A stretch of 64,000 nucleotides of DNA from Sulfurimonas sp. (lineage in GTDB: Bacteria > Campylobacterota > Campylobacteria > Campylobacterales > Sulfurimonadaceae): assembly GCA_016744115.1 (NCBI GenBank), contig JADGEZ010000004.1, forward strand, positions 29,079-93,078. Direction: 5' to 3'. The notes under the pieces were generated by a model. That model was not told the origin of the DNA and searched no databases. It saw nothing but the letters and a program-made list of their open reading frames with translations. Below are positions 1 through 64,000 of the stretch, piece after piece. Made by a program: the position numbers and the translations under genes. The number at the start of each line of letters is the position of its first letter. Position 1 is the stretch's first letter.

Positions 1-2
1 AA

Positions 3-1757
3 ATAGTATTTTCTGGAGATAATCAAAACTTCCGAGAAATAGAAGTTTATGGAATTCCTTTTGAAAAAGATTTTGATTTAGTTTTAAAAGTGACCGATAA
101 TACAAGCAATGAAACAGTTAAAAATTTAAATTTAAATATAATTCCAACATTAAAAAGTTATGCTCTAGCATTTATTCAAAACTATGCACAAGATGGAGAA
201 GCAGCTCCAAGTTTACAAGAATATATAGATGCAGGTATCAATAATGTAACAGTAGATAATCTAAGTGCAGTAAATGCAAGAATAGAAGCTAGCAATACAG
301 TAGGAACTGATACAGTAGCAAAAATTCAAGCTTTAGTAGATTTAGGGGTTGGAGAAGCATTAGCTTTCAGCGTAATTAGAAATTATACTATCAATGCTTC
401 TACTGCACCAACAGAGACAAATTATACAACAGCAGGTATCACAGGAGTAAATACTGTAGATAAAGCAAGTGCGTTAAATGCTTTAATTCAAGGTCATTCA
501 TCAGGTTCTTCTATAACTTTGACTCAAATCCAAACTTTAGCAAATAGTATCATACAAACACCAACCACTATAATAGGACTTCCATCAAACATAACTATTA
601 CTAATAATGCATTAAAAGTGTATGTATTATCAGTAAATGATGAAGACTATGATAATCTAGACATTCAAGATACAATAAATAATGTAACTACACTAAAAGT
701 ACAAATACCATATACCGTAGCAAGTGGTACTGTTTCACTTCCTTCACATTCACAGTCCTTTACAATAAGCGATACTACTCTTTCATCAGAAGGAGAATCA
801 AATGTAATAGTATCTTTTACTTATGATGCACAAACTGACTTATCAGGTTCAGGAGTGTTTGAAGGAATATTTACTATAGATGATAGCTCAAGTACAGGTG
901 CTAATGATAATATCTATAAAGCAAAAAAGTTAGATATAGATGATAATGCTCCAGGATTTACTCTTGCAAATTTTAAGTATGCTGTAGACGCAAGTGATGC
1001 TCCAAATGATTTAGGAACACTCACAATTCAAGTAATACCTGGTATTGCTGATAGAAACTATAATGTAGCAGATTTAACTGATACTAGTGCATTTAATCAT
1101 AAGTTTATTTATATGCCAGTAGTTTCTCCTAAAACAGGAAAAACATGGTTAAATAACAACCTAGGTGCGCAGTATTCAAATGTAACTAGTGGTGATTTTA
1201 ATCCTAGTCAACAAGCTACGAGCATAACAGATTATAAAGCGTATGGAAGTCTTGTTCAGTGGGGAAGAAAAGCAGACGGACATGAGTTAGCTACTTGGGC
1301 AAGTGACGGTGTTCCAACAAGTAAATATACTATAACAAACATAAAAAGTGATGATCCCGCTCATAGCAGTTTCATAGAGACTGCTGATATTGATATACGA
1401 TACTGGAGAGATACAATAGATAATACACTTTGGAAAAATGAAAATTCAAATAATAATGTATGCCCAGTAGGATTTAGAGTTCCTACCGCAGCTGAATTAG
1501 AGGAGGAATTAGCAGGCTTAGTATTAGAGAGTGCTTTTCATTCTTTTCTTAAAACTACTGCTAATGGTCTTCGACATTCGGTAAGTGGCTATGCATATTT
1601 GGGTACTCGAGGAAATTTATGGAGTTCAGATATTCATGTTTCTTCCGATCATGGGACACTCGCAAAATATTTAGGTATAAACCCTCACATTGACGACACT
1701 AAAATATGGAAATGGCACAAAGCCTATGGTAAAGCTGTCCGTTGTATAAAAGATTAA
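3..1757 (+). CDS. C-terminal part of a large surface/adhesin-like protein (5' end outside window) ending in a FISUMP-type (Fibrobacter succinogenes major paralogous) domain
   Basis: The frame of the 90..1757 ORF stays open back to base 3 (IVFSGDNQNFREIEVYGIPFEKDFDLVLK-), so the GTG at 90 is not the true start. Two ~55-aa internal repeats (..APSLQEYIDAGINNVTVDNLSAVNARI.. and ..APTETNYTTAGITGVNTVDKASALNALI..) resemble giant-adhesin repeats. The C-terminus (WLNNNLGA..YGSLVQWGR..CPVGFRVPTAAELEE..LWSS..AVRCIKD) fits the FISUMP signature. Confidence 0.7.
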   Translation: MVFSGDNQNFREIEVYGIPFEKDFDLVLKVTDNTSNETVKNLNLNIIPTLKSYALAFIQNYAQDGEAAPSLQEYIDAGINNVTVDNLSAVNARIEASNTVGTDTVAKIQALVDLGVGEALAFSVIRNYTINASTAPTETNYTTAGITGVNTVDKASALNALIQGHSSGSSITLTQIQTLANSIIQTPTTIIGLPSNITITNNALKVYVLSVNDEDYDNLDIQDTINNVTTLKVQIPYTVASGTVSLPSHSQSFTISDTTLSSEGESNVIVSFTYDAQTDLSGSGVFEGIFTIDDSSSTGANDNIYKAKKLDIDDNAPGFTLANFKYAVDASDAPNDLGTLTIQVIPGIADRNYNVADLTDTSAFNHKFIYMPVVSPKTGKTWLNNNLGAQYSNVTSGDFNPSQQATSITDYKAYGSLVQWGRKADGHELATWASDGVPTSKYTITNIKSDDPAHSSFIETADIDIRYWRDTIDNTLWKNENSNNNVCPVGFRVPTAAELEEELAGLVLESAFHSFLKTTANGLRHSVSGYAYLGTRGNLWSSDIHVSSDHGTLAKYLGINPHIDDTKIWKWHKAYGKAVRCIKD

Positions 1758-1873
1758 AACTCATAAATAAGCAAACAACAGTTTAAAAATTCTTATTTCA
1801 AATACGACTACTATAGTTAAAAGTGTATTAAATGAAGCTCTTATATTTTTACCCTAAGGCTCAAATATTTAAC

Positions 1874-2050
1874 ACAGATCCAGGGAATGAATTTACTTGC
1901 AAAGTTCATGTTGAAATTCTCAAAAAGCACAGGATGAAAATTTAATGGATGGAAAAGATAGGGCTACAGATGATATTTCATTGAAAAATTATGGAGAAGT
2001 CTAATGAATACAAAAATATCAAAAGGTATCCTAAAAGGCAAAATAAGTAA
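1874..2050 (+). pseudogene. Decayed fragment of an IS3-family transposase (integrase/rve C-terminal region), frameshifted
   Basis: Three frames together read TDPGNEFTCKVHVEILKKHRMKI* / MDGKDRATDDIS / IEKLWRSL. These match the IS3 OrfB blocks (h)xDxGxEFT..., SMDGKGRAxDN and IERLWRSLKYE. The region is interrupted by stops and frameshifts and has no intact ORF. Confidence 0.55.
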
Positions 2051-2175
2051 ATTTGTTTTACTGGTCTTAAATAAGGGAACTATTATACTCAATTTTTTTC
2101 TTCAGTTGGTATATTTTTGGTATAATAACTCAAATATTGCAAAGTAATAAAGAATATAATAATCTAAGGATTTTC

Positions 2176-3018
2176 ATGAACTTACTAAACCTTTTTTCCA
2201 GAGATACAAATAAACAACCTATTAAGAGTGAAGCTTCAGCTCATTGGGTGAAATGTAAATCATGCCACTCTTTGATGTATTATAAAGAGGTTGAGAATCA
2301 AAATTATGTATGTCCTAAATGTGGATTTCATCTTCGTATAGGTGTTAAAGAAAGGCTTGAACTTTTAGCAGATAAAGGTTCTTTTATAGAGTATGATAGT
2401 ACTCTTAAGCCTATAGATCCATTAAATTTCGTAGATAAAAAATCATATAAACAAAGAATCGAAGAAGCAACTAAAAAAACAGGTAAAACTTCATCAGTTG
2501 TAAGTGGTTCTATAAAAATGAATGGAGTGTCTGCTCAAGTTGTAATCTTTGATTTTGCATTTATGGGTGGTTCTCTAGGTTCAGTTGAGGGGGAAAAAAT
2601 CGTTCGTGGTATTAATCGTGCGATTGAGAATAAAGAAGGCTTTATAATACTTTCTGCTTCAGGAGGTGCTAGAATGCAAGAGAGTACTTTTTCTTTGCTC
2701 CAAATGAGTAAAACATCTGCTGCTCTAGCAAAATTAGCTCGTCACAAACTACCATATATTTCTGTTTTAACTGATCCTACTATGGGTGGAGTGTCAGCTT
2801 CATTTGCTAGCTTAGGTGATATTATTATAGCTGAACCAGGAACATTGATTGGTTTTGCTGGTCAGCGTGTTATTGAGCAAACTATTGGTTCAGCACTTCC
2901 AGATGGATTTCAAAGGGCAGAGTTTTTACTTGAAAAAGGTGCAATTGACATGATTGTAAACAGAAATGATCTTAAAAATACTTTAGCAGATGTTCTTACG
3001 CTTTTAAGAGTTGCATAA
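2176..3018 (+). CDS. accD: Acetyl-CoA carboxylase carboxyltransferase beta subunit
   Basis: N-terminal Zn ribbon CKSCHS..x..CPKCGFH, followed by the carboxyltransferase core (FAFMGGSLGSVEGEKI, SGGARMQES). I chose the ATG at 2176 because AAGGA lies 7 nt upstream; the ORF track starts at the TTG at 2137. Confidence 0.9.
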   Translation: MNLLNLFSRDTNKQPIKSEASAHWVKCKSCHSLMYYKEVENQNYVCPKCGFHLRIGVKERLELLADKGSFIEYDSTLKPIDPLNFVDKKSYKQRIEEATKKTGKTSSVVSGSIKMNGVSAQVVIFDFAFMGGSLGSVEGEKIVRGINRAIENKEGFIILSASGGARMQESTFSLLQMSKTSAALAKLARHKLPYISVLTDPTMGGVSASFASLGDIIIAEPGTLIGFAGQRVIEQTIGSALPDGFQRAEFLLEKGAIDMIVNRNDLKNTLADVLTLLRVA

Positions 3019-3024
3019 CAAATA

Positions 3025-3585
3025 ATGAATTTATATGCTCTATGCGACCAAGATTTATTAGACGCTCATAAAATGAGTTTAGAAATTTTCATAGATTTAG
3101 CTAAAGAAAATAATGCTGAAGTAATCCAGTACAGAAATAAAACTGCCAGTACAGATTTTATCAAAACACAGCTTATTAGAATAAGAAAAATATTTGATGG
3201 TTTTTTAATCGTCAATGATGCTTATGAACTCATAGAGTTTTGCGATGGTGTACATCTTGGACAAGAAGATTTAAAAAATATTGATGCAGACATAGCTACT
3301 GCGGTTAAAATCATTAGGAAAGTTATCACTAATGATAAGATACTTGGAATTTCAACACATAATGAACAAGAAGTTCTTGCTGCGAATAAAATGGATTTAA
3401 ACTATATTGGTTTAGGTGCATATAGAAGTACGAATACAAAAAATATCACAAATATACTAGGTGATTCACTGGACATAATTGCAGCAAAATCAGAACATTT
3501 TGTTGGAGCTATAGGAGGGGTTAATCTTAACGATAAGTTTCAGAATGTTAGATACCATGTTATCGGTAGCGGATTACTAGATTAA
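3025..3585 (+). CDS. thiE: Thiamine-phosphate synthase
   Basis: Motifs [36 protein letters not shown] and GAIGGV match the ThiE TIM-barrel signature. Confidence 0.8.
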
Positions 3586-3587
3586 TT

Positions 3588-4046
3588 ATGAAAATAGAAA
3601 TAATATCTATCGCAAAAAAAGAAAAAACGATTTATGAGCCCCTTTATAAAGATTTGATAAAAATGATTTCTCGTTTTACAAAAGTAATAAATACCGAAAT
3701 ATTTCCAAAAGATGTAGCACAAGCACATAGCGTTTCTCCAAAAGCTTCTCAAAGATCATATTCAAAAGCATTAAATGAGTATATTAGTAAAGATTATAGT
3801 GTGATTTTACATCCTGATGGAAAACTAATTGACAGTTATGAATTTAGTAAGCTTTTAAATGCTAAAATGTCGGTGAAATTTTTCATAGGTGGAGCTTATG
3901 GATTTGAAGAAGAGTTTTTAAAAAAGAGTGATAAAATTATCAGTCTAGGAAAGCTAACGATGAGTCATAAAATCGCAAAAGCAGTTTTATTGGAACAGAT
4001 TTATAGAGGGTTTTCTATTTTAAATAATCATCCCTATCATAAGTGA
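3588..4046 (+). CDS. rlmH: 23S rRNA (pseudouridine1915-N3)-methyltransferase (SPOUT family)
   Basis: Size of 152 aa. C-terminal [35 protein letters not shown] is typical of RlmH. Confidence 0.85.
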
Positions 4047-4071
4047 AATATAAATATATTAAGGAAATAAA

Positions 4072-4422
4072 TTGCAAGAAAGTGAACTAAACTACTTTAA
4101 AGATATTTTAGAGGAACGCAACAAGCAAATAATTAAAAATATTGATGGTGTCAATAAGGAATTAGATCAACTAAGTTCATTGGAGTTAAATGATGAAGGC
4201 GATCACGCTTCAGTTAATAATAACTCAATGGTTGAGAGTGCAATAGTAAGACAGCAAGAACAAGAGTTAAGAGAAATAAATGTTGCTTTTGCTAAAATAG
4301 TAGACGGTGGGTATGGAATCTGCGCAATGTGTGAAGATGACATTGGGTTTCAAAGATTGAAGGTTAAACCACATGCTATATATTGTATAGATTGTCGCGA
4401 GATAGTGGAAAAAACAAATTAA
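4072..4422 (+). CDS. dksA: DksA/TraR family C4 zinc-finger transcription factor
   Basis: Coiled-coil N-terminus plus CAMCEDDI-x15-YCIDC (CxxC..CxxC). TTG start with AAGGA upstream. Confidence 0.75.
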   Translation: MQESELNYFKDILEERNKQIIKNIDGVNKELDQLSSLELNDEGDHASVNNNSMVESAIVRQQEQELREINVAFAKIVDGGYGICAMCEDDIGFQRLKVKPHAIYCIDCREIVEKTN

Positions 4423-4432
4423 GGAATAAATT

Positions 4433-5461
4433 ATGCATATAAAACGATATACTATAGTATCACTTTTACTTATTGCTTTTGTTGGGTGGTATGTAAGTAC
4501 ATTTGTTTCTAGTGAAACAGTAAGTATTAATATGATGGGAATAGAAATTCCTCCTTTATCTGTTTCTATATGGGCAATGATTCCTCTTTTTATATTTTAT
4601 TTAGCAAGTGTATCACATATTGCTTTTTACTCCATACTTGGAAGTTTTAGTCTTAGAAAATATGAAAAAGATTATAATGCTATCCTTGATTGCATATCTG
4701 ATGCGTATCTAGGAAAAGAGAATCGTCATCACATGTTTAAAACACGCAAGTATCAACTTCTAGGTTCTTTAATAGATAATACAACGCTTTTTCCAAAAAA
4801 TATTTCCCTCTCTTTAATAAAAGATGAAAAAATAAGTTCAACTATAAAGCTAATAGAAGATATTAGAAAAGGAGAAGTTGTTGACTTGAAAAAATCTTTT
4901 TTGTCTGTTGACAATCCTTTGGTAGTTCAAAATGAAAGAAATAGATATAAAAGTTCTTCTCAAAGTGCTGAAGACTTTTTAAAATCTCCAAATAAATACA
5001 ACTCTGAACTCCTGAGTGAAATTTATAAAGATTTTGTACAAACAGCTACTCTGAGTACTATTGAAAAATATAAATCTCAAATGAGTAATGATTCCTTATA
5101 TATAATACTGTCTCGCGTAAATGCGGATGAGAACACACTAGAAATATCTAATGAAACTTTATCTAATTTATTTAATACATTGGAATTAGATCCTAATGAT
5201 TATATTAAAATTTCTGCAGCCTTATCTTTAATGATTCCAGAACAAAGAATGAGACTTTTTGAAACAATAAGTGACTTAAATGATGATGCTATGCAAGCGT
5301 ATCTATTTACATTATTCGATTTAGAGATGATTGCACCTGCTGATGCTATCTTGGAAATATCACAGTCTCATGAATATCAAAACTTTAAAGCTTATCGTGC
5401 CTTAAAAGAATGCCATCAAAACTTCAATATAAATCTATTTGTTACAGACAGGATATGTTAG
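4433..5461 (+). CDS. Hypothetical membrane protein
   Basis: Two N-terminal hydrophobic helices (IVSLLLIAFVGWYV, IWAMIPLFIFYLASV) followed by a soluble helical region. I recognise no family. Confidence 0.5.
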   Translation: MHIKRYTIVSLLLIAFVGWYVSTFVSSETVSINMMGIEIPPLSVSIWAMIPLFIFYLASVSHIAFYSILGSFSLRKYEKDYNAILDCISDAYLGKENRHHMFKTRKYQLLGSLIDNTTLFPKNISLSLIKDEKISSTIKLIEDIRKGEVVDLKKSFLSVDNPLVVQNERNRYKSSSQSAEDFLKSPNKYNSELLSEIYKDFVQTATLSTIEKYKSQMSNDSLYIILSRVNADENTLEISNETLSNLFNTLELDPNDYIKISAALSLMIPEQRMRLFETISDLNDDAMQAYLFTLFDLEMIAPADAILEISQSHEYQNFKAYRALKECHQNFNINLFVTDRIC

Positions 5462-6426
5462 AAAATATTAACTTTTATAAAAAAAATTTAAATTTTGATA
5501 AGCCGATATATATATTAGCACCTCTAGCGGGATTTACAGACTTACCTTTTAGATCTGTTGTTAAGAAGTTTGGTGCAGATTTAACTGTGAGTGAAATGTT
5601 GAGTTCAAATGCACTTGTACATAATTCTAAAAAAACACTTCATATGCTTAAAAAAAGCCCTATTGAAAACCCTTATTCTGTGCAAATTGCAAGTTCTAGT
5701 ATAGATATAGCAAGAGAAGCAGTAGAAATTTTAAATGAACATGATGGGATAGATATACTTGATTTAAACTGTGGTTGCCCTGTACCAAAAGTGGTAGGAC
5801 ATGGTAGTGGAAGCTCACTTTTACTTGATTTACCTCTTATGGGATCAATTATAAAAACGATGAAAGATACTTCAAATAAAAATATGTTAAGTGTAAAAAT
5901 TAGACTAGGATTTGAGAAAAAAAATCATATTGAAATTGCAAAAATGGTTGAAGGTTCAGGAGCTGATTTTTTAGCAGTTCATGGAAGAACTCGCGCGGGG
6001 AAGTTTAAGGCAAATGTTGATTATGATGCTATTAAAGAGATTAAAGAAGCTGTTTCTATACCTGTAATAGCAAACGGAGATATTGATTCTTATGAAAAAG
6101 CGAGATGGGTCTTAGAATATACTGGCGCAGATGGGGTAATGATTGGTCGTGGTGCGATTGGAGCTCCTTGGATTTTTCATCAATTACGAACAGGTGAGAA
6201 AAACATAAATTTATCTTTAAAGCATAAAATTATTATGGAACATTATGATAAGATGATTGAATTTTATGGTAATCATGGTGTCCCTATGTTTAGAAAGCAT
6301 ACACATACTTATACTAAAGGTTATTGCGGTGCGTCTAAATTACGAGATGAAGTAAACCATGTAAGCGACACTAATGAATATAGAGACATTATAAATAATT
6401 TTTTTAAACATGCAAAGATGCCCTAA
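5455..6426 (+). CDS. tRNA-dihydrouridine synthase (Dus family)
   Basis: LAPLAGFTDLPFR, DLNCGCP, HGRTR and ANGDI are Dus motifs. The ATG at 5455 was chosen over 5410 because it fits the Dus N-terminus and overlaps the upstream stop. Confidence 0.85.
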   Translation: MLENINFYKKNLNFDKPIYILAPLAGFTDLPFRSVVKKFGADLTVSEMLSSNALVHNSKKTLHMLKKSPIENPYSVQIASSSIDIAREAVEILNEHDGIDILDLNCGCPVPKVVGHGSGSSLLLDLPLMGSIIKTMKDTSNKNMLSVKIRLGFEKKNHIEIAKMVEGSGADFLAVHGRTRAGKFKANVDYDAIKEIKEAVSIPVIANGDIDSYEKARWVLEYTGADGVMIGRGAIGAPWIFHQLRTGEKNINLSLKHKIIMEHYDKMIEFYGNHGVPMFRKHTHTYTKGYCGASKLRDEVNHVSDTNEYRDIINNFFKHAKMP

Positions 6427-6428
6427 CT

Positions 6429-7574
6429 ATGCTTGATATTTCTAAATCTATAAGAAATCTTGATACAAGTGATATATCGGATAATTTATTTCACTATGAG
6501 TACAATACTAAACATCTTTTATCTTTAATCAAAAAAGGAATATCTGAAGATGAGCCTGCATATTTAAGTTCTTTCCGCTCATTTGAGGGGGAAGTTTTTG
6601 AAAATTTCATATATGAAAAACTACTTCGGTATGCTGAATATTCTGATGAAGTTGATAAGTTTATATTAAAAGGTTATCATCAAAATAGATTTAAATCACA
6701 GCCAAATACTATTTCTATAAGTGAAAAACAACAAATAGTCTATCGCACTAAAAGTAGGGAAATTTCTGAATTTGATGCAATGATGATAACACAAAACAAA
6801 GAACTATATTTTGTCGAAATGACCTTAGTTAGATCAGTATTAAAATTAAGAAAGAGGTTAAGAAAGAAAAAAGCACTTCTTGAAATCATTTTCCCAAATT
6901 ATGAAATTAAAGCTCTGATTATTCTCAATGATGGAGCAGCTGGAACTAAACAGTTCCCATCATATTGCAAGGTTTGGTTTACTCAAGAATTTTCAGCAAA
7001 AAATGTTTTTGAGTATATTCAAAATCCAGAAACTAAAAAACTAAAACCAAAAGATATAATACAATCCCAAAAAATGCTAGAAGCCCATAAATTAAATGTA
7101 TATCCATTTAGATACTATAATACTATGACATGGATTACTAAAACTTTAAGAGCTCATAAAAAACATGTATTAGACATGTATTTTTTAATGAACTTTAAAG
7201 TTCAACGCTTCCATGACTTGTACAATAAGTTGTACATTGGGTATATAAGTATGACTGATGCAAGTGATATGCTCGGTTTAAAAGATGGTGAATATAGCGA
7301 TGAGTTACAAGTTGTTGTTGCGATAGAAAAAAAGCACTCTAATGAAATTGTACTAACATATTATATTCAAAAAACTCGTAAAAATTTATACTTATATTCT
7401 TCTGATGAAAAGGGTATGATAACTAAAGAAAAAAAAGACCCCTATGGTATAACAGTAACAGAAGTATATCATGTGAATAAAATAATGGATAGCAGTTTTA
7501 TTTTAAATATGTATCAAATTCAAAAGATTAAACAGTTATTAAAAGATAGTTATTTAAAAAATTTGGAGAATTAA
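6429..7574 (+). CDS. Hypothetical protein (381 aa)
   Basis: Long ORF packed tightly after dus. Contains GEVFENFIYEKL .. EFDAMMI .. LYFVEMTLV, which only weakly resembles a PD-(D/E)xK core. Confidence 0.5.
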   Translation: MLDISKSIRNLDTSDISDNLFHYEYNTKHLLSLIKKGISEDEPAYLSSFRSFEGEVFENFIYEKLLRYAEYSDEVDKFILKGYHQNRFKSQPNTISISEKQQIVYRTKSREISEFDAMMITQNKELYFVEMTLVRSVLKLRKRLRKKKALLEIIFPNYEIKALIILNDGAAGTKQFPSYCKVWFTQEFSAKNVFEYIQNPETKKLKPKDIIQSQKMLEAHKLNVYPFRYYNTMTWITKTLRAHKKHVLDMYFLMNFKVQRFHDLYNKLYIGYISMTDASDMLGLKDGEYSDELQVVVAIEKKHSNEIVLTYYIQKTRKNLYLYSSDEKGMITKEKKDPYGITVTEVYHVNKIMDSSFILNMYQIQKIKQLLKDSYLKNLEN

Positions 7575-7598
7575 TAATATTCTTAATTTTAGTTATGA

Positions 7599-7626
7599 CT
7601 TGCCCTAAAGGATAACCTTGGGCAAG
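7599..7626. terminator. Hairpin between convergent genes (possible bidirectional terminator)
   Basis: CTTGCCC-ta-AAGG-ataa-CCTT-GGGCAAG forms a 7+4 bp stem. It lies between the stop at 7574 (+) and the stop at 7637 (-). There is no clear U-tract. Confidence 0.4.
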
Positions 7627-7636
7627 GAACAAAAGA

Positions 7637-8518
7637 TTACATAAAATCTACATTTACTAGATGATGCTTAAGACCTAGTTCTTTTTGAGAGCAACCAAGA
7701 GCCAAACCGACCATTTGTTGCATGTGAAGAACTGGGAGAGAAACATCTCGTCCTATAGCCTCTGAAGCATGCTGTGTTTGTGTATCAAGTTTTAGATGAC
7801 AAAGTGGACATGGAGTTACCATCCAGTCAGCATTGCCATCCATTGCTCCAGCAATAGCGTTACCAGTTAAAATAGCTGCAGTTTTTGGAGCTTGAAGTTC
7901 TGCATGGAAACCACAGCATTTATTTTTTTCTTCATAATCTACATTCTTTCCACCACAAGCTATGATTAAATCATCAAGTGAAGTAGGGTTATATGGATTT
8001 TCAGGAGTTTTATGAGATTCGTTTTGAAGCTCAGAAGGGCGGATATTGTGACAACCATAAAAAGGTGCAATATTAAATTGACTAAGAGGTCTTACAACCA
8101 TCTCTTTTATTTTATCAAGACCTATATCATCAATTATTGCATATAAAAAATGAATAATATTTGATGTACCTTTATACTCAAGTCCAACTTCACCAAGTTT
8201 TTGATTTACTCTTGCTTTAAGCTCAGCATCATTATCTAGACGGTGTTTAGTCATAGCAGTATTAAGCTGACAAGTATTACAAATAGTTACCATCGTGAGT
8301 TCATGTTTTTCTGCGTAAGCAATATTTCTAGCATTTAAAACTAAAGATAAAAAATCATCATAATCTTGTAAATGAGAAGCTCCACAGCATGATGCTTCAG
8401 TAAGTTCAACAAGTTGGATATCTAGTTTTTCAGCGAGTGCCATAGTTGATAGGTATTGCTCAGGTGTACTTTGTTTAGCTGTACATCCTGTAAAAAGTGC
8501 GTATTTTAATTTTGACAT
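7637..8518 (-). CDS. Succinate dehydrogenase/fumarate reductase third subunit, cysteine-rich (CCG) domain type, HdrB/GlpC-like
   Basis: Two CCG motifs (EASCCGASH and NKCCGFHA) with CxxC pairs. Sits immediately downstream of sdhB. Confidence 0.75.
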   Translation of the reverse strand: MSKLKYALFTGCTAKQSTPEQYLSTMALAEKLDIQLVELTEASCCGASHLQDYDDFLSLVLNARNIAYAEKHELTMVTICNTCQLNTAMTKHRLDNDAELKARVNQKLGEVGLEYKGTSNIIHFLYAIIDDIGLDKIKEMVVRPLSQFNIAPFYGCHNIRPSELQNESHKTPENPYNPTSLDDLIIACGGKNVDYEEKNKCCGFHAELQAPKTAAILTGNAIAGAMDGNADWMVTPCPLCHLKLDTQTQHASEAIGRDVSLPVLHMQQMVGLALGCSQKELGLKHHLVNVDFM

Positions 8519-8527
8519 AAATAACTC

Positions 8528-9508
8528 CTAGAACTTCGCTGTAGAAGAAGATTCTACAAGTTTTTTAATCTCATCAAGATTATCCGATTTTGTGATAGCC
8601 CATGGTGGAACAATTTTACCTTTTATGAACATTTTTGCAGCGACTGGAACATGTTTAACAATTCCTGCAAGTTCAGAATAAAGCACTAATCCACCCTCGT
8701 CAAGCACACCATTTTTAGCGATTGAATGCTTAAATCCAACTGCATGGCGGGTAGCAATATTAGAAGTTACAACTCCCTGCGTAAAGAGCATATTATGGAG
8801 TTTGGTAATTTTTTCTATTGGATTAACATCTTTAGGACAAACTTCTTGACACTCAAAACATTTAACACAGTCCCAAAGACCCTGTTTTTCTTCATGTAAT
8901 TCATTGAGCCTTGTTGTATGTGCATCATCACGAACATCAGCTTCAAAACGGTACGCTTTAGCAAATGCAGCAGGACCAAAAAAGTCCTCGTTTATCTCAA
9001 CCACAGGACAAGCATAATGACAAGCACCACACTGGATACATAAATCAGCTTCATTTAACTCTTCAGCTTCTTTAGGGGATACTAAATGCTCATGTTCTGG
9101 ATGTTCTTCAACATCTGATATAAGGTAAGGATGTATAGCCTCATGTTTCTCCCAAAAATCTGCCTTGTCGATTATCATATCTTTGATAGAGCGTTTGATA
9201 CTCAGTGGTTCTATTAGTAAGTCTGTACCAAAAAGTTCTATCATGCTTGTCATACTTTGTTTACAGGCAAGCGTTACACGACCATTGACTTTTATAGCAC
9301 ATGTTCCACAGATACCATGACGACAAGACCTTCTATAGGAAAAACTTCCATCATGATCCCATTTAATTCTATCTAAAATATCTAAGATAACTTCTTCAGA
9401 ATTTACATCCATGTTATAGTTTTCATAATACGGAAGATAATCTTGGACAGAATTAAAACGAAATACTTTAAAGTTTACTTTTTGTGTGGTAATTGTATGT
9501 GTACTCAT
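8528..9508 (-). CDS. sdhB: Succinate dehydrogenase/fumarate reductase iron-sulfur subunit
   Basis: 2Fe-2S motif SCRHGICGTCAIKVNG..LAC, plus CIQCGACHYACP and CVKCFECQEVCP ferredoxin motifs. Confidence 0.85.
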   Translation of the reverse strand: MSTHTITTQKVNFKVFRFNSVQDYLPYYENYNMDVNSEEVILDILDRIKWDHDGSFSYRRSCRHGICGTCAIKVNGRVTLACKQSMTSMIELFGTDLLIEPLSIKRSIKDMIIDKADFWEKHEAIHPYLISDVEEHPEHEHLVSPKEAEELNEADLCIQCGACHYACPVVEINEDFFGPAAFAKAYRFEADVRDDAHTTRLNELHEEKQGLWDCVKCFECQEVCPKDVNPIEKITKLHNMLFTQGVVTSNIATRHAVGFKHSIAKNGVLDEGGLVLYSELAGIVKHVPVAAKMFIKGKIVPPWAITKSDNLDEIKKLVESSSTAKF

Positions 9509-9526
9509 AGATTTATTCTCCTTTCC

Positions 9527-11239
9527 CTAGTATGTTCTAGCTCTAAGCTCATGTTTGCCGAGGACGACATCCATATACTCAAGCGAAATTTTACCATCTT
9601 TATCCATGTAAGCCATAGTGTGTTTTAAGAACTCCTCATCGTTACGAGTGTCAAAGTCTTCTCTAAAGTGAGCACCACGACTTTCATTTCTAGCTACAGC
9701 ACTCTCTACTATGAAAAGTGAATAATCAAGCATGTGACCAAATTCTATAGCTTCTTGAAGTTCAGTATTAAAAACATTTGATTTATCTTTTATTCTAATA
9801 TTTTTATATTTTTTACGAAGTTGTTTAATCGTTTTAATAGCTAAATCTAAAGTTTCCTTACTTCTAAAAGCACCAGCATTAGCTGTCATACATTGTTGGA
9901 GTTCTTCTCTTAAAGTAGGAACATGTTCTTTTCCATTATTTTTGAGAACAAAATTAAGTTCTGCTAAAGCAGTATCTGCATCAGACTCTTGAGCTTTACG
10001 AAGTTTGATTTTATCAATATCGCCAACCATCGTTTTACCAACAAATCTACCAAAGAGTAAAGCCTCAAGAACAGAGTTTGCTCCAAGACGGTTTGCCCCA
10101 TGAACAGATACGCAAGAACATTCACCAGCGGCATAAAAACCTTCGATAAATTCAGTATTATTTTTTCTAGCACGACCAGCAATATCAACGGGAATACCAC
10201 CCATAGAGTAGTGAGCAGTTGCAGAGATGAGTATAGGCTCTTTAATCATGTCTAAACCTAAAAAGGTAATGGCAAGTTCTCGTAACTCAGGAAGTTTTTG
10301 CATAATTAAATCTTTTCCTAAGTGAGTGACATCAATATATACAGCATCTTTTCTAGGACCTACACCACGACCCTCACGAATCTCATTTAAAATGGCTCTA
10401 GCAACCACATCACGAGAAGCTAACTCCATAGCATTTGGAGCGTATTTTTCCATAAATCTTTCGCCCTTAGAATTTAGAAGTCGTCCACCTTCTCCCCTTG
10501 CTGCTTCAGAGATTAAAACACCATTTCCAGATAAACCTGATGGGTGAAATTGTACAAACTCCATATCTTCAAGTGGAAGACCATGACGAGCAACAATAGA
10601 AAGTCCATCCCCTGTATTTGCGTGAGCATTTGAGTTGATTTTATATGATCTTGCATATCCACCTGTTGCGAATATTACTGATTTGGCATTAAAAATTACT
10701 GTTTGCATATCACGAATATTAAAAGCAACAATACCAGAAATTTTTCCATCTTTGTAGATAATATCAGCTACATACCACTCATCCCAAAACTTTACACCAG
10801 CACGATGAGCTTGTTCGTAAATAGTTTGAAGTAAGGTTAAACCTGTTCTATCTTTTGCAAAACAGGCACGAGGAGAGCTTTGCCCACCAAAAGGGCGTTG
10901 AGCAATTTTCCCATCTTCTGTACGGCTAAAAGCAGCACCCATCCTCTCGACCCATCTAATAGTCTCAGGGGCTTTTTGACACATAAATTCAACTGCGTCT
11001 TGATCAGCTAAATAGTCTGAACCTTTTACCGTGTCGAACTCATGAAGTTCTACACTATCATCATCGCTAAAGGCTGCATTAATTCCACCCTGTGCTGCAC
11101 CAGAATGACTTCTTAAAGGGTGTAGTTTTGTGATAACGGCTACTTTTTTCCCTGCTTTTTGTAACTCTCTTGCTGCCGCACAGCCCGCTAGACCTGCACC
11201 AACAACGATGGCATCGTAGGTATAAATTGGAACACTCAT
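9527..11239 (-). CDS. sdhA: Succinate dehydrogenase/fumarate reductase flavoprotein subunit
   Basis: [18 protein letters not shown] fold, [13 protein letters not shown] (covalent FAD His), HPSG and RGEGG motifs. There is no twin-arginine signal at the N-terminus. Confidence 0.9.
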
Positions 11240-11315
11240 TAAACTTCCTTCTAATTTAGAACTAAATAATTTTGATTATATCCTTACTAGACTTTATAAA
11301 GGTTAAAAAACAATT

Positions 11316-12518
11316 TTATTTTAAAATATTTTCAGTTTCAATGATTGTGTTTTTAGTATCTTTAGCAGATGTTTGAAGAAGTTCCTTGGCTTTTTTTATG
11401 GACTCTTCTAACGATAAATTTTGCATTTTTAAAAGAAAACTACCAGTAACTGTAATGTTTATTATCTTTTTTTCTGCAGATAACAAATTTATTTCAGAAA
11501 TATTTTGACGAATAGAATCTACATCTTTGAAAAGTTGATCTTTAGATGTTCTAAAGAGAATAAGTGTAAATTGATTATAGTCAGTTCTTGAAATAATATC
11601 TGTAACCTGTTGATGAAGTGATATAGTATAAGCAACTTTTTTTAAAATACCTAGGGTAAGCTCTTGAGAAAATACTCGATTTGATTTTGAAAAATTATCT
11701 ATTTCGAGGATAGATACACAAGAAAAATTTTGAGTATTTAAGTTTCTTTTTTCAGAGTAAGCTTGTATCATGCCTTTATTGTTAAATAATTCAGTTGCAG
11801 TATCAATCATATTTGGATTATCTGAAATTAAAATTTTTCTTTTCATTTTTAAGTTGATAGAATCAGATTCTTGAAAAAATAATTTTTTATTATTTTCATC
11901 AAAACCAATAGCATACAATCTAAATAAATCTTTATTAATATTTGCTAAGCTATTTTTGTATCTTATGACTATAAAGAGTAAGCTTAAAATCAAGAATGCT
12001 AGTAGGCTAAAAAAAATATTAAAACGATCGCTATCAAAAGCGATATTTTTAACTATCATTTTATCAAGATAGTTAAGTATTTTATGACTAAGCTTGTTAA
12101 TCTCTAGTGATTTTTGATTTTGTTCTAAAATATTTTCTTCAAGTTCAAAATAGGTTTTTATTTTGAGATTATATATGTCAATTAAGTTTTCAAACTTGTA
12201 AAGTTGTTTAGTGTACTTATCTGCATTATTTGTGATGTATTTTGCAATATAGTTGTATTGATTTTGATTGATTTGATTTTGGATTGCATGTTTTAATGTT
12301 GCTATTTTAGCATTAAATTTTATTAAATCAAGGGTATTTGATTCTTCTTGTTTTTGTACTATTTCTAATAAAATAGCTTTTTGCTGTTTTAAAGTTTCAA
12401 ATTTTTTATAGGAATATAATTGTTCAAGCGAAAATAAAAATATAATAAAAGCCAAGGCTAAAATTATTAATAAAAAAAAGTTTAAATTTTTAAATACATT
12501 TTTAATTGATGGCTTCAA
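11316..12518 (-). CDS. Membrane protein with coiled-coil region and a degenerate GGDEF-like C-terminal domain
   Basis: Two TM helices. The C-terminal VSILEIDNFSKSNRVFSQELTLGILKKVA..IISRTDYNQFTLILF parallels the GGDEF fold (LDIDxFKxxND..G..VL..VA..RxGGDEF), but has DYNQF in place of GGDEF. Confidence 0.55.
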   Translation of the reverse strand: MKPSIKNVFKNLNFFLLIILALAFIIFLFSLEQLYSYKKFETLKQQKAILLEIVQKQEESNTLDLIKFNAKIATLKHAIQNQINQNQYNYIAKYITNNADKYTKQLYKFENLIDIYNLKIKTYFELEENILEQNQKSLEINKLSHKILNYLDKMIVKNIAFDSDRFNIFFSLLAFLILSLLFIVIRYKNSLANINKDLFRLYAIGFDENNKKLFFQESDSINLKMKRKILISDNPNMIDTATELFNNKGMIQAYSEKRNLNTQNFSCVSILEIDNFSKSNRVFSQELTLGILKKVAYTISLHQQVTDIISRTDYNQFTLILFRTSKDQLFKDVDSIRQNISEINLLSAEKKIINITVTGSFLLKMQNLSLEESIKKAKELLQTSAKDTKNTIIETENILK

Positions 12519-12619
12519 TAAATTCTCCTAAAATGTTATAATACAAAGTATTTTATATTTATAGTCATTAAAACATACTTAATCATAAGTGATTTAGTGC
12601 TTATAAAAAAGAGGGTAGT

Positions 12620-13444
12620 TTGAATTTAGAAGAGTATTTTATATCCCTTTTTGATAATAAACGCATTGGCAATGATGGTGCAGTTGTAGGTGAATATGTA
12701 TATTCAAAAGATGCTTTTTTTGAAAATGTACATTTTAAAACTGCTTGGATGAATCATTATCAAATCGCACGTAAGGCTATGCTCATAAATATATCTGATG
12801 CTATTGCTATGAATGCAAATCCAAAATATGCACTCTTAAGCGTAGCAATGCCGAGTTCTATTAGTAAAAAACAGATGAGAGACTTAGCCTTAGGATTTAG
12901 AGATGTTGCAAAGGAGTTTTCTGTAGAGATAATAGGTGGGGATACTATAAGTAGTACAAAGTTAGATATCACTATAACTATTATTTCAAAAACGAAAAAT
13001 CCTTTACTTAGAAATAGTGTTAGAAAGGGTGACATTATTGCCTTTACAGGAAAGCTTGGAAATTCTGCAAAAGATTTAAAAAAGCTTCTTAATGGAGGAA
13101 AAATACATCTTAAGTCAAAGTTTATAAATATCAAACTTAGAAATAAGTTTATTCAAAACAGTTCAAGATACCTAAGTGGCGGAATGGATATATCAGATGG
13201 TTTATTTAGTGATTTAGAAAAACTGAGTAAATCAAGTAGCATAGGTTATAAATTTTGTAAAGACATAGATAATAGGGTAGGGTGTAGTGGTGAAGAATAC
13301 GAGATGCTAGTGTCGTTTTTTCCAAGACAGAGAAAAGCTATGATTAGAAGAGCTAAGATGAGTCGAACTGATTTAAATATAATTGCAGTCGCTCAACGAG
13401 TGGGGTACACAAACAGATGTAAATCACATCATTTTAAAAGGTAG
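12620..13444 (+). CDS. thiL: Thiamine-monophosphate kinase
   Basis: AIR-synthase-like fold: IGNDGAVV, NISDAIAMNANP, IIGGDT and GMDISDGL. TTG start preceded by GAGGG. Confidence 0.8.
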   Translation: MNLEEYFISLFDNKRIGNDGAVVGEYVYSKDAFFENVHFKTAWMNHYQIARKAMLINISDAIAMNANPKYALLSVAMPSSISKKQMRDLALGFRDVAKEFSVEIIGGDTISSTKLDITITIISKTKNPLLRNSVRKGDIIAFTGKLGNSAKDLKKLLNGGKIHLKSKFINIKLRNKFIQNSSRYLSGGMDISDGLFSDLEKLSKSSSIGYKFCKDIDNRVGCSGEEYEMLVSFFPRQRKAMIRRAKMSRTDLNIIAVAQRVGYTNRCKSHHFKR

Positions 13445-13447
13445 GTA

Positions 13448-14521
13448 ATGGACAGATTTTATTCGCTTGGTCATTCAAGTATAGATTTTCACTTTAAGCA
13501 AACGCCAAGAGACTTTGTTGTTGAGGAGATTCCTTTGTATGAATTTTCTAATGAGGGCGAACACTTAGTTATATTTGTAAGAAAAAAAAACCTTTCAACC
13601 TCTGAAATGCTAGGGATTTTTGCCAGATACTTAGGGATTAAAAACAGAGATATAGGGTATGCAGGTTTAAAAGATAAACATGCAATGACAAAACAATACA
13701 TATCTATACATAAACAACATGAAACAGCTCTTGAAAATTTTGAGCATGAGGGGATTAAAATACTCTCAAAGGTGTATCATAATAATAAGATTAAAATAGG
13801 ACATTTAAAGGCAAATAGATTTTACATAAAACTTAAAAAAGTAAATCCTACAAGTGCTTTAAAGTTAGATGAGGCTTTAAAAAATATTTCTAAATTTGGA
13901 ATACCTAATTATTTTGGTTATCAAAGGTTTGGAAATGATGGAGACAATCATATAGATGGTGAAAAAATTGCAAAAGGTCAAAAAAAAGAACGTAACCCAA
14001 GAGTAAAAAAACTTTTAATAAATGCGTACCAAAGTCATCTATTTAACATGTGGCTAAGTCGCCGTTTAGAGATAAACACCTTAGTTTCAAGTTTTCAAGC
14101 AAAAGAGTTAGAATCTCTTTTAAATATGCCGCTCGATCAAATAAAAAAACTACAAGATCAAAAGCATCCTTTTAAAGTCCTGCTAGGCGATATAATGGAG
14201 CATTACCCTTATGGAAGGTTGTTCGATTATGATGGAAGTGATGAAGATCTAGAACGCTTTAATGCTAGAGATATTTCTGTAACGGGAATGTTATGTGGTA
14301 AAAAGGTAAAAATGTCTTCTGATACCGCAGGTCAAATAGAAAAAGATTTTGATGATGAAATAAATGCAGATGGGGCAAGAAGATATGCTTGGATTTATCC
14401 AACAGGAGTTGAGGGTAGGTTTAATCCTATTGAGGCTCAATATGAACTAAACTTCACTTTACCTAAAGGCTCTTATGCTACCGTACTGATTGAAGAATTA
14501 GCTAAGAAAAAAATGAATTAG
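13448..14521 (+). CDS. truD: tRNA pseudouridine(13) synthase
   Basis: FKQTPRDFVVEE, GYAGLKDKHAMTKQYIS and NYFGYQRFG are TruD motifs. Confidence 0.9.
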   Translation: MDRFYSLGHSSIDFHFKQTPRDFVVEEIPLYEFSNEGEHLVIFVRKKNLSTSEMLGIFARYLGIKNRDIGYAGLKDKHAMTKQYISIHKQHETALENFEHEGIKILSKVYHNNKIKIGHLKANRFYIKLKKVNPTSALKLDEALKNISKFGIPNYFGYQRFGNDGDNHIDGEKIAKGQKKERNPRVKKLLINAYQSHLFNMWLSRRLEINTLVSSFQAKELESLLNMPLDQIKKLQDQKHPFKVLLGDIMEHYPYGRLFDYDGSDEDLERFNARDISVTGMLCGKKVKMSSDTAGQIEKDFDDEINADGARRYAWIYPTGVEGRFNPIEAQYELNFTLPKGSYATVLIEELAKKKMN

Positions 14522-14534
14522 GATTAAAAAACAA

Positions 14535-15356
14535 ATGAACAAAAGACATATAACATCTCTCATCTCTCAAAATTTTGGAAAATTTGCTTCAAAAGAGTTT
14601 CCCAAATGGTTTCAAAAAATAGTAAATAACTCTTATGTCCAACTGATGGGTCTTGATATGAGTGATTTTCATTCCCCTTGTACATATAAAAGTTTAAATG
14701 CTCTTTTTACAAGACGCTTGCGTGAAGATAGAAAGTTTTCTCTTGATGGAAGTGACTTTATATCACCATGTGATTCTTTTATTTCTGAATGTGGAATTAT
14801 GAAAGATGATTACGCTCTTCAGATTAAAGGTATGGAGTATAAATGTGATGATTTCATAGGGAGTGAATTTACTCAAGAAGAAAAAAATGTAATACATGAT
14901 GGTACATTTTTAAATTTTTACCTTTCCCCAAAAGACTATCATCGTTACCATATTCCAACGAACTTGAAAGTACTCAAAGCTGTACATATTCCTGGAAAAT
15001 TTTATCCTGTAAATATGCCCTCACTTAGAAAAAGGCTTAATCTATTTATAGAAAATGAAAGAGTGGTAATCCATTGCGAAACAAGTTCAGGGAAAAAGTT
15101 TTTTATGATTTTAGTAAGTGCTTTAAATGTTGGTGTGATGCAAGTTTCGTTTGAAAAACTCATTCAAACAAATGCAGTAGCAAGTACTCCTAAATCTTAT
15201 GAGTTTAAAGATTTATATTTAAATAAAGGCGATGACTTTGGATGTTTTGAGATGGGCTCTACTATTATTGTTATTGCACAAAAAGGTATGCTAGAACTTA
15301 CTGTATCCGCAGGTGAAGATGTTAAGTATGCCCAAACGATAGCAAAATTAATTTAG
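14535..15356 (+). CDS. psd: Phosphatidylserine decarboxylase proenzyme
   Basis: YHRYH motif and FEMGSTIIV (G-S self-cleavage site). Confidence 0.85.
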   Translation: MNKRHITSLISQNFGKFASKEFPKWFQKIVNNSYVQLMGLDMSDFHSPCTYKSLNALFTRRLREDRKFSLDGSDFISPCDSFISECGIMKDDYALQIKGMEYKCDDFIGSEFTQEEKNVIHDGTFLNFYLSPKDYHRYHIPTNLKVLKAVHIPGKFYPVNMPSLRKRLNLFIENERVVIHCETSSGKKFFMILVSALNVGVMQVSFEKLIQTNAVASTPKSYEFKDLYLNKGDDFGCFEMGSTIIVIAQKGMLELTVSAGEDVKYAQTIAKLI

Positions 15357-15357
15357 G

Positions 15358-16134
15358 TTGAATTTGATGAATAAAGAAAAATTAATAGAATCTATCTTTG
15401 CCAAGAAGTTTATTTTTGAAAAAGAAGTATTAAGCATTAAGTCAGAAAAAGACAAATCTGAAATTATGCATATTTTAGCTACAAATCTTGTCCATGATAT
15501 TTTAAAAGAACATCTTAACTTTGTGTATCTAAATAAGCTTTCAGATTTTACACTCAAACATATTGTAAATATTCTTTTTAAAGAGATAGCAAGTGAATGG
15601 GTAATGTTTGCCATGGAGGTATTAGACTACTCCAAGGATGAGGCTTTAGACGAGTTACAAAAATCAAAGAGAATAAAGTATGTTCACAGTTTAGCAGAGG
15701 ATTATTATAAAAATTATAAAGAGTTTTTTTATTTAGAGATATCGGATTCTTTTATAGAATTATTAGGGTTAATGAGTCCCACAAGCGATAAAGTTAAGTT
15801 AGTAAATGCTGTAATTAACAGCGACTTAATGGCAAATAGAAGTGTTTTAAATATAAATAATTTTGAGCAATTATATCAAAGAGTCGAAGCCGCAAAAAAT
15901 GCAAAAAATATTCAAGTTAGAACCTTACAAGCAAAACTATCAAATATTTTAAAAGAATTGAATTCTAAAGATATAAGTGCAAAGAAAAAAGAAGATTTAT
16001 TACTTGTACTCCCAAAATATGAAGAAAAGAACAAGGAAATAACTGAGAAAAAACTCGAAACTTTTGACCCAAGTTTACAAAGAGTTCAAATGGCTATTTT
16101 TAACTCTTTAAAAAATGGATCAAATAAAACCTAG
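15358..16134 (+). CDS. Hypothetical protein (helical, Lys-rich C-terminus)
   Basis: ORF tightly following psd. Start is ambiguous (TTG at 15358 or ATG at 15367). No recognisable motif. Confidence 0.45.
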   Translation: MNLMNKEKLIESIFAKKFIFEKEVLSIKSEKDKSEIMHILATNLVHDILKEHLNFVYLNKLSDFTLKHIVNILFKEIASEWVMFAMEVLDYSKDEALDELQKSKRIKYVHSLAEDYYKNYKEFFYLEISDSFIELLGLMSPTSDKVKLVNAVINSDLMANRSVLNINNFEQLYQRVEAAKNAKNIQVRTLQAKLSNILKELNSKDISAKKKEDLLLVLPKYEEKNKEITEKKLETFDPSLQRVQMAIFNSLKNGSNKT

Positions 16135-17231
16135 AGATTAAATCTAAAGTGCATAACATCACCATCTTGCACTATATACTCTTTGCCCTCTAGTCGCATT
16201 TTACCAGCCTCTTTAGCCTTGCCTTCACCACCACATTCTATGTAGTCCTTGTAAGCTATCACTTCTGCTCGAATAAAACCCTTCTCGAAATCATTATGAA
16301 TAGCAGCAGCTGCACGAGGAGCAGTTGAGTTTTGTTTGATGGTCCATGCACGAACCTCTTTAACGCCAGCTGTAAAGTAGCTCATTAAACCGAGTTTAGC
16401 AAAGCCTTTGTGAATAATTTGCTCTAAACCAGATTCTTCTACACCTAAGTCTGTTAAAAACTCTTGTGATTCTTCATCTTCTAGCCCAATCAATTCTTCT
16501 TCAACTTTTGCACAGAGTTTAATAAGTTCACAGTTGTTTTTTTGAGCATGTTCTTTGAGTACTTTAAGATATTCATTATCTTCTAAAAGACCATCTTCAT
16601 CAGTATTTGCACCGTACATAATCTCTTTATCTGTTAAAAATCTAACTTGATTATTGAGCTGTCTATAAATATCGCTATCTGCATTAGCGAAGTTACGAGC
16701 TAAATTTCCATCTGCTAAAAATTCTATCAGTTCTTCTGCCATCTCAAGAGAAGCTTTTGCAGATTTATCCGCTTTAGCCTGTTTTTTAAGTCTGTCGATT
16801 CTATTTGATAAAACTTCTATATCTGCTAAAATAAGTTCGCCCTCTATAATCTCAACATCTCTTAGCGGATCAATATTTCCCTCAGTATGAATAATATTTT
16901 CATCTTCAAAACATCTCACAATTTGAAGAATAACTTCTGTCTCACGGATATTGGAGAGAAATTTATTTCCAAGTCCCTCACCCTTTGAAGCACCTTTTAC
17001 AAGACCTGCAATATCAACAAAATCAAGAGTAGAATACTGAATCTTTTGAGGATTAACTATTTTTGCTAACTCAGCTAACCTTTTATCGGGAACAGGAACT
17101 ATTGCTTTATTTGGCTCTATCGTACAAAAAGGATAATTTGCCGCTTCTGCATTTTGTGCTTTTGTGAGTGCGTTGAAAGTTGTTGATTTACCTACATTTG
17201 GAAGTCCTACAAGACCGATTGCTAAACCCAT
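16131..17231 (-). CDS. ychF: Ribosome-binding ATPase YchF (Obg-like GTPase family)
   Basis: [28 protein letters not shown] and the C-terminal TGS-like ..[20 protein letters not shown]. Confidence 0.92.
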
Positions 17232-17530
17232 AAATCACCTTTATATAATAATTTTGCGATTATAGCTAAATCTAACTTTGAGTATCCACGGGGATTTATA
17301 ATGTCCCTAGAAAAATCAGGTTAATCCGATGAAGTATTTCATGAAGCCCATAAACAGGATGTTTACTGATTCATTATAAGCTATTTTTAAGAATTATACT
17401 TTTAGTTATTTTCTTTTTCTAAAAACATAAAGCCCTAAAATATAATGTCCTCCATTGTCAAGACCACTTAACTAAGTTTTCTTATTCCATCAAACTACGA
17501 TACTTTTTGTAACAAGTTCCTGTTTAAATT

Positions 17531-17670
17531 ATTAATAGCTAATGGAAAGTACACTGCAAGGTATAAGGCGAAAGTTCGCAGGAGCTGCTAGTAGCTTTAA
17601 GAACTTTTAATGCAGTAGATTGTAGTGTATCTTTTCATTAGCTATGAAGTTATTTATGCCCTATTACTTA
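17531..17670 (+). repeat. Truncated derivative of the 268-bp nested-palindrome element (degenerate left end + hairpin module 1 + intact right TIR; module 2 absent)
   Basis: ..ATAGCTAATGGAAAGTACACTGCAAGGTATAAGGCGAAAGTTCGCAGGAGCTGCTAGTAGCTTTAAGAACTTTTAATGCAGTAGATTGTAGTGTATCTTTTCA joined directly to TTAGCTATGAAGTTATTTATGCCCTATTACTTA. Confidence 0.8.
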
Positions 17671-17758
17671 TAATAAAACTTTTTAGGTAAAAAATCACTA
17701 TGTTTATTTTATGTTTTTCTAGTACCATTATACATATTAACAGTTACAGGGCTAAAAA

Positions 17759-19534
17759 TTGAGCAGACGAAACAAAAACAAACAACCTCCTAGAGATACA
17801 CTAACATTTAGTGAAAAAGATTTTTTACCAACGACTAGATCAGATATGGATGCTAGAGCTTGGGATTATTGCGATATTATTCTTGTGAGTGGTGATGCTT
17901 ATATAGATTCTCCTTTTATCGGTGTTGCCATGGTTGGGCGTATGCTTGAAAAACTCGGCTATAAGGTTGGTATGATTGGTCAGCCTGATGTGAAATCTCC
18001 TGATGATATCATGCGTCTAGGAGAGCCTCGTCTTTACTGGGGCGTGAGTGGTGGTAGTGTTGATTCTATGGTTTCAAACTATACGGCTACAAAAAAATTT
18101 AGAAATTCAGATGATTATACACCTGGTGGAAAAAACAACAAACGCCCAGATCGTGCTTTGAGTGTATATTGCAATCTTATAAGAAGATATTTTAAAGATA
18201 CTGTTCCTTTAGTTTTAGGAGGGATAGAAGCGAGTTTAAGGCGTGTGACTCATTATGACTACTGGTCAAACAAACTTAAAAAACCTATTCTTTTTGATTC
18301 TAAGGCTGATGTTCTTATCTATGGTATGGGCGAGATTGCTTTAGAACAACTCAGTCTTGCTATCTCTCAAAAAAGAGACTATACAGATATTCGTGGAATT
18401 TGCTATATCTCTAAAGAGCCAAATTATGAGTTCCATCAGCTTCCATCTCACGGAGAATGTTTAGAAGATAAAGAAAAATATATAGATTTATTTGACTTAT
18501 TTTATGATAACAATGACCCCATAGCAGCAAAGGGTTTATGTCAAAAAGTCGATACAAGATTTTTAATCCAAAATCCCCCTTGTGATTATCTTAATGAGCA
18601 GGAGATGGATGCTAATTCCAATCTTCCATTTACAAGGGAGTTACACCCTTATTATGCAAAACAAGGCAAGGTAAAATGTTTAGAAACTATCAAATTTTCA
18701 ATCATGACGCATCATGGCTGTTGGGGAGAGTGTAATTTTTGTGCTATCGGTGTGCATCAAGGGCGTACAATACGAACTCGTTCAGAAGATAACATCTTAA
18801 AAGAAGCAAAAGATTTTAATAATTATAAAGATTATAAAGGTATCATTTCTGATGTTGGTGGTCCTACGGCAAATATGTATGGGTATGAGTGTGGTAAAAA
18901 ACTCAAACTTGGAACTTGTGATCACCAAAGATGTGTGGATGCTAGTCATCTTTGCAAGTCAATGAAAGTAGATCATAGTAGAAATATAAATCTTCTTCGT
19001 CAAGTAAGACAGGTTGAGGGTGTGAGAAAAGCTTTTGTTGCCTCAGGTGTAAGATATGATCTCATTACAGAAGATAAAAAACATGGATATGACTACTTAA
19101 AAGAGATGGTAAAACATCATATTTCAGGGCAGATGAAAGTAGCACCAGAGCATACACAACAGCATGTTTTAGAGCTTATGGGCAAACCAGGAAAACAAAC
19201 TCTCATAGATTTTAAAAAACTTTACGACAAGTTAAACAAAGAAGAGGGTAAAAATCAATTTTTGACCTACTATCTTATAGCCGCTCACCCTGGCTGTGAA
19301 GACAAAGATATGCACGAGTTAAAAAGGTTTACTACTGATGAACTTCAAATGAATCCAGAACAAGCACAAGTCTTCACTCCAACTCCTGGAACTTACTCGG
19401 CTGTGATGTACTATACAGAACTAGACCCAGTAACAAGAAAAAAGATTTTTGTTGAAAAAGATACTAAAAGAAAAGAAAAACAAAAAGAAATCGTAGTAGC
19501 AAAAGATAATTTCTCTAGTGGATTTGCTTCTTAA
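17759..19534 (+). CDS. ygiQ: YgiQ-family radical SAM protein (UPF0313)
   Basis: N-terminal FLPTTRSDMDARAWDYCDIILVSGDAYIDSPFIG parallels E. coli YgiQ. Radical-SAM-like cluster motif CWGECNFCAI. TTG start. Confidence 0.8.
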   Translation: MSRRNKNKQPPRDTLTFSEKDFLPTTRSDMDARAWDYCDIILVSGDAYIDSPFIGVAMVGRMLEKLGYKVGMIGQPDVKSPDDIMRLGEPRLYWGVSGGSVDSMVSNYTATKKFRNSDDYTPGGKNNKRPDRALSVYCNLIRRYFKDTVPLVLGGIEASLRRVTHYDYWSNKLKKPILFDSKADVLIYGMGEIALEQLSLAISQKRDYTDIRGICYISKEPNYEFHQLPSHGECLEDKEKYIDLFDLFYDNNDPIAAKGLCQKVDTRFLIQNPPCDYLNEQEMDANSNLPFTRELHPYYAKQGKVKCLETIKFSIMTHHGCWGECNFCAIGVHQGRTIRTRSEDNILKEAKDFNNYKDYKGIISDVGGPTANMYGYECGKKLKLGTCDHQRCVDASHLCKSMKVDHSRNINLLRQVRQVEGVRKAFVASGVRYDLITEDKKHGYDYLKEMVKHHISGQMKVAPEHTQQHVLELMGKPGKQTLIDFKKLYDKLNKEEGKNQFLTYYLIAAHPGCEDKDMHELKRFTTDELQMNPEQAQVFTPTPGTYSAVMYYTELDPVTRKKIFVEKDTKRKEKQKEIVVAKDNFSSGFAS

Positions 19535-19594
19535 ATATATAAACATTTATAATTATTTGTGTACAATAACTTAAATAGACTAGAGGATTCTAAA

Positions 19595-20356
19595 ATGACA
19601 AACTTTAAAAGATTTTTATTTACAGTAGGTGTAGTTACGAGTACAATTCTTAGTGCAGATATGATGTCAGATATGATGGATAAAATGAATATCAATGATA
19701 TGAAAATGCCATCTATGGATTCAAAAACAGATAAAAATGTAAAGACTAAAGAAGATAACACGGCAAATCTTCCATTTATGGGTGATGTTAAGATGCCAAC
19801 TATGAATCCAACCAAAGAATCAGGCGATATGAAGATACCCTTTATAGATGAGATAAAAGATATGAAAATGCCAGGGATGGACTCAGATTCTATAGAGATG
19901 CCAAACATGGATAGCATCAAAGATATGAAAATGCCAGGGATGGACTCAGATTCTATAGAGATGCCAAGTATGGATAGCATTAAAGATATGAAAATGCCAA
20001 GCATGGATAATATGAAGATGCCTTCTATGGGAGGTATGAAAATGCCTAATATGAACTCTAAATCAGATTCAGATGGGATGAAAATACCGTTTATGGGTGA
20101 TATGAAAATTCCAAATATGAACTCAGATAATGCAAATATGCCATTTATGGGTGATATGGACAATATGAAAATGCCAGACATAGAGTCAAATAAAGGTGTT
20201 TCTGATATGCAAATACCATTTATGGGTGATATGAAAATGCCAATGATGAATAAAACAAAGACAAAAACAGCTACGATTAATACTTCAGACAAAGCTATAG
20301 TTGAAATGCCTACGATGCCAACTATGCCAAAAATGCCGAACCTTCCAAAGTATTAA
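19595..20356 (+). CDS. Secreted methionine-rich repeat protein (MKMP/MPxM repeats), function unknown
   Basis: Signal-peptide-like MTNFKRFLFTVGVVTSTILSA. Then about 51 Met in 253 aa with no His or Cys. Repeats include DMKMPGMDSDSIEMPNMDSIK and MKIPFMGDMK. ATG at 19595 with GAGGA upstream. The stop overlaps the mltA ATG (TAATG). Confidence 0.7.
   Translation: MTNFKRFLFTVGVVTSTILSADMMSDMMDKMNINDMKMPSMDSKTDKNVKTKEDNTANLPFMGDVKMPTMNPTKESGDMKIPFIDEIKDMKMPGMDSDSIEMPNMDSIKDMKMPGMDSDSIEMPSMDSIKDMKMPSMDNMKMPSMGGMKMPNMNSKSDSDGMKIPFMGDMKIPNMNSDNANMPFMGDMDNMKMPDIESNKGVSDMQIPFMGDMKMPMMNKTKTKTATINTSDKAIVEMPTMPTMPKMPNLPKY
19856..20005 (+). repeat. 63-bp in-frame tandem repeat (2 full units plus a partial third) inside the Met-rich gene
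   Basis: AAAGATATGAAAATGCCAGGGATGGACTCAGATTCTATAGAGATGCCAAACATGGATAGCATC at 19856 and 19919 (2-3 differences). A third unit begins at 19982. Confidence 0.9.
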
Positions 20357-21450
20357 TGAAAATCACTTGCGGTTTAATAATTGCACTTATCATAGTTACT
20401 TTTTTAGGCTGTTCTAAAGAGCCTAAGATAATTTATAAAGAGTTAGTGAAAACATCTTTAGTTAAATCTAGTTTTAATGAACTTCCACAGTGGAGGGAAG
20501 AAAATTATGATGATGTATTGATGAACTTTATTAACTCTTGTAAGACTAAAAAAACTAGAAAAATATATACAAGTCTTTGTCAAGTAGCACTGTCTACAAA
20601 AAATGCAAAATATTTTTTACAAGATAACTTTACTCCATATAGGATTTATTCAAAAAAAGAGGGACTTTTAACGGGATACTATGAGCCACAACTCCAAGGA
20701 TCTTTAAGTAAAACTAAAAAATACAAATACCCAGTATATATGACACCCAAAGATTTAGTCATTGTAGATTTATCCTCCATATATCCTGAGTTGAAAAATT
20801 ATAGATTACGAGGGAAGATAAGAGAAAATAGACTTGTACCTTACGCAAAAAGATCACAAAATTTTTCTAATACCATGCAATCAGATGCTATTTGTTATGT
20901 TGATTCTAAAATGGATTTGTTTTTTTTAGAGATACAAGGTTCTGGGCGTGTGATACTTGAAAATGGGAGCATTTTGTATATAGGTTATGATAACCAAAAT
21001 GGTCATAAGTATAGAGCTATAGGCAGGTATCTTGTTGAAATTGGTGCTTTAGAGTTAAAAAGTGTATCTTTACAAAGTATTCGTGCATGGTTAGATACGA
21101 ATCCATCAAGAGTTGATGAAGTTTTAAACTATAACGATTCTGTAGTATATTTTAAGCAAATAAAACAAACGGCTACAGGTTCATTAGGACTTCGTTTAAC
21201 CCCAAATCGTTCTATCGCTGTAGATAGGAGATATATTCCATTAGGGAGTATTTTATATTTAAGTGCTATTATAGATGCTAAAGAGTTTCAAAAAGTAGTT
21301 TTTGCACAAGATACTGGTGGTGCTATAAGGGGGAGGGTGAGGGCTGATATATTTTTAGGTTCTGGAAGTCAAGCAAAAGAGTCTGCGGGTAAATTAAAAT
21401 CAGCATTAAAACTTTGGATACTACTTCCAAAAGAAAAAAGTAATGAATAA
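20356..21450 (+). CDS. mltA: Membrane-bound lytic murein transglycosylase A (lipoprotein)
   Basis: Lipobox VTFLGC; GYYEP; 3D-domain motifs IAVD..IPLGS and DTGGAIRG..RADIFLG. Confidence 0.85.
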   Translation: MKITCGLIIALIIVTFLGCSKEPKIIYKELVKTSLVKSSFNELPQWREENYDDVLMNFINSCKTKKTRKIYTSLCQVALSTKNAKYFLQDNFTPYRIYSKKEGLLTGYYEPQLQGSLSKTKKYKYPVYMTPKDLVIVDLSSIYPELKNYRLRGKIRENRLVPYAKRSQNFSNTMQSDAICYVDSKMDLFFLEIQGSGRVILENGSILYIGYDNQNGHKYRAIGRYLVEIGALELKSVSLQSIRAWLDTNPSRVDEVLNYNDSVVYFKQIKQTATGSLGLRLTPNRSIAVDRRYIPLGSILYLSAIIDAKEFQKVVFAQDTGGAIRGRVRADIFLGSGSQAKESAGKLKSALKLWILLPKEKSNE

Positions 21451-22012
21451 CTCATTAGATAAATTTAATCGTTTAGTGGATGCACTCCGAGAGTTGCCAA
21501 CAATAGGTAAAAAATCAGCTACAAGATTGGCCTATTTTATGGTGATGAATGATAGTTTTGCAGGGATGAAAATATTAAATGCCATAGAAGATGCACTTGG
21601 TAGTTTGAAAAAATGTACACGATGCGGTGGAATGAGTGAAGATGAGTTATGTTTTATCTGTTGTGATGAACGGCGAGATGATACGGTACTTTGCATTGTT
21701 GAAAATGCTAAAGATATACTTTTACTTGAAGAAAATGGACTTTTTGATGGCAAGTATTTTGTACTTGATGCTCTTGATGAGTTTACACTCTCTACACTTG
21801 TCTCTATTGTGAAATCTGGAGTATCTGAAGTTTTATTTGCTATAACACCCTCTATTTCTAACGATGCAGTAATACTTTACATAGAAGATAAATTGAAGAG
21901 TTTTGAAATACATTTTTCTAAAATAGCACAAGGCGTTCCGACAGGCGTGAGTTTAGAAAATGTCGATATATTGTCCTTAACAAGGGCTTTAGAAGACAGA
22001 GTAAAAGTTTAG
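21443..22012 (+). CDS. recR: Recombination protein RecR
   Basis: LPTIGKKSATRLAY helix-hairpin-helix, CTRCGG..CFIC zinc finger, and a Toprim region (LCIVENAKD). Confidence 0.9.
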   Translation: MNNSLDKFNRLVDALRELPTIGKKSATRLAYFMVMNDSFAGMKILNAIEDALGSLKKCTRCGGMSEDELCFICCDERRDDTVLCIVENAKDILLLEENGLFDGKYFVLDALDEFTLSTLVSIVKSGVSEVLFAITPSISNDAVILYIEDKLKSFEIHFSKIAQGVPTGVSLENVDILSLTRALEDRVKV

Positions 22013-22144
22013 TAAATACATTACTATCTAATGATACATCTTTTTATGAAGAATATTATTTCGCTTTCAAAAGGATGTTAAATATGAAATCTATAGAAAT
22101 TTCTATTAAAATGAAGATGATTTTTTAATCATTAGTACTGTACT

Positions 22145-22413
22145 TAAGTAATAGAGCATAAATAACTTCATAGCTAACATCATTTAAAAGGTTTAGATTC
22201 AAGGCGAATTTGACTTGGCGATACTAGTATCGTTAAGTTAAAGTTCAACGAAGAAGATAATCCTTTTAAATGATGCCCGTAGGGTGAAAAGATACACTAC
22301 AATCTACTGCGTTAAAAGTTCTTAAAGCTACTAGTAGCTCCTGCGAACTTTCGCCTTGTACCTTTCAGTGTATCTTTTCATTAGCTATGAAGTTATTTAT
22401 GCCCTATTACTTA
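22145..22413 (-). repeat. Full copy of the 268-bp nested-palindrome MITE-like element (inverted relative to the 28-kb and 37-kb copies)
   Basis: TAAGTAATAGAGCATAAATAACTTCATAGCTAA ... TTAGCTATGAAGTTATTTATGCCCTATTACTTA. The interior is the reverse complement of the other copies. Lies between convergent recR and the LPP20-like gene. Confidence 0.9.
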
Positions 22414-22507
22414 TAGTCTCACTTGCAATGATTATAATGTCCCTAGAAAAACAAAACAACTTAGCTATGTAATAAAAGAAATAGAAGACATAAATTTACA
22501 TAGTCCG

Positions 22508-23506
22508 CTAAATATCAAGACCGATAATTTTTGAAATTCCCTCTTTATGTATCAAAGTATTTAATTTCACGGCTACATTTTCTTTAGCAATTTTATTACC
22601 CTGTGTTGATTGCCCAGTTATATGCAACTTATTGCTTCCCACTATAACGCCCTTGTAGTCTTTGACTGTGATTGATATAGCAACTCTTGCTAAATTAAAA
22701 CCATAAGATGAGGCTATGAGTGTTTTAGAATTTATGTAAATGCTAAAATGATTTTTATCCTTAGCATTTTTTATTTTATATTTTTTAGAACTCAAAGCCT
22801 TTCTTAGAGAACTTTTTAGATTTTTTGCGTCAGTATTACTGTGGATACTAAAACTAATTTTGGATAAAAGCACATCATATTTATTTTGTATTTTTTGAAG
22901 CTTCTGAATATATGTAGTATCATTAAACTTTGGATTTAAAGAGTGTAAGAGGGCTAAAGTAGCATGTATATCATCCAAAGATTTAATAGAGTTTTTATAT
23001 ACAGAAAGTTCTTTAATCGCATGATAATTTTTAGCCATTTTATTTTGAGCTAGCTTAAACTTAGTATCTAAGTCTTGATGTAAGCCTTGCGATAGACTTT
23101 TCTTGTCTATTTTTATAGCTACTAAATAACGCTTAAAACTAAAGTTATCAGAGTGAATTACTTCATAATTATTAATTCTTATCTTTTGTACTTGAGTTCT
23201 TATATCACTTGAAGATGTAGTTTGGATACTCTCAAAATAACCCTCTTTTACAAGAGTTTTAGTATGAAAATCAGAGGAGATAGAAATACTTAAGCTTGAA
23301 AGTATTTCACTTAAAGCATTGGCGATTGCATCAGATTTGCTTTCTCCTTCGGCTACAGTATAAAGTGTTGCGGAGGTAGTTTGCATAGGGTTTTGATACC
23401 AAATCGGCAATTCTTTTTGTAAGGAGATAATTCTTTTTTTTGAAGAACATCCATAAAATAAAAAAAGTACTAAAAATAAGCTCAAAGCCAATCTAAAAAA
23501 AATCAT
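22508..23506 (-). CDS. Lipoprotein with N-terminal LPP20-like domain
   Basis: Lipobox LFLFYGC. LPIWYQNP..LYTVAEGESKSDAIANALSEILSSLSISISS fits the LPP20 pattern. Last gene of the bat-lipoprotein operon. Confidence 0.55.
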   Translation of the reverse strand: MIFFRLALSLFLVLFLFYGCSSKKRIISLQKELPIWYQNPMQTTSATLYTVAEGESKSDAIANALSEILSSLSISISSDFHTKTLVKEGYFESIQTTSSSDIRTQVQKIRINNYEVIHSDNFSFKRYLVAIKIDKKSLSQGLHQDLDTKFKLAQNKMAKNYHAIKELSVYKNSIKSLDDIHATLALLHSLNPKFNDTTYIQKLQKIQNKYDVLLSKISFSIHSNTDAKNLKSSLRKALSSKKYKIKNAKDKNHFSIYINSKTLIASSYGFNLARVAISITVKDYKGVIVGSNKLHITGQSTQGNKIAKENVAVKLNTLIHKEGISKIIGLDI

Positions 23507-23516
23507 ACTTATCTAC

Positions 23517-24518
23517 CTATCTATCCATCTGTTGTTTTGTGATTTTGTGATTTTGTATTATAGAAATTATTCTAAGATAGGCTACATCAATAATTTCAAC
23601 TGGCTTTGATGTTAAGTTGTCAGCTTTTTTATAATAAGATAAAGCCTTCTCATAATCACCTTGAGCCTCTTTTACTACCCCAAGATTATAAAATGCTACA
23701 TAACTTTGTTGTGCTGTAGAGTTTATCAGCTCAATTAAGAGCTTATCAGCTTTTAGATAGCGATTATGCTTGATGTATTTGAGAGAATTTTTCAAAAGTA
23801 GTTCTTGCTCATCGTTATAATCTAAATCAGGTTTTTCTAAAAGTTCAACTTCAAAGTATGTATAATGAGGTGTCAAACGATGTGTAAAATCATTTGCTAT
23901 GCTTGATGCTAACTGATTTACAACACTTGCTTTTGAGGGAAGTGAGCGGTAATCATCACTACAATGTGTAAATTTTTCCTCTTTAGAGAGGTTATCTGCG
24001 TAAATTATATCGCCTCTTTGAATATCTACTATCTTAATATCAGCAGATAAACTGATAATTCTTTTTGTACAACGGACATCATAATCGTACGTTTTTTTAC
24101 ACTTCTTATCAGCACATTTTACTTTTGTTTCATAATAATGAGTATCACTTAAGCCTACTCTATTTACTCTTCCAGAAATGAGTGCTTTTGCTCCCATGAG
24201 GCTACCAACTTCAACAATATCTTGAGTATCTACTAAACCGCTATTTTGGATTTTTTGCTCTTTAATTATCTGATGTATATCACTTCTACTAATCATTGTA
24301 AAAAAAGATTTATTTTCTATCTTAAAGCTTGCTAAATTTGATTCTATTTTTGAGGAGAGTCCTACTGTATCGTTTTTAAACCCGATAACAGCTATCTTTT
24401 TTATTTTTGTAACTCTATCAATTTCTGCTGGTTCAAGAGCTTGAATATGAACTTTTTGAGTGCAGGCAAGCATAAAAAGAGATAAAAAGATGCTAAGTGT
24501 TAAAAAATATTTTTTCAT
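23517..24518 (-). CDS. Lipoprotein, LpoB/CsgG/FlgO-like N-terminal domain plus C-terminal TPR
   Basis: Lipobox LFMLAC. IAVIGFKNDT..SKIESNLA..RSDIHQIIKEQKIQNSGLVD..LMGAKALISGRV resembles the LpoB/CsgG-type fold. TPR-like YNLGVVKEAQGDYEKALSYYKKA. Confidence 0.5.
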   Translation of the reverse strand: MKKYFLTLSIFLSLFMLACTQKVHIQALEPAEIDRVTKIKKIAVIGFKNDTVGLSSKIESNLASFKIENKSFFTMISRSDIHQIIKEQKIQNSGLVDTQDIVEVGSLMGAKALISGRVNRVGLSDTHYYETKVKCADKKCKKTYDYDVRCTKRIISLSADIKIVDIQRGDIIYADNLSKEEKFTHCSDDYRSLPSKASVVNQLASSIANDFTHRLTPHYTYFEVELLEKPDLDYNDEQELLLKNSLKYIKHNRYLKADKLLIELINSTAQQSYVAFYNLGVVKEAQGDYEKALSYYKKADNLTSKPVEIIDVAYLRIISIIQNHKITKQQMDR

Positions 24519-24541
24519 AAAGTATTTTAGTTTAAAAGCAT

Positions 24542-25648
24542 TTAATTGTCTATTAATTTTAAAACTTTATTTTTCTCTTGTGCTAATGACTTGTTTGAGT
24601 TTAACTCTAAAAGTATGCTACTGAATTTCTTCTCATCTTCTAATATCAAAATGATACTCAAAGCATCTAAAGATTTGACCGACTTAACTTTTTGGATAAA
24701 AATCATATCTTTTGAAGCTGTTTTTTCTTTTTTAAAATTGATTTTAGCGATTAAATATCCTGCTAAAAAAGTTAATATATAATAGATAAATCCAAAGTTT
24801 ATAGGTTTATTCTCTTCCAGATTGTCTAGCAACTCTTCTTTTTTATAAACTTTATTCACTTTAACCGCGGTGGATTTTATCTTTAAATATTTTAAACTTC
24901 TTGATTCTAAATCAAAGTATTTTATTTCTAAGTCAGGTATAGTAAAATCTTTTTCGCCCACAAAAGCAAACTGTTGATGCCATGAGCCTTTTTCTCCGTC
25001 CTTAGTATATTGCATATCTATAAAAGGTTTTTGTGTAAATATCTTTACTCCCTCTATTTGAAACTTTATAGCCTCTAACTCATGTAAATTTCCAATTCCT
25101 GAGATATGAATGTCAAAATGATACGGCTCATAAGCTTTTACTTCTTCTTTATCTTTTTTTATCTCTATCTTAAACTTACCAACTAAAGCACTATAACTTG
25201 CTATAGCATTTATTTTTGGACTAGGGAGAGGGAGCATTTTTTCTTTAAACTCTTCATCTCCTCTATCATCATCTCTGCTTCCAGAACTATATACGATTGA
25301 TTCCAAAGTAGTTTCTCTCATGTTGGCTTCAAGTCTTAATGTAAATTTCCCCTCAACCTTAGCCTTAGCCAAATACTCATAAGTACTCACTCTTTTACCA
25401 TCTATAAACGCATCTCTTTTTTTGATTAGTTTAAGCTTATAGTCATTTTTGTTATAAAACGGCTTGAGAACTATAGTAAAAAGCTCCCCCCTATCACTAA
25501 ATTCACACACATATTTTAAATAAATAGCTTCATTGACATAAACTTCATTTTTAGAACTAGTCGAACTCCATTCATAGCTTGATGCCATTAATCCAACATG
25601 AAAAAAGATTATAATAAATACAAAACTACTACCAAGGCTTTTTCTCAT
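24542..25648 (-). CDS. batD: BatD-like (oxygen-tolerance family) protein
   Basis: Signal peptide, long beta-rich ectodomain, single C-terminal TM (FGFIYYILTFLAGYLIA). Positioned after batA/batB with a 20-nt overlap. The call rests mainly on context. Confidence 0.55.
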   Translation of the reverse strand: MRKSLGSSFVFIIIFFHVGLMASSYEWSSTSSKNEVYVNEAIYLKYVCEFSDRGELFTIVLKPFYNKNDYKLKLIKKRDAFIDGKRVSTYEYLAKAKVEGKFTLRLEANMRETTLESIVYSSGSRDDDRGDEEFKEKMLPLPSPKINAIASYSALVGKFKIEIKKDKEEVKAYEPYHFDIHISGIGNLHELEAIKFQIEGVKIFTQKPFIDMQYTKDGEKGSWHQQFAFVGEKDFTIPDLEIKYFDLESRSLKYLKIKSTAVKVNKVYKKEELLDNLEENKPINFGFIYYILTFLAGYLIAKINFKKEKTASKDMIFIQKVKSVKSLDALSIILILEDEKKFSSILLELNSNKSLAQEKNKVLKLIDN

Positions 25649-27047
25649 TTATCCCCCTTTTATTTATCAACTCATATTGTTTTGAACTGAGCTTAGCCTT
25701 TCCCTTGTTTAAGTTCAACATAGCTTCACTTTTAGTTTTTTCTCCAATATCTGCACTTCCACCACTCGCAGGGGCTGATACTTTCATATTTGAACTTCCA
25801 CCTGATTTGGATTTTTTAGAGTTTTTTCTTTTTTTGGCAATGGAAGATTTTTTTTTAGATCTTTCTTGCCCTGTACTCATCTCTTGTTGTTCCTCTATAT
25901 CTCTAATATAACGCATATTTTCATCTGCTTCAAGAGAGTAAAAGAGTGTTAATGATTTTAAGTAGGCATCTCTAGCTTTTTTGAACTCTTTTAATCTTAT
26001 AAATGAATTTCCTATATTGTAAAAAACTACAGATTTAAATTCTGCATTGGATGATTTTAATATCTCATAATGACTAAGTGCTTTTTCATACTCCCCAGCC
26101 TTATAATACTCACTTGCCTTGAGAAAATTTTGAGTTCTTGAACTCGCGTCTAAGCTAATAGTAAAAAGAAGTAAAAAAGCGATAATGTATCTTTTTAAAC
26201 TTGTTAAAGTCACTAAAAATGTAAAAATAGCTAAGACTATAAAATAGTAAAAAAATTCCATATTTTGAACGAGAGTTGTTTGTGTTTTATACTCTGTGTT
26301 TTTTTGAGTATCAAGGGCATCTCTTAGCGTATTAAAATCTTTTGTATAAACCCCAGCACTTGCTATAAGTTTTATGGCATCATTTTCACGGCTTACTAAA
26401 ATATCGCCTGTTTCATCTTTGATAAGTTCCCCATTATCAGCATGAAGAGTCGCCCCCATTTCACTTGCTAAGATAAAAACATTGACAATCATCCCTCTTT
26501 TTTTCGCAAAGTTTGCTTCATCTTCATAAGAAAACTCATCCCCACCATCACTTAAGATCACAAGAGAAGGTTTTTTAGACTTTGACATCTTCGCTGATAA
26601 TTCTAAAGCCGACATGACAGAACTACCCTTTGTCATAATCAAATTTGTATCTAGTCCATCATACAAGTGCATGAGCAATTCACTATCTTGTGTTAAAGGA
26701 GATAAAACTACAGCGTTTGTAGTAAACCCTATAACAGCATATCTTGTATTGGTATCGCTTTTAACAAGTTTTTTGAGTATCACTTTTGCTCTAGTTAATC
26801 GTGAGGGTTTTATATCTGTAGCACTCATAGAATGAGATAAATCTACAGCAATAATCACATCACTTAAAACTTGTTCACTTTTTATAGGTTCTTGATGTAT
26901 GACAGGGCGAACTAAGGCAAGTACGATAAATATAAAAGTAAGAACATAACCATAAGAGATAAAATTTATTTCTCTAAAGTTCTTTTTGATAAACAAAGGC
27001 AAAAGCAGTATCAAAAAGTAAACAAACTCAGGATTTAAAAAACTCAT
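25629..27047 (-). CDS. batB: BatB-like VWA-domain membrane protein fused to a BatC-like TPR region
   Basis: N-terminal TMs, MIDAS motif DVIIAVDLSHSMSATD, TPR (YYKAGEYEKALSHYE, YNIGNSFIRLKEFKKARDAY), and a Lys/Ser-rich tail. Confidence 0.7.
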   Translation of the reverse strand: MSFLNPEFVYFLILLLPLFIKKNFREINFISYGYVLTFIFIVLALVRPVIHQEPIKSEQVLSDVIIAVDLSHSMSATDIKPSRLTRAKVILKKLVKSDTNTRYAVIGFTTNAVVLSPLTQDSELLMHLYDGLDTNLIMTKGSSVMSALELSAKMSKSKKPSLVILSDGGDEFSYEDEANFAKKRGMIVNVFILASEMGATLHADNGELIKDETGDILVSRENDAIKLIASAGVYTKDFNTLRDALDTQKNTEYKTQTTLVQNMEFFYYFIVLAIFTFLVTLTSLKRYIIAFLLLFTISLDASSRTQNFLKASEYYKAGEYEKALSHYEILKSSNAEFKSVVFYNIGNSFIRLKEFKKARDAYLKSLTLFYSLEADENMRYIRDIEEQQEMSTGQERSKKKSSIAKKRKNSKKSKSGGSSNMKVSAPASGGSADIGEKTKSEAMLNLNKGKAKLSSKQYELINKRGINEKKPW

Positions 27048-27967
27048 CTTTTGAACGCTTTAAAAAGTAAAAAAGAGAGTAAAAACAATGCTAAGATAAG
27101 AAGACTCTGATAATAAAACTCTTTGTGTAAATACTCTTTACTTCTAATCTTTGAAGACTCTAAGGTATCTATTTTTTCATACACTTTTTGTAATTCTTGA
27201 GCTGAATTTGCACTAAAAAATTCCCCCTTACTCTCTTTTGAAATTTGCTTGAGTAAGGCTTCATCCGTATTACTTTTGTCTCCAATGGCTATAGTGTAAA
27301 TTTTGATATTTTTATCATTGGCTAATTTTGCAGCATCTTTAGGCGAAATTAATCCGCTATTATGTTCACCGTCAGTTAAAAGTATGATAATCTTTGTTTT
27401 TGCACGAGAATGCTTAAAAGCTCGTATTCCCATGGCTATAGCTTCGCCAATTGCAGTATTTTGCCCAGCCATGCCTTGATTTAAGTAAGATAACATCTCA
27501 ACGACTATCTCTTTTTCATAAGTTATAGGGGAGGCTATAAAGGCAAAATCTCCATACATAACTATCCCCACATTATCGCTCACTCTTTTATAGATAAATT
27601 CTTTAACGATAAGCTTTGTAATCTCAAAACGAGATAACCTTTTTCCCTCACTCACTTCATTTTCTTTATCATAACCCGATGCGTTCATAGAACCACTTGC
27701 GTCAATAGCTAAAACTATATCTTTGCCATCTCTATTGAGGGGATTTAACTTATCTATTATGATGGGGGAAGTTAAGGCGATACATAAAAGCACAAAAATT
27801 ATTATTTTAATTATCCATTCTAATTTTAAAAAATTCTTTTTTAAAGATAAAAAATGTAAATGGACAAAAAACTTAGGATTCATCTTCTCTTTACATCTAT
27901 AAAGACAGTAAATTATTGGAATTAACAATAAAATTAGTAAAGGGTATTCAAAACTATAGTAATTCAT
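27044..27967 (-). CDS. batA: BatA-like VWA-domain membrane protein
   Basis: Two N-terminal TMs, MIDAS motif DIVLAIDASGSMNA, LLTDGEHN, and a C-terminal TM. Confidence 0.7.
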   Translation of the reverse strand: MNYYSFEYPLLILLLIPIIYCLYRCKEKMNPKFFVHLHFLSLKKNFLKLEWIIKIIIFVLLCIALTSPIIIDKLNPLNRDGKDIVLAIDASGSMNASGYDKENEVSEGKRLSRFEITKLIVKEFIYKRVSDNVGIVMYGDFAFIASPITYEKEIVVEMLSYLNQGMAGQNTAIGEAIAMGIRAFKHSRAKTKIIILLTDGEHNSGLISPKDAAKLANDKNIKIYTIAIGDKSNTDEALLKQISKESKGEFFSANSAQELQKVYEKIDTLESSKIRSKEYLHKEFYYQSLLILALFLLSFLLFKAFKR

Positions 27968-28027
27968 TGGCTGTATTTTATCTAAAAATAACTTTTATGT
28001 CTGTTTTTATAAGCTCCAAACACGCTA

Positions 28028-28128
28028 AATCAAAGTTAATGTCATTCTCAGCTTGACTGGGAATCTAGTCATTATTCAGATAAGTTAGACCCTAGTCAAG
28101 TTCAAAATGACAGATTAAGCAGGTTTTC
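28028..28128 (+). repeat. ~100-bp REP-like element (decayed copy of the 49751-49855 element)
   Basis: AAATCAAAGTTAATGTCATTCTCAGCTTGACTGGGAATCTAGTC is identical to 49751-49794. The second hairpin is degraded (CCCTAGTCAAGTTCAAAATG versus CCCTGAATCAAGTTCAGGGTG). Confidence 0.8.
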
Positions 28129-28138
28129 TCGGACATTA

Positions 28139-28406
28139 TAAGTAATAGGGCATAAATAAATTCATAGCTAATGAAAAGATACACTCCAAGGTACAAGGCG
28201 AAAGTTCGCAGGAGCTACTAGTAGCTTTAAGAAATTTTAACGCACTAGATTGTAGTGTATCTTTTCACCCTACGGGCATAATTTAAAAGGATTATCTTCT
28301 TTGTTGAACTTAACTTAACGATACTTGTATCGCCAAGTCAAATTCGCCTTGAATCTAAACCTTTTAAATGATGTTAGCTATGAAGTTATTTATGCCCTAT
28401 TACTTA
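28139..28406 (+). repeat. Full copy of the 268-bp nested-palindrome MITE-like element
   Basis: 32-nt terminal inverted repeats. Internal 14-bp stems TGAAAAGATACACT/AGTGTATCTTTTCA and CAT(A/C)ATTTAAAAGG/CCTTTTAAATGATG. Apical palindromes AGCTACTAGTAGCT and CGATAC(T/A)TGTATCG. Confidence 0.9.
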
Positions 28407-28450
28407 CTCTTCACTCCAAATATTTTCTGTCTTTGTGATAATCTCATCTC

Positions 28451-28795
28451 CTAAGGGAATAATATCCCTGTGTCATCTGTATAATGAAAATTAAGCATCA
28501 AGATACCTTTTGCCATCCTTTGTGATACATGGTCGTAGTGCCAACACACTATATCATTTGTTTTTGTCCATGGTTTGTGCATAAGCATATCATCTATGAG
28601 AATACAGCCACTATCCTCATTCTCATAATCTCTTAAAAATGATTTTATAGACTTCCATAATCTCTTGTCATCATGAAGTGTGTCATTTAATAATAGACCC
28701 TTTGTAAATATATCATGACTTTTACCTGTTAGTTTTGAGAGCTTAGTGATCTCTATCTTTTCAAAGGAATTTATTGCATTCTCATAGTTAAGCAC
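28451..28795 (-). pseudogene. N-terminal fragment of a DDE transposase (IS4/IS701-like), truncated
   Basis: ..CILIDDMLMHKPWTKTNDIVCWHYDHVSQRMAKGILMLNFHYTDD.. parallels the first catalytic-Asp block (DDT..K........YDH......KG...L) of IS4/IS701-type transposases. Only 114 aa remain and the rest of the enzyme is absent. Adjacent to repeats. Confidence 0.5.
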
Positions 28796-28964
28796 TTTTA
28801 GTACCTATAATTTTAAAGATGTTACTTCTTGCAAATTTATGAATTTAAATTATCGTAACATCAGTCTTTTATAAGTCTGGTTTTTTTATAATGACTTTAG
28901 CAAATTTTATTTTACTTACTTTGGATGAATGCTTAAATACAAACTTAGAATGAGATTCATTTGC

Positions 28965-30101
28965 TTATCTTTCATTCAAAAAATATCTTAAACTTGTATC
29001 ACTCCATTCTTTTGAGAGTTGCAAATGTTTATCTATGGAAGCATATACTTTTTGAAAATCTTTATTTGCCGTACTCAACTCAGTTATAACATTTGTTAGA
29101 GCAATTTTTCCAACTTCTATCACATCTTTTGGATACTGCATAATATTTACATCTAAACTTTTAAGTGTTTGTAGTGCTTTGATATTCTCAGCATGAAATT
29201 CGCTTGTCATGTTTGAATTCATCTCACTTGATGCTACTTCTATCATAGATTGATGCTCTCTACCTAACTTATTCCAATACTTGTTGTTAAAAGTAAGTTC
29301 TAAAATAGAACCTGGTTCATGCCATCCTGAATAATAATAAGGAGCAACCTTGTAAAATCCCATCTTTATATCAAGAGCAGGTCCAACCCATTCGGTAGCA
29401 TCTATCACTCCACGCTCTAATGATGTATAAATCTCTCCAGCTGGAAGCAAGATAGGGTTCACTCCCATTTTTGCAAAAACTTCACCACCAAGTCCTGGGA
29501 TTCGCATCTTTAAACCTTTCATATCTTCTATAGATGTTATAGGTTTTCTAAACCATCCACCCATTTGAATATTGGTATTTCCTCCCATAAAAGGGTAAAG
29601 GTTATATTTTGCATACTGTTCTCTCCACAACTCTAAACCACCTCCAAAAAGCATCCAAGAGTTAATCTCTTCTGCTGTAAAACCAAAAGGAATGCCGCTA
29701 TAAAGTGAAAATGCAGAATTTTTACCCTTCCAATAATAAGGACCAGAATGAAAAGCATCAATCTGACCGCTAGAACAAGCATCAAATACAGCCAAAGCAG
29801 GAACTAAAACATTTTTTGGATAAAGCTTTACCTCTAAACTTCCTCCACTTATCTCTTTGATTCTTTTAACAAAATTCTCAACTCCAGTTCCCATAATAGG
29901 AAAATGAGCAGGCCAACTTGTAGCTAACCTGATGGTCGTTTTTTTATTTTTATTAACATGGATTGTTTTTTGTTTATTTTCTTTTTCTTTTACTTGCTTT
30001 GAATAGTCTATTGCTTGACGATTGCCTTCATTGCAACTACTAAAAGCTAAAGCAGCAGAACCAACACTCGCTGTTGCTAGGAAATCTCTACGATTCATCA
30101 T
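28965..30101 (-). CDS. TRAP-type transporter periplasmic solute receptor (DctP superfamily, COG4663-like) with Tat signal
   Basis: MMNRRDFLATASVGSAALAFSSC twin-arginine/lipobox leader. DctP-like core (GQIDAFHSGPYYW, GGWFRKPI, MRIPGLGGEVF, GVIDATEWVGP). No dctQ/dctM in the window. Confidence 0.75.
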   Translation of the reverse strand: MMNRRDFLATASVGSAALAFSSCNEGNRQAIDYSKQVKEKENKQKTIHVNKNKKTTIRLATSWPAHFPIMGTGVENFVKRIKEISGGSLEVKLYPKNVLVPALAVFDACSSGQIDAFHSGPYYWKGKNSAFSLYSGIPFGFTAEEINSWMLFGGGLELWREQYAKYNLYPFMGGNTNIQMGGWFRKPITSIEDMKGLKMRIPGLGGEVFAKMGVNPILLPAGEIYTSLERGVIDATEWVGPALDIKMGFYKVAPYYYSGWHEPGSILELTFNNKYWNKLGREHQSMIEVASSEMNSNMTSEFHAENIKALQTLKSLDVNIMQYPKDVIEVGKIALTNVITELSTANKDFQKVYASIDKHLQLSKEWSDTSLRYFLNER

Positions 30102-30576
30102 GCAAGGCCTTATGCGTAACCATCACCCCATCCGTGTCTGCATAAAGATAATCACCATTTTTAAAATTAACTCCACCAAAAGATAAAGGAACATCTCTTA
30201 AACCCTCGGTAATAGGGATATATTTTCTAGGGCAAGTGCCAAGTGCATAAAGTGCTACTGGAATCTCTTTTATTTGAAAAGTATCTCTTATGTAGCCATT
30301 GACAATTATCCCTGAATAGTTATTTTGTTGTGCAAACTTCATAAGGTTTTCCCCTACAACAGCAAAAAATTCAGCTTCTACATCTACTACCACGATTTTA
30401 TCAGTTCCATCTTCATCTCTAAGTAATTTTATAAGCTCAGAATTATTTTTATCTAGCTTAATAGTTATAACTTCTCCTCGACACTTATCAGCTCCGCCAT
30501 AATTTTTAAAATCATAACTTAATACATCTACTATTTCTGGATGTTCATCACAAAAGTCTGCTGTAAAAAAGTTCAT
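30088..30576 (-). CDS. RraA-family protein (RNase E regulator-like; 4-hydroxy-4-methyl-2-oxoglutarate aldolase/oxaloacetate decarboxylase fold)
   Basis: MNFFTADFCDEHPE..V.V..FKNYGG..GEVITIK..DKIVVVDV..A..GENL..A..N..SGIIVNGYIRD parallels E. coli RraA. ATG at 30576 has AGGAA upstream; the ORF-track start at 30606 adds a hydrophobic decapeptide. Confidence 0.75.
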   Translation of the reverse strand: MNFFTADFCDEHPEIVDVLSYDFKNYGGADKCRGEVITIKLDKNNSELIKLLRDEDGTDKIVVVDVEAEFFAVVGENLMKFAQQNNYSGIIVNGYIRDTFQIKEIPVALYALGTCPRKYIPITEGLRDVPLSFGGVNFKNGDYLYADTDGVMVTHKALHDES

Positions 30577-30664
30577 TTTTATTCCTAAAAGTAAATTTAT
30601 TATCATATTATAACCTTATTTTTGCTATCCTATCGTTTAAAATAATTATTAGGTTTTTATATAT

Positions 30665-31078
30665 ATGAAAGTAGTAACAGGCGTAGTTGGAAATGATATT
30701 CATGTTGTTGCAAATAGGTTAATAGAACTCTCTCTTGATGCAAGAGGTTTTGAAGTTTTTAATCTCGGAGTCAATACTTACCTTGAAGAGTTTTTTGACG
30801 CAGCTGTTGAGACACAGGCAGATGTACTTCTCATATCCTCGCTGAACGGCGAGGCAGAAGGTTGGGCGAGAGAGGTTAAACTTCTTAAATCAAAATACAA
30901 TACACTCGATGATATTATAATGGTAATAGGTGGAAATTTAGTTGTAGGTACGGCATCTGCGGATGAGATTGTGCCAAGATATAAAAAATATGGTTTTGAT
31001 TTGGTTTTTCATCAAGTTGATTTAAATACTGGTCTTGATACACTAGAGATGTACATTAAACAAAGAGATGTAAAATGA
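30665..31078 (+). CDS. Glutamate (methylaspartate) mutase small subunit S-like, cobalamin-binding
   Basis: 137 aa. VVGNDIHVVAN (DxHxxG-type motif with G->A), ISSLNG and VIGGNLVVG are B12-binding Rossmann motifs, collinear with Clostridium GlmS/MutS. Confidence 0.8.
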   Translation: MKVVTGVVGNDIHVVANRLIELSLDARGFEVFNLGVNTYLEEFFDAAVETQADVLLISSLNGEAEGWAREVKLLKSKYNTLDDIIMVIGGNLVVGTASADEIVPRYKKYGFDLVFHQVDLNTGLDTLEMYIKQRDVK

Positions 31079-32439
31079 GTTTACTACAAGAAGAAAGAGA
31101 GATAATTCTTAATAATGAGTTTATAGACCCCTTTGATTTTGCAGAAGTTGAAGAGTTTGTTAAAAATGCGAATGAAGAACTTTTTATATCGCACCACTTT
31201 GCAAAAAAAGAAAAAATGCTAGTACAACCTCGTGGAGGTTTTCCAACATACGAAAAACAGTTTGCCTTAAATGAGTTTTTTGTTGAAGCAAATGTTGATG
31301 TACTTCCTTTAACGATTGATTCAAACACAAGACTTAACGACTATACAACTGCAAGAAAAATGCTTCAACTCAGTGAAGAAAGCGAACATGATATGCTCAA
31401 TGGTTATCCACTTGTTACTCACGGGTATAAAGCCACAAGACAAATGATAACACATTTTAAAAAGCCTGTAAGCTTACGCCATGGTACACCAGATGCAAGA
31501 CTTTTGATTGAGGTGGCAATAGCATCTGGGATATTTGAGATAGAAGGAGGTCCTATTACCTATCTTCTTCCATATTCAAAAAACTTTCCACTAGATAAAG
31601 CTTTTCTTTACTGGAAGTATGTAGAAAAAGTATGTGCAAACTACTCAAAATTAAACTTGCCAATAAACAGAGAATCTTTTGGTCCTTTAACTGCTACGCT
31701 TGTCCCACCGTCTATCACGATAGTTATTCAGCTTCTTGAGATGTTACTTTCTTTAGAAGAGGGTGTTAAATCTTTCTCCGTTTCGTTTTCTCAAACAGGT
31801 TCTATGAATCAAGATATTGTAATGGGTTCGGTGATGAGAAAAATGGCTAAGTTTTATGCTCAGGAGATTGATTGTGCAGATGCCACTATAAATCTTGTGT
31901 ATCATCAATGGATGGGAGCATTTCCAACTGACAAAAAATTTGCACAACAGCTTATAAATATGTCCACCGTTATAGCCTCAATGGTGGGAGCTGATAAAAT
32001 CATCACTAAGACAAAAGAAGAAGCTTCAGGAATCCCAACAAAAGAAGCAAATGCCGAAACTGTTGCAAACACTCAATACACGCTTAGAATCTTAAACGGT
32101 CTTCCAAATATAACCGATAAAGAAGAAGAAGAGATTTTAACAATGGAAGTAAAAGCTATCATGGAAGCTGTCTTTAATGACTCAGCAGATACCTTATGGA
32201 GAAAAGTATTTAACTCTATCAAAAATGGGATTATAGATGTGCCTTTTTCTCCACATATTATAAATCACAATGAGATGATTACAATGCGTGATGCAAACAA
32301 AAACATTAGAATCATCAAGCGTGGAAATGTACCCATACCAGATAGATGCTTCGAGTACGAAAAATCTCAATGTGATTTAGGCAAAAGTAATACCTCTATT
32401 GTAAATGATATCATCCACGATATAGGGATTATGCAATGA
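31075..32439 (+). CDS. Glutamate (methylaspartate) mutase large subunit E-like
   Basis: Block-by-block resemblance to Clostridium GlmE: QPRGG, LPLTIDSNTR, LNGYP, LRHGTPDARLL, IEGGPITYLLPYSKN, FGPLTATLVPPS, HQWMGAFPTD, GIPTKEANA, IDVPFSPH. Confidence 0.85.
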   Translation: MSLLQEEREIILNNEFIDPFDFAEVEEFVKNANEELFISHHFAKKEKMLVQPRGGFPTYEKQFALNEFFVEANVDVLPLTIDSNTRLNDYTTARKMLQLSEESEHDMLNGYPLVTHGYKATRQMITHFKKPVSLRHGTPDARLLIEVAIASGIFEIEGGPITYLLPYSKNFPLDKAFLYWKYVEKVCANYSKLNLPINRESFGPLTATLVPPSITIVIQLLEMLLSLEEGVKSFSVSFSQTGSMNQDIVMGSVMRKMAKFYAQEIDCADATINLVYHQWMGAFPTDKKFAQQLINMSTVIASMVGADKIITKTKEEASGIPTKEANAETVANTQYTLRILNGLPNITDKEEEEILTMEVKAIMEAVFNDSADTLWRKVFNSIKNGIIDVPFSPHIINHNEMITMRDANKNIRIIKRGNVPIPDRCFEYEKSQCDLGKSNTSIVNDIIHDIGIMQ

Positions 32440-33623
32440 AAAATAAACTCTCCATTGATATAGGAAGCACCTACTTTAAAGTCGCAACAGATTCTTCTAT
32501 AGAGCAACACTTTAGGGATTTTAATAAAGATATACTTGATGACTTAACACACAAATGTGCCACAACTATTGAAAAGTTTAAAAAAGAAGACATATATATA
32601 TGTTCCTCTGCAAATGGAGGTTTAAGCACTTTAATCATAGGACTTAGTAACTCTTTTTCTCTTAAATATGCTACAAATATTGCCTTTAATTCTGGTATAA
32701 ATATTATAGAAACTCTCATCCATCAAAATATAGAGGAATATTCAATTCCAAGTTCTTTGATAGATGTTGTCATTATCGTTGGTGGTATAGATTCGGCTTC
32801 TGGCCTTTTTGGAGACTCCTTATACTCATACTTAGAAAAGCTTAATTATTCAAATATTGTTTTCGTAGGAAGTAATACCGATGCCCTTACCTTAGAAAAA
32901 AATATAAAAAATCTTGTCGTACTTCCAAACATCATTGATAATAAGCTTCATATTGTAGAAGAACATCTTAAAACCTACCTTACAAACCTATACCAACTTG
33001 ATATTGAGGGCAAGGAAGATATTAAAAACCTCTATGCAATAACTGCAAATCAAATTTATTCAACACCTTATGTTGTAAACAAAACTCTTGCCTTCATTGA
33101 TGCTAACTTTTCAGTTGTAAATCCTTTTATCTTGATTGATATTGGTGGGGCTACAACTGATATTCATTATTCAAAAGACTTAGTAGATGAAAATATTGTT
33201 ACAAGAAATGAGTATGATAGACTTGTTTTTAAAAAACTCGGTGTATATAAATCAAAAGAGTCTTTAATCTTTGCCGCACAGTCTAATGAGTTTACTTATG
33301 AGTTACTTACGCATTTAAAAGTAACAGAAAATATTTTTGAGCAAACAAGCGAAAAGGCAACAAAGGTACTGATGCAACTTGCAGTCTTTTTAGTTCTTTG
33401 TAAAATGTCTCATTATAAAAAAGCATATATCAATCTTAAACTAAACTCCATTAACTCTATAGTTCTTACTGGTGGAATTACAAAAGTTTTATCGGACGCA
33501 GAAGTTGAAAATATTATCTCATTTTTTTATATAAAGATATTAAACTCAAAGCATAAACCAAAAATAGTTATGGATTATAATTATGATATTTGGACACTAG
33601 GAATAAAAAACCTCAAGGAGTAG
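32436..33623 (+). CDS. GlmL/MutL-type glutamate mutase accessory (reactivase/chaperone) protein, ASKHA fold
   Basis: LSIDIGSTYFKV and LIDIGGATTDIH phosphate-binding motifs. Position within the mutase gene set. Confidence 0.7.
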   Translation: MKNKLSIDIGSTYFKVATDSSIEQHFRDFNKDILDDLTHKCATTIEKFKKEDIYICSSANGGLSTLIIGLSNSFSLKYATNIAFNSGINIIETLIHQNIEEYSIPSSLIDVVIIVGGIDSASGLFGDSLYSYLEKLNYSNIVFVGSNTDALTLEKNIKNLVVLPNIIDNKLHIVEEHLKTYLTNLYQLDIEGKEDIKNLYAITANQIYSTPYVVNKTLAFIDANFSVVNPFILIDIGGATTDIHYSKDLVDENIVTRNEYDRLVFKKLGVYKSKESLIFAAQSNEFTYELLTHLKVTENIFEQTSEKATKVLMQLAVFLVLCKMSHYKKAYINLKLNSINSIVLTGGITKVLSDAEVENIISFFYIKILNSKHKPKIVMDYNYDIWTLGIKNLKE

Positions 33624-33626
33624 AAA

Positions 33627-35201
33627 ATGTCAATCAACTGCATACGAACACTTATTGAAGATGCTGCGTTAAGTCATGCTGATAAAAAAGCTTTGATATT
33701 GGATCAAGAAAGTATTACTTACTCTGAATTATTTACCAAAGTAAACCAGGTAGCGTATTATTTAGCCGAGTTAGATCTGTCTCCTGATACAAGAATTGGA
33801 ATTTACTCTAGCAAGTCTATTGAGCAAGTTATCTCCATTTTAGCTGTTTTATCAACAAAATATATACTTGTACCACTCACAAAACTACTCAAACCCCAAC
33901 AAGTTGAGTACATTATTAATGACTGCGATATTAAGTGTATTATAACAGATAGCATAAAACATGAAACAATAAAAGACATAAATTTTAATGGTCATATTAT
34001 TTCGTATGAAACCTCCTGTAAGGAAATATCTTCCTTTGAAGAAATCTATAAGTACTATAACAAAACCTATGTTTGTAACATAAGTGGACATTCAAATGCA
34101 GTGATAACTTACTCTTTTGGAATTAGTGGAACTCCAAAAGGGATAGTAATTTCGCATAGAAATCTTATAAACTCCGCTCGTGTTGTTTCGCAGTATTTAG
34201 AGCTTAAAGAAGATGATGTTATCTCAGGCTTACTTATTTTTAACCTTGATTATGGACTTAATCAAATCTTTTCTACTCTTTACAAAAGAGCTACCCTAGC
34301 CTTACATGATTTTTTACTTCCTAATGATTTTTTAAATCACCTTATAGAGGATAAGGTAAGTGTTATTCCTTTGATGCCTTTTAATATTACGCAAATATTT
34401 GATGAAGATATGCATAAATTACCAAATAATGACTTATTTAAAAATGTAAGAATCATCACTTCATCTGGTGGAACGGTAAGTAAAAAGATGATAACAAACT
34501 GTAAAAATCTTTTTTCAAATGCCTCTTTTTTCTCTATGCACGGACTCACAGAAGCTTTTCGTTCTGCGTTTTTAGATCCAAGCCAGATTGAAATCCGACC
34601 TGATTCTATTGGAAAGGCTATTGCAGATGTTGAACTTTATGTTATCAATGAAAAAGGGCAAGAGTGCAAACCTAGAGAAGTAGGAGAGTTAATCCATCGA
34701 GGTGGTTACATCTATAAAGGTTTTTGGAATGCACCTGAGCAAAATGAGCAAAGGTTCAAGTCAATCCAAATCTTAAAAGATGTCATCAATATAGAAGGAC
34801 AACTTGTTGATGAGATAGTAGTAGCATCAGGTGATTATGTATATAAAGATGAAGAGGATTATTTATATTTTGTTTCACGACATGATGATATGATAAAAAC
34901 AAAAGGATTTAGAGTTTCCCCCCTAGAGATAGAATCCTGCGTAGCAAAAAATATAACTCAAATAGATGCTTCTGCCGTCTTTTCAGTAGAAAATGAAAAA
35001 GAGCAGGAGGAAATAGTTTTAGTATATACTGCAAAAAGTGAACTCTCTAGTAAAGAGATACTCTTTGAGTTAAAAAAGCATCTAGCAACCTACATGATAC
35101 CAAGTCAAGTTATCTATAAAAAAACTCTCCCTCTTGTTCAAAGTGATAAAAATAAGATAAATAAAGAAGAGTTGAAAAGAGCGTTAGAAACTCCTGACTA
35201 A
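33627..35201 (+). CDS. Stand-alone ANL-superfamily adenylating enzyme with A-domain-like motifs
   Basis: SFGISGTPKGIVISHRNL (A3), FNLDYGLNQIF (A4-like, with Asp), SMHGLTEAF (A5), GELIHRGGYIYKGFWN (A6), SGDYVY..YFVSRHDDMIKTKGFRVSPLEIE (A7/A8), LPLVQSDKNKINK (A10). Confidence 0.8.
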   Translation: MSINCIRTLIEDAALSHADKKALILDQESITYSELFTKVNQVAYYLAELDLSPDTRIGIYSSKSIEQVISILAVLSTKYILVPLTKLLKPQQVEYIINDCDIKCIITDSIKHETIKDINFNGHIISYETSCKEISSFEEIYKYYNKTYVCNISGHSNAVITYSFGISGTPKGIVISHRNLINSARVVSQYLELKEDDVISGLLIFNLDYGLNQIFSTLYKRATLALHDFLLPNDFLNHLIEDKVSVIPLMPFNITQIFDEDMHKLPNNDLFKNVRIITSSGGTVSKKMITNCKNLFSNASFFSMHGLTEAFRSAFLDPSQIEIRPDSIGKAIADVELYVINEKGQECKPREVGELIHRGGYIYKGFWNAPEQNEQRFKSIQILKDVINIEGQLVDEIVVASGDYVYKDEEDYLYFVSRHDDMIKTKGFRVSPLEIESCVAKNITQIDASAVFSVENEKEQEEIVLVYTAKSELSSKEILFELKKHLATYMIPSQVIYKKTLPLVQSDKNKINKEELKRALETPD

Positions 35202-35458
35202 AAGAATAAAATGTATGTTCATTGCTTTATATGACAAATAAACGAATACTTTGTTCAAATATCGTCAAAAAAGACTTAATGAAAAAAAATGGTGCATAAT
35301 TTTTTATTTTTATAATAATTCACTAGATGATAATCAACTAAAATCAACTTTAGAAAAAATTATTTGATTTTCTTGTGCTAGTATAGTATAATAAATTTTT
35401 ACTGGATTAGTAACTGTCTAGTTGATAGGGAACATTCCAATCTCATGAGGAGAATGAT

Positions 35459-35950
35459 ATGCAGGATATTTTATATGCCCCCTGGAGAGATGAGTATGTT
35501 TGTAATGATAAAGTAGATGCTTGTGTATTTTGTCATATAAGTAATAATGAAAATGATGATGCAGAACTTGGTGTACTTTACAGAGATAAACATTGTTTTA
35601 TTGTTATGAATAAATACCCATACACCCCTGGACATTTTATGATTATTCCTCATATTCATACCGATAAACTTGAAGATTTAGATTCAGAGGTATGGTTGCA
35701 TATGAGTGCTTTAGCACAAAAAGGGGTAGCCCTTTTAAAAGAAGCTGTTCATGCTCAGGGTGTAAACATCGGAATGAACCTTGGTAAAGCAGGTGGGGCA
35801 GGGATAGCGGAGCATATTCATATGCACCTTGTTCCACGCTGGGAGAGAGATACTAATTTTACTACTTCTATTGCAGGAGTGAGAATTTATTCTAGTGATT
35901 TTGAGAAAATTTATAAACAAATAAAGAGTTTATTACCTAAGTATATTTAA
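35459..35950 (+). CDS. HIT-family nucleotide hydrolase/transferase
   Basis: Histidine triad AEHIHMHLVPRW, CVFCH zinc-like motif, VMNKYPYTPGHFMIIP. Confidence 0.8.
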   Translation: MQDILYAPWRDEYVCNDKVDACVFCHISNNENDDAELGVLYRDKHCFIVMNKYPYTPGHFMIIPHIHTDKLEDLDSEVWLHMSALAQKGVALLKEAVHAQGVNIGMNLGKAGGAGIAEHIHMHLVPRWERDTNFTTSIAGVRIYSSDFEKIYKQIKSLLPKYI

Positions 35951-37278
35951 TGTCTAAATATATGCTATTAAAATATTTTCTTTTACTTTTTATCTTTTGT
36001 AATACCTTCGCTTTAGAAGAATTGCCACAAACTTTTAAGCAACTTTCTACGCCTTTATATAAGTCTTTTGAACCTATAAAAAAATTATCAGGTATTGACA
36101 GCCTTAAAGATATGCTTAGTGGTTATACAACTGAACTAGAAGATCTTAAAAAACTTGGTTTTGAAGTTGATAAAACAAAAAATAAAAAAGAAGTACATCA
36201 GTACCTATCACAACTTCGAGCATTTGAAAAAAAGTATGATTTCATCTTGCATGAAATCCATATGAGCATTAATAAAGCAATTGATAACGATGATTACAAA
36301 CTTTTTACAAAACTAACAAGCTATGAATTTGATGGGCTTTTAAGAAATAGAGCTCTTTTAGAAAAATCTTTGAAGTTTTATGAGAAAAACAGTAAAAAAA
36401 AAGAACTAGCTTTTTTTGAAAAAAGAATAAAATATAAAAAAATTGAGATTTTAACAAGTCAAGAGTTTTACAATGTAGTAAGTAAATCGCAATACAGTTC
36501 TAAAAATAAAAATAGTTCTAAAAATAAAAAAGTGAATATTAAAGTTGTAAATATCGGAAAAAGCATGATTGTGTATATTGAAAACAACAATCCTTATACA
36601 ATTACAGTGAAGATAAAAGCAAAGTATCAGGGTTTAGATTACGATAGAAGCATACGAAATGAATTTCCTATAAAGGCAAATACAAAAAAAGAGTATATCC
36701 GCTTGCATAAACAAAGACGAGCCCTCTCATTTAGTTACTCCTATAAATATAGTTCGATTATTGGTTCAATAGATGCTGTTCATGATGATAGTTATATCTA
36801 TAGACTTCCCTATGCAAAAGGAATATCACATAAAATTTCTCAAGGCTATAATGGAAGTGTGACACATACAGGTCATAGTCAATACGCTATAGATTTTGCT
36901 ATGCAAATAGGTACAAAAATTTATGCAGCAAGAGAGGGCGTAATTGTTAGGATAAAAGAAAATTCTAATAGAGGTGGTTTTGATAAAAAGTTTGCAAGCT
37001 CAGGGAACTTTATAACGATAGAACATAGTGATACAACTTTTGCAACTTACTATCATCTCAAAAAAAATGGAGTGCGAGTAAAAGTTGGTGATAAAGTAAG
37101 TAAAGGTACGCTTATCGGCTATTCAGGAAACACAGGTTACTCAAGTGGTCCACATCTGCATTTTGCTATATTTAAGGCGAGTAATGCAAGTAAAACTGAA
37201 TCTTTACCTACTACATTTTTAAGTGAAGAGGGGCTTATAACTACGCCAAAGAAAGGTAAGTTTTATACTGCAAAATAA
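35950..37278 (+). CDS. M23-family (LytM-type) metallopeptidase, secreted
   Basis: Signal peptide. The catalytic motifs HTGHSQYAIDF and GNTGYSSGPHLHFAI are intact. Confidence 0.8.
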   Translation: MSKYMLLKYFLLLFIFCNTFALEELPQTFKQLSTPLYKSFEPIKKLSGIDSLKDMLSGYTTELEDLKKLGFEVDKTKNKKEVHQYLSQLRAFEKKYDFILHEIHMSINKAIDNDDYKLFTKLTSYEFDGLLRNRALLEKSLKFYEKNSKKKELAFFEKRIKYKKIEILTSQEFYNVVSKSQYSSKNKNSSKNKKVNIKVVNIGKSMIVYIENNNPYTITVKIKAKYQGLDYDRSIRNEFPIKANTKKEYIRLHKQRRALSFSYSYKYSSIIGSIDAVHDDSYIYRLPYAKGISHKISQGYNGSVTHTGHSQYAIDFAMQIGTKIYAAREGVIVRIKENSNRGGFDKKFASSGNFITIEHSDTTFATYYHLKKNGVRVKVGDKVSKGTLIGYSGNTGYSSGPHLHFAIFKASNASKTESLPTTFLSEEGLITTPKKGKFYTAK

Positions 37279-37279
37279 A

Positions 37280-37547
37280 TAAGTAATAGGGCATAAATAA
37301 CTTCATAGTTAATGAAAAGATACACTGCAAGGTACAAGGCGAAAGTTCGTAGGATCTACTAGTAGCTTTAAGAACTTTTAACGCAGTAGATTGTAGTGTA
37401 TCTTTTCACACTACGGGCATCATTTAAAAGGATTATCTTCTTCGTTGAACTTAACTTAACGATACTAGTATTGCCAAGTCAAATTCGCCTTGAATCTAAA
37501 CCTTTTAAATGATGTTAGCTATGAAGTTATTTATGTCCTATTACTTA
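37280..37547 (+). repeat. Full copy of the 268-bp nested-palindrome MITE-like element
   Basis: Same architecture as 28139-28406, with about a dozen differences. Occupies essentially the whole gap between the TAA at 37276-37278 (+ gene) and the stop at 37548-37550 (- gene). Confidence 0.9.
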
Positions 37548-40472
37548 TTAAATCTCTTGTACTACCTGAGTTAAATATTTATCTAACTCAATCTCCAAAA
37601 TATCAGTATTGATTGGTTTTGCAATAAATCCATCCATTCCTGCTTCCGTAAATCTTCTCTTATCACTATCTAAGGCACTTGCTGTTAAAGCTATGATTGG
37701 TGTTAAGATAAGAGATTTTTGAGCTTCGTATTCTTTTATCTCTAGCATTGCTTCTATCCCATTTTTGTTTGGCATATTCTCATCCATAAGTACCATATCA
37801 AATTTTTCTTTTTTAAATATACAAACCGCTTCAACCCCATCCTTAGCTACTGTATAATCTACCCCATAATCATCGAGTATCAAGCAAATAAGAATTTGGT
37901 TTGTTTTGTTGTCTTCTACAACTAAAATAGAACCTTTATATTGAATCTCACATTCTTCATCTGAAACTTCTAAATCATCTATTATGTTAATATTTTTAAT
38001 TTCACTATCATTGAGAGCTTGAATAATTGATTTTGGAATAAAAGGAGCATATAGTGCTTGGATATGCTCTATATTTGCTAATTTAATTGTATTTGATCTT
38101 AGCATTGCAATAGCAGGTATTTGAGCCTCAATAATCTCTATATTATATTCATCATCAGGAACAAAGAAAAGTAGATCATATCCATCTGTTTGATAAGTAT
38201 CTAGTTTAATAATATGTTCAACACCAAAGTCATTAAGATACTTTTGTATAAGATTGACACTTGATTTACATTCTTTACAGGTATTTAATATTGCAAATCG
38301 TAATTTTGACACACTTTGAGTATTGACAAGTTGCAGGGGATTTTTTTCAATAATCTCTATAGGTATTTCTAAAGTAAATGTCGATCCTTCTTCATTCTCA
38401 CTTTTTAAATTAAGTTCTCCACCCATTAAATTTGCTAGATTTAATGAGATAGAAAGTCCAAGCCCTGTTCCACCATATTTTCTAGTTGTTGATCCATCGG
38501 CTTGTTCAAATGCAGTAAAGATTTTTTTTTGATTTTCTTTAGAAATCCCTATTCCACTATCCTGTATAGAAATAATGAGAGCATCATCTTTAGTACTTAC
38601 AGTTACTTTTATTTCACCATTGGCAGGGGTAAATTTAATAGCATTACTGAGTAAATTAGATAAGATTTGTTTAACTCTCACCGAATCAATATTTATAGTT
38701 TTAGGTAAATTTGGATCTATATAAACAACATAAACGATGTGTTTTTCATAAGCTTTTGATGTGAAGAGCATAACTGCGTTACTAAACTCTTCAACACTTT
38801 GGACAGGATGTTTATCTATATGAAATTGTCCACTCTGAATTTTAGAAAAATCAAGAATGTCATTAATAATTGTGAGTAAAGATTGTCCACTTGTATAGAT
38901 AATATTAAGATAATTCAGAGGCTTTTCATCTTTTATCTGTTTTTTTAAAATACTTACAAAACCAAGGATAGCGTTAAGAGGTGTTCTTATCTCATGAGAC
39001 ATATTTGCTAAAAATTCATCTTTTACAACCTGAGCTTGGATCGCATCATCTCTTGCTGTTGTAATAACTTCTATCTGATTTTGAAGTTCTAGCGTTTGAT
39101 TAAAAACTTTATCTTCTAAAGATGTATTTAACCTTTCTAAACTATATGTTTGCTCTTTTATTTTAGCAGTTATGAGCTTTATAAGTTTATTCATAAACAC
39201 TTTTAATTCTTTAAGATTTGGGTGAATAGGGGATGAGTATAGTTTTTCTGAAAAATAACCATTTTGCATAAGCTGAACTACTTGAGTTGTCTCTGTAATG
39301 AACTCCATATCTTGTTCAAAATTTTCTTGTATTATAAGCATCTCTTTATTTATATTTTGAGCCATGTCATTGAGTTCATCTTTGGAATTTGTGTTTATTG
39401 GTAGAGGCAAAGTACTTCTAAAATATAAAAATTCATAAAAATTCTTGATACCTCCATCTAATTGTTTTATAGAATACTCAATTGTATTGGCTATATAATA
39501 ATTAGCATAAAATATCAAAAGAGTTATGATAGAAATAAAAGCAATTAATGCATATAATGCGAATCTTAAACTTTCTTGCTCATCTTCAATCGCTAAATAA
39601 ATCTCGCTAAATAGATCATGCCCAAAAGCATGAAATTCATTTATTTTTTGTGTTGATACATTAAACCATTTTGGTGCATCTATTGAAAAGTGATTATGAG
39701 TAATTTCGTATCTTGTTTGTATCAGGTATGATTCTTCAAACTTTTTATGAATATTTATAAGTGACTGAGAAAATGAAGAGTGTTCTAGTAGATTATTAAC
39801 ATACTTGTAATGCTTCTTTTGTTGATTGATTAAATTATTAAGTTTATATATTGTTTGCTGAGAAACATCTTGTGATTTTATGATCCCTAATACAAAAGCC
39901 CTTTCTTGACCAGCAATTTCTTGAAGTTCAAGGAGTTGTTGTACCGCTAAAATATAAGTAGCAATAAGTTCATTACCAGAGTTAATTCTTAGACTATCTA
40001 TAAAGTTTAGCAAACTATTGTTAAACGCTGTATAATATTTATATCCATCAATTTGTAGTATATTTTTCGTATCAATATTAGTTCTTATTTTTTTTAGTTT
40101 TTTTGCATGCAATTGGCACTCTTGAAATAGCTTTAAGTGTGCTTTTGTTAAGAATTTTGAATCTTTTATATTGGATGTGAATACTAGAACATTATTGTCT
40201 GTATTATTTCTATGTTCTTGAAGCTTATTTATAAAATAATCTGATTTTTTATAATTATGATATGCTTTACTCAAACCTCTTTCAATTTGTATCCTGTGCA
40301 TTAAATCACTAGATTTTTCAATTAAATCTGCATGTACTATAAATTTTGTATTTGATTGTAAATGTGTATAATACGAATATATGAAGTTAGAAGAAAGTAG
40401 CAAGAGTGCTAAAACTGGAAATATCGTAATTACAAGTAATTTTTGCTTTATTTTTAAAGTTAAAAGTTTCAT
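37548..40472 (-). CDS. Hybrid sensor histidine kinase/response regulator with periplasmic NIT-like (nitrate/nitrite-sensing) domain
   Basis: TM helix, then IQIERGLSKAY and ELQEIAGQERAFVLG (NIT-type ERG motifs), a second TM, HAMP-like region, H-box FLANMSHEIRTPLNAI, N/G boxes (LSNAIKFTP, DSGIGI, GGTGLGLSI), a degenerate receiver-like spacer, and REC (ILVVEDNKTNQ..VLMDENMPNKNG..ALTAS). I prefer the start at M32 (40472). Confidence 0.8.
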   Translation of the reverse strand: MKLLTLKIKQKLLVITIFPVLALLLLSSNFIYSYYTHLQSNTKFIVHADLIEKSSDLMHRIQIERGLSKAYHNYKKSDYFINKLQEHRNNTDNNVLVFTSNIKDSKFLTKAHLKLFQECQLHAKKLKKIRTNIDTKNILQIDGYKYYTAFNNSLLNFIDSLRINSGNELIATYILAVQQLLELQEIAGQERAFVLGIIKSQDVSQQTIYKLNNLINQQKKHYKYVNNLLEHSSFSQSLINIHKKFEESYLIQTRYEITHNHFSIDAPKWFNVSTQKINEFHAFGHDLFSEIYLAIEDEQESLRFALYALIAFISIITLLIFYANYYIANTIEYSIKQLDGGIKNFYEFLYFRSTLPLPINTNSKDELNDMAQNINKEMLIIQENFEQDMEFITETTQVVQLMQNGYFSEKLYSSPIHPNLKELKVFMNKLIKLITAKIKEQTYSLERLNTSLEDKVFNQTLELQNQIEVITTARDDAIQAQVVKDEFLANMSHEIRTPLNAILGFVSILKKQIKDEKPLNYLNIIYTSGQSLLTIINDILDFSKIQSGQFHIDKHPVQSVEEFSNAVMLFTSKAYEKHIVYVVYIDPNLPKTINIDSVRVKQILSNLLSNAIKFTPANGEIKVTVSTKDDALIISIQDSGIGISKENQKKIFTAFEQADGSTTRKYGGTGLGLSISLNLANLMGGELNLKSENEEGSTFTLEIPIEIIEKNPLQLVNTQSVSKLRFAILNTCKECKSSVNLIQKYLNDFGVEHIIKLDTYQTDGYDLLFFVPDDEYNIEIIEAQIPAIAMLRSNTIKLANIEHIQALYAPFIPKSIIQALNDSEIKNINIIDDLEVSDEECEIQYKGSILVVEDNKTNQILICLILDDYGVDYTVAKDGVEAVCIFKKEKFDMVLMDENMPNKNGIEAMLEIKEYEAQKSLILTPIIALTASALDSDKRRFTEAGMDGFIAKPINTDILEIELDKYLTQVVQEI

Positions 40473-40716
40473 TATTTTTCTTTTGTAGTGTAATTTCAGA
40501 TTATTCTTGAAGCTGACTTTAAACCAGAAATTTACAAAGTCAAGCTTTAGATAAAATCGCTCCAAATTTAACTTAATGGAACATCCATATTATAGCCGAG
40601 TATTTGCTATAAATCAAATTTATTTTTACTCAATATTTTCCTATTTTAATCTATTACATACTCTCAATTTAAAATGTTCTATTGATAAAAGACTAATTAC
40701 CTACAGTTATTAATAC

Positions 40717-41487
40717 TCACTGAAAAGAAGTACCACCATCAATGACAATAGTTTGACCAGTGAGCCAGCTAGAGTTGTTCTCACAAAGAAAAACACACGC
40801 ACCTGTCAAATCTGTTGCATCACCCATACGAGAAAGAGGAGAGCGTTTTACAACCTCTGATTTCACCTCTTCATAATTTGGAAATGCTTTAAGCGCATCG
40901 GTGTCAATTGGACCACCGCTTACTGCATTTACACGGATATTTTTCTCTCCGAGTTCAGCGGCTGCGTATTTTACCATTGTCTCAACTGCTGCTTTGTTTG
41001 TGCCATGACCAGAATAGTTTGGAGTATATACAAGGTTTCCAGTTGAACTCATTGAGATGATAGAACCACCACCAACTTTTTCTATTCTTTTTGCAGCTTC
41101 TTGCGCTCCTACAACAAAGGCAGAAACAGTAGCTGTCCAGATATTTGTAAGGCCTTTAGGTTTAAGTCTCATAAAAGGAGCAAAGCCACCAACAACCGAA
41201 CGACCAGAAATGATAGCATTGGAGATGAAAAAATCTAATCTATCAAAGTCTTCATCAAACTCTTTATACACATCTTTGTATGTAAGTGGTTCTAAAATAT
41301 CTAGTTTGTAAGCACGACTTTTGATACCATACTTTTCCTCTACATCTGCGATGATTTCATCTGCTATATCAGCATTTGAAGCATAGGTAAATGCAACATT
41401 ACATCCACGCTGTGCAAATGCATAAACGATAGCTTTACCAATTCCACGAGTACCACCAGATACAAATAGGGTTTTTCCTTTTAACAT
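40717..41487 (-). CDS. SDR-family oxidoreductase, FabL-like enoyl-[ACP] reductase
   Basis: LFVSGGTRGIGKAI, and NAVSGGPIDTDALKAFPNYEEV..GQTIVIDGG closely parallels B. subtilis FabL ([29 protein letters not shown]). Confidence 0.6.
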   Translation of the reverse strand: MLKGKTLFVSGGTRGIGKAIVYAFAQRGCNVAFTYASNADIADEIIADVEEKYGIKSRAYKLDILEPLTYKDVYKEFDEDFDRLDFFISNAIISGRSVVGGFAPFMRLKPKGLTNIWTATVSAFVVGAQEAAKRIEKVGGGSIISMSSTGNLVYTPNYSGHGTNKAAVETMVKYAAAELGEKNIRVNAVSGGPIDTDALKAFPNYEEVKSEVVKRSPLSRMGDATDLTGACVFLCENNSSWLTGQTIVIDGGTSFQ

Positions 41488-41488
41488 A

Positions 41489-42382
41489 CTATAATCCTTT
41501 AATCTCATAATTTTTCATAACTTCTTGGATTTTTTTCATGCTCTCTAAAGAGGGAGCAACTAGAGGAAGTCTATACTCTAGTGTTGGTATTAGTCCTGCT
41601 ATATACATAGCGGCTTTGATTGGCATCGGATTTGCTTCACAAAACATCACCGAATTAAGAGGATAAAGCATATTATTGATAGCTTTAGCACCTAAAAAAT
41701 CACCAGCTAGGGCTAATCTTACAAGCTCACTTTTTAAATCTGGCATCAAGTTTGAAGTAACAGAAGTAATCCCAGCTCCACCATTGGCTAAGATTGGGTA
41801 ATCAATGGTATCATCACCAGAAAACACTTTAAGCTCAGGTCTTTGAGAGAGCAGGGCAATAGTTCTTTCTAAACTGCCAGTTGCCTCTTTAATTCCGTAA
41901 ATATTTTTAACATCATCAAAGAGTCTGATAACAGTCTGGGGCAAGATATCACTCACTGTACGACCGGGTACATTGTAAAGCATAAAGCCAAGATCAGGAA
42001 CGGACTCAGCAATCGTTTTATAATGCTGATAAATTCCTTCTTGCGAGGGTTTGTTATAATAAGGGGCAACGGAAAAAATCGCATCTACTCCACAAGCAAG
42101 AGCTCTTTTTGCAGTATTTATCGCCTCAGCTGTAGAGTTACTTCCAGCACCTGCAAGAACTTTAGTATTTGTCCCCTTGCAAACTTCAACTGCAATTTCC
42201 ATACATAGAATATCTTCATCCACACTAAGAGTAGCACTCTCGCCCGTTGTTCCAACAGGACAAACTGCGTCCATACCATTGTTTATTTGTCTTTGTACTA
42301 GAGCCGCATAAGTTTGCTCATCGAGTTTACCATTTTTAAATGGGGTTATAAGTGCTGTTGAAGAACCTGTTACTATATCCAT
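41489..42382 (-). CDS. dapA: 4-hydroxy-tetrahydrodipicolinate synthase
   Basis: TALITPF, GTTGES, YNVPGRT and IKEATG (Schiff-base Lys) motifs. Confidence 0.92.
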   Translation of the reverse strand: MDIVTGSSTALITPFKNGKLDEQTYAALVQRQINNGMDAVCPVGTTGESATLSVDEDILCMEIAVEVCKGTNTKVLAGAGSNSTAEAINTAKRALACGVDAIFSVAPYYNKPSQEGIYQHYKTIAESVPDLGFMLYNVPGRTVSDILPQTVIRLFDDVKNIYGIKEATGSLERTIALLSQRPELKVFSGDDTIDYPILANGGAGITSVTSNLMPDLKSELVRLALAGDFLGAKAINNMLYPLNSVMFCEANPMPIKAAMYIAGLIPTLEYRLPLVAPSLESMKKIQEVMKNYEIKGL

Positions 42383-42592
42383 CGTTTATTAGCCTTTGTT
42401 GAAATAATATCTAATTGTATCTAATTTTTTTAAAATCTTAATAACTCACATTTGACTTTTTAATCAACTTTTCATAGCATTATTGATATAATTGGAGAGT
42501 TTATGTAAATAGCCTTGATTGAAATTTTTCATAAGTGCTCAAAAATACAGGAGCTTTAGCAGAAGTCTAATAGATAAAATTAAAGAAGTTAT

Positions 42593-43753
42593 ATGAAAAT
42601 AAATAAATTTTTAACCTTATCCGTAATCGTTCTAAGTCTTTGTACTTTTTACTTCCTAAAAGTAGAAAAAATTTATGAAAATGATGCGATAGTTCTAGGT
42701 CAAAGTTGTGCACTGAGTGGACCTGCTAAAAATCTTGGGAATAATATGATGAAAGGTGCTAAGGCATACTTTAATCATACGAATGACAATGGAGGCATAT
42801 ATTCAAGAAAGATTTCTTTGATAAGTTATGATGATTGCTATGAACCTCTTTATGCTATTAAGAATACAAGAAAGTTAATTAATAAAGACAAAGTATTTAG
42901 CCTATTTGGTGAAGTTGGTACACCTACATCCTTAGCCGTAACCTCACTATCTAAAAAAGAAAAAGTCCCTTTTATAACACCCTTTACTGGAGCAGAATTT
43001 TTACGAGCAGAAGGTGAAACAAACTTTATAAACTTAAGAGCGAGTTATTATATGGAAACTGATGCTATTGTTGAGTATTTAGTGGAAGATAAAGGTATAA
43101 GAGAAATCTCTATTTTGTATCAAAATGATGCTTATGGAAAGGCTGGTTATAAAGGTGTTATCAAAGCAATGAAAGCGAGAAATTTAGAGCTTCTCTCTAG
43201 TACACGGTATCGTAGAAATAGTTTATCCTACTTTAATTCATTTAATATTTTAAAAGTTACAAATCCTAAAGCGATTATTATCATAGGAGCATACAAACAA
43301 AGTGCAGGTTTTATCAAACATGCAAAAAATAATGGTATGAAAAGCACTTTATTTTGTAACATATCCTTTGTTGGAAGCAAAGCCCTTATTAATGAATTAG
43401 GGGATGAAACCGATAATGTAATTATCTCTCAGGTTGTTCCATTACCTTTTGATACATCGCATGTAGCTGTGAAGGAGTATCAAGAAATATTTCATCATTA
43501 TTATCCAAATGATAGTTTTGGCTTTGTAAGTTTAGAAGGATTTTTGAGTGCTAAGCTAGCAGTAAAAGCTCTTCTCTTGGCTGGTGAAAAGCTAAATAGA
43601 AAAAACTTTCTTAATGCATTTAAAAAACTTCCGTTAGATACACTAGAAGGTTTTAAAATTTCAATGAGTAAAAATGATAATCAAGCTTTAGATAATGTGT
43701 ATTTAACTACTTATAAGGATGAAAAGTTTGTTCAGATTAAGGTTATAGAATAA
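42593..43753 (+). CDS. Periplasmic ligand-binding protein, type I (Leu/Ile/Val-binding-like) fold
   Basis: Signal/anchor helix. LGQSCALSGPA, DDCYEP and FGEVGTP are typical of Peripla_BP_6-type proteins. The stop overlaps the start of the downstream kinase (TAATG). Confidence 0.7.
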   Translation: MKINKFLTLSVIVLSLCTFYFLKVEKIYENDAIVLGQSCALSGPAKNLGNNMMKGAKAYFNHTNDNGGIYSRKISLISYDDCYEPLYAIKNTRKLINKDKVFSLFGEVGTPTSLAVTSLSKKEKVPFITPFTGAEFLRAEGETNFINLRASYYMETDAIVEYLVEDKGIREISILYQNDAYGKAGYKGVIKAMKARNLELLSSTRYRRNSLSYFNSFNILKVTNPKAIIIIGAYKQSAGFIKHAKNNGMKSTLFCNISFVGSKALINELGDETDNVIISQVVPLPFDTSHVAVKEYQEIFHHYYPNDSFGFVSLEGFLSAKLAVKALLLAGEKLNRKNFLNAFKKLPLDTLEGFKISMSKNDNQALDNVYLTTYKDEKFVQIKVIE

Positions 43754-45597
43754 TGAAAAAAAATAATCCATTTAATAAATATTTTTTCTTTATCAAAGTT
43801 CTTTTTATTCTTGTGATTTGTGTGAGCTTTTTGATGACATATTTGGTGGAAAAAAAAGAGAACTTACTTTTTAACTCTATGATTGAAAAGTATATTCAAC
43901 CAAGCGAAATGCTCAATGAATTAAAAAATATTTATGATATAAATATACTTGAAACCCTTTATATTGTGAATGCTAAGATGGTAAGTCATACTGATGCGAT
44001 AGATATTTTAGTCTTATCAAAAAAGTTGATTGATTCAAATTGGGACAAATATTACAGTCCTCATCTTATCATTAAAAGTGGATATAGCAAAGATGAGATT
44101 AAAAATATAGAGAATTTTCGTAAAAACATGAACCGTGTAAATGAACAAATTAATATTTTAGTTGAAAAAATTCATAACTCAGATTCAAAAGATGTAAACC
44201 TTTTTATAAATACTATTTTAACTCCAAATATTTATAAGGTAAAATATTTACTTGATGACATTAGTATAGATAATTTGTTCAAGATTAGAATATCTAAAAA
44301 AATGATTGAAGATTCAGGTGATATGTTTGTATTTGGCTCTTTTATAATTATTTTTTTAGTGACGCTAGTTTTATTTGCTATTTTAAACCTAATAGGCAAA
44401 AAGATGAACACTCTTAACAATGAACTTATGAATCAAGCACAAGAATTAGAAATAGCGATGAATGTTAAGTCGAATTTTTTAGCGAATATGTCACATGAAA
44501 TTAGAACTCCAATGAATGCTATTTTAGGTTTTATAAGTATTTTAAAAGAGAAAGAAACAAACCAAGAAAAATTAAAATATATCAATATTGTGTTAAATGC
44601 TGGAAAGTCTCTAATTAATATCATTAGTGATATTTTAGATTATTCTAAAATAGAAAGTGGAAATTTTGTTATCAATAATGTTTGCTTTAAAGTCTTTACT
44701 CAATTTGATGAATCCATAGAATTATACTTAGAGCTCGCAAAAGAAAAAAATATTTCATTAGTAACTGAGTATTCAGCAAATGTACCAAAATATATGATGG
44801 GTGATAACTTGAGAATGAAGCAAGTTATAAATAATTTACTAAGTAATGCTATTAAGTTTAGCAAAAATAATTCTGTTGTAAATATACTCTTAAATTACAA
44901 TGAGGCTAAAGACCAACTTTGTTGCCATATCGTCGATTCTGGGATAGGGATGACTCAAGAAGACACTCAAAAACTATTTACAGCATTTACTCAGGTAGGC
45001 AATGCTAAAGTAGGTATTAGTGGAGGTACTGGGCTTGGATTATCTATATCAAAAAATCTTTTAGCCTTAATGAATGGTGAAATATTTGTTGATTCTATTT
45101 TAGGTAAGGGGAGTAATTTTTATTTCATATTACCAGTATTTAGTGATTATTGCAAAGAAGAACTGATAGAAGAAAAACTAGAAGAGATTCTTGATGAAGC
45201 TATAGATGAGCTTTGCTATGAAAATTTGAATGTACTCATAGTAGAAGATAATAAAACAAATCAAATGCTTTTAAAAATAATTTTTGATGATTTAGGTGCA
45301 AGTAGTATGCTTGCAAATCATGGACAAGAAGCGGTAGATTTATTTAAAGAAAGTCCGAAATATGATTTGATATTGATGGATGAGAATATGCCTATAATGA
45401 ATGGGAGTGAAGCTACCATAGAAATTAGAAAGATAGAAAAAGAGAAAATTTTAGAAGAAACTATCATTATAGCCGTTACTGCAAATGCGATGGAGGGCGA
45501 TAAAGAAAAATTCTTATCCGTAGGTATGAACGATTACCTTTCAAAGCCTATGGATAAAGAAAAGTTACTTGAACTTATAAACAGCTACTGTTTATAA
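43753..45597 (+). CDS. Hybrid sensor histidine kinase/response regulator
   Basis: Two TMs, H-box FLANMSHEIRTPMNAI, LSNAIKFS, DSGIGM, GGTGLGLSI, and REC (VLIVEDNKTNQ..ILMDENMPIMNG..AVTAN). Confidence 0.85.
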   Translation: MKKNNPFNKYFFFIKVLFILVICVSFLMTYLVEKKENLLFNSMIEKYIQPSEMLNELKNIYDINILETLYIVNAKMVSHTDAIDILVLSKKLIDSNWDKYYSPHLIIKSGYSKDEIKNIENFRKNMNRVNEQINILVEKIHNSDSKDVNLFINTILTPNIYKVKYLLDDISIDNLFKIRISKKMIEDSGDMFVFGSFIIIFLVTLVLFAILNLIGKKMNTLNNELMNQAQELEIAMNVKSNFLANMSHEIRTPMNAILGFISILKEKETNQEKLKYINIVLNAGKSLINIISDILDYSKIESGNFVINNVCFKVFTQFDESIELYLELAKEKNISLVTEYSANVPKYMMGDNLRMKQVINNLLSNAIKFSKNNSVVNILLNYNEAKDQLCCHIVDSGIGMTQEDTQKLFTAFTQVGNAKVGISGGTGLGLSISKNLLALMNGEIFVDSILGKGSNFYFILPVFSDYCKEELIEEKLEEILDEAIDELCYENLNVLIVEDNKTNQMLLKIIFDDLGASSMLANHGQEAVDLFKESPKYDLILMDENMPIMNGSEATIEIRKIEKEKILEETIIIAVTANAMEGDKEKFLSVGMNDYLSKPMDKEKLLELINSYCL

Positions 45598-46101
45598 GTT
45601 TTCTATTGTTTTAACAAGTTCTTCTTTCGTTGTAATAGTCTCTATTTTTGATATTTTTTGTGCATCTAAATAGACTACAATAATTTTTTGCGTATCAATT
45701 TTTGCTTTAAAAGGGGCAGCTACTTCTTTTTCATTGAAAAGCAAAACAGTGTGTTTGAAATCTTTTAGTCCAGGAAGAATAAACATACTTTTTATGATAG
45801 AAGGTGCAGAACTTACATCTGCAACAAATTGAGTCTTATTATCAGCTAAGTATGAAGCTTCTTTTGTTTGGAGGTAGTCATTTGCAATATGTGCCATATC
45901 TTTTGAAAAAGCAAAAATTACTTTTGTAGTTTTTGTATCAAGTGTATGAGCCTTGTCAAATTGATCTTTAAGTGAAAGCTTCAAAGATTTACCTACAACT
46001 AGTGCTGGTTCTATATTTGGGTCAATTTCTTTGTCTGAACTACAGCCTATTAAAAGTAGAGTAGTTAGAAGTCCTAGTAGTGTTTTATGAATTATTTTCA
46101 T
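45592..46101 (-). CDS. Hypothetical lipoprotein
   Basis: Lipobox LLLIGC. 169 aa. No recognised family. Confidence 0.5.
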   Translation of the reverse strand: MKIIHKTLLGLLTTLLLIGCSSDKEIDPNIEPALVVGKSLKLSLKDQFDKAHTLDTKTTKVIFAFSKDMAHIANDYLQTKEASYLADNKTQFVADVSSAPSIIKSMFILPGLKDFKHTVLLFNEKEVAAPFKAKIDTQKIIVVYLDAQKISKIETITTKEELVKTIENL

Positions 46102-46260
46102 TGTATCTCCGATTAATTTTTGAAATGATACAGAAGTAAGATTGTAACTATTCTATAAATAGAATGTAGTTTATTTGATTAATAAATACTAAAGATTTTT
46201 TTAAGAATATATTTATAAGTAATTGCTATACTTAACTAAATATACTTTGGAGGTTTTATC

Positions 46261-46542
46261 ATGAAATATTTAAAACTAGCTACTATGATAAGTGCTACAA
46301 TACTAAGTACTTTTTTACAAGCAGGGATAGAAGAAGGAAAGGTGCTTTTTAAAGAAGCTGACTGTATGCGATGTCATAAAACTGTAGACTTTAAACATAG
46401 AGAAGATAAGATAAATAGTTATCTTATCTTATCAAGAAGTGTTAAAGCCTGTGCTCGAAATAGTGCAGCTCCATGGTTTGATGAAGATGATGAAAGTGTT
46501 ACAGAGTATTTAAACAAGAAATACTATCATTATAAAAAGTAA
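46261..46542 (+). CDS. Small periplasmic monohaem c-type cytochrome-like protein
   Basis: Signal peptide plus a single CMRCH (CxxCH) haem-binding motif. Confidence 0.55.
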   Translation: MKYLKLATMISATILSTFLQAGIEEGKVLFKEADCMRCHKTVDFKHREDKINSYLILSRSVKACARNSAAPWFDEDDESVTEYLNKKYYHYKK

Positions 46543-46544
46543 GT

Positions 46545-47300
46545 TTATTTTTTACTTTTTTGTATTTTATCTATAGTCTTTTGTATTGAACTTATTCTAT
46601 TGTCATCACTTGGGTGAGTTGAGAGAAATTCGGTAGGAGCTTCACCTTTGGCAGCTTTCATATTTTGCCAAAATTTTGTAGCTTCATTCATATCGTAACC
46701 AGCTTTATACATTAGGTGTATTCCTATCTCATCTGCTTCATGTTCATGACTTCTACTAAATGGAAGCATTACTCCATACTTAGCACCATATCCATAAGCC
46801 ATACTAAAGGCACTAGAATATTCTGGAGCAGCTGCACCTAAAAGTAAGCTTCCTAACTGTTGTACGCCAGAAGAGATTTTTTGATGACTCATTCTCTCCG
46901 CTCCATGACGAGCAAGTGCATGAGCAACTTCATGTGCCATTACGGTTGCTAACTGATCGTCATTTTTAGCCATTTGAAGAATCCCAGTATATACAACAAC
47001 CTTGCCACCAGGCATACACCAAGCATTTACTTGTTTATCATCAATAAGATTAAATTCCCATTGAAAGTTTGGCTTATTAGCAGCTTTTGCAATGCGGTTA
47101 CCGATTGTTTTAATACGCTGTGTTTGAGCTTTGTCTTTAGAAATTTTAGCCTTAGCTATAAACTCTTTATAACTTTTTGCACCCATGGCATGTTCTTCGC
47201 CCTCAGACATAAAAACAACTTGATTTCTATCTGTAACAGGTGCTTTTCCTAGACATCCACTGAGTAGAAGTGCAAAGAGTATTGTGTATATATATTTCAT
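46545..47300 (-). CDS. M48-family zinc metallopeptidase lipoprotein
   Basis: Lipobox LLLSGC. HEVAHALARH (HExxH) and a downstream E..E.EAD motif. Confidence 0.8.
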   Translation of the reverse strand: MKYIYTILFALLLSGCLGKAPVTDRNQVVFMSEGEEHAMGAKSYKEFIAKAKISKDKAQTQRIKTIGNRIAKAANKPNFQWEFNLIDDKQVNAWCMPGGKVVVYTGILQMAKNDDQLATVMAHEVAHALARHGAERMSHQKISSGVQQLGSLLLGAAAPEYSSAFSMAYGYGAKYGVMLPFSRSHEHEADEIGIHLMYKAGYDMNEATKFWQNMKAAKGEAPTEFLSTHPSDDNRISSIQKTIDKIQKSKK

Positions 47301-47301
47301 T

Positions 47302-48606
47302 TTAGTTTCCTTTTTTTAGAATGATAGTAGTAGATTTATCAAAATCAAAATATTTTTTTGCAGCAATTTGCACTTTTGAAGCCGTTATGTTTTTAACATC
47401 CTCTTCGTAACTCATCAGTGGCGATATATCCCCACGCACTAAATAACTTCCATAAAGGTTTGCAACAGAAGTAGAACTCTCTAGTGAATATATAAAATCA
47501 GATTTTGTATTTATCTTCACTTTATGAAGTTCTGCTTTTGTAACCTTTGTTGTTTTCATAAGTTCTATCTCTTGTATGAGTTGGGCTTCTACATCTTCTG
47601 CTTTTACACCAGGATTACATACTGCTAGAAATATAAATAAACCTGGATCGATATTTTCCATATTATAAGCATACACAGTGTTTACCATTTGCTTTTCATC
47701 TACAAGCCTCTTGTAAAGTCGTGAACTTTTTCCAGAATAAAGAATCTCAGAGATTACACTTAGTGTAACTTGATCAGGGTCTTTAAAATCTGGAATATGA
47801 AAAGTGATAGCGACAATCTCAACTTCACTATCTTTTTTGAGCATGACACGCCTTGCCCCATCTTGTTCTGGTTCTACAAATTTAAATTCAGGAACTATTA
47901 CTTTATTTTCAATATTTCCAAATTCTTTTTTAGCTTTTTTAAATACCTCTTTTGGATTTACATCTCCTGTTACGATTAAAATCGCATTGTTTGCTTGGTA
48001 GTATGTTTTGTGAAAATCTTTTATATCTTCGATTGTCCATGTTTGTATATCATTCATAAAGCCTATGGGTGTCCAGTGATAAGGATGATAAACATAAGCA
48101 GCATTAAAAAGTGCAAAGTAAAGGTAACCTGTTGGATTATTTTCAGTTCTCCAGCGTCTTTCTTCAGCTACCACATCTCGTTCTGGTTGAAACTCTTTGT
48201 CTTTTAGTTTAAGGTTTTGCATAAGTTCTGCATAAAGAGAAAGAGATTTTCCAAGATTATCCGTACTAGATTTAATATAATAATGCGTATAGTCAAAACT
48301 CGTAGATGCGTTGTTTACACCGCCGATACTTTTTACTTCTTTATCAAACTCTCCAGCATCAAGATTTTTTGTAGATTTAAAGTTCATGTGTTCAAGCATA
48401 TGAGCAATGCCTGTTTTACCCATAATCTCATTTCTGCTTCCAACCTTGTAAAATATATCTGTAGAGATTACATTTGTGGAGTTCTTGAGTGGGATAACAA
48501 CGATTTGTAGTCCATTTTTGAGTGTTTTAGTTTCGTATTTTGGTAATGATGATGCCATAAGTGTTCCTAAGATTAGTATTGTAAGTAGTATTTTATGAAT
48601 TAGCAT
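47302..48606 (-). CDS. M16-family (pitrilysin-like) zinc peptidase
   Basis: Signal peptide and the inverted zinc motif HMLEHM (HxxEH). Confidence 0.8.
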   Translation of the reverse strand: MLIHKILLTILILGTLMASSLPKYETKTLKNGLQIVVIPLKNSTNVISTDIFYKVGSRNEIMGKTGIAHMLEHMNFKSTKNLDAGEFDKEVKSIGGVNNASTSFDYTHYYIKSSTDNLGKSLSLYAELMQNLKLKDKEFQPERDVVAEERRWRTENNPTGYLYFALFNAAYVYHPYHWTPIGFMNDIQTWTIEDIKDFHKTYYQANNAILIVTGDVNPKEVFKKAKKEFGNIENKVIVPEFKFVEPEQDGARRVMLKKDSEVEIVAITFHIPDFKDPDQVTLSVISEILYSGKSSRLYKRLVDEKQMVNTVYAYNMENIDPGLFIFLAVCNPGVKAEDVEAQLIQEIELMKTTKVTKAELHKVKINTKSDFIYSLESSTSVANLYGSYLVRGDISPLMSYEEDVKNITASKVQIAAKKYFDFDKSTTIILKKGN

Positions 48607-49666
48607 GAGTGCCTCTTTCTACGCCTATAGCCTGTGTAATATTGTCATATCCATCGGCTTTGAGTAATTCTATAAGTTCTTTATTAAGGTTCATTATCAT
48701 ATCTGGACCATGAAAAACTAGACCGCTAAGAATTTGAACAAGTGAAGCACCTGCTTTAATTCGTTTGTACGCTTCTTGTGCTGAATCAATCCCACCCACT
48801 GAGATAAGAGTCGTTTTTCCAAAAAGTTCTTTTGCTATTGCTTCAAAAATTTTAAAACTTTTTTCTTTTAAAACTGCACCACTAATACCGCCTATATCTT
48901 GAGGATTTTTCACTAAAGAATAATCTGTACTTGTATTTGTAGCGATGATCCCATCTGCACCTTTTTCTACTGCCATTATACTTAGCGATACTGCATCTTC
49001 TATACTCATATCAGGTGCTATTTTAAGTAGTATTGGCATCTTAGTGAGAGCCTTTGCCTCGCTAAATAAGGTAGATATAAACTCTTCATTTTGTAAATCT
49101 CTTAAACCTGGAGTATTTGGAGAAGAGATATTAATAACAAAATAATCTCCTAAGCCATCAAAAGCCTTGATGAGATGTATATAGTCATTTATAGCTTCTT
49201 TTTCTGGCGTTATTTTGTTTTTGCCAATGTTTATACCTATAGGTGTTGTAAAAGGAAAACGATTTTTTAAGCGTTTTATAACAGAATATGCTCCATCATT
49301 GTTAAAGCCCATAGCATTTTGGATAGCTTCTTCTTCTATGTGACGAAACATTCTAGGTTTTGGATTTCCAAGTTGAGCTTTTGGCGTAACCGTTCCAATC
49401 TCGCTAAAGCCAAAGCCTAAGATTTGTGTCCCTCGAATCATAGTTGCATTTTTATCAAATCCAGCAGCTAAGCCAATCGGGTTTAAGAAATCTCTTTGAA
49501 AAATCTTTTGCGAGAGTATATCATCGGCGATAAAGTGAGATTTGAGAATTGGGTTAAATAGAATTTGACAAATATTTGGAAATTTTAAAACGCACTCCGC
49601 TAGGTGATGTGCAGTTTCTGCTTGGAGTTTAAAAAGTATAGGTTTTATTGCTTCATAGTTTATCAT
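48593..49666 (-). CDS. pyrD: Dihydroorotate dehydrogenase (quinone), class 2
   Basis: N-terminal membrane-association helix, GLAAGFDKN, GFGFSEIGTVTP, NISSPNTPGLR and GGI motifs. Confidence 0.9.
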   Translation of the reverse strand: MINYEAIKPILFKLQAETAHHLAECVLKFPNICQILFNPILKSHFIADDILSQKIFQRDFLNPIGLAAGFDKNATMIRGTQILGFGFSEIGTVTPKAQLGNPKPRMFRHIEEEAIQNAMGFNNDGAYSVIKRLKNRFPFTTPIGINIGKNKITPEKEAINDYIHLIKAFDGLGDYFVINISSPNTPGLRDLQNEEFISTLFSEAKALTKMPILLKIAPDMSIEDAVSLSIMAVEKGADGIIATNTSTDYSLVKNPQDIGGISGAVLKEKSFKIFEAIAKELFGKTTLISVGGIDSAQEAYKRIKAGASLVQILSGLVFHGPDMIMNLNKELIELLKADGYDNITQAIGVERGTHANS

Positions 49667-49750
49667 TATGGGGGTAGTACCTTTTGTAAAATTTTGATAT
49701 TATACTTAAATAATGTTAAGATACATTAATAACTCAGCTAAAAGTATGGT

Positions 49751-49855
49751 AAATCAAAGTTAATGTCATTCTCAGCTTGACTGGGAATCTAGTCTATTAT
49801 TCCATATACATTAGACCCTGAATCAAGTTCAGGGTGACAAATTGAGCTGTTTTGC
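49751..49855 (+). repeat. ~100-bp REP-like element with two opposed hairpins
   Basis: GTCATTCTCAGCTTGACTGGGAATC (8-bp stem, CTTGA loop) and CCCTGAATCAAGTTCAGGG (7-bp stem, TCAAG loop). The left half is identical to 28028-28071. Confidence 0.85.
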
Positions 49856-49951
49856 TTAAATTTGATTTACTATGATCTAGAAGCTAAAATATTTAAACAT
49901 AGAAGAAGCAACTAGAATTTTAGAGGAATACTCAAAAAAAGGATAGATATT

Positions 49952-50512
49952 ATGACTACAGTATTAGTACCCTTAGCAAAAGGTTTTGAAGAGATAGAGG
50001 CTGTTACAATAATAAATGTATTGAGGCGTGCGCATATAGATGTTGTTGTAGCCTCACTTGATCATGTAGCTCTAGTTCAGGGAGCAAATGGCATCGTAAT
50101 TGAGGCAGATGTATCTTTGGATAATGTTGTTACAGACATTCTTGACATGATGGTTCTCCCTGGTGGATGGGACGGAGCTAATAAGCTCGCAGAAAATAAG
50201 ATTGTGCAAAATATGTTAAAAGAGATGGATGGTTTAGGAAAATATATAGCAGCAATTTGTGCAGCACCTTATGCTTTACACAAGGCTGGAGTTCTTAAAC
50301 AAAACTATACATGTTACCCATCAGCTGAAGAAAAAATAAGGCTAGATGGTTATCAAGGTGATAAGTCAATGCTTGTAGAAGATGGAAATGTTATGACATC
50401 AAGGGGACCTGCAACTTCTATATGTTTTGCACTAGAAATCGTTAAGAAGCTTAAAGGCGAAGAGACATATAATAGAGTAAGAAGTGAACTTTTAGCTACT
50501 TATTGTGAGTAA
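49952..50512 (+). CDS. DJ-1/PfpI (ThiJ/YajL) family protein
   Basis: Nucleophile-elbow motif AAICAAP, LPGG, 186 aa. Confidence 0.8.
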   Translation: MTTVLVPLAKGFEEIEAVTIINVLRRAHIDVVVASLDHVALVQGANGIVIEADVSLDNVVTDILDMMVLPGGWDGANKLAENKIVQNMLKEMDGLGKYIAAICAAPYALHKAGVLKQNYTCYPSAEEKIRLDGYQGDKSMLVEDGNVMTSRGPATSICFALEIVKKLKGEETYNRVRSELLATYCE

Positions 50513-50567
50513 CTAAAAAGAAGGTAAGTAACTATAAAGTTTTTGATAAAAAGCGTCGTCCTCGTTT

Positions 50568-50659
50568 GAAACTTTGAAACAACCGTCATTGAAACTTTGA
50601 AACAACCGTCATTGAAACTTTGAAACAACCGTCATTGAAACTTTTAAACAACCGTCATT
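50568..50659 (+). repeat. 23-bp perfect tandem repeat x4 (GAAACTTTGAAACAACCGTCATT; 4th unit has one change)
   Basis: Units at 50568, 50591, 50614 and 50637 with no spacers. The last unit runs into the REP-type hairpin at 50654-50678. Confidence 0.95.
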
Positions 50660-50678
50660 CCGTGCTTGACACGGAATC
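50654..50678 (+). repeat. Solo REP-type hairpin GTCATTCCGTG-CTTGA-CACGGAATC
   Basis: 8-bp stem ATTCCGTG/CACGGAAT with a CTTGA loop. Same flanks and loop as the hairpin at 49771-49795. Confidence 0.85.
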
Positions 50679-50852
50679 TAAAAGCCCTAAATAACAAGAT
50701 ACTGTATAAAAAGCTTTTTCTCTCTCATCTTCCTCGGTTTAGAATATCTACAAAAAAAGTAAAAAATAAACTTTTACAACATTGATTAAGCAATTATTTA
50801 GAGACAATTAAATAAAATAAGTATTATTTATATATATAAACAAAGGTAAGAA

Positions 50853-51278
50853 ATGGAATGTGAATTTGCTACAATTAACTCAGATAATAAAGAAGTTTTA
50901 GAGATACTAGAGAGTGTAAAAACTATCGCAATTTTGGGTTTATCACCTAATGAGACTAAAGCAAGTAATATGGTTGGAAAATTTTTACAAAATCATGGAT
51001 ATAAAATAGTACCAGTCTATCCAAAAGAAGAGACTATTTTAGGTGAAAAAGTATATAGAAGTTTAAAAGAGATACCTTTTAATGTGGATATGGTAGATAT
51101 TTTTAGAAAACCAGATGCATTTAATGCTATAATAGATATATGCATTGAGCGTAAAGATGTAAAAGTGTTTTGGGGTCAGTTAGGATTAGTAAACAACGAA
51201 GCGGCTCAAAAAGCTCTTGATGCTGGGATGAGGGTTGTGCAAAATCAATGCCCTAAAATCGTTTTACAAAATAGATAG
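50853..51278 (+). CDS. CoA-binding domain protein (YccU/YneT-like)
   Basis: IAILGLSPNETKASNMV..GYKIVPVYP is a Rossmann-like CoA-binding pattern. 141 aa. Confidence 0.7.
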   Translation: MECEFATINSDNKEVLEILESVKTIAILGLSPNETKASNMVGKFLQNHGYKIVPVYPKEETILGEKVYRSLKEIPFNVDMVDIFRKPDAFNAIIDICIERKDVKVFWGQLGLVNNEAAQKALDAGMRVVQNQCPKIVLQNR

Positions 51279-51286
51279 GAAATTTA

Positions 51287-52489
51287 TTGCTTAATTTACA
51301 AATGATATACGATGCTAGAGAGAGAATAAAAAATATTATTGTAGATACACCATTTTCTTACGCTCCAAATTTAAGTAAACTGACTGATTGTGAGATTTAT
51401 CTCAAAAAAGAAAATCTTCAAATTACAGGTGCATTTAAAATTCGTGGGGCTTACAATAAAATAGCCTCATTAAGTGACACTCAAAAAGCTTCAGGTGTAG
51501 TGGCTGCGAGTGCGGGAAATCATGCACAAGGTGTAGCCTTATCCGCATCAAAGTTTAATATCAAAGCTGTTATTATCATGCCAGAATCTACACCATTAAC
51601 AAAGGTTAATGGTGTAAAAGGTTTTGGAGCAGAAGTGATTTTAGCGGGTACTAATTATGATGAGGCTTATGCTTACGCAAAAGAGTATGCAGAGAAAAAT
51701 TCTTTAACCTTTGTTCATCCCTTTGAAGATGATGAAGTGATGGCTGGTCAAGGAACTCTTGCCTTAGATATTTTAGATTCTTGCCAGAATGTAGAGGCTA
51801 TAGTGATACCTGTTGGGGGAGGGGGTCTTATCTCTGGTATGGCTCTAGCAATTAAAGAAATAAATCCAAATATCAAAATAATTGGTGTCGGTGCTAGTGG
51901 TGCTCCAGCATTAAAAAACTCATTTTCACTTAAAAAAGCTGTAGATTCTAAAAGTGTAAGAACAATAGCTGATGGTATAGCGGTTCGTGATACATCAGAA
52001 GTTACACTTTCTCTTATCCTTAAATATGTAGATGAGTTTATAAGCGTAGATGATGAAGAGATAGCAAGTGCTATTTTATTTTTACTTGAAAATCAAAAGC
52101 TAGTTGTAGAAGGAGCAGGGGCAGTTGGTGTTGCTGCCTTACTTCATAAAAAACTAGAGCATTTAAAGGGGAAAAAAGTAGCAGTAGTTTTAAGTGGAGG
52201 GAATATGGATGTTACCCTTCTTTCTGTGATTATAGAAAAAGGTCTTCTTAAATCTGGTAGAAAAATGAATGTAACAGTAACTTTGATTGATAAGCCAGGT
52301 TCTCTGCATAGATTTACTGAAATCATAGAAGAGTTAAATGCAAATATCGTGCATATTTCTTATGATAGGACATCCATCTCGCTTGATTATGGTGATGCTC
52401 ATGTTACGGTTCATATGGAAACTAAAGGTAAAGAACATCAAATAAAAATCCGAAAAACACTTAAAAATGAGGGATATTTAAGAGATTAG
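51287..52489 (+). CDS. ilvA: Threonine ammonia-lyase (threonine dehydratase) with one C-terminal ACT-like domain
   Basis: PLP Lys motif ENLQITGAFKIRGA, SAGNHAQGVA, GGGGLISG, plus a ~80-aa regulatory tail. Confidence 0.85.
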   Translation: MLNLQMIYDARERIKNIIVDTPFSYAPNLSKLTDCEIYLKKENLQITGAFKIRGAYNKIASLSDTQKASGVVAASAGNHAQGVALSASKFNIKAVIIMPESTPLTKVNGVKGFGAEVILAGTNYDEAYAYAKEYAEKNSLTFVHPFEDDEVMAGQGTLALDILDSCQNVEAIVIPVGGGGLISGMALAIKEINPNIKIIGVGASGAPALKNSFSLKKAVDSKSVRTIADGIAVRDTSEVTLSLILKYVDEFISVDDEEIASAILFLLENQKLVVEGAGAVGVAALLHKKLEHLKGKKVAVVLSGGNMDVTLLSVIIEKGLLKSGRKMNVTVTLIDKPGSLHRFTEIIEELNANIVHISYDRTSISLDYGDAHVTVHMETKGKEHQIKIRKTLKNEGYLRD

Positions 52490-52493
52490 CATT

Positions 52494-54620
52494 ATGAAAG
52501 CAATAAAAGATAAAAATTTTACAAATCCAATTATACTTATAAAAATACTTAATAATGGTGATGTGTTTATCGTAGATGATAAAACTACAATAAGAATCCT
52601 AGAAAAAGAAAAACTAGATTTAATAGACGGATATAAAGCGAACAACTTTCATCTAAGATATAGAAATAGTGTAGTGGCTTTTTCTAATGATTCTAAATAC
52701 TTTGCAACTGTTAGTGCAGACTCTAACGAAGCTAAACTATACAGTATGCAAACGAGAAAAATAATTCATGTAGTGGATAAACATAATGGAGAAGTCTCTT
52801 GCGTAGGGATAGATAACGCCAGTAAATATATGTTTTCTTGTGGTGATGATGGAAAAACTTTTGCTACAGATATTGAAAGTGGAGACTTAGCTTTTGCCCT
52901 TCCTATTCATATTGACGCTGTTACTGATATTGCATTTTCATCAAATGGGAATTGGGTAGCAACATCTTCTTATGATAGAAAAATATCTATTTTTAATCTT
53001 GCGATGATGGCACCTAAGCATAAACTAAGGTATCACTCTGTTGCGGTTATGAAAATATCTTTTATTGGTAAAGATAGGCTTTTGAGTATAGATAAAAATA
53101 ATACAGCCATTATATGGAACATATATACTGGAAAAGTTATAATAAGATTAAAAGGTATCCATGATGATGTTACACAGATACTCATAGCCCAAAACAATAA
53201 GTTTCTTTTCTTAGGGACTTCTCTTGGTTATGTGTTAGTCTATGATTTAGATACTTACGAGCAAATATCAAGAAAGTATGTAAAAACAAGAGAGTCAATA
53301 AGTTCTCTGGCTTTTGATGAAGAATCTAAATATTTATATGTGGCTTCTAAGAGTTGTGATTTATCTGTATATGATATTTATGGAGGTGAAGACTATATAA
53401 AATCTTTATTAAAAGAGAAAAAATATGATAGTATCCATTTTTTTATAGAAACAAATCCTCTCTTAGCCTATACAAAGATTGACATTTTGTTGTCAAAGCT
53501 TTGGGAAAATACACTTAAAAAAGCAAAAATATCTCTTCAACACGGTGATAGACTTCAGGCTATTGCATTGTTTCATAATTTTAAAAATATTCCTGAAAAA
53601 AATAAAATAATGAATCATATACTTGAAGAGTATGTGGAATATGATAGGTTTGCAGAGTTAGTAGAGCAAGATAAAGTTTCTCTTGCCTATGGTTTACTTC
53701 AAAAGCACCCTTTATATAAAGAAACAGTAGTATATAAATCTTTAGACGCAAAATGGAAAAAAGCATTTTATTTAGCACAGAAGTATATAATGGACCCAAA
53801 AGGGATAGATAAAGCACGAGAAATTTTAGCACCGTATAGAGGGATAAGTGATAAAACTAAACTAACCCAAGAGCTATTTGCCCAGGGTGAGGTATATAAA
53901 AGATTTAAAGTTTCTCTTGGACAAAAAGATTTTAAAATTGTTTTTGAACTTATAAAATTACATCCATTTTTAAAAGAGTTCCCTGAATATAAGTCTATCA
54001 TGGACTATGGAGATTCTTTATACATTAAATCTCAAAAGTTTATGGATGAAGATGATACACATTCTACTACAAAGATTCTAAGAATTCTTATTGATTTTCC
54101 AGATTTCTCAACAGAGGTTAAAGAATTAAGCCATAATATAGAAGTCAAACAAAAGTTTTATAAAGCTATCAGAGACAAGGATATGATTAGTGCCTATAAT
54201 ATGTTGAGCTTATCAGAAGACTTATTAGAAACCGAAGATGGCAGAGATTTACAAGATAGATGGAATCGAGACCTCATCAAAGCAAACTCTTTTGCAATGG
54301 AGGGTAATGTAGAAGCAATAAAAGTGATTTTAGATGATTATATGGTTGTAAATTCAAAGTATGTGTCATTAGGAAGTATTTTTGGTTGGTGCTATATGAC
54401 ACAAATAGAACGAGCTATAGAACATCAAAGAGAACAAGCATTTATAGAAAACGGAATAAAAAATTATATATTAAGTTTTGGTTTACAAGATCAAATTTTA
54501 AGTTTATTTGAAATATTTATATCCGAGTATTCTTCTTCAAAATTAAATTTAAGGCTTTTAAGTAAAGGTGATTTGAAAATGTGGCGACCATCTATGATTG
54601 TAAATTCTATTTTAGATTGA
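52494..54620 (+). CDS. WD40 beta-propeller protein with ~400-aa C-terminal helical domain
   Basis: Repeated blade signatures (VAFSNDSKYFATVSAD, VSCVGIDNASKYMFSCGDDG, DIAFSSNGNWVATSSYDRKISIFN, LLSIDKNNTAIIWN, LAFDEESKYLYVAS), followed by a helical repeat-like region. Confidence 0.7.
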   Translation: MKAIKDKNFTNPIILIKILNNGDVFIVDDKTTIRILEKEKLDLIDGYKANNFHLRYRNSVVAFSNDSKYFATVSADSNEAKLYSMQTRKIIHVVDKHNGEVSCVGIDNASKYMFSCGDDGKTFATDIESGDLAFALPIHIDAVTDIAFSSNGNWVATSSYDRKISIFNLAMMAPKHKLRYHSVAVMKISFIGKDRLLSIDKNNTAIIWNIYTGKVIIRLKGIHDDVTQILIAQNNKFLFLGTSLGYVLVYDLDTYEQISRKYVKTRESISSLAFDEESKYLYVASKSCDLSVYDIYGGEDYIKSLLKEKKYDSIHFFIETNPLLAYTKIDILLSKLWENTLKKAKISLQHGDRLQAIALFHNFKNIPEKNKIMNHILEEYVEYDRFAELVEQDKVSLAYGLLQKHPLYKETVVYKSLDAKWKKAFYLAQKYIMDPKGIDKAREILAPYRGISDKTKLTQELFAQGEVYKRFKVSLGQKDFKIVFELIKLHPFLKEFPEYKSIMDYGDSLYIKSQKFMDEDDTHSTTKILRILIDFPDFSTEVKELSHNIEVKQKFYKAIRDKDMISAYNMLSLSEDLLETEDGRDLQDRWNRDLIKANSFAMEGNVEAIKVILDDYMVVNSKYVSLGSIFGWCYMTQIERAIEHQREQAFIENGIKNYILSFGLQDQILSLFEIFISEYSSSKLNLRLLSKGDLKMWRPSMIVNSILD

Positions 54621-54667
54621 TTTTAAAATTTTCCTTATGGTATAATTGAGTTTAATAGGAGTTAATC

Positions 54668-54835
54668 ATGAAAAAATATATCTGTACATTATGTGATTGG
54701 ATTTACGACCCAAATATTGGTGATCCTGATGGATCAATTTCTTCAGGAACAGCCTTTGAAGATATTCCTAATGATTGGGTTTGTCCTACTTGTGGAGCAA
54801 CTAAGGAAGATTTTGAAGTCTATGAAGAGTATTGA
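54668..54835 (+). CDS. Rubredoxin (55 aa), not in the supplied ORF track
   Basis: ATG at 54668 preceded by AGGAG. Translation [55 protein letters not shown] carries both CxxCG knuckles and conserved aromatic residues. Confidence 0.9.
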
Positions 54836-54880
54836 TGAATACAAATTTATTCCTCTTGAGGGTCTAGTTTCTTATGCTAG

Positions 54881-54904
54881 ATTCTGAATCAAGTTCAGAA
54901 TGAC
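54881..54904. repeat. Solo REP-type hairpin (ATTCTGAA-TCAAG-TTCAGAAT-GAC), inverted orientation
   Basis: 8-bp stem with TCAAG loop followed by GAC (the reverse complement of GTC..CTTGA..). Lies between the convergent rubredoxin and SEDS genes. Confidence 0.75.
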
Positions 54905-54938
54905 AGGTTGTATGAACTAGCCGCACTATGTTTAGATT

Positions 54939-56051
54939 TTATAAAAAACTTTTAGTACCACTTTTATCATACATATCTTTATATCTAAATGTAATGAGAT
55001 TTTGCATTATGGCAAACAAGACCATAAAGTTTAAAAAACTACTCCCTCCATAAGAAAATATAGGTAAGGGAACTCCAACTACAGGTGCGTAACCAATAGT
55101 CATTGAAATATTTACGCCCATATAGATAAAAATCATAAAAGAGATGGATATAGTCACAATTTTAATATAATAATCAGTGTTAAAAATACTTAAACTCATA
55201 AGATGTAAAATAAGCATGATATATATGGTGATTAAAGCTAAAGCCCCTAAAAATCCACTTCTCTCAACAACAAAAGCAAAAATAAAATCACTTGTTGCAA
55301 TAGGCAGGAACCTCATTTGTGTTTGTGTTGCATCTTCTTTACTTTTACCAGTCCAACCACCAGAACCAATAGCGATAATAGATTGTTGCACATGATAAGA
55401 TGGCTTTTCGCTTAAAAAATCTTTTATACGAACTTTTTGATAATCTTTTAAAGCATATTCATAGGCTAGGGGAGAGAACAATAATATCATGGTAAAAATA
55501 GTAGCCCAGATTTTCCAATAAACACCGATAAAAAACAAAACACCATAACCAATAAGAAGTAAAACTAAGGCTGTTCCCAAATCAGGTTCTTTAGCGATAA
55601 GAATAAAAGGGAGTAGAATATAAAAGCTAATTTTTAAAAAATCTTTTATTCTGTAGCCATTTATATCAGGTGGATTTTTATTTATGATATAAGCTAGCAT
55701 TAAAATAAGTGCAGGTTTAACAAATTCTGACGGTTGAATGGTTGCGTTGATATAAGGTATCTCTATCCACCTTTGAGCACCAAGTCTTGAGTGACCAAAA
55801 AATTCGACTGCTATAAGAAGTAAAATATTCATCCAATAAACAAGAGGTATAAGCCAACTCATTCTCCTAATAGGGAGGAAAAATACAAAAGTTGAAACTA
55901 AAACCGATACGGCTACATAGGTGCTTTGTTTTTGAGCTAAGCTAGGAACAACTTCATCAATGAAAAAGTGTGAAGCTAAAACCAAAGGTATGATTAGAAT
56001 TATAGAAAAAAAGTCAAATTGTGCTAGAATACGCTTATCAAATCTCCACAA
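54939..56051 (-). CDS. SEDS-family peptidoglycan polymerase (RodA/FtsW type)
   Basis: Around 9-10 TM segments. Motifs QPSEFVKP, PDLGTALV and LPIATSDFIFAFVVERSGFLG. Confidence 0.8.
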   Translation of the reverse strand: MWRFDKRILAQFDFFSIILIIPLVLASHFFIDEVVPSLAQKQSTYVAVSVLVSTFVFFLPIRRMSWLIPLVYWMNILLLIAVEFFGHSRLGAQRWIEIPYINATIQPSEFVKPALILMLAYIINKNPPDINGYRIKDFLKISFYILLPFILIAKEPDLGTALVLLLIGYGVLFFIGVYWKIWATIFTMILLFSPLAYEYALKDYQKVRIKDFLSEKPSYHVQQSIIAIGSGGWTGKSKEDATQTQMRFLPIATSDFIFAFVVERSGFLGALALITIYIMLILHLMSLSIFNTDYYIKIVTISISFMIFIYMGVNISMTIGYAPVVGVPLPIFSYGGSSFLNFMVLFAIMQNLITFRYKDMYDKSGTKSFL

Positions 56052-56102
56052 ATAGGTAACTCCAAAATAATTTATAAAATTGTATCACAAAAAGGGACAT
56101 AA

Positions 56103-57074
56103 ATGAGTAGAAACCAAAGCTATATATGTAGAAACATTCAAAGACTAGATATTTTTTTAGCACAAGAGATAGGGCAGACTCGTTCTCAAATAGCACAATT
56201 AATAAAACAATCTTGTGTATTTGTAGAAGAAAAAAAAGTGACTCGTCCAGGAGTAAAACTAAAAGTTAATCAAACAGTTAAAGTTGAATTTCCACAACCT
56301 AAGAAAAAAAAAGCCTTAGAAGTTGATTTTGATGTTGAAATTCTTTATGAAGATGATGATGTGTTAGTTATCAATAAACCAAGTGGTGTCACAGTTCATC
56401 CTGCACCAAGTGTTAAGGATGCTACTTTAGTAGATTGGTTAAAACATAAGGGCATTCGACTCTCAACCATTAGTGGCGAAGAACGACATGGGATAGTGCA
56501 TAGACTAGACAAAGGAACTAGTGGAACAATGATTGTAGCTAAAAACAATCTTGCTCATGAATTTTTGTCACAACAGCTTCAAAATAAAACTATGGGACGA
56601 TATTATCTCGCCGTTTTAAACCCACCTTTAAAAGAAAATATTACAACGATAGAGTGTAATATAGGTAGAAGTTCTCATAATCGTTTAAAAATGGCATGTA
56701 CCCAAACTGGGAAATATTCAAAAACTCAGTTTGCAACACTTTTACCATCTAATGATGAATCAGTACAACTTGTTGCTTGTAAATTATTTACAGGAAGAAC
56801 ACATCAAATTAGAGTCCATTTAGAGAGCATAAATAGACATATATTAGGAGATCATATTTATGGTTTGTCTCCTAAACAGGAAAAATCGGAACGAGTTTTG
56901 CTTCATGCATATATGATATATTTCATCCATCCAAGTACAAAAAAGAAGCTATCTTTTACAGCTAAATTTGATGAGGTGATGCAAACTTATATAAATAAAA
57001 AATTTAATTCGGAGCAAGTGAATGAAGTTACTCAATCTAGTTACATTCTTAATAGTTTTAATACTGACATTTAG
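56103..57074 (+). CDS. rluD: 23S rRNA pseudouridine synthase, RluD subfamily
   Basis: S4-like N-terminus, HRLDKGTSG catalytic motif, TGRTHQIRVH. Confidence 0.85.
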   Translation: MSRNQSYICRNIQRLDIFLAQEIGQTRSQIAQLIKQSCVFVEEKKVTRPGVKLKVNQTVKVEFPQPKKKKALEVDFDVEILYEDDDVLVINKPSGVTVHPAPSVKDATLVDWLKHKGIRLSTISGEERHGIVHRLDKGTSGTMIVAKNNLAHEFLSQQLQNKTMGRYYLAVLNPPLKENITTIECNIGRSSHNRLKMACTQTGKYSKTQFATLLPSNDESVQLVACKLFTGRTHQIRVHLESINRHILGDHIYGLSPKQEKSERVLLHAYMIYFIHPSTKKKLSFTAKFDEVMQTYINKKFNSEQVNEVTQSSYILNSFNTDI

Positions 57075-58395
57075 CGGATGTTTAGGAAACCCTAAGCCAA
57101 GTGATACACCAGTAATAGATCATACATTACCTCTTGTGACCCTTACTGCAACTGGAACTTTCGTGGATATGAAAGCAGTAGCTTTTGAGTGGAATAGCAT
57201 TAAAGATTCAAGGGTTCAAGGGATATATGTATATAAAAAGGCACTAGATGCACTAGATAATGAATATAAGTTTCACCATACCGTAAAAAATCGTTTTGTT
57301 ACACATTATGTTGATGATGATGTTCAACCACAAAGTAAGTATTCTTATTACTTTAAAACCTTTACTAAAGATTCGGAATCTAAACAAAGTAAAGAAGTAA
57401 CAGTAGAGACTCTTGGTTCTTTAGAATCAATCTCATGGATACATGTAGTTCAAAATATGCCAAAAAGTGCTAAAATTATTTGGAGACCACATACAAATCA
57501 AATTGTTGAAAAATATCTTATAGAAAGAAAAACACTTGAAGAAGATCAGTGGAGTGAATTAATAACTATAAATGGCAGGTTGTACGCTGAGTATATAGAC
57601 TCAAATTTAAAAGATAATTTTGTATATAAATACAGAATTAAAGTTATTACTTATAATGGAATTATTTCAAAAGCAAGTAAAGAAGTGAAAGTCCTTACAA
57701 AACCACTCCCTCAACAAATAGATAAAATTCAAGCCACAGATAATCTAGCTAAAAAAATCAGAGTTACATGGAGTAAAACTAATATAAAAGATTTTTCTCA
57801 TTATAATATTTATAGAGGAAATAGTATAGATGACAATTATTTTCTTCTGGCTAGAACTGCAAAAACTGAATTAATAGATGTTTTTAAAGAAGATGGAGAA
57901 GATTATTTTTATAGAATAAGTGCCATAGATAAGGATGGACTTGAGAGTAATTATGAAACTAAGTCAGCTCATGGAAAAACACTCTCAAAACCTCTCTCAC
58001 CATCTTTAGTTGAAGTTATTATGGTTGGGGATACTTTAGAGATTTCTTGGAGTTCTACGGATGCTAGAATAAAAAGTTATATAGTGAATAAAACAAGAAA
58101 AAAATCTTGGTTAAACTCTATTAGTGAAGAGTTTTTAAATATTAGGGCAACTAAGTTTATAGATAAAGCTATAGAGCCTAGTACTACATATTTTTATGAA
58201 ATTTTTAGTGTAGATGAATTTTCAATAAAATCACAACCAAGCATTCAAGTAAAATTTACAACAAGAAAAAATCAAGGAAAACTTCCTTCACCAAAAGAAA
58301 AAAAATCAGCTCCAATTCTTCGTAATATATCAACTCCTATAGAAAAAAAAGATGTGATACAAGTTATGGATGACTTAGATGTGAGTTCACTTTAA
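57022..58395 (+). CDS. Lipoprotein with repeated fibronectin-type-III-like domains
   Basis: Lipobox LTFSGC. Four ~90-aa beta modules, each ending in Y.Y....V/I ([32 protein letters not shown]). Confidence 0.6.
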
Positions 58396-59567
58396 TGCCG
58401 CACCTTCACATAGAAGAATTTAAAAGTATTGATTTTCCTCAAACCCTTGATGGGGTTACTTTTAATTTTATTGTAAATAACATTAATCACAAAGATGAGA
58501 TGCTTGTCTCTACTAAAATAGATCAAGATGAGTTTTTTTTACTACTAAAGCAAGATGAAAGTAAAAAACTTTTAAAGTCAGATAAACTTACAAGACCAGC
58601 ATCAATATATAATGTACATAAGGCATTGTTGTCTTTTGCTAAACTTGCAAAATTGAATATACTCTCTTCTAATGTACCTGAGGTGAAAAAAAACATCCAT
58701 TTAGAAGAGCTGAACTCACTTAAAAAAATAGAATATTTTGTTGATTCCTTTCCAGAATCAAAAGATTTGCGAATTGAAGTAGGATTTGGTTCAGGTCGTC
58801 ACCTCTTACACCAAGCATCACAAAATAAGGATATACTTTTTATAGGTATTGAGATTCATAGACCTTCTATTGAACAAGTTCTCAAGCAAATATCTATTCA
58901 AAATTTAGATAATTTACTGATACTTGATTATGACGCAAGATTATTTATGGAGTTAGTTCCATCAAATAGAGTGGGAAAAATTTATGTACATTTTCCAGTT
59001 CCTTGGGATAAAAAACCTCACAGAAGAGTAATATCAACTACTTTTATACAAGAGGCAAACCGTGTTTTAAAAGTTGGTGGATGTTTAGAACTTAGAACAG
59101 ATAGTGAAAATTATTATGAATATTCTTACCAAACATTTATAAACTTTAATAAAACAACGCTGCATATAAATAAAAATAAAGAGATAGTTATAAGTTCTAA
59201 GTATGAAGATAGATGGAAAAAAATGGAGAAAAATATTTATGATCTAAGCATGATAAATGAAGAGGCTTCTCAAGAATTATCTATTGAAGGCACATTTGAA
59301 TTTTCTTTAGCTCGAATAAGTAAAGAAAATATTTTAAAACTTCACACAAAAATAGAAAAATTTGATACGAGTTTTATCCATTTTGAAAGAATATATATAG
59401 CAAATAACAACATCTTACTTCGTATCTCAATGGGAAGTTTTGATAGACCAGAACATTTATATGTCCTCATTAGTAATCAAAAAGCAATATATTTTCCGCA
59501 TTTACCTTTACGATCAAGAAGTAATATACGCGCACACAAGTATTTAAATGGAGTTTTACATGGATAG
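58395..59567 (+). CDS. trmB: tRNA (guanine46-N7)-methyltransferase, long form
   Basis: SAM-binding [10 protein letters not shown], plus [14 protein letters not shown]- and C-terminal extensions relative to the ~240-aa enzymes. Confidence 0.8.
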
Positions 59568-60231
59568 AGTAATTATTGCTGAGGATTTGTCATTATCTTA
59601 TTCTGATGATGAAACAATTATTAATAAGATTAATTTTTCTGTTAATTCAGGGTGTTTTGTTTTTATAACAGGAGCTAGTGGAAGTGGTAAATCTACACTT
59701 TTAAAATCACTCTATGGAGCTTTAAAACCCGCTCAAGGAAGTTTAGTGGTTGGAGGTGTTGAGATTTCTAAGGTTTCAAAGTCAAAATTAAATTTTTTAA
59801 GAAGGCATATCGGAATAGTATTTCAAGATTACAAGCTTATTAAAGAATGGACGATAGAAAAAAATATCATGCTGCCACTCATAATAAATGGCTACGAAAA
59901 AAATGTTACTCAAAATCAAGTTGATTCTTTACTAAAACATGTAAGATTAAAACATCAGTCTGGAAAATATCCATTAGAATTAAGTGGTGGAGAACAGCAA
60001 CGAGTGGCAATGGCAAGAGCACTTTCTCATAACCCAATACTTATTTTAGCTGATGAACCTACTGGTAATCTTGATGATTATTCAGCAGGTTTGATTTGGA
60101 ACTTACTTGAGGGTGCAAACACTCAGTTAAAGACAACGGTAATCGTTGTCACACACAATATTCCTGAAACTATGAATATTGATTATAAGCATTTTCATAT
60201 AGAATATGGGAGTATTCATGAAGTCAATTAG
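59560..60231 (+). CDS. ftsE: Cell-division ABC ATPase FtsE
   Basis: Walker [10 protein letters not shown], signature LSGGEQQRV, Walker [13 protein letters not shown]. Followed by an FtsX-like gene. Confidence 0.85.
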
Positions 60232-61030
60232 AAACCACTTTTCATTAGTTGTTGCATTAGTAAGCATACTTTTTTCTATTCAAGTTTTTACTATTATTGA
60301 GCGTTCAATAAGTGCATATAAAGAAAATTTAGCGAGTAGTTATTCTATTATTGTAGTTTCTCAACTAAGTATTGATGAAAAAACTATGAAATCTTTTTCT
60401 TCTTTAGTAGATGAAGTGTCTGAATTAAATCCTGACCATGTTATTCAAAGATTAAATACTAAAATTGATCCTAAAAATCTTGAACTATTGAAGCTTACAT
60501 TACCAAATTTTTATAAGTTAAAGCTTACACATTTTCCTACTCCAACTGAAGTAGAGAACTTAACAAATAACCTGCTCAATAAAAAGTCTATAACAAAGGT
60601 AGAAAACTTCTCTCATAATCATGATAGTACATTTAAGCTACTTCTTTTATTTAAAGATGTTATCGCTGTTTTTTCGCTTTCTATGTTTGTAGTAACTATT
60701 CTTTTAATCATTAAAGAGCTTAAAATTTGGCAGTTTATGCACAATGAAAGAATGAGTATTATGGGTTTATTTGGTGCTCCAATTTGGCTTAGTTCAGCAG
60801 TATTATTTCGTTTGGCAATAGTTGATGCTATCATAGCAAGTATTTTAAGTTTTATACTTTTTACTTATCTTTCAACAAGTTTTTGGGTAGAAGAACAACT
60901 AAGTTATATTGGTATTGAAATTATCTTTTTTGATCAAGTGATGGATTTTGCAATACTCTCAGGTGTAGCATTATTTTTATCAGTTTTATTAGCACTTCTT
61001 ATAGTGATAGGGCATAAAGAAGAGGTATGA
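60218..61030 (+). CDS. ftsX: FtsX-like permease
   Basis: One N-terminal TM, a periplasmic loop, and three C-terminal TMs. Follows ftsE. ATG at 60218 preceded by GGGAG. Confidence 0.7.
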   Translation: MKSIRNHFSLVVALVSILFSIQVFTIIERSISAYKENLASSYSIIVVSQLSIDEKTMKSFSSLVDEVSELNPDHVIQRLNTKIDPKNLELLKLTLPNFYKLKLTHFPTPTEVENLTNNLLNKKSITKVENFSHNHDSTFKLLLLFKDVIAVFSLSMFVVTILLIIKELKIWQFMHNERMSIMGLFGAPIWLSSAVLFRLAIVDAIIASILSFILFTYLSTSFWVEEQLSYIGIEIIFFDQVMDFAILSGVALFLSVLLALLIVIGHKEEV

Positions 61031-62265
61031 TTAAGTTATTTCTTATTATCCATTTGTTTGTATATGCTTTAATAGCAAAAGAGGATATTGATAAGAAAAT
61101 TAAACTAACCGCTAGTAAAATTTCGACATTTAGTAAAAACTATACAACACTCAATAAAAAAATGGCAAAAAATGCAAAAGCTATTTTAAATAAAAGATTA
61201 AACATTCAAAAACAACAAAAATTTCTAAAAAACTTAGTAGTGCAACTTTTAGATAAAGAACTAAGTTATAAAGAAAATAAAGTAGAATTGAAAGATTTAA
61301 TGCAACATAATGAAAAGCTTAAAAATAGACAAAACATAATAGAAGAAGAGCTTATTTTTGTTATCGCACAAAGTGTTACATTTTCAGTTATACTTGAAGA
61401 TAATTATTCAGTTGATGAAGAATCTTTGATGGAGTTTGAAATTTTACACGAAATGTTGCAATATTCAAAAGAAAAAGCAGCATTATTAAATGATAAATTT
61501 TATAATAATTCAAAAGATATAGAGAAATTAAATAAACAATCAAAATCTTTAAAACAAGCCATAGACAATATAGACAAGAAAAGAAAGAAACTAAGTTCTA
61601 CGCAAAAAAGCAATAAAATTGCTCTTAAAAAACTTAAAGCAGATAAAAATTCGTATAAAAGAAAACTCAAAAAATTATTAAGTAAACATGATGAATTAAA
61701 AAAGACACTTTCTCATTTGAATATTATTAAAATTGATGAGATTAAAAAAACTAAAGAAGAAAAAAAGAGACAAATTGCTTTTAATAAAAAAGCATTTGAA
61801 AAAGAAAAAGAATTAGAGGATTATAATTTACCAAAAGTTAAAAAGCATGGAAGCAGTTATCAGGCAATTAAGACTAAAAGATACAAAGGTATTAAAACTA
61901 TAGCTCCCCTTGATTCATATAGCATCATCAAACAATATGGAACCTATACAGATCCTATTTACGGTATTAAAATATTTAATGAGTCTATCTCCTTAAAGCC
62001 AAAAAAGAAAAATTCAAAAGTAAAAACTGTGTTTAACGGCAAGGTTATATATGCAGACAAAACTGCTGTTTTAAATAATATCGTGATTATAGAGCATAGA
62101 AATGGTCTTCACACAATTTACGCAAATTTATCACAAATTTCTCCAAATATTAAAAAAGGTAAAAAGATTAAAAAAGGTTATTCTATAGGAAGAGTAAATG
62201 ATGAACTTATTTTTGAAGTAACGCAAAAATCGTATCATATAAATCCTATTCGTTTATTTCAATGA
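61027..62265 (+). CDS. EnvC-like murein hydrolase activator (coiled coil plus degenerate LytM/M23 domain)
   Basis: Long Lys-rich coiled coil. The C-terminal M23 fold has LIFEV where active enzymes have LHFE, and lacks the HxxxD motif. Follows ftsEX. Confidence 0.7.
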   Translation: MIKLFLIIHLFVYALIAKEDIDKKIKLTASKISTFSKNYTTLNKKMAKNAKAILNKRLNIQKQQKFLKNLVVQLLDKELSYKENKVELKDLMQHNEKLKNRQNIIEEELIFVIAQSVTFSVILEDNYSVDEESLMEFEILHEMLQYSKEKAALLNDKFYNNSKDIEKLNKQSKSLKQAIDNIDKKRKKLSSTQKSNKIALKKLKADKNSYKRKLKKLLSKHDELKKTLSHLNIIKIDEIKKTKEEKKRQIAFNKKAFEKEKELEDYNLPKVKKHGSSYQAIKTKRYKGIKTIAPLDSYSIIKQYGTYTDPIYGIKIFNESISLKPKKKNSKVKTVFNGKVIYADKTAVLNNIVIIEHRNGLHTIYANLSQISPNIKKGKKIKKGYSIGRVNDELIFEVTQKSYHINPIRLFQ

Positions 62266-62335
62266 TTTATGCGAATATAATAGATATATAAAATTTTTTT
62301 GATATAATGCTACAAAAAAAATAAAGAGAAATTTT

Positions 62336-63805
62336 ATGAACTTCATTCAAACTCGTGGATGCGATGCAAACAGAGTAATATCAGTTAGTTTTTCACAAGC
62401 TATTTTAAGCCCAATAGCTTCATTTGGAGGTCTTTATGTACCTGAGAATTTCCCTCATTTAGGAGAAGAATTTTTAAGTAAACATATAAACTCATCTTAT
62501 AAAGAACTTGCATCAGATTTATTGTCCCGTTTTGAAATAGATATTAGTCAAGATGTGATAGATGAAGCACTTGAACTTTATGATAAGTTTGATGATGTTA
62601 CGAATCCTGTACCTTTAGTTAAATTAAAAGAAAACCTTTATATAAGTGAGCTTTATCATGGACCTACTCGTGCATTTAAAGATATGGCACTCCAACCTTT
62701 TGGAAAAATTCTCTCTTGTGTAGCACAGAAAAGAGAAGAGAACTATCTTATATTAGTCGCTACTAGTGGTGATACAGGTCCAGCAGCCTTAGAGACTTTT
62801 AAAAATCAAAAAAATATTCAAGTAGTATGTTTGTATCCTGCCAATGGAACATCAGATGTTCAGAGACTTCAAATGGTTACGGAAGATGCAAGCAATCTTA
62901 AAGTCATTGGCATTAAAGGTAATTTTGATGATGCACAGTCAGCACTCAAAAATTTACTAGCATCGAAAAGTTTTATAAATAGACTAAAGGAAAGAAATAT
63001 CTCTTTATCTGCTGCAAACTCTGTTAATTTTGGAAGAATTATATTTCAAATTATTTATCATATTCATAATTATTTAGAATTACTAAGACAAGAGGCGATT
63101 GGCATAGGTGAAAAAGTATATTTAAATGTTCCTAGTGGTAATTTCGGTAATGTTTTAGGAGCTTATTATGCTATGCTAATGGGGCTTCCAGTTGAGAAAC
63201 TTCTTATATCTTCAAATGAAAATAACATCTTAACTCGTCTCATTCAAACAGGTATTTATGATATTAGAGATGCAGATTTAAAACAAACAACATCTCCTGC
63301 TATGGATATACTTAAATCATCAAATGTTGAAAGAGTACTCTTTAGTCTTTACGGATCAGATAGAACAAAAGAGCTAATGAATGATCTTGATAGTAAGCAT
63401 ATTTATACGCTTACTGCAAAAGAGCTAGAAAAATTACAAGAAATCTTTGTAGCAGATTTTTGTTCTGATATTGAGGGTAAAAAATATATAAAATCAGCCT
63501 TTAATGATGGATACTTAATGGATCCTCATACTGCGACATGCTTTAAAACTCATGAAACATTATCAAATCCAAATATAAAGAGTATCATCTACTCAACGGC
63601 TGAGTGGACAAAGTTTTCAACAGTAATAGCAAATGCTTTAACAGGCGAAGTTGATGCTAAAGACAGTGAAGCTTTAAAAGCTATATCTAAAGAAGCAAAT
63701 GTAGAGATACCAGAAATGATTAAAAGTTTATTTAATAAAAAAATAGTTCATGAAAGTATCATTGAAAAAGAAGATATTGAAAAAGAAATATTAAAGTTTT
63801 TATAG
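62336..63805 (+). CDS. thrC: Threonine synthase (long form)
   Basis: PLP Lys motif GPTRAFKDMALQ, ATSGDTGPA, and NSVNFGRI. Confidence 0.9.
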   Translation: MNFIQTRGCDANRVISVSFSQAILSPIASFGGLYVPENFPHLGEEFLSKHINSSYKELASDLLSRFEIDISQDVIDEALELYDKFDDVTNPVPLVKLKENLYISELYHGPTRAFKDMALQPFGKILSCVAQKREENYLILVATSGDTGPAALETFKNQKNIQVVCLYPANGTSDVQRLQMVTEDASNLKVIGIKGNFDDAQSALKNLLASKSFINRLKERNISLSAANSVNFGRIIFQIIYHIHNYLELLRQEAIGIGEKVYLNVPSGNFGNVLGAYYAMLMGLPVEKLLISSNENNILTRLIQTGIYDIRDADLKQTTSPAMDILKSSNVERVLFSLYGSDRTKELMNDLDSKHIYTLTAKELEKLQEIFVADFCSDIEGKKYIKSAFNDGYLMDPHTATCFKTHETLSNPNIKSIIYSTAEWTKFSTVIANALTGEVDAKDSEALKAISKEANVEIPEMIKSLFNKKIVHESIIEKEDIEKEILKFL

Positions 63806-63923
63806 CTTAGATTTCAAGTATATTGAATGTATAATTATTAAGGATTTAGTTTCTTGAAGCCTTTTTGTTATTTTAAATAGAATTTACATTATGTTAACCA
63901 CTATTAAAATATAGGAGTGTATA

Positions 63924-64000
63924 TTGGATACAGATAAAAACAAACTAATTAATGATATACAAAAATTGTTAAATTCATACGATGGTATATGTGAAACTTC
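63924..64000 (+). CDS. Possible 5' end of a gene running out of the window
   Basis: AGGAG 7 nt upstream of the TTG at 63924. The frame stays open to the window end (LDTDKNKLINDIQKLLNSYDGICET). Too short to judge. Confidence 0.25.
   Translation, partial: MDTDKNKLINDIQKLLNSYDGICET

Follow-up and report, generated by a model that had tools for sequence, protein, structure and literature searches.

What does a glutamate mutase do when its genes share an operon with a stand-alone adenylating enzyme of the amino-acid type, and the genes of the catabolic route are missing around it? The locus that raises this question lies in a 64-kb stretch of DNA (64,000 nucleotides; hereafter the window), and an earlier note, written from the sequence alone, had inferred that it makes 3-methylaspartate and then activates it for an unknown acceptor. 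Our analysis supports this inference, with the substrate and acceptor of the adenylating (ANL) enzyme still inferred, and every check proposed in the note that was run came out in favor of its interpretation. The explanation we put forward, which in our judgment is as likely to be right as wrong, is that the window carries a copy of a module that has spread horizontally, an rraA-like gene divergent to a glmS-glmE-glmL-ANL operon, in which the mutase makes 3-methylaspartate and the ANL enzyme ligates it in an ATP-dependent manner to an acceptor that the block does not encode, with a side branch to 2-oxo acids. No published characterization of the block, which would have refuted the note, was found in the literature searched; the module's purpose is not described there so far, and its acceptor and physiological role are inferred.

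Gene layout and the glutamate mutase subunits

Table 1. Features of the locus (positions in the window)
Feature	Positions	Strand	Remarks
TRAP-type periplasmic solute-binding protein	28965..30101	-	Tat signal; TakP/keto-acid-binding subfamily; PF03480 DctP, 199.7 bits
RraA-like protein	30088..30606	-	Class II aldolase / oxaloacetate decarboxylase fold; divergent from glmS; PF03737, 109.6 bits; NF006875, 140.9 bits (cutoff 136)
Divergent intergenic region	30607..30664	.	Short; holds conserved block (TATTATAACCTTATTTTTGCTATCCT)
glmS, cobalamin-binding sigma subunit of glutamate (methylaspartate) mutase	30665..31078	+	NF002612 (methylaspartate mutase S), 154.7 bits (cutoff 110); PF02310 B12-binding
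glmE, catalytic epsilon subunit of glutamate mutase	31075..32439	+	PF06368 Met_asp_mut_E, 395 bits
glmL/mutL-type ASKHA accessory protein, 395 aa	32436..33623	+	PF13941 MutL, 86.8 bits
Stand-alone ANL adenylating enzyme, amino-acid type	33627..35201	+	PF00501 AMP-binding, 195 bits; AMP-binding_C match weak

The four operon genes are intact and translationally coupled, with 4-nt overlaps at the glmS/glmE and glmE/glmL-like junctions and a 3-nt gap between the glmL-type and ANL genes. The ORF coordinates, overlaps and gap given in the earlier note held exactly, as did its identification of a small cobalamin-binding subunit, GlmE, a GlmL/MutL-type protein and an ANL enzyme, all four confirmed by the HMM searches it had proposed.

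In GlmS, the D11-x-H13-x-x-A16, SSL and GG motifs are invariant across 76-78 orthologs, and the His-on B12 motif (D-x-H) is kept. GlmE scores 380.9 bits with the TIGR01503 equivalog model, 9 bits below its cutoff of 390.1, and shares no more than 35-39% identity with plasmid-encoded proteins annotated as catabolic GlmE. Alignment to C. cochlearium GlmE (276 bits) shows that the six substrate-contacting residues (R66, R100, R149, E171, Y177 and Y181), which line up with the blocks QPRGG, NTR, RHGTPD, IEGGPITY and PYSK, are all conserved, and 83 of 84 orthologs keep them without change. The note had assigned the substrate residues to these blocks, which held, and a loss of the substrate and catalytic residues, which would have refuted it, was looked for and not seen. 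By sequence, GlmS and GlmE show every feature expected of an adenosylcobalamin-dependent glutamate mutase; the activity itself is inferred. The glmL-like product is shorter and divergent, reaching only 70 bits with the GlmL equivalog model NF040745 (cutoff 475), and its gene always lies between glmE and the ANL gene in related loci. It is presumed to be an ATP-dependent chaperone or reactivase for the mutase.

The ANL enzyme and its binding pocket

Over its full length the ANL enzyme has NRPS A domains as its nearest solved relatives, and VinN is not the closest. Its best NCBIfam match is TIGR03098 (431.9 bits, under the cutoff of 592), acyl-CoA ligase subfamilies also score well among NCBIfam models (PRK06187, 232 bits), and a family profile search found no carrier or condensation domain inside the protein. 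For the pocket region, the top solved-structure match is VinN (64 bits; 3WV4/3WV5/3WVN), the alignment is gap-free through the beta13-beta14 loop, and 'RPDS(I/V)G' is common to both proteins. The VinN determinants D230, F231, S299, K330 and R331 (review PMC11253843) align with D208, Y209, S280, F311 and R312 of the ANL enzyme, all invariant in 81/81 orthologs. VinN-type residues thus occupy four of the five positions, the exception being Phe (F311) at K330. The Asp that the note had placed in the A4-like block FNLDYG is D208, and this claim held.

We infer that the pocket suits an amino acid with an acidic group rather than a fatty or aryl acid, because D208 occupies the amino-group position and the invariant Arg312 aligns with VinN R331; the comparison of specificity residues proposed in the note points the same way. 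The enzyme is a candidate 3-methylaspartate (C4-carboxyl) ligase, with substrate and acceptor inferred and no assay behind them. This assignment is based on five pocket positions, one of them Phe at VinN K330, and since other solved structures are closer than VinN over the full length, the resemblance may be convergent or coincidental. The structure model (pLDDT 38.5) is too poor for a three-dimensional check of the pocket, which is read here by sequence alignment.

Conservation of the block and its partner genes

The four-gene block was found in about 100 loci from Campylobacterota, Gammaproteobacteria and Alphaproteobacteria (57-90% identity), with the same gene order in 79 of 80 genome loci, as far as contig ends permit, and again in a clade of only 57-59% identity. 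Genome-locus counts refer to 80 loci, and residue counts to 81 ANL, 84 GlmE and 76-78 GlmS orthologs and 57 RraA-like neighbors. Because this order recurs in about 100 independent loci, the operon is more than a chance arrangement. The note's frame, Campylobacterota, was too narrow, as marine Gamma- and Alphaproteobacteria carry the block too. It lives in marine bacteria that respire and in sulfur-oxidizing autotrophs, it is flanked by unrelated housekeeping genes that vary with the lineage, and in two metagenome loci the ANL gene occurs without glmSEL.

Among the ORFs of ≥100 aa in the 64-kb window, we found no methylaspartase, mesaconase/fumarase, citramalate lyase, CoA-transferase, condensation domain or carrier protein, in agreement with the absence of the catabolic enzymes from the window and of the other three functions next to the block that the note had claimed. 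Methylaspartase, mesaconase and citramalate lyase are also missing from the recurring or annotated neighbor families of the ~100 related loci. Since these mesaconate-route genes are absent from both window and recurring neighbor families, we infer that the module has no catabolic role, the genome beyond the window being outside the scope of the search. A carrier protein was likewise not detected in the window or within 10 kb in 80 genome loci (six-frame phmmer, AcpP and DltC queries), nor were PKS, NRPS or decarboxylase genes among the recurring or individually annotated neighbor families. The acceptor is not encoded nearby, and the product of the ANL enzyme is therefore unidentified.

The note had overlooked the rraA-like gene that lies divergently 58 bp upstream of glmS, as well as the AspC-like and keto-acid-binding partners. 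The true start of the RraA-like protein is likely Met11 (30576). Its gene is adjacent and divergent in 56/80 genome loci and also in the 57-59% identity clade, and is missing from the 10-kb neighborhood in the Aliarcobacter clade. RraA-like enzymes act as aldolases on 4-hydroxy-2-oxo acids. Like the HMG/CHA aldolases/oxaloacetate decarboxylases of the RraA fold (PF03737), the window protein keeps the catalytic Arg and metal-binding Asp (R107-D108), invariant in 57/57 neighbors, whereas E. coli RraA has R-Q there and lacks the pair. The nearest known RraA-like enzymes, the P. putida HMG/CHA aldolase and T. thermophilus RraA, belong to a family whose motif is R-D-x2-E/D; the window protein has Gln at the third, acidic position, and its gene, unlike those of HMG/CHA aldolases, has no aromatic-degradation context and is paired with the mutase operon.

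The solute-binding protein gene overlaps the rraA-like stop by 14 nt, and the two are therefore probably co-transcribed; no DctQM membrane genes adjoin it. The best solved relatives of the binding protein are 4pet (296 bits), 5cm6, 7ug8 ('Ketoacid-binding protein') and 2hzk, and in 7-8 further loci of the Sulfurimonas type its gene likewise adjoins the rraA-like gene (78-81% identity). In 23 gammaproteobacterial loci there is also a gene for an AspC/TyrB-type aminotransferase (NF006719, 571 bits), whose median identity (78%) is similar to that of the remaining module genes. The aminotransferase and rraA-like genes form transcription units apart from the operon and are not nearby in some clades. 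The RraA-like enzyme, the aminotransferase in gammaproteobacteria and the binding protein in Sulfurimonas are inferred to represent, most plausibly, a 2-oxo-acid branch. In the intergenic region, the element TTT[GT][GC]TA[TC][CAT][ACT]T occurs in 16/69 upstream regions, compared with 2% of background windows, and in 14 of these 16 it lies 41-45 nt (mostly 42-43) before the glmS ATG; the carriers are Sulfurimonas-type and gammaproteobacterial loci, plus the window. We infer that the rraA-like gene and glmS may be transcribed from back-to-back promoters at the block TATTATAACCTTATTTTTGCTATCCT.

Known systems and alternative explanations

The clostridial mutS/glmS - mutL/glmL - mutE/glmE - methylaspartase operon (1CCW/1I9C/6H9E) shares with the window its single-operon arrangement, the sigma and epsilon subunits, an L-type protein, the six GlmE residues and the His-on motif. 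It differs in that the window order is S-E-L, the ANL gene fills the slot of methylaspartase, mesaconase and citramalate lyase are lacking, GlmL is strongly divergent, and the hosts are marine aerobes or microaerobes instead of fermenters. The mutase-ANL pairing recurs in vicenistatin biosynthesis (VinH/VinI with VinN; 3WV4/3WV5), where D230, F231, S299 and R331 of VinN are matched by Asp, an aromatic residue, Ser and Arg. The block, however, has no counterpart of VinL (ACP) or VinO (PLP decarboxylase), no second ligase, acyltransferase or PKS, and forms a compact stand-alone unit in Proteobacteria and Campylobacterota. The closest named family, TIGR03098 ('acyl-CoA ligase (AMP-forming), exosortase A system-associated'; 33% identity), for which no characterization was found in the literature searched, has the identical GLTEAFRS...RPDSIGKAI pocket loop and the A4 Asp, but Ala and Thr in place of Tyr209 and Ser280, and PNGKFDR in the A10 region that the window clade has remodeled to SDKNKINK. 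TIGR03098 genes sit with a PLP decarboxylase and a phosphopantetheine-binding protein in polysaccharide loci (S. meliloti pSymB, Aureimonas), following the same logic as VinN/VinL/VinO, whereas the window clade lacks ACP, decarboxylase and glycosyltransferases and has the mutase instead. A 'glutamate mutase pathway' to 2-ketobutyrate and isoleucine has also been described (Abramsky 1962, Phillips 1972, as cited in PMC7476758 and bioRxiv 10.1101/2025.08.26.672309). It shares with the module the mutase and an aspartate-type aminotransferase, and the RraA-like protein is a co-conserved candidate for its decarboxylation step; the published route relies on promiscuous AspC and spontaneous decarboxylation, with no dedicated enzymes assigned (same sources).

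It is possible that this pathway is the main purpose of the module, with the ANL enzyme peripheral or regulatory: glutamate would yield 3-methylaspartate, 3-methyloxaloacetate (AspC-type enzyme) and 2-oxobutyrate (RraA-like enzyme), converting 2-oxoglutarate to 2-oxobutyrate and CO2 without ATP or NADPH. This rival overlaps the side branch of our preferred explanation and differs in which arm is the module's point. It is favored by the biochemical precedent without dedicated enzymes, by the recurrence of the aminotransferase (23 loci) and rraA-like (56 loci, invariant R-D pair) genes and by the binding protein gene probably co-transcribed with the latter. Against it, the tightest partner of the mutase is the ATP-consuming ligase, to which the route gives no role, the aminotransferase and rraA-like genes are separate and not nearby in some clades, IlvA and threonine synthase are encoded in the window, and methyloxaloacetate is said to decarboxylate spontaneously (bioRxiv 10.1101/2025.08.26.672309).

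We consider it unlikely that the block supplies a beta-amino-acid or 3-methylaspartate unit to a secondary-metabolite or cell-surface pathway encoded elsewhere, carrier included, on the model of vicenistatin or the TIGR03098 loci. The VinN-like pocket and the ACP and PLP decarboxylase beside the sister family speak for it, but the 10 kb around the ANL gene yielded no ACP/PCP in any of 80 loci, PKS, NRPS and decarboxylase genes are not among the recurring or annotated neighbor families, the flanks are lineage-specific housekeeping genes, small-genome chemolithoautotrophs carry the block, and 70-90% identity across classes is atypical of secondary metabolism. There is very little to suggest that the mutase acts on a glutamate analogue, such as 4-hydroxyglutamate, which the RraA-like aldolase and the aminotransferase would make from pyruvate and glyoxylate, with the ANL enzyme activating the rearranged product. 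The divergence of GlmE, just below the equivalog cutoff, the aldolase chemistry of RraA-like enzymes and the co-conserved transaminase would fit, but none of the six residues that contact glutamate has changed, nothing positive points to another substrate, and some clades do without the auxiliary genes. Least likely of the four is ordinary mesaconate-pathway glutamate fermentation, with methylaspartase and the other enzymes elsewhere and the ANL enzyme an acyl-CoA ligase for an organic acid such as mesaconate or propionate. The good scores of acyl-CoA ligase subfamilies and the unsearched genome beyond the window leave room for it; the mesaconate-route genes are nonetheless missing from the 64-kb window and from the annotated neighbor families of roughly 100 loci, Asp208 and Arg312 are invariant, and the hosts respire or are sulfur-oxidizing autotrophs.

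In the explanation we prefer, though with no better than balanced confidence, GlmS/GlmE, kept active by the GlmL-type ATPase, would convert L-glutamate to (2S,3S)-3-methylaspartate. Weighing against this explanation, besides the thin basis of the substrate assignment and the lack of an acceptor gene close by, are the sub-cutoff scores of GlmE and GlmL, the Gln in the RraA-like protein, the missing rraA-like gene in the Aliarcobacter clade and the two metagenome loci without glmSEL. On the side branch, an aminotransferase would convert this product to 3-methyloxaloacetate, which the RraA-like enzyme would decarboxylate to 2-oxobutyrate and CO2; the chemistry from 3-methylaspartate through methyloxaloacetate to 2-ketobutyrate is documented (bioRxiv 10.1101/2025.08.26.672309; PMC7476758), and since IlvA is present in the window, this branch is not needed for isoleucine in this organism. 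On the main arm, the ANL enzyme would bind 3-methylaspartate in the manner of VinN, with Asp208 holding the amino group, Arg312 the free carboxylate, and Tyr209 and Ser280 pressing the substrate against the loop. It would adenylate the C4 carboxyl, so that ATP pulls the unfavorable mutase equilibrium forward, and the acyl group would then pass to an acceptor thiol or amine for which the block has no gene; candidates are CoA, ammonia, a small amine and a carrier protein whose gene lies elsewhere.

Glutamate mutase genes and their operon

The window is AT-rich (G+C of about 31%), and its proteins find their nearest matches in Sulfurimonas, a genus within Campylobacterota. In the earlier note, four same-strand genes had been read as the S, E and L components of glutamate mutase joined at tight junctions to a stand-alone amino-acid-type adenylating enzyme (ANL), without catabolic follow-up genes in the window or an adjacent carrier gene. 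Each of these points held: ORF coordinates reproduced the genes and their junctions, profile searches returned the claimed identities, and no methylaspartase, mesaconase/fumarase, citramalate lyase, CoA-transferase, condensation domain or carrier was found among the ORFs of at least 100 aa in the 64-kb window. An Rfam scan of the whole window did not find a riboswitch or leader, and a promoter and terminator scan returned nothing beyond shuffled expectation.

Features of the block, its flanks and other genes discussed in the text (window coordinates)
Feature	Position	Strand	Size	Evidence or remark
glmS-glmE-glmL-ANL operon	30665-35201	+		
glmS (ORF1)	30665-31078	+	137 aa	NF002612, 154.7 bits (cutoff 110); PF02310 B12-binding
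glmE (ORF2)	31075-32439	+	454 aa	PF06368 Met_asp_mut_E, 395 bits (cutoff 26.6)
glmL-like (ORF3)	32436-33623	+	395 aa	PF13941 MutL, 86.8 bits (cutoff 27)
ANL gene (ORF4)	33627-35201	+	524 aa	PF00501 AMP-binding, 195 bits
Candidate promoter element	30620-30645			TTTG(G/C)TATC(A/C/T)T
RraA-like gene	30088-30606	-		PF03737, 109.6 bits; 58 bp from glmS, or 88 bp with translation starting at Met11
TRAP binding protein gene	28965-30101	-		Tat signal; overlaps RraA-like gene by 14 nt
IS701-family transposase fragment	28451-28795	-	114 aa	NF049921, 61.9 bits; directly after binding-protein gene
Hybrid histidine kinase gene	37548-40565	-	1005 aa	NIT (nitrate/nitrite-sensing) domain; unrelated to block
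ilvA	51287-52489	+		TIGR01127, 540 bits; one ACT domain
WD40 beta-propeller protein gene	52494-54620	+	708 aa	Unrelated to block
Threonine synthase gene	62336-63805	+		

The window GlmE aligned with the solved Clostridium cochlearium GlmE over 411 residues (276 bits), and a proper alignment confirmed the substrate-binding residues that had been proposed earlier. In C. cochlearium numbering, R66 (QPRGG), R100 (NTRLN) and R149 (LRHGTPD), which from the literature on 1CCW we take to be the arginine claw, as well as E171 (IEGG), Y177 (ITY) and Y181 (PYSK), which we likewise take to be glutamate contacts, are all identical, and the six positions are invariant in 83 of 84 orthologues. The protein scores 380.9 bits against the equivalog TIGR01503, under its cutoff of 390.1, and its clade shares only 35-39% identity (tblastn) with the GlmE annotated on Escherichia coli, Salmonella, Prevotella and Peptoclostridium replicons. 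Low identity combined with intact contact residues therefore places it in a distinct branch with an unaltered active site; that it is active remains an inference. A search of the PLSDB plasmid collection with GlmE did not find the module plasmid-borne.

In GlmS the His-on motif reads D11-I-H13-V-V-A16, with Ala where D-x-H-x-x-G ends in Gly, and this D-x-H-x-x-A form of the B12 motif is invariant across 76 orthologues, together with the SSL and GG motifs. The GlmL-like protein reaches 70 bits against the equivalog NF040745 (cutoff 475) and is therefore a divergent member of the MutL (PF13941) ASKHA family; its gene lies inside the mutase operon, between glmE and the ANL gene, in all loci. We conclude that the block holds a bona fide glutamate mutase (EC 5.4.99.1) with an accessory protein, its adenosylcobalamin-dependent interconversion of L-glutamate and (2S,3S)-3-methylaspartate being predicted from sequence alone.

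Conservation of the block and its neighbours

Many assemblies encode orthologues of the ANL enzyme (71-83% identity). Scanning a single genome for each GTDB species yielded 168 ANL-encoding stretches, and the best 80 were used for locus analysis. These comprise Campylobacterota (Sulfurimonas, Arcobacter, Aliarcobacter, Poseidonibacter and Halarcobacter), Gammaproteobacteria (Colwellia, Thalassotalea, Paraglaciecola, Neptuniibacter, Amphritea, Motiliproteus, Halioglobus, Oceanicoccus, Cellvibrionaceae and Spongiibacteraceae) and, among Alphaproteobacteria, a single Parasphingorhabdus, so that the block is conserved in Campylobacterota and also beyond them. Upstream of the ANL gene, and in the same order where the contig allows, glmL is present in 79, glmE in 74 and glmS in 70 of the 80 loci, and a distant metagenome clade keeps the arrangement (57-59% identity for ANL, 70-72% for GlmE). 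We infer from this a mobile module that has been conserved and that has partner genes outside the four-gene stretch delimited in the earlier note. Methylaspartase, mesaconase and citramalate lyase were absent from the annotated neighbour families of about 100 loci, and phmmer searches of six-frame ORFs with AcpP and DltC detected no carrier protein in the window, nor any closer than 10 kb to the ANL gene in the 80 loci.

Several loci depart from the common layout. In the divergent metagenome clade, two loci (L084, 3946-8791, and L085, 2154-8822) have insertions of 5-6.7 kb that separate glmE from glmL, one of them containing a 1701-aa ORF, and two further loci of that clade (L087 and L096) have lost synteny only in that glmSEL is missing beside the ANL gene. 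One contig labelled Candidatus Paceibacteria (L043, JBGSBO010000012.1) matches the Aliarcobacter loci L048 and L051 in gene order and flanks, and is therefore probably misbinned rather than evidence of a CPR bacterium with the block.

Before glmS, about 42-43 nt from its ATG, Sulfurimonas and gammaproteobacterial loci share the element TTTG(G/C)TATC(A/C/T)T, which occurs in 16 of 69 upstream regions as against 2% of background windows (related loci L003, L012, L027, L030 and L056 are among those carrying it). A second element of the ATTCTAGCA type (reverse complement TGCTAGAAT) lies about 30 nt further upstream and is common to Campylobacterota and Gammaproteobacteria. The first resembles an extended -10 box, and the two are possibly back-to-back extended -10 promoters, a reading that rests on sequence inspection only. 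The recurrence of the same element at fixed spacing in both lineages suggests that the regulatory region travelled with the genes.

A divergent RraA-like gene lies upstream of the block in 56 of the 80 loci, and the distant clade has it too; no such gene lies near the block in the Aliarcobacter clade. Its product carries an Arg107-Asp108 pair that is invariant in 57 of 57 sequences, where E. coli RraA has Arg-Gln. Enzymatic RraA-like aldolases and oxaloacetate decarboxylases have a catalytic Arg-Asp pair within an R-D-x2-E/D motif, the third acidic residue of which is here Gln (position +3, in 47 of 57). In 23 gammaproteobacterial loci an AspC/TyrB-type aminotransferase (NF006719, 571 bits) adjoins the RraA-like gene. 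Its median pairwise identity (78%) is close to that of ANL (80%), GlmL (79%) and RraA (75.5%), and in our judgement exceeds what would be expected of a vertically inherited housekeeping aspC over three orders. In the window and other Sulfurimonas loci, the RraA-like gene is overlapped by 14 nt by the gene for a Tat-signal TRAP binding protein whose best solved relatives are keto-acid binders (4pet, 5cm6, 7ug8 'Ketoacid-binding protein' and 2hzk, which we take to be TakP). No DctQ/DctM membrane partner is adjacent to it in these loci, which makes it an orphan binding protein, probably sharing a transcript with the RraA-like gene.

All other recurring neighbours were rejected as parts of the system, being housekeeping genes that follow host lineage. 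These include the cytochrome c-like, OvoA-like and GGCT-like families of Arcobacter (f5, f13 and f22), MetRS, FBPase and MobB in Sulfurimonas, and MoeA and ThiG in the divergent clade. Two downstream neighbours in the window, a HIT protein and an M23 peptidase, were rejected because they are not conserved at other loci. Other Sulfurimonas loci carry a gene of 410-430 aa at the site of the transposase fragment, and their block flanks differ from those of the window; fragment and flanks together hint at a local rearrangement next to the binding-protein gene.

The adenylating enzyme and its predicted substrate

The best named family for the ANL enzyme is TIGR03098, at 431.9 bits and thus below the cutoff of 592.35. 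Over the full length, its closest solved relatives are the NRPS adenylation domains LgrA, TycA, GrsA-PheA and ApnA, with CoA ligases scoring lower. When a second search for solved relatives was limited to the pocket-bearing part, from A3 to A6, the top match was VinN (3WV4/3WV5/3WVN, 64 bits), the 3-methylaspartate-activating enzyme of the vicenistatin pathway, followed by the TycA variants 5N81 and 7YWK; 5N81/5N82 is a TycA variant engineered for beta-Phe (PMC11253843). VinN activates (2S,3S)-3-methylaspartate as a beta-amino acid. Its determinants have been reviewed as D230, F231, S299, K330 and R331, on a loop that is shorter by one residue than that of alpha-amino-acid enzymes (2024 review, PMC11253843).

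No gap interrupts the alignment of the two proteins between the A4 block and the beta13-beta14 loop, the loop included, and 'RPDS(I/V)G' is common to both. After correction for the 16-residue tag offset of the PDB chain, D230 (the A4 Asp that binds the amino group), S299 and R331 map to identical residues (D208, S280 and R312), and F231 maps to another aromatic residue, Y209. K330 is not matched, so that the basic pair K330/R331 of VinN is F311/R312 in the window enzyme. All five ANL positions are invariant in 81 of 81 orthologues. The wider ANL/TIGR03098 family probably consists of activators of acidic amino acids, to which the window clade would have added both 'pusher' residues used by VinN (Y209 and S280), the bulky side chains that face the loop. 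Taken together, these data support 3-methylaspartate or a close analogue, activated at C4, as the predicted substrate. This assignment is still an inference because one of the five determinants is changed, other enzymes are closer than VinN over the full length and the AlphaFold2 model (built on a 25-sequence alignment, 74-83% identical to the window protein) reached a mean pLDDT of only 38.5, unusable for loop geometry.

The A10 region of the clade (residues 506-512) is remodelled, reading SDKNKINK as against the usual PNGK(I/F)DR. K510, which aligns with the canonical A10 Lys, is variable and K508 is conserved in 73 of 81 sequences, leaving the catalytic lysine unassigned between them. A search of 50%-identity representatives with ANL was swamped by giant NRPSs through summed domain scores; its sole useful match (P0122, 58% identity) led to the divergent clade.

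Comparison with known systems and proposed function

What the sequence establishes is an intact mutase with its accessory protein, tightly coupled to an amino-acid-type ligase, with no catabolic follow-up or carrier nearby. Several known systems could be invoked to explain this arrangement. Fermentation through mesaconate uses methylaspartate ammonia-lyase, mesaconase and citramalate lyase, none of which accompanies the block in the window, and in the mutase operon of Clostridium methylaspartase occupies the slot held here by the ANL gene; the block does not belong to that pathway. Vicenistatin starter-unit synthesis has a similar front end (mutase and VinN), but the ACP, decarboxylase and PKS are absent from the block, and no decarboxylase of the VinO kind occurs among its recurring neighbours, so that the block is not a member of that system either. 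That the ANL enzyme is a fatty or aryl acid CoA ligase is unlikely, since Asp208 and Arg312 are invariant and adenylation domains match it more closely.

The window enzyme is a sister of the 'exosortase A-associated' family TIGR03098 rather than a member. TIGR03098 ligases of Sinorhizobium meliloti pSymB and an Aureimonas plasmid (33% identity) share the loop 'GLTEAFRS...RPDSIGKAI' with it, but have Ala/Thr in place of Tyr209/Ser280, and they adjoin a PLP decarboxylase (TIGR03099) and a phosphopantetheine-binding protein, a trio that the window lacks. Such trios were observed inside glycosyltransferase-rich comparison loci (L102, 6902-10031; L103, 4871-9792) with the logic of VinN, VinO and the carrier VinL, and by analogy these polysaccharide loci might attach a decarboxylated acidic amino acid. 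On a Roseibium aggregatum plasmid (L104, 639-8069), an NRPS adenylation protein occurs together with an aromatic amino acid lyase, a GlmE-containing protein of 664 aa and an amino acid racemase; here an alphaproteobacterium putatively uses the mutase in the style of secondary metabolism. The block is not alone in pairing a mutase with a ligase that activates C4. A Methylobacter plasmid (NZ_CP091425; L105, 2847-8207) carries genes in a row for asparagine synthetase A, B12-binding protein, hypothetical protein (505 aa), GlmE-like protein (31% identity) and EamA exporter, conceivably an independent mutase-plus-ligase system for an exported 3-methylasparagine-like compound. Streptolydigin biosynthesis uses an AsnB-like amidase on 3-methylaspartate, and with this precedent and the Methylobacter row, amides (3-methylasparagine, for instance) become a realistic class of product for the block.

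In the reading that we favour, the ligase consumes the mutase product. The mutase would rearrange glutamate to (2S,3S)-3-methylaspartate, and the ANL enzyme would adenylate its C4 carboxyl, ATP pulling forward an equilibrium that is known to favour glutamate, and hand on the acyl group; the acceptor would be CoA, ammonia or an amine, or a carrier whose gene lies elsewhere. Given the Arg-Asp pair of the RraA-like protein, the aspartate-type aminotransferase and the keto-acid binding protein, we further propose a side branch that by the simplest chemistry would run from 3-methylaspartate through 3-methyloxaloacetate to 2-oxobutyrate and CO2. The same chemistry makes up the 'glutamate mutase pathway' to isoleucine, for which recent papers still invoke promiscuous AspC and spontaneous decarboxylation (bioRxiv 10.1101/2025.08.26.672309; PMC7476758). 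The window itself encodes IlvA and threonine synthase, so the canonical route to 2-oxobutyrate coexists with the mutase block, and the branch is not needed here for isoleucine. This, the lack of an RraA-like gene near the block in the Aliarcobacter clade and the absence of any role for ANL in the branch all speak against its being a full explanation. The branch may be what the module is for, or it may serve overflow or detoxification.

The composite mechanism (mutase, ANL and side branch) is in our estimation as likely to be wrong as right. We place more confidence in its core, a real mutase whose product ANL consumes, and less in what the acceptor is and what the side branch does. The inference of the earlier note, that 3-methylaspartate is made and then activated for attachment, is thus supported and extended, with the acceptor still inferred. 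A bolder and more speculative reading sees a self-contained B12-dependent pathway, shared widely among marine bacteria, with 3-methylaspartate as a metabolic hub. One arm would lead from 2-oxoglutarate to 2-oxobutyrate through a dedicated aminotransferase and an RraA-like 3-methyloxaloacetate decarboxylase, as the first genetically defined route of this kind; the other, through the carrier-independent ANL enzyme, would give 3-methylaspartate a new C4 substituent, as a CoA thioester, as an amide (3-methylasparagine, for example) or as a conjugate with a cellular macromolecule.

The individual parts are known; new, as far as we could find, are the carrier-free combination, the RraA-like and aminotransferase partners and the spread over marine Campylobacterota and Proteobacteria. 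In the literature searched, mostly without subscription journals, nothing linked glutamate mutase to Sulfurimonas, to RraA or to an AMP-binding partner outside actinomycetes, and no paper on the block or on the TIGR03098 trio was found, an absence that is not proof. The module enzymes are small and soluble and some hosts are culturable, so that the hypothesis is directly testable.

Glutamate mutase has known roles in the anaerobic fermentation of glutamate, in the methylaspartate cycle of haloarchaea and in supplying 3-methylaspartate for a few actinomycete antibiotics. The same chemistry is found here in a compact module, at 57-90% identity over three bacterial classes, in hosts that include abundant marine sulfur oxidisers (Sulfurimonas and Arcobacter) and heterotrophs (Colwellia, Neptuniibacter and Halioglobus). 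If the proposal is true, the glutamate-mutase route to 2-oxobutyrate, long an orphan, would gain its first set of candidate genes, and the module would yield an unknown 3-methylaspartate-derived product without the usual carrier-protein machinery. It would also constitute an unrecognised B12-dependent function in marine microbes, with a bearing on their need for cobalamin.
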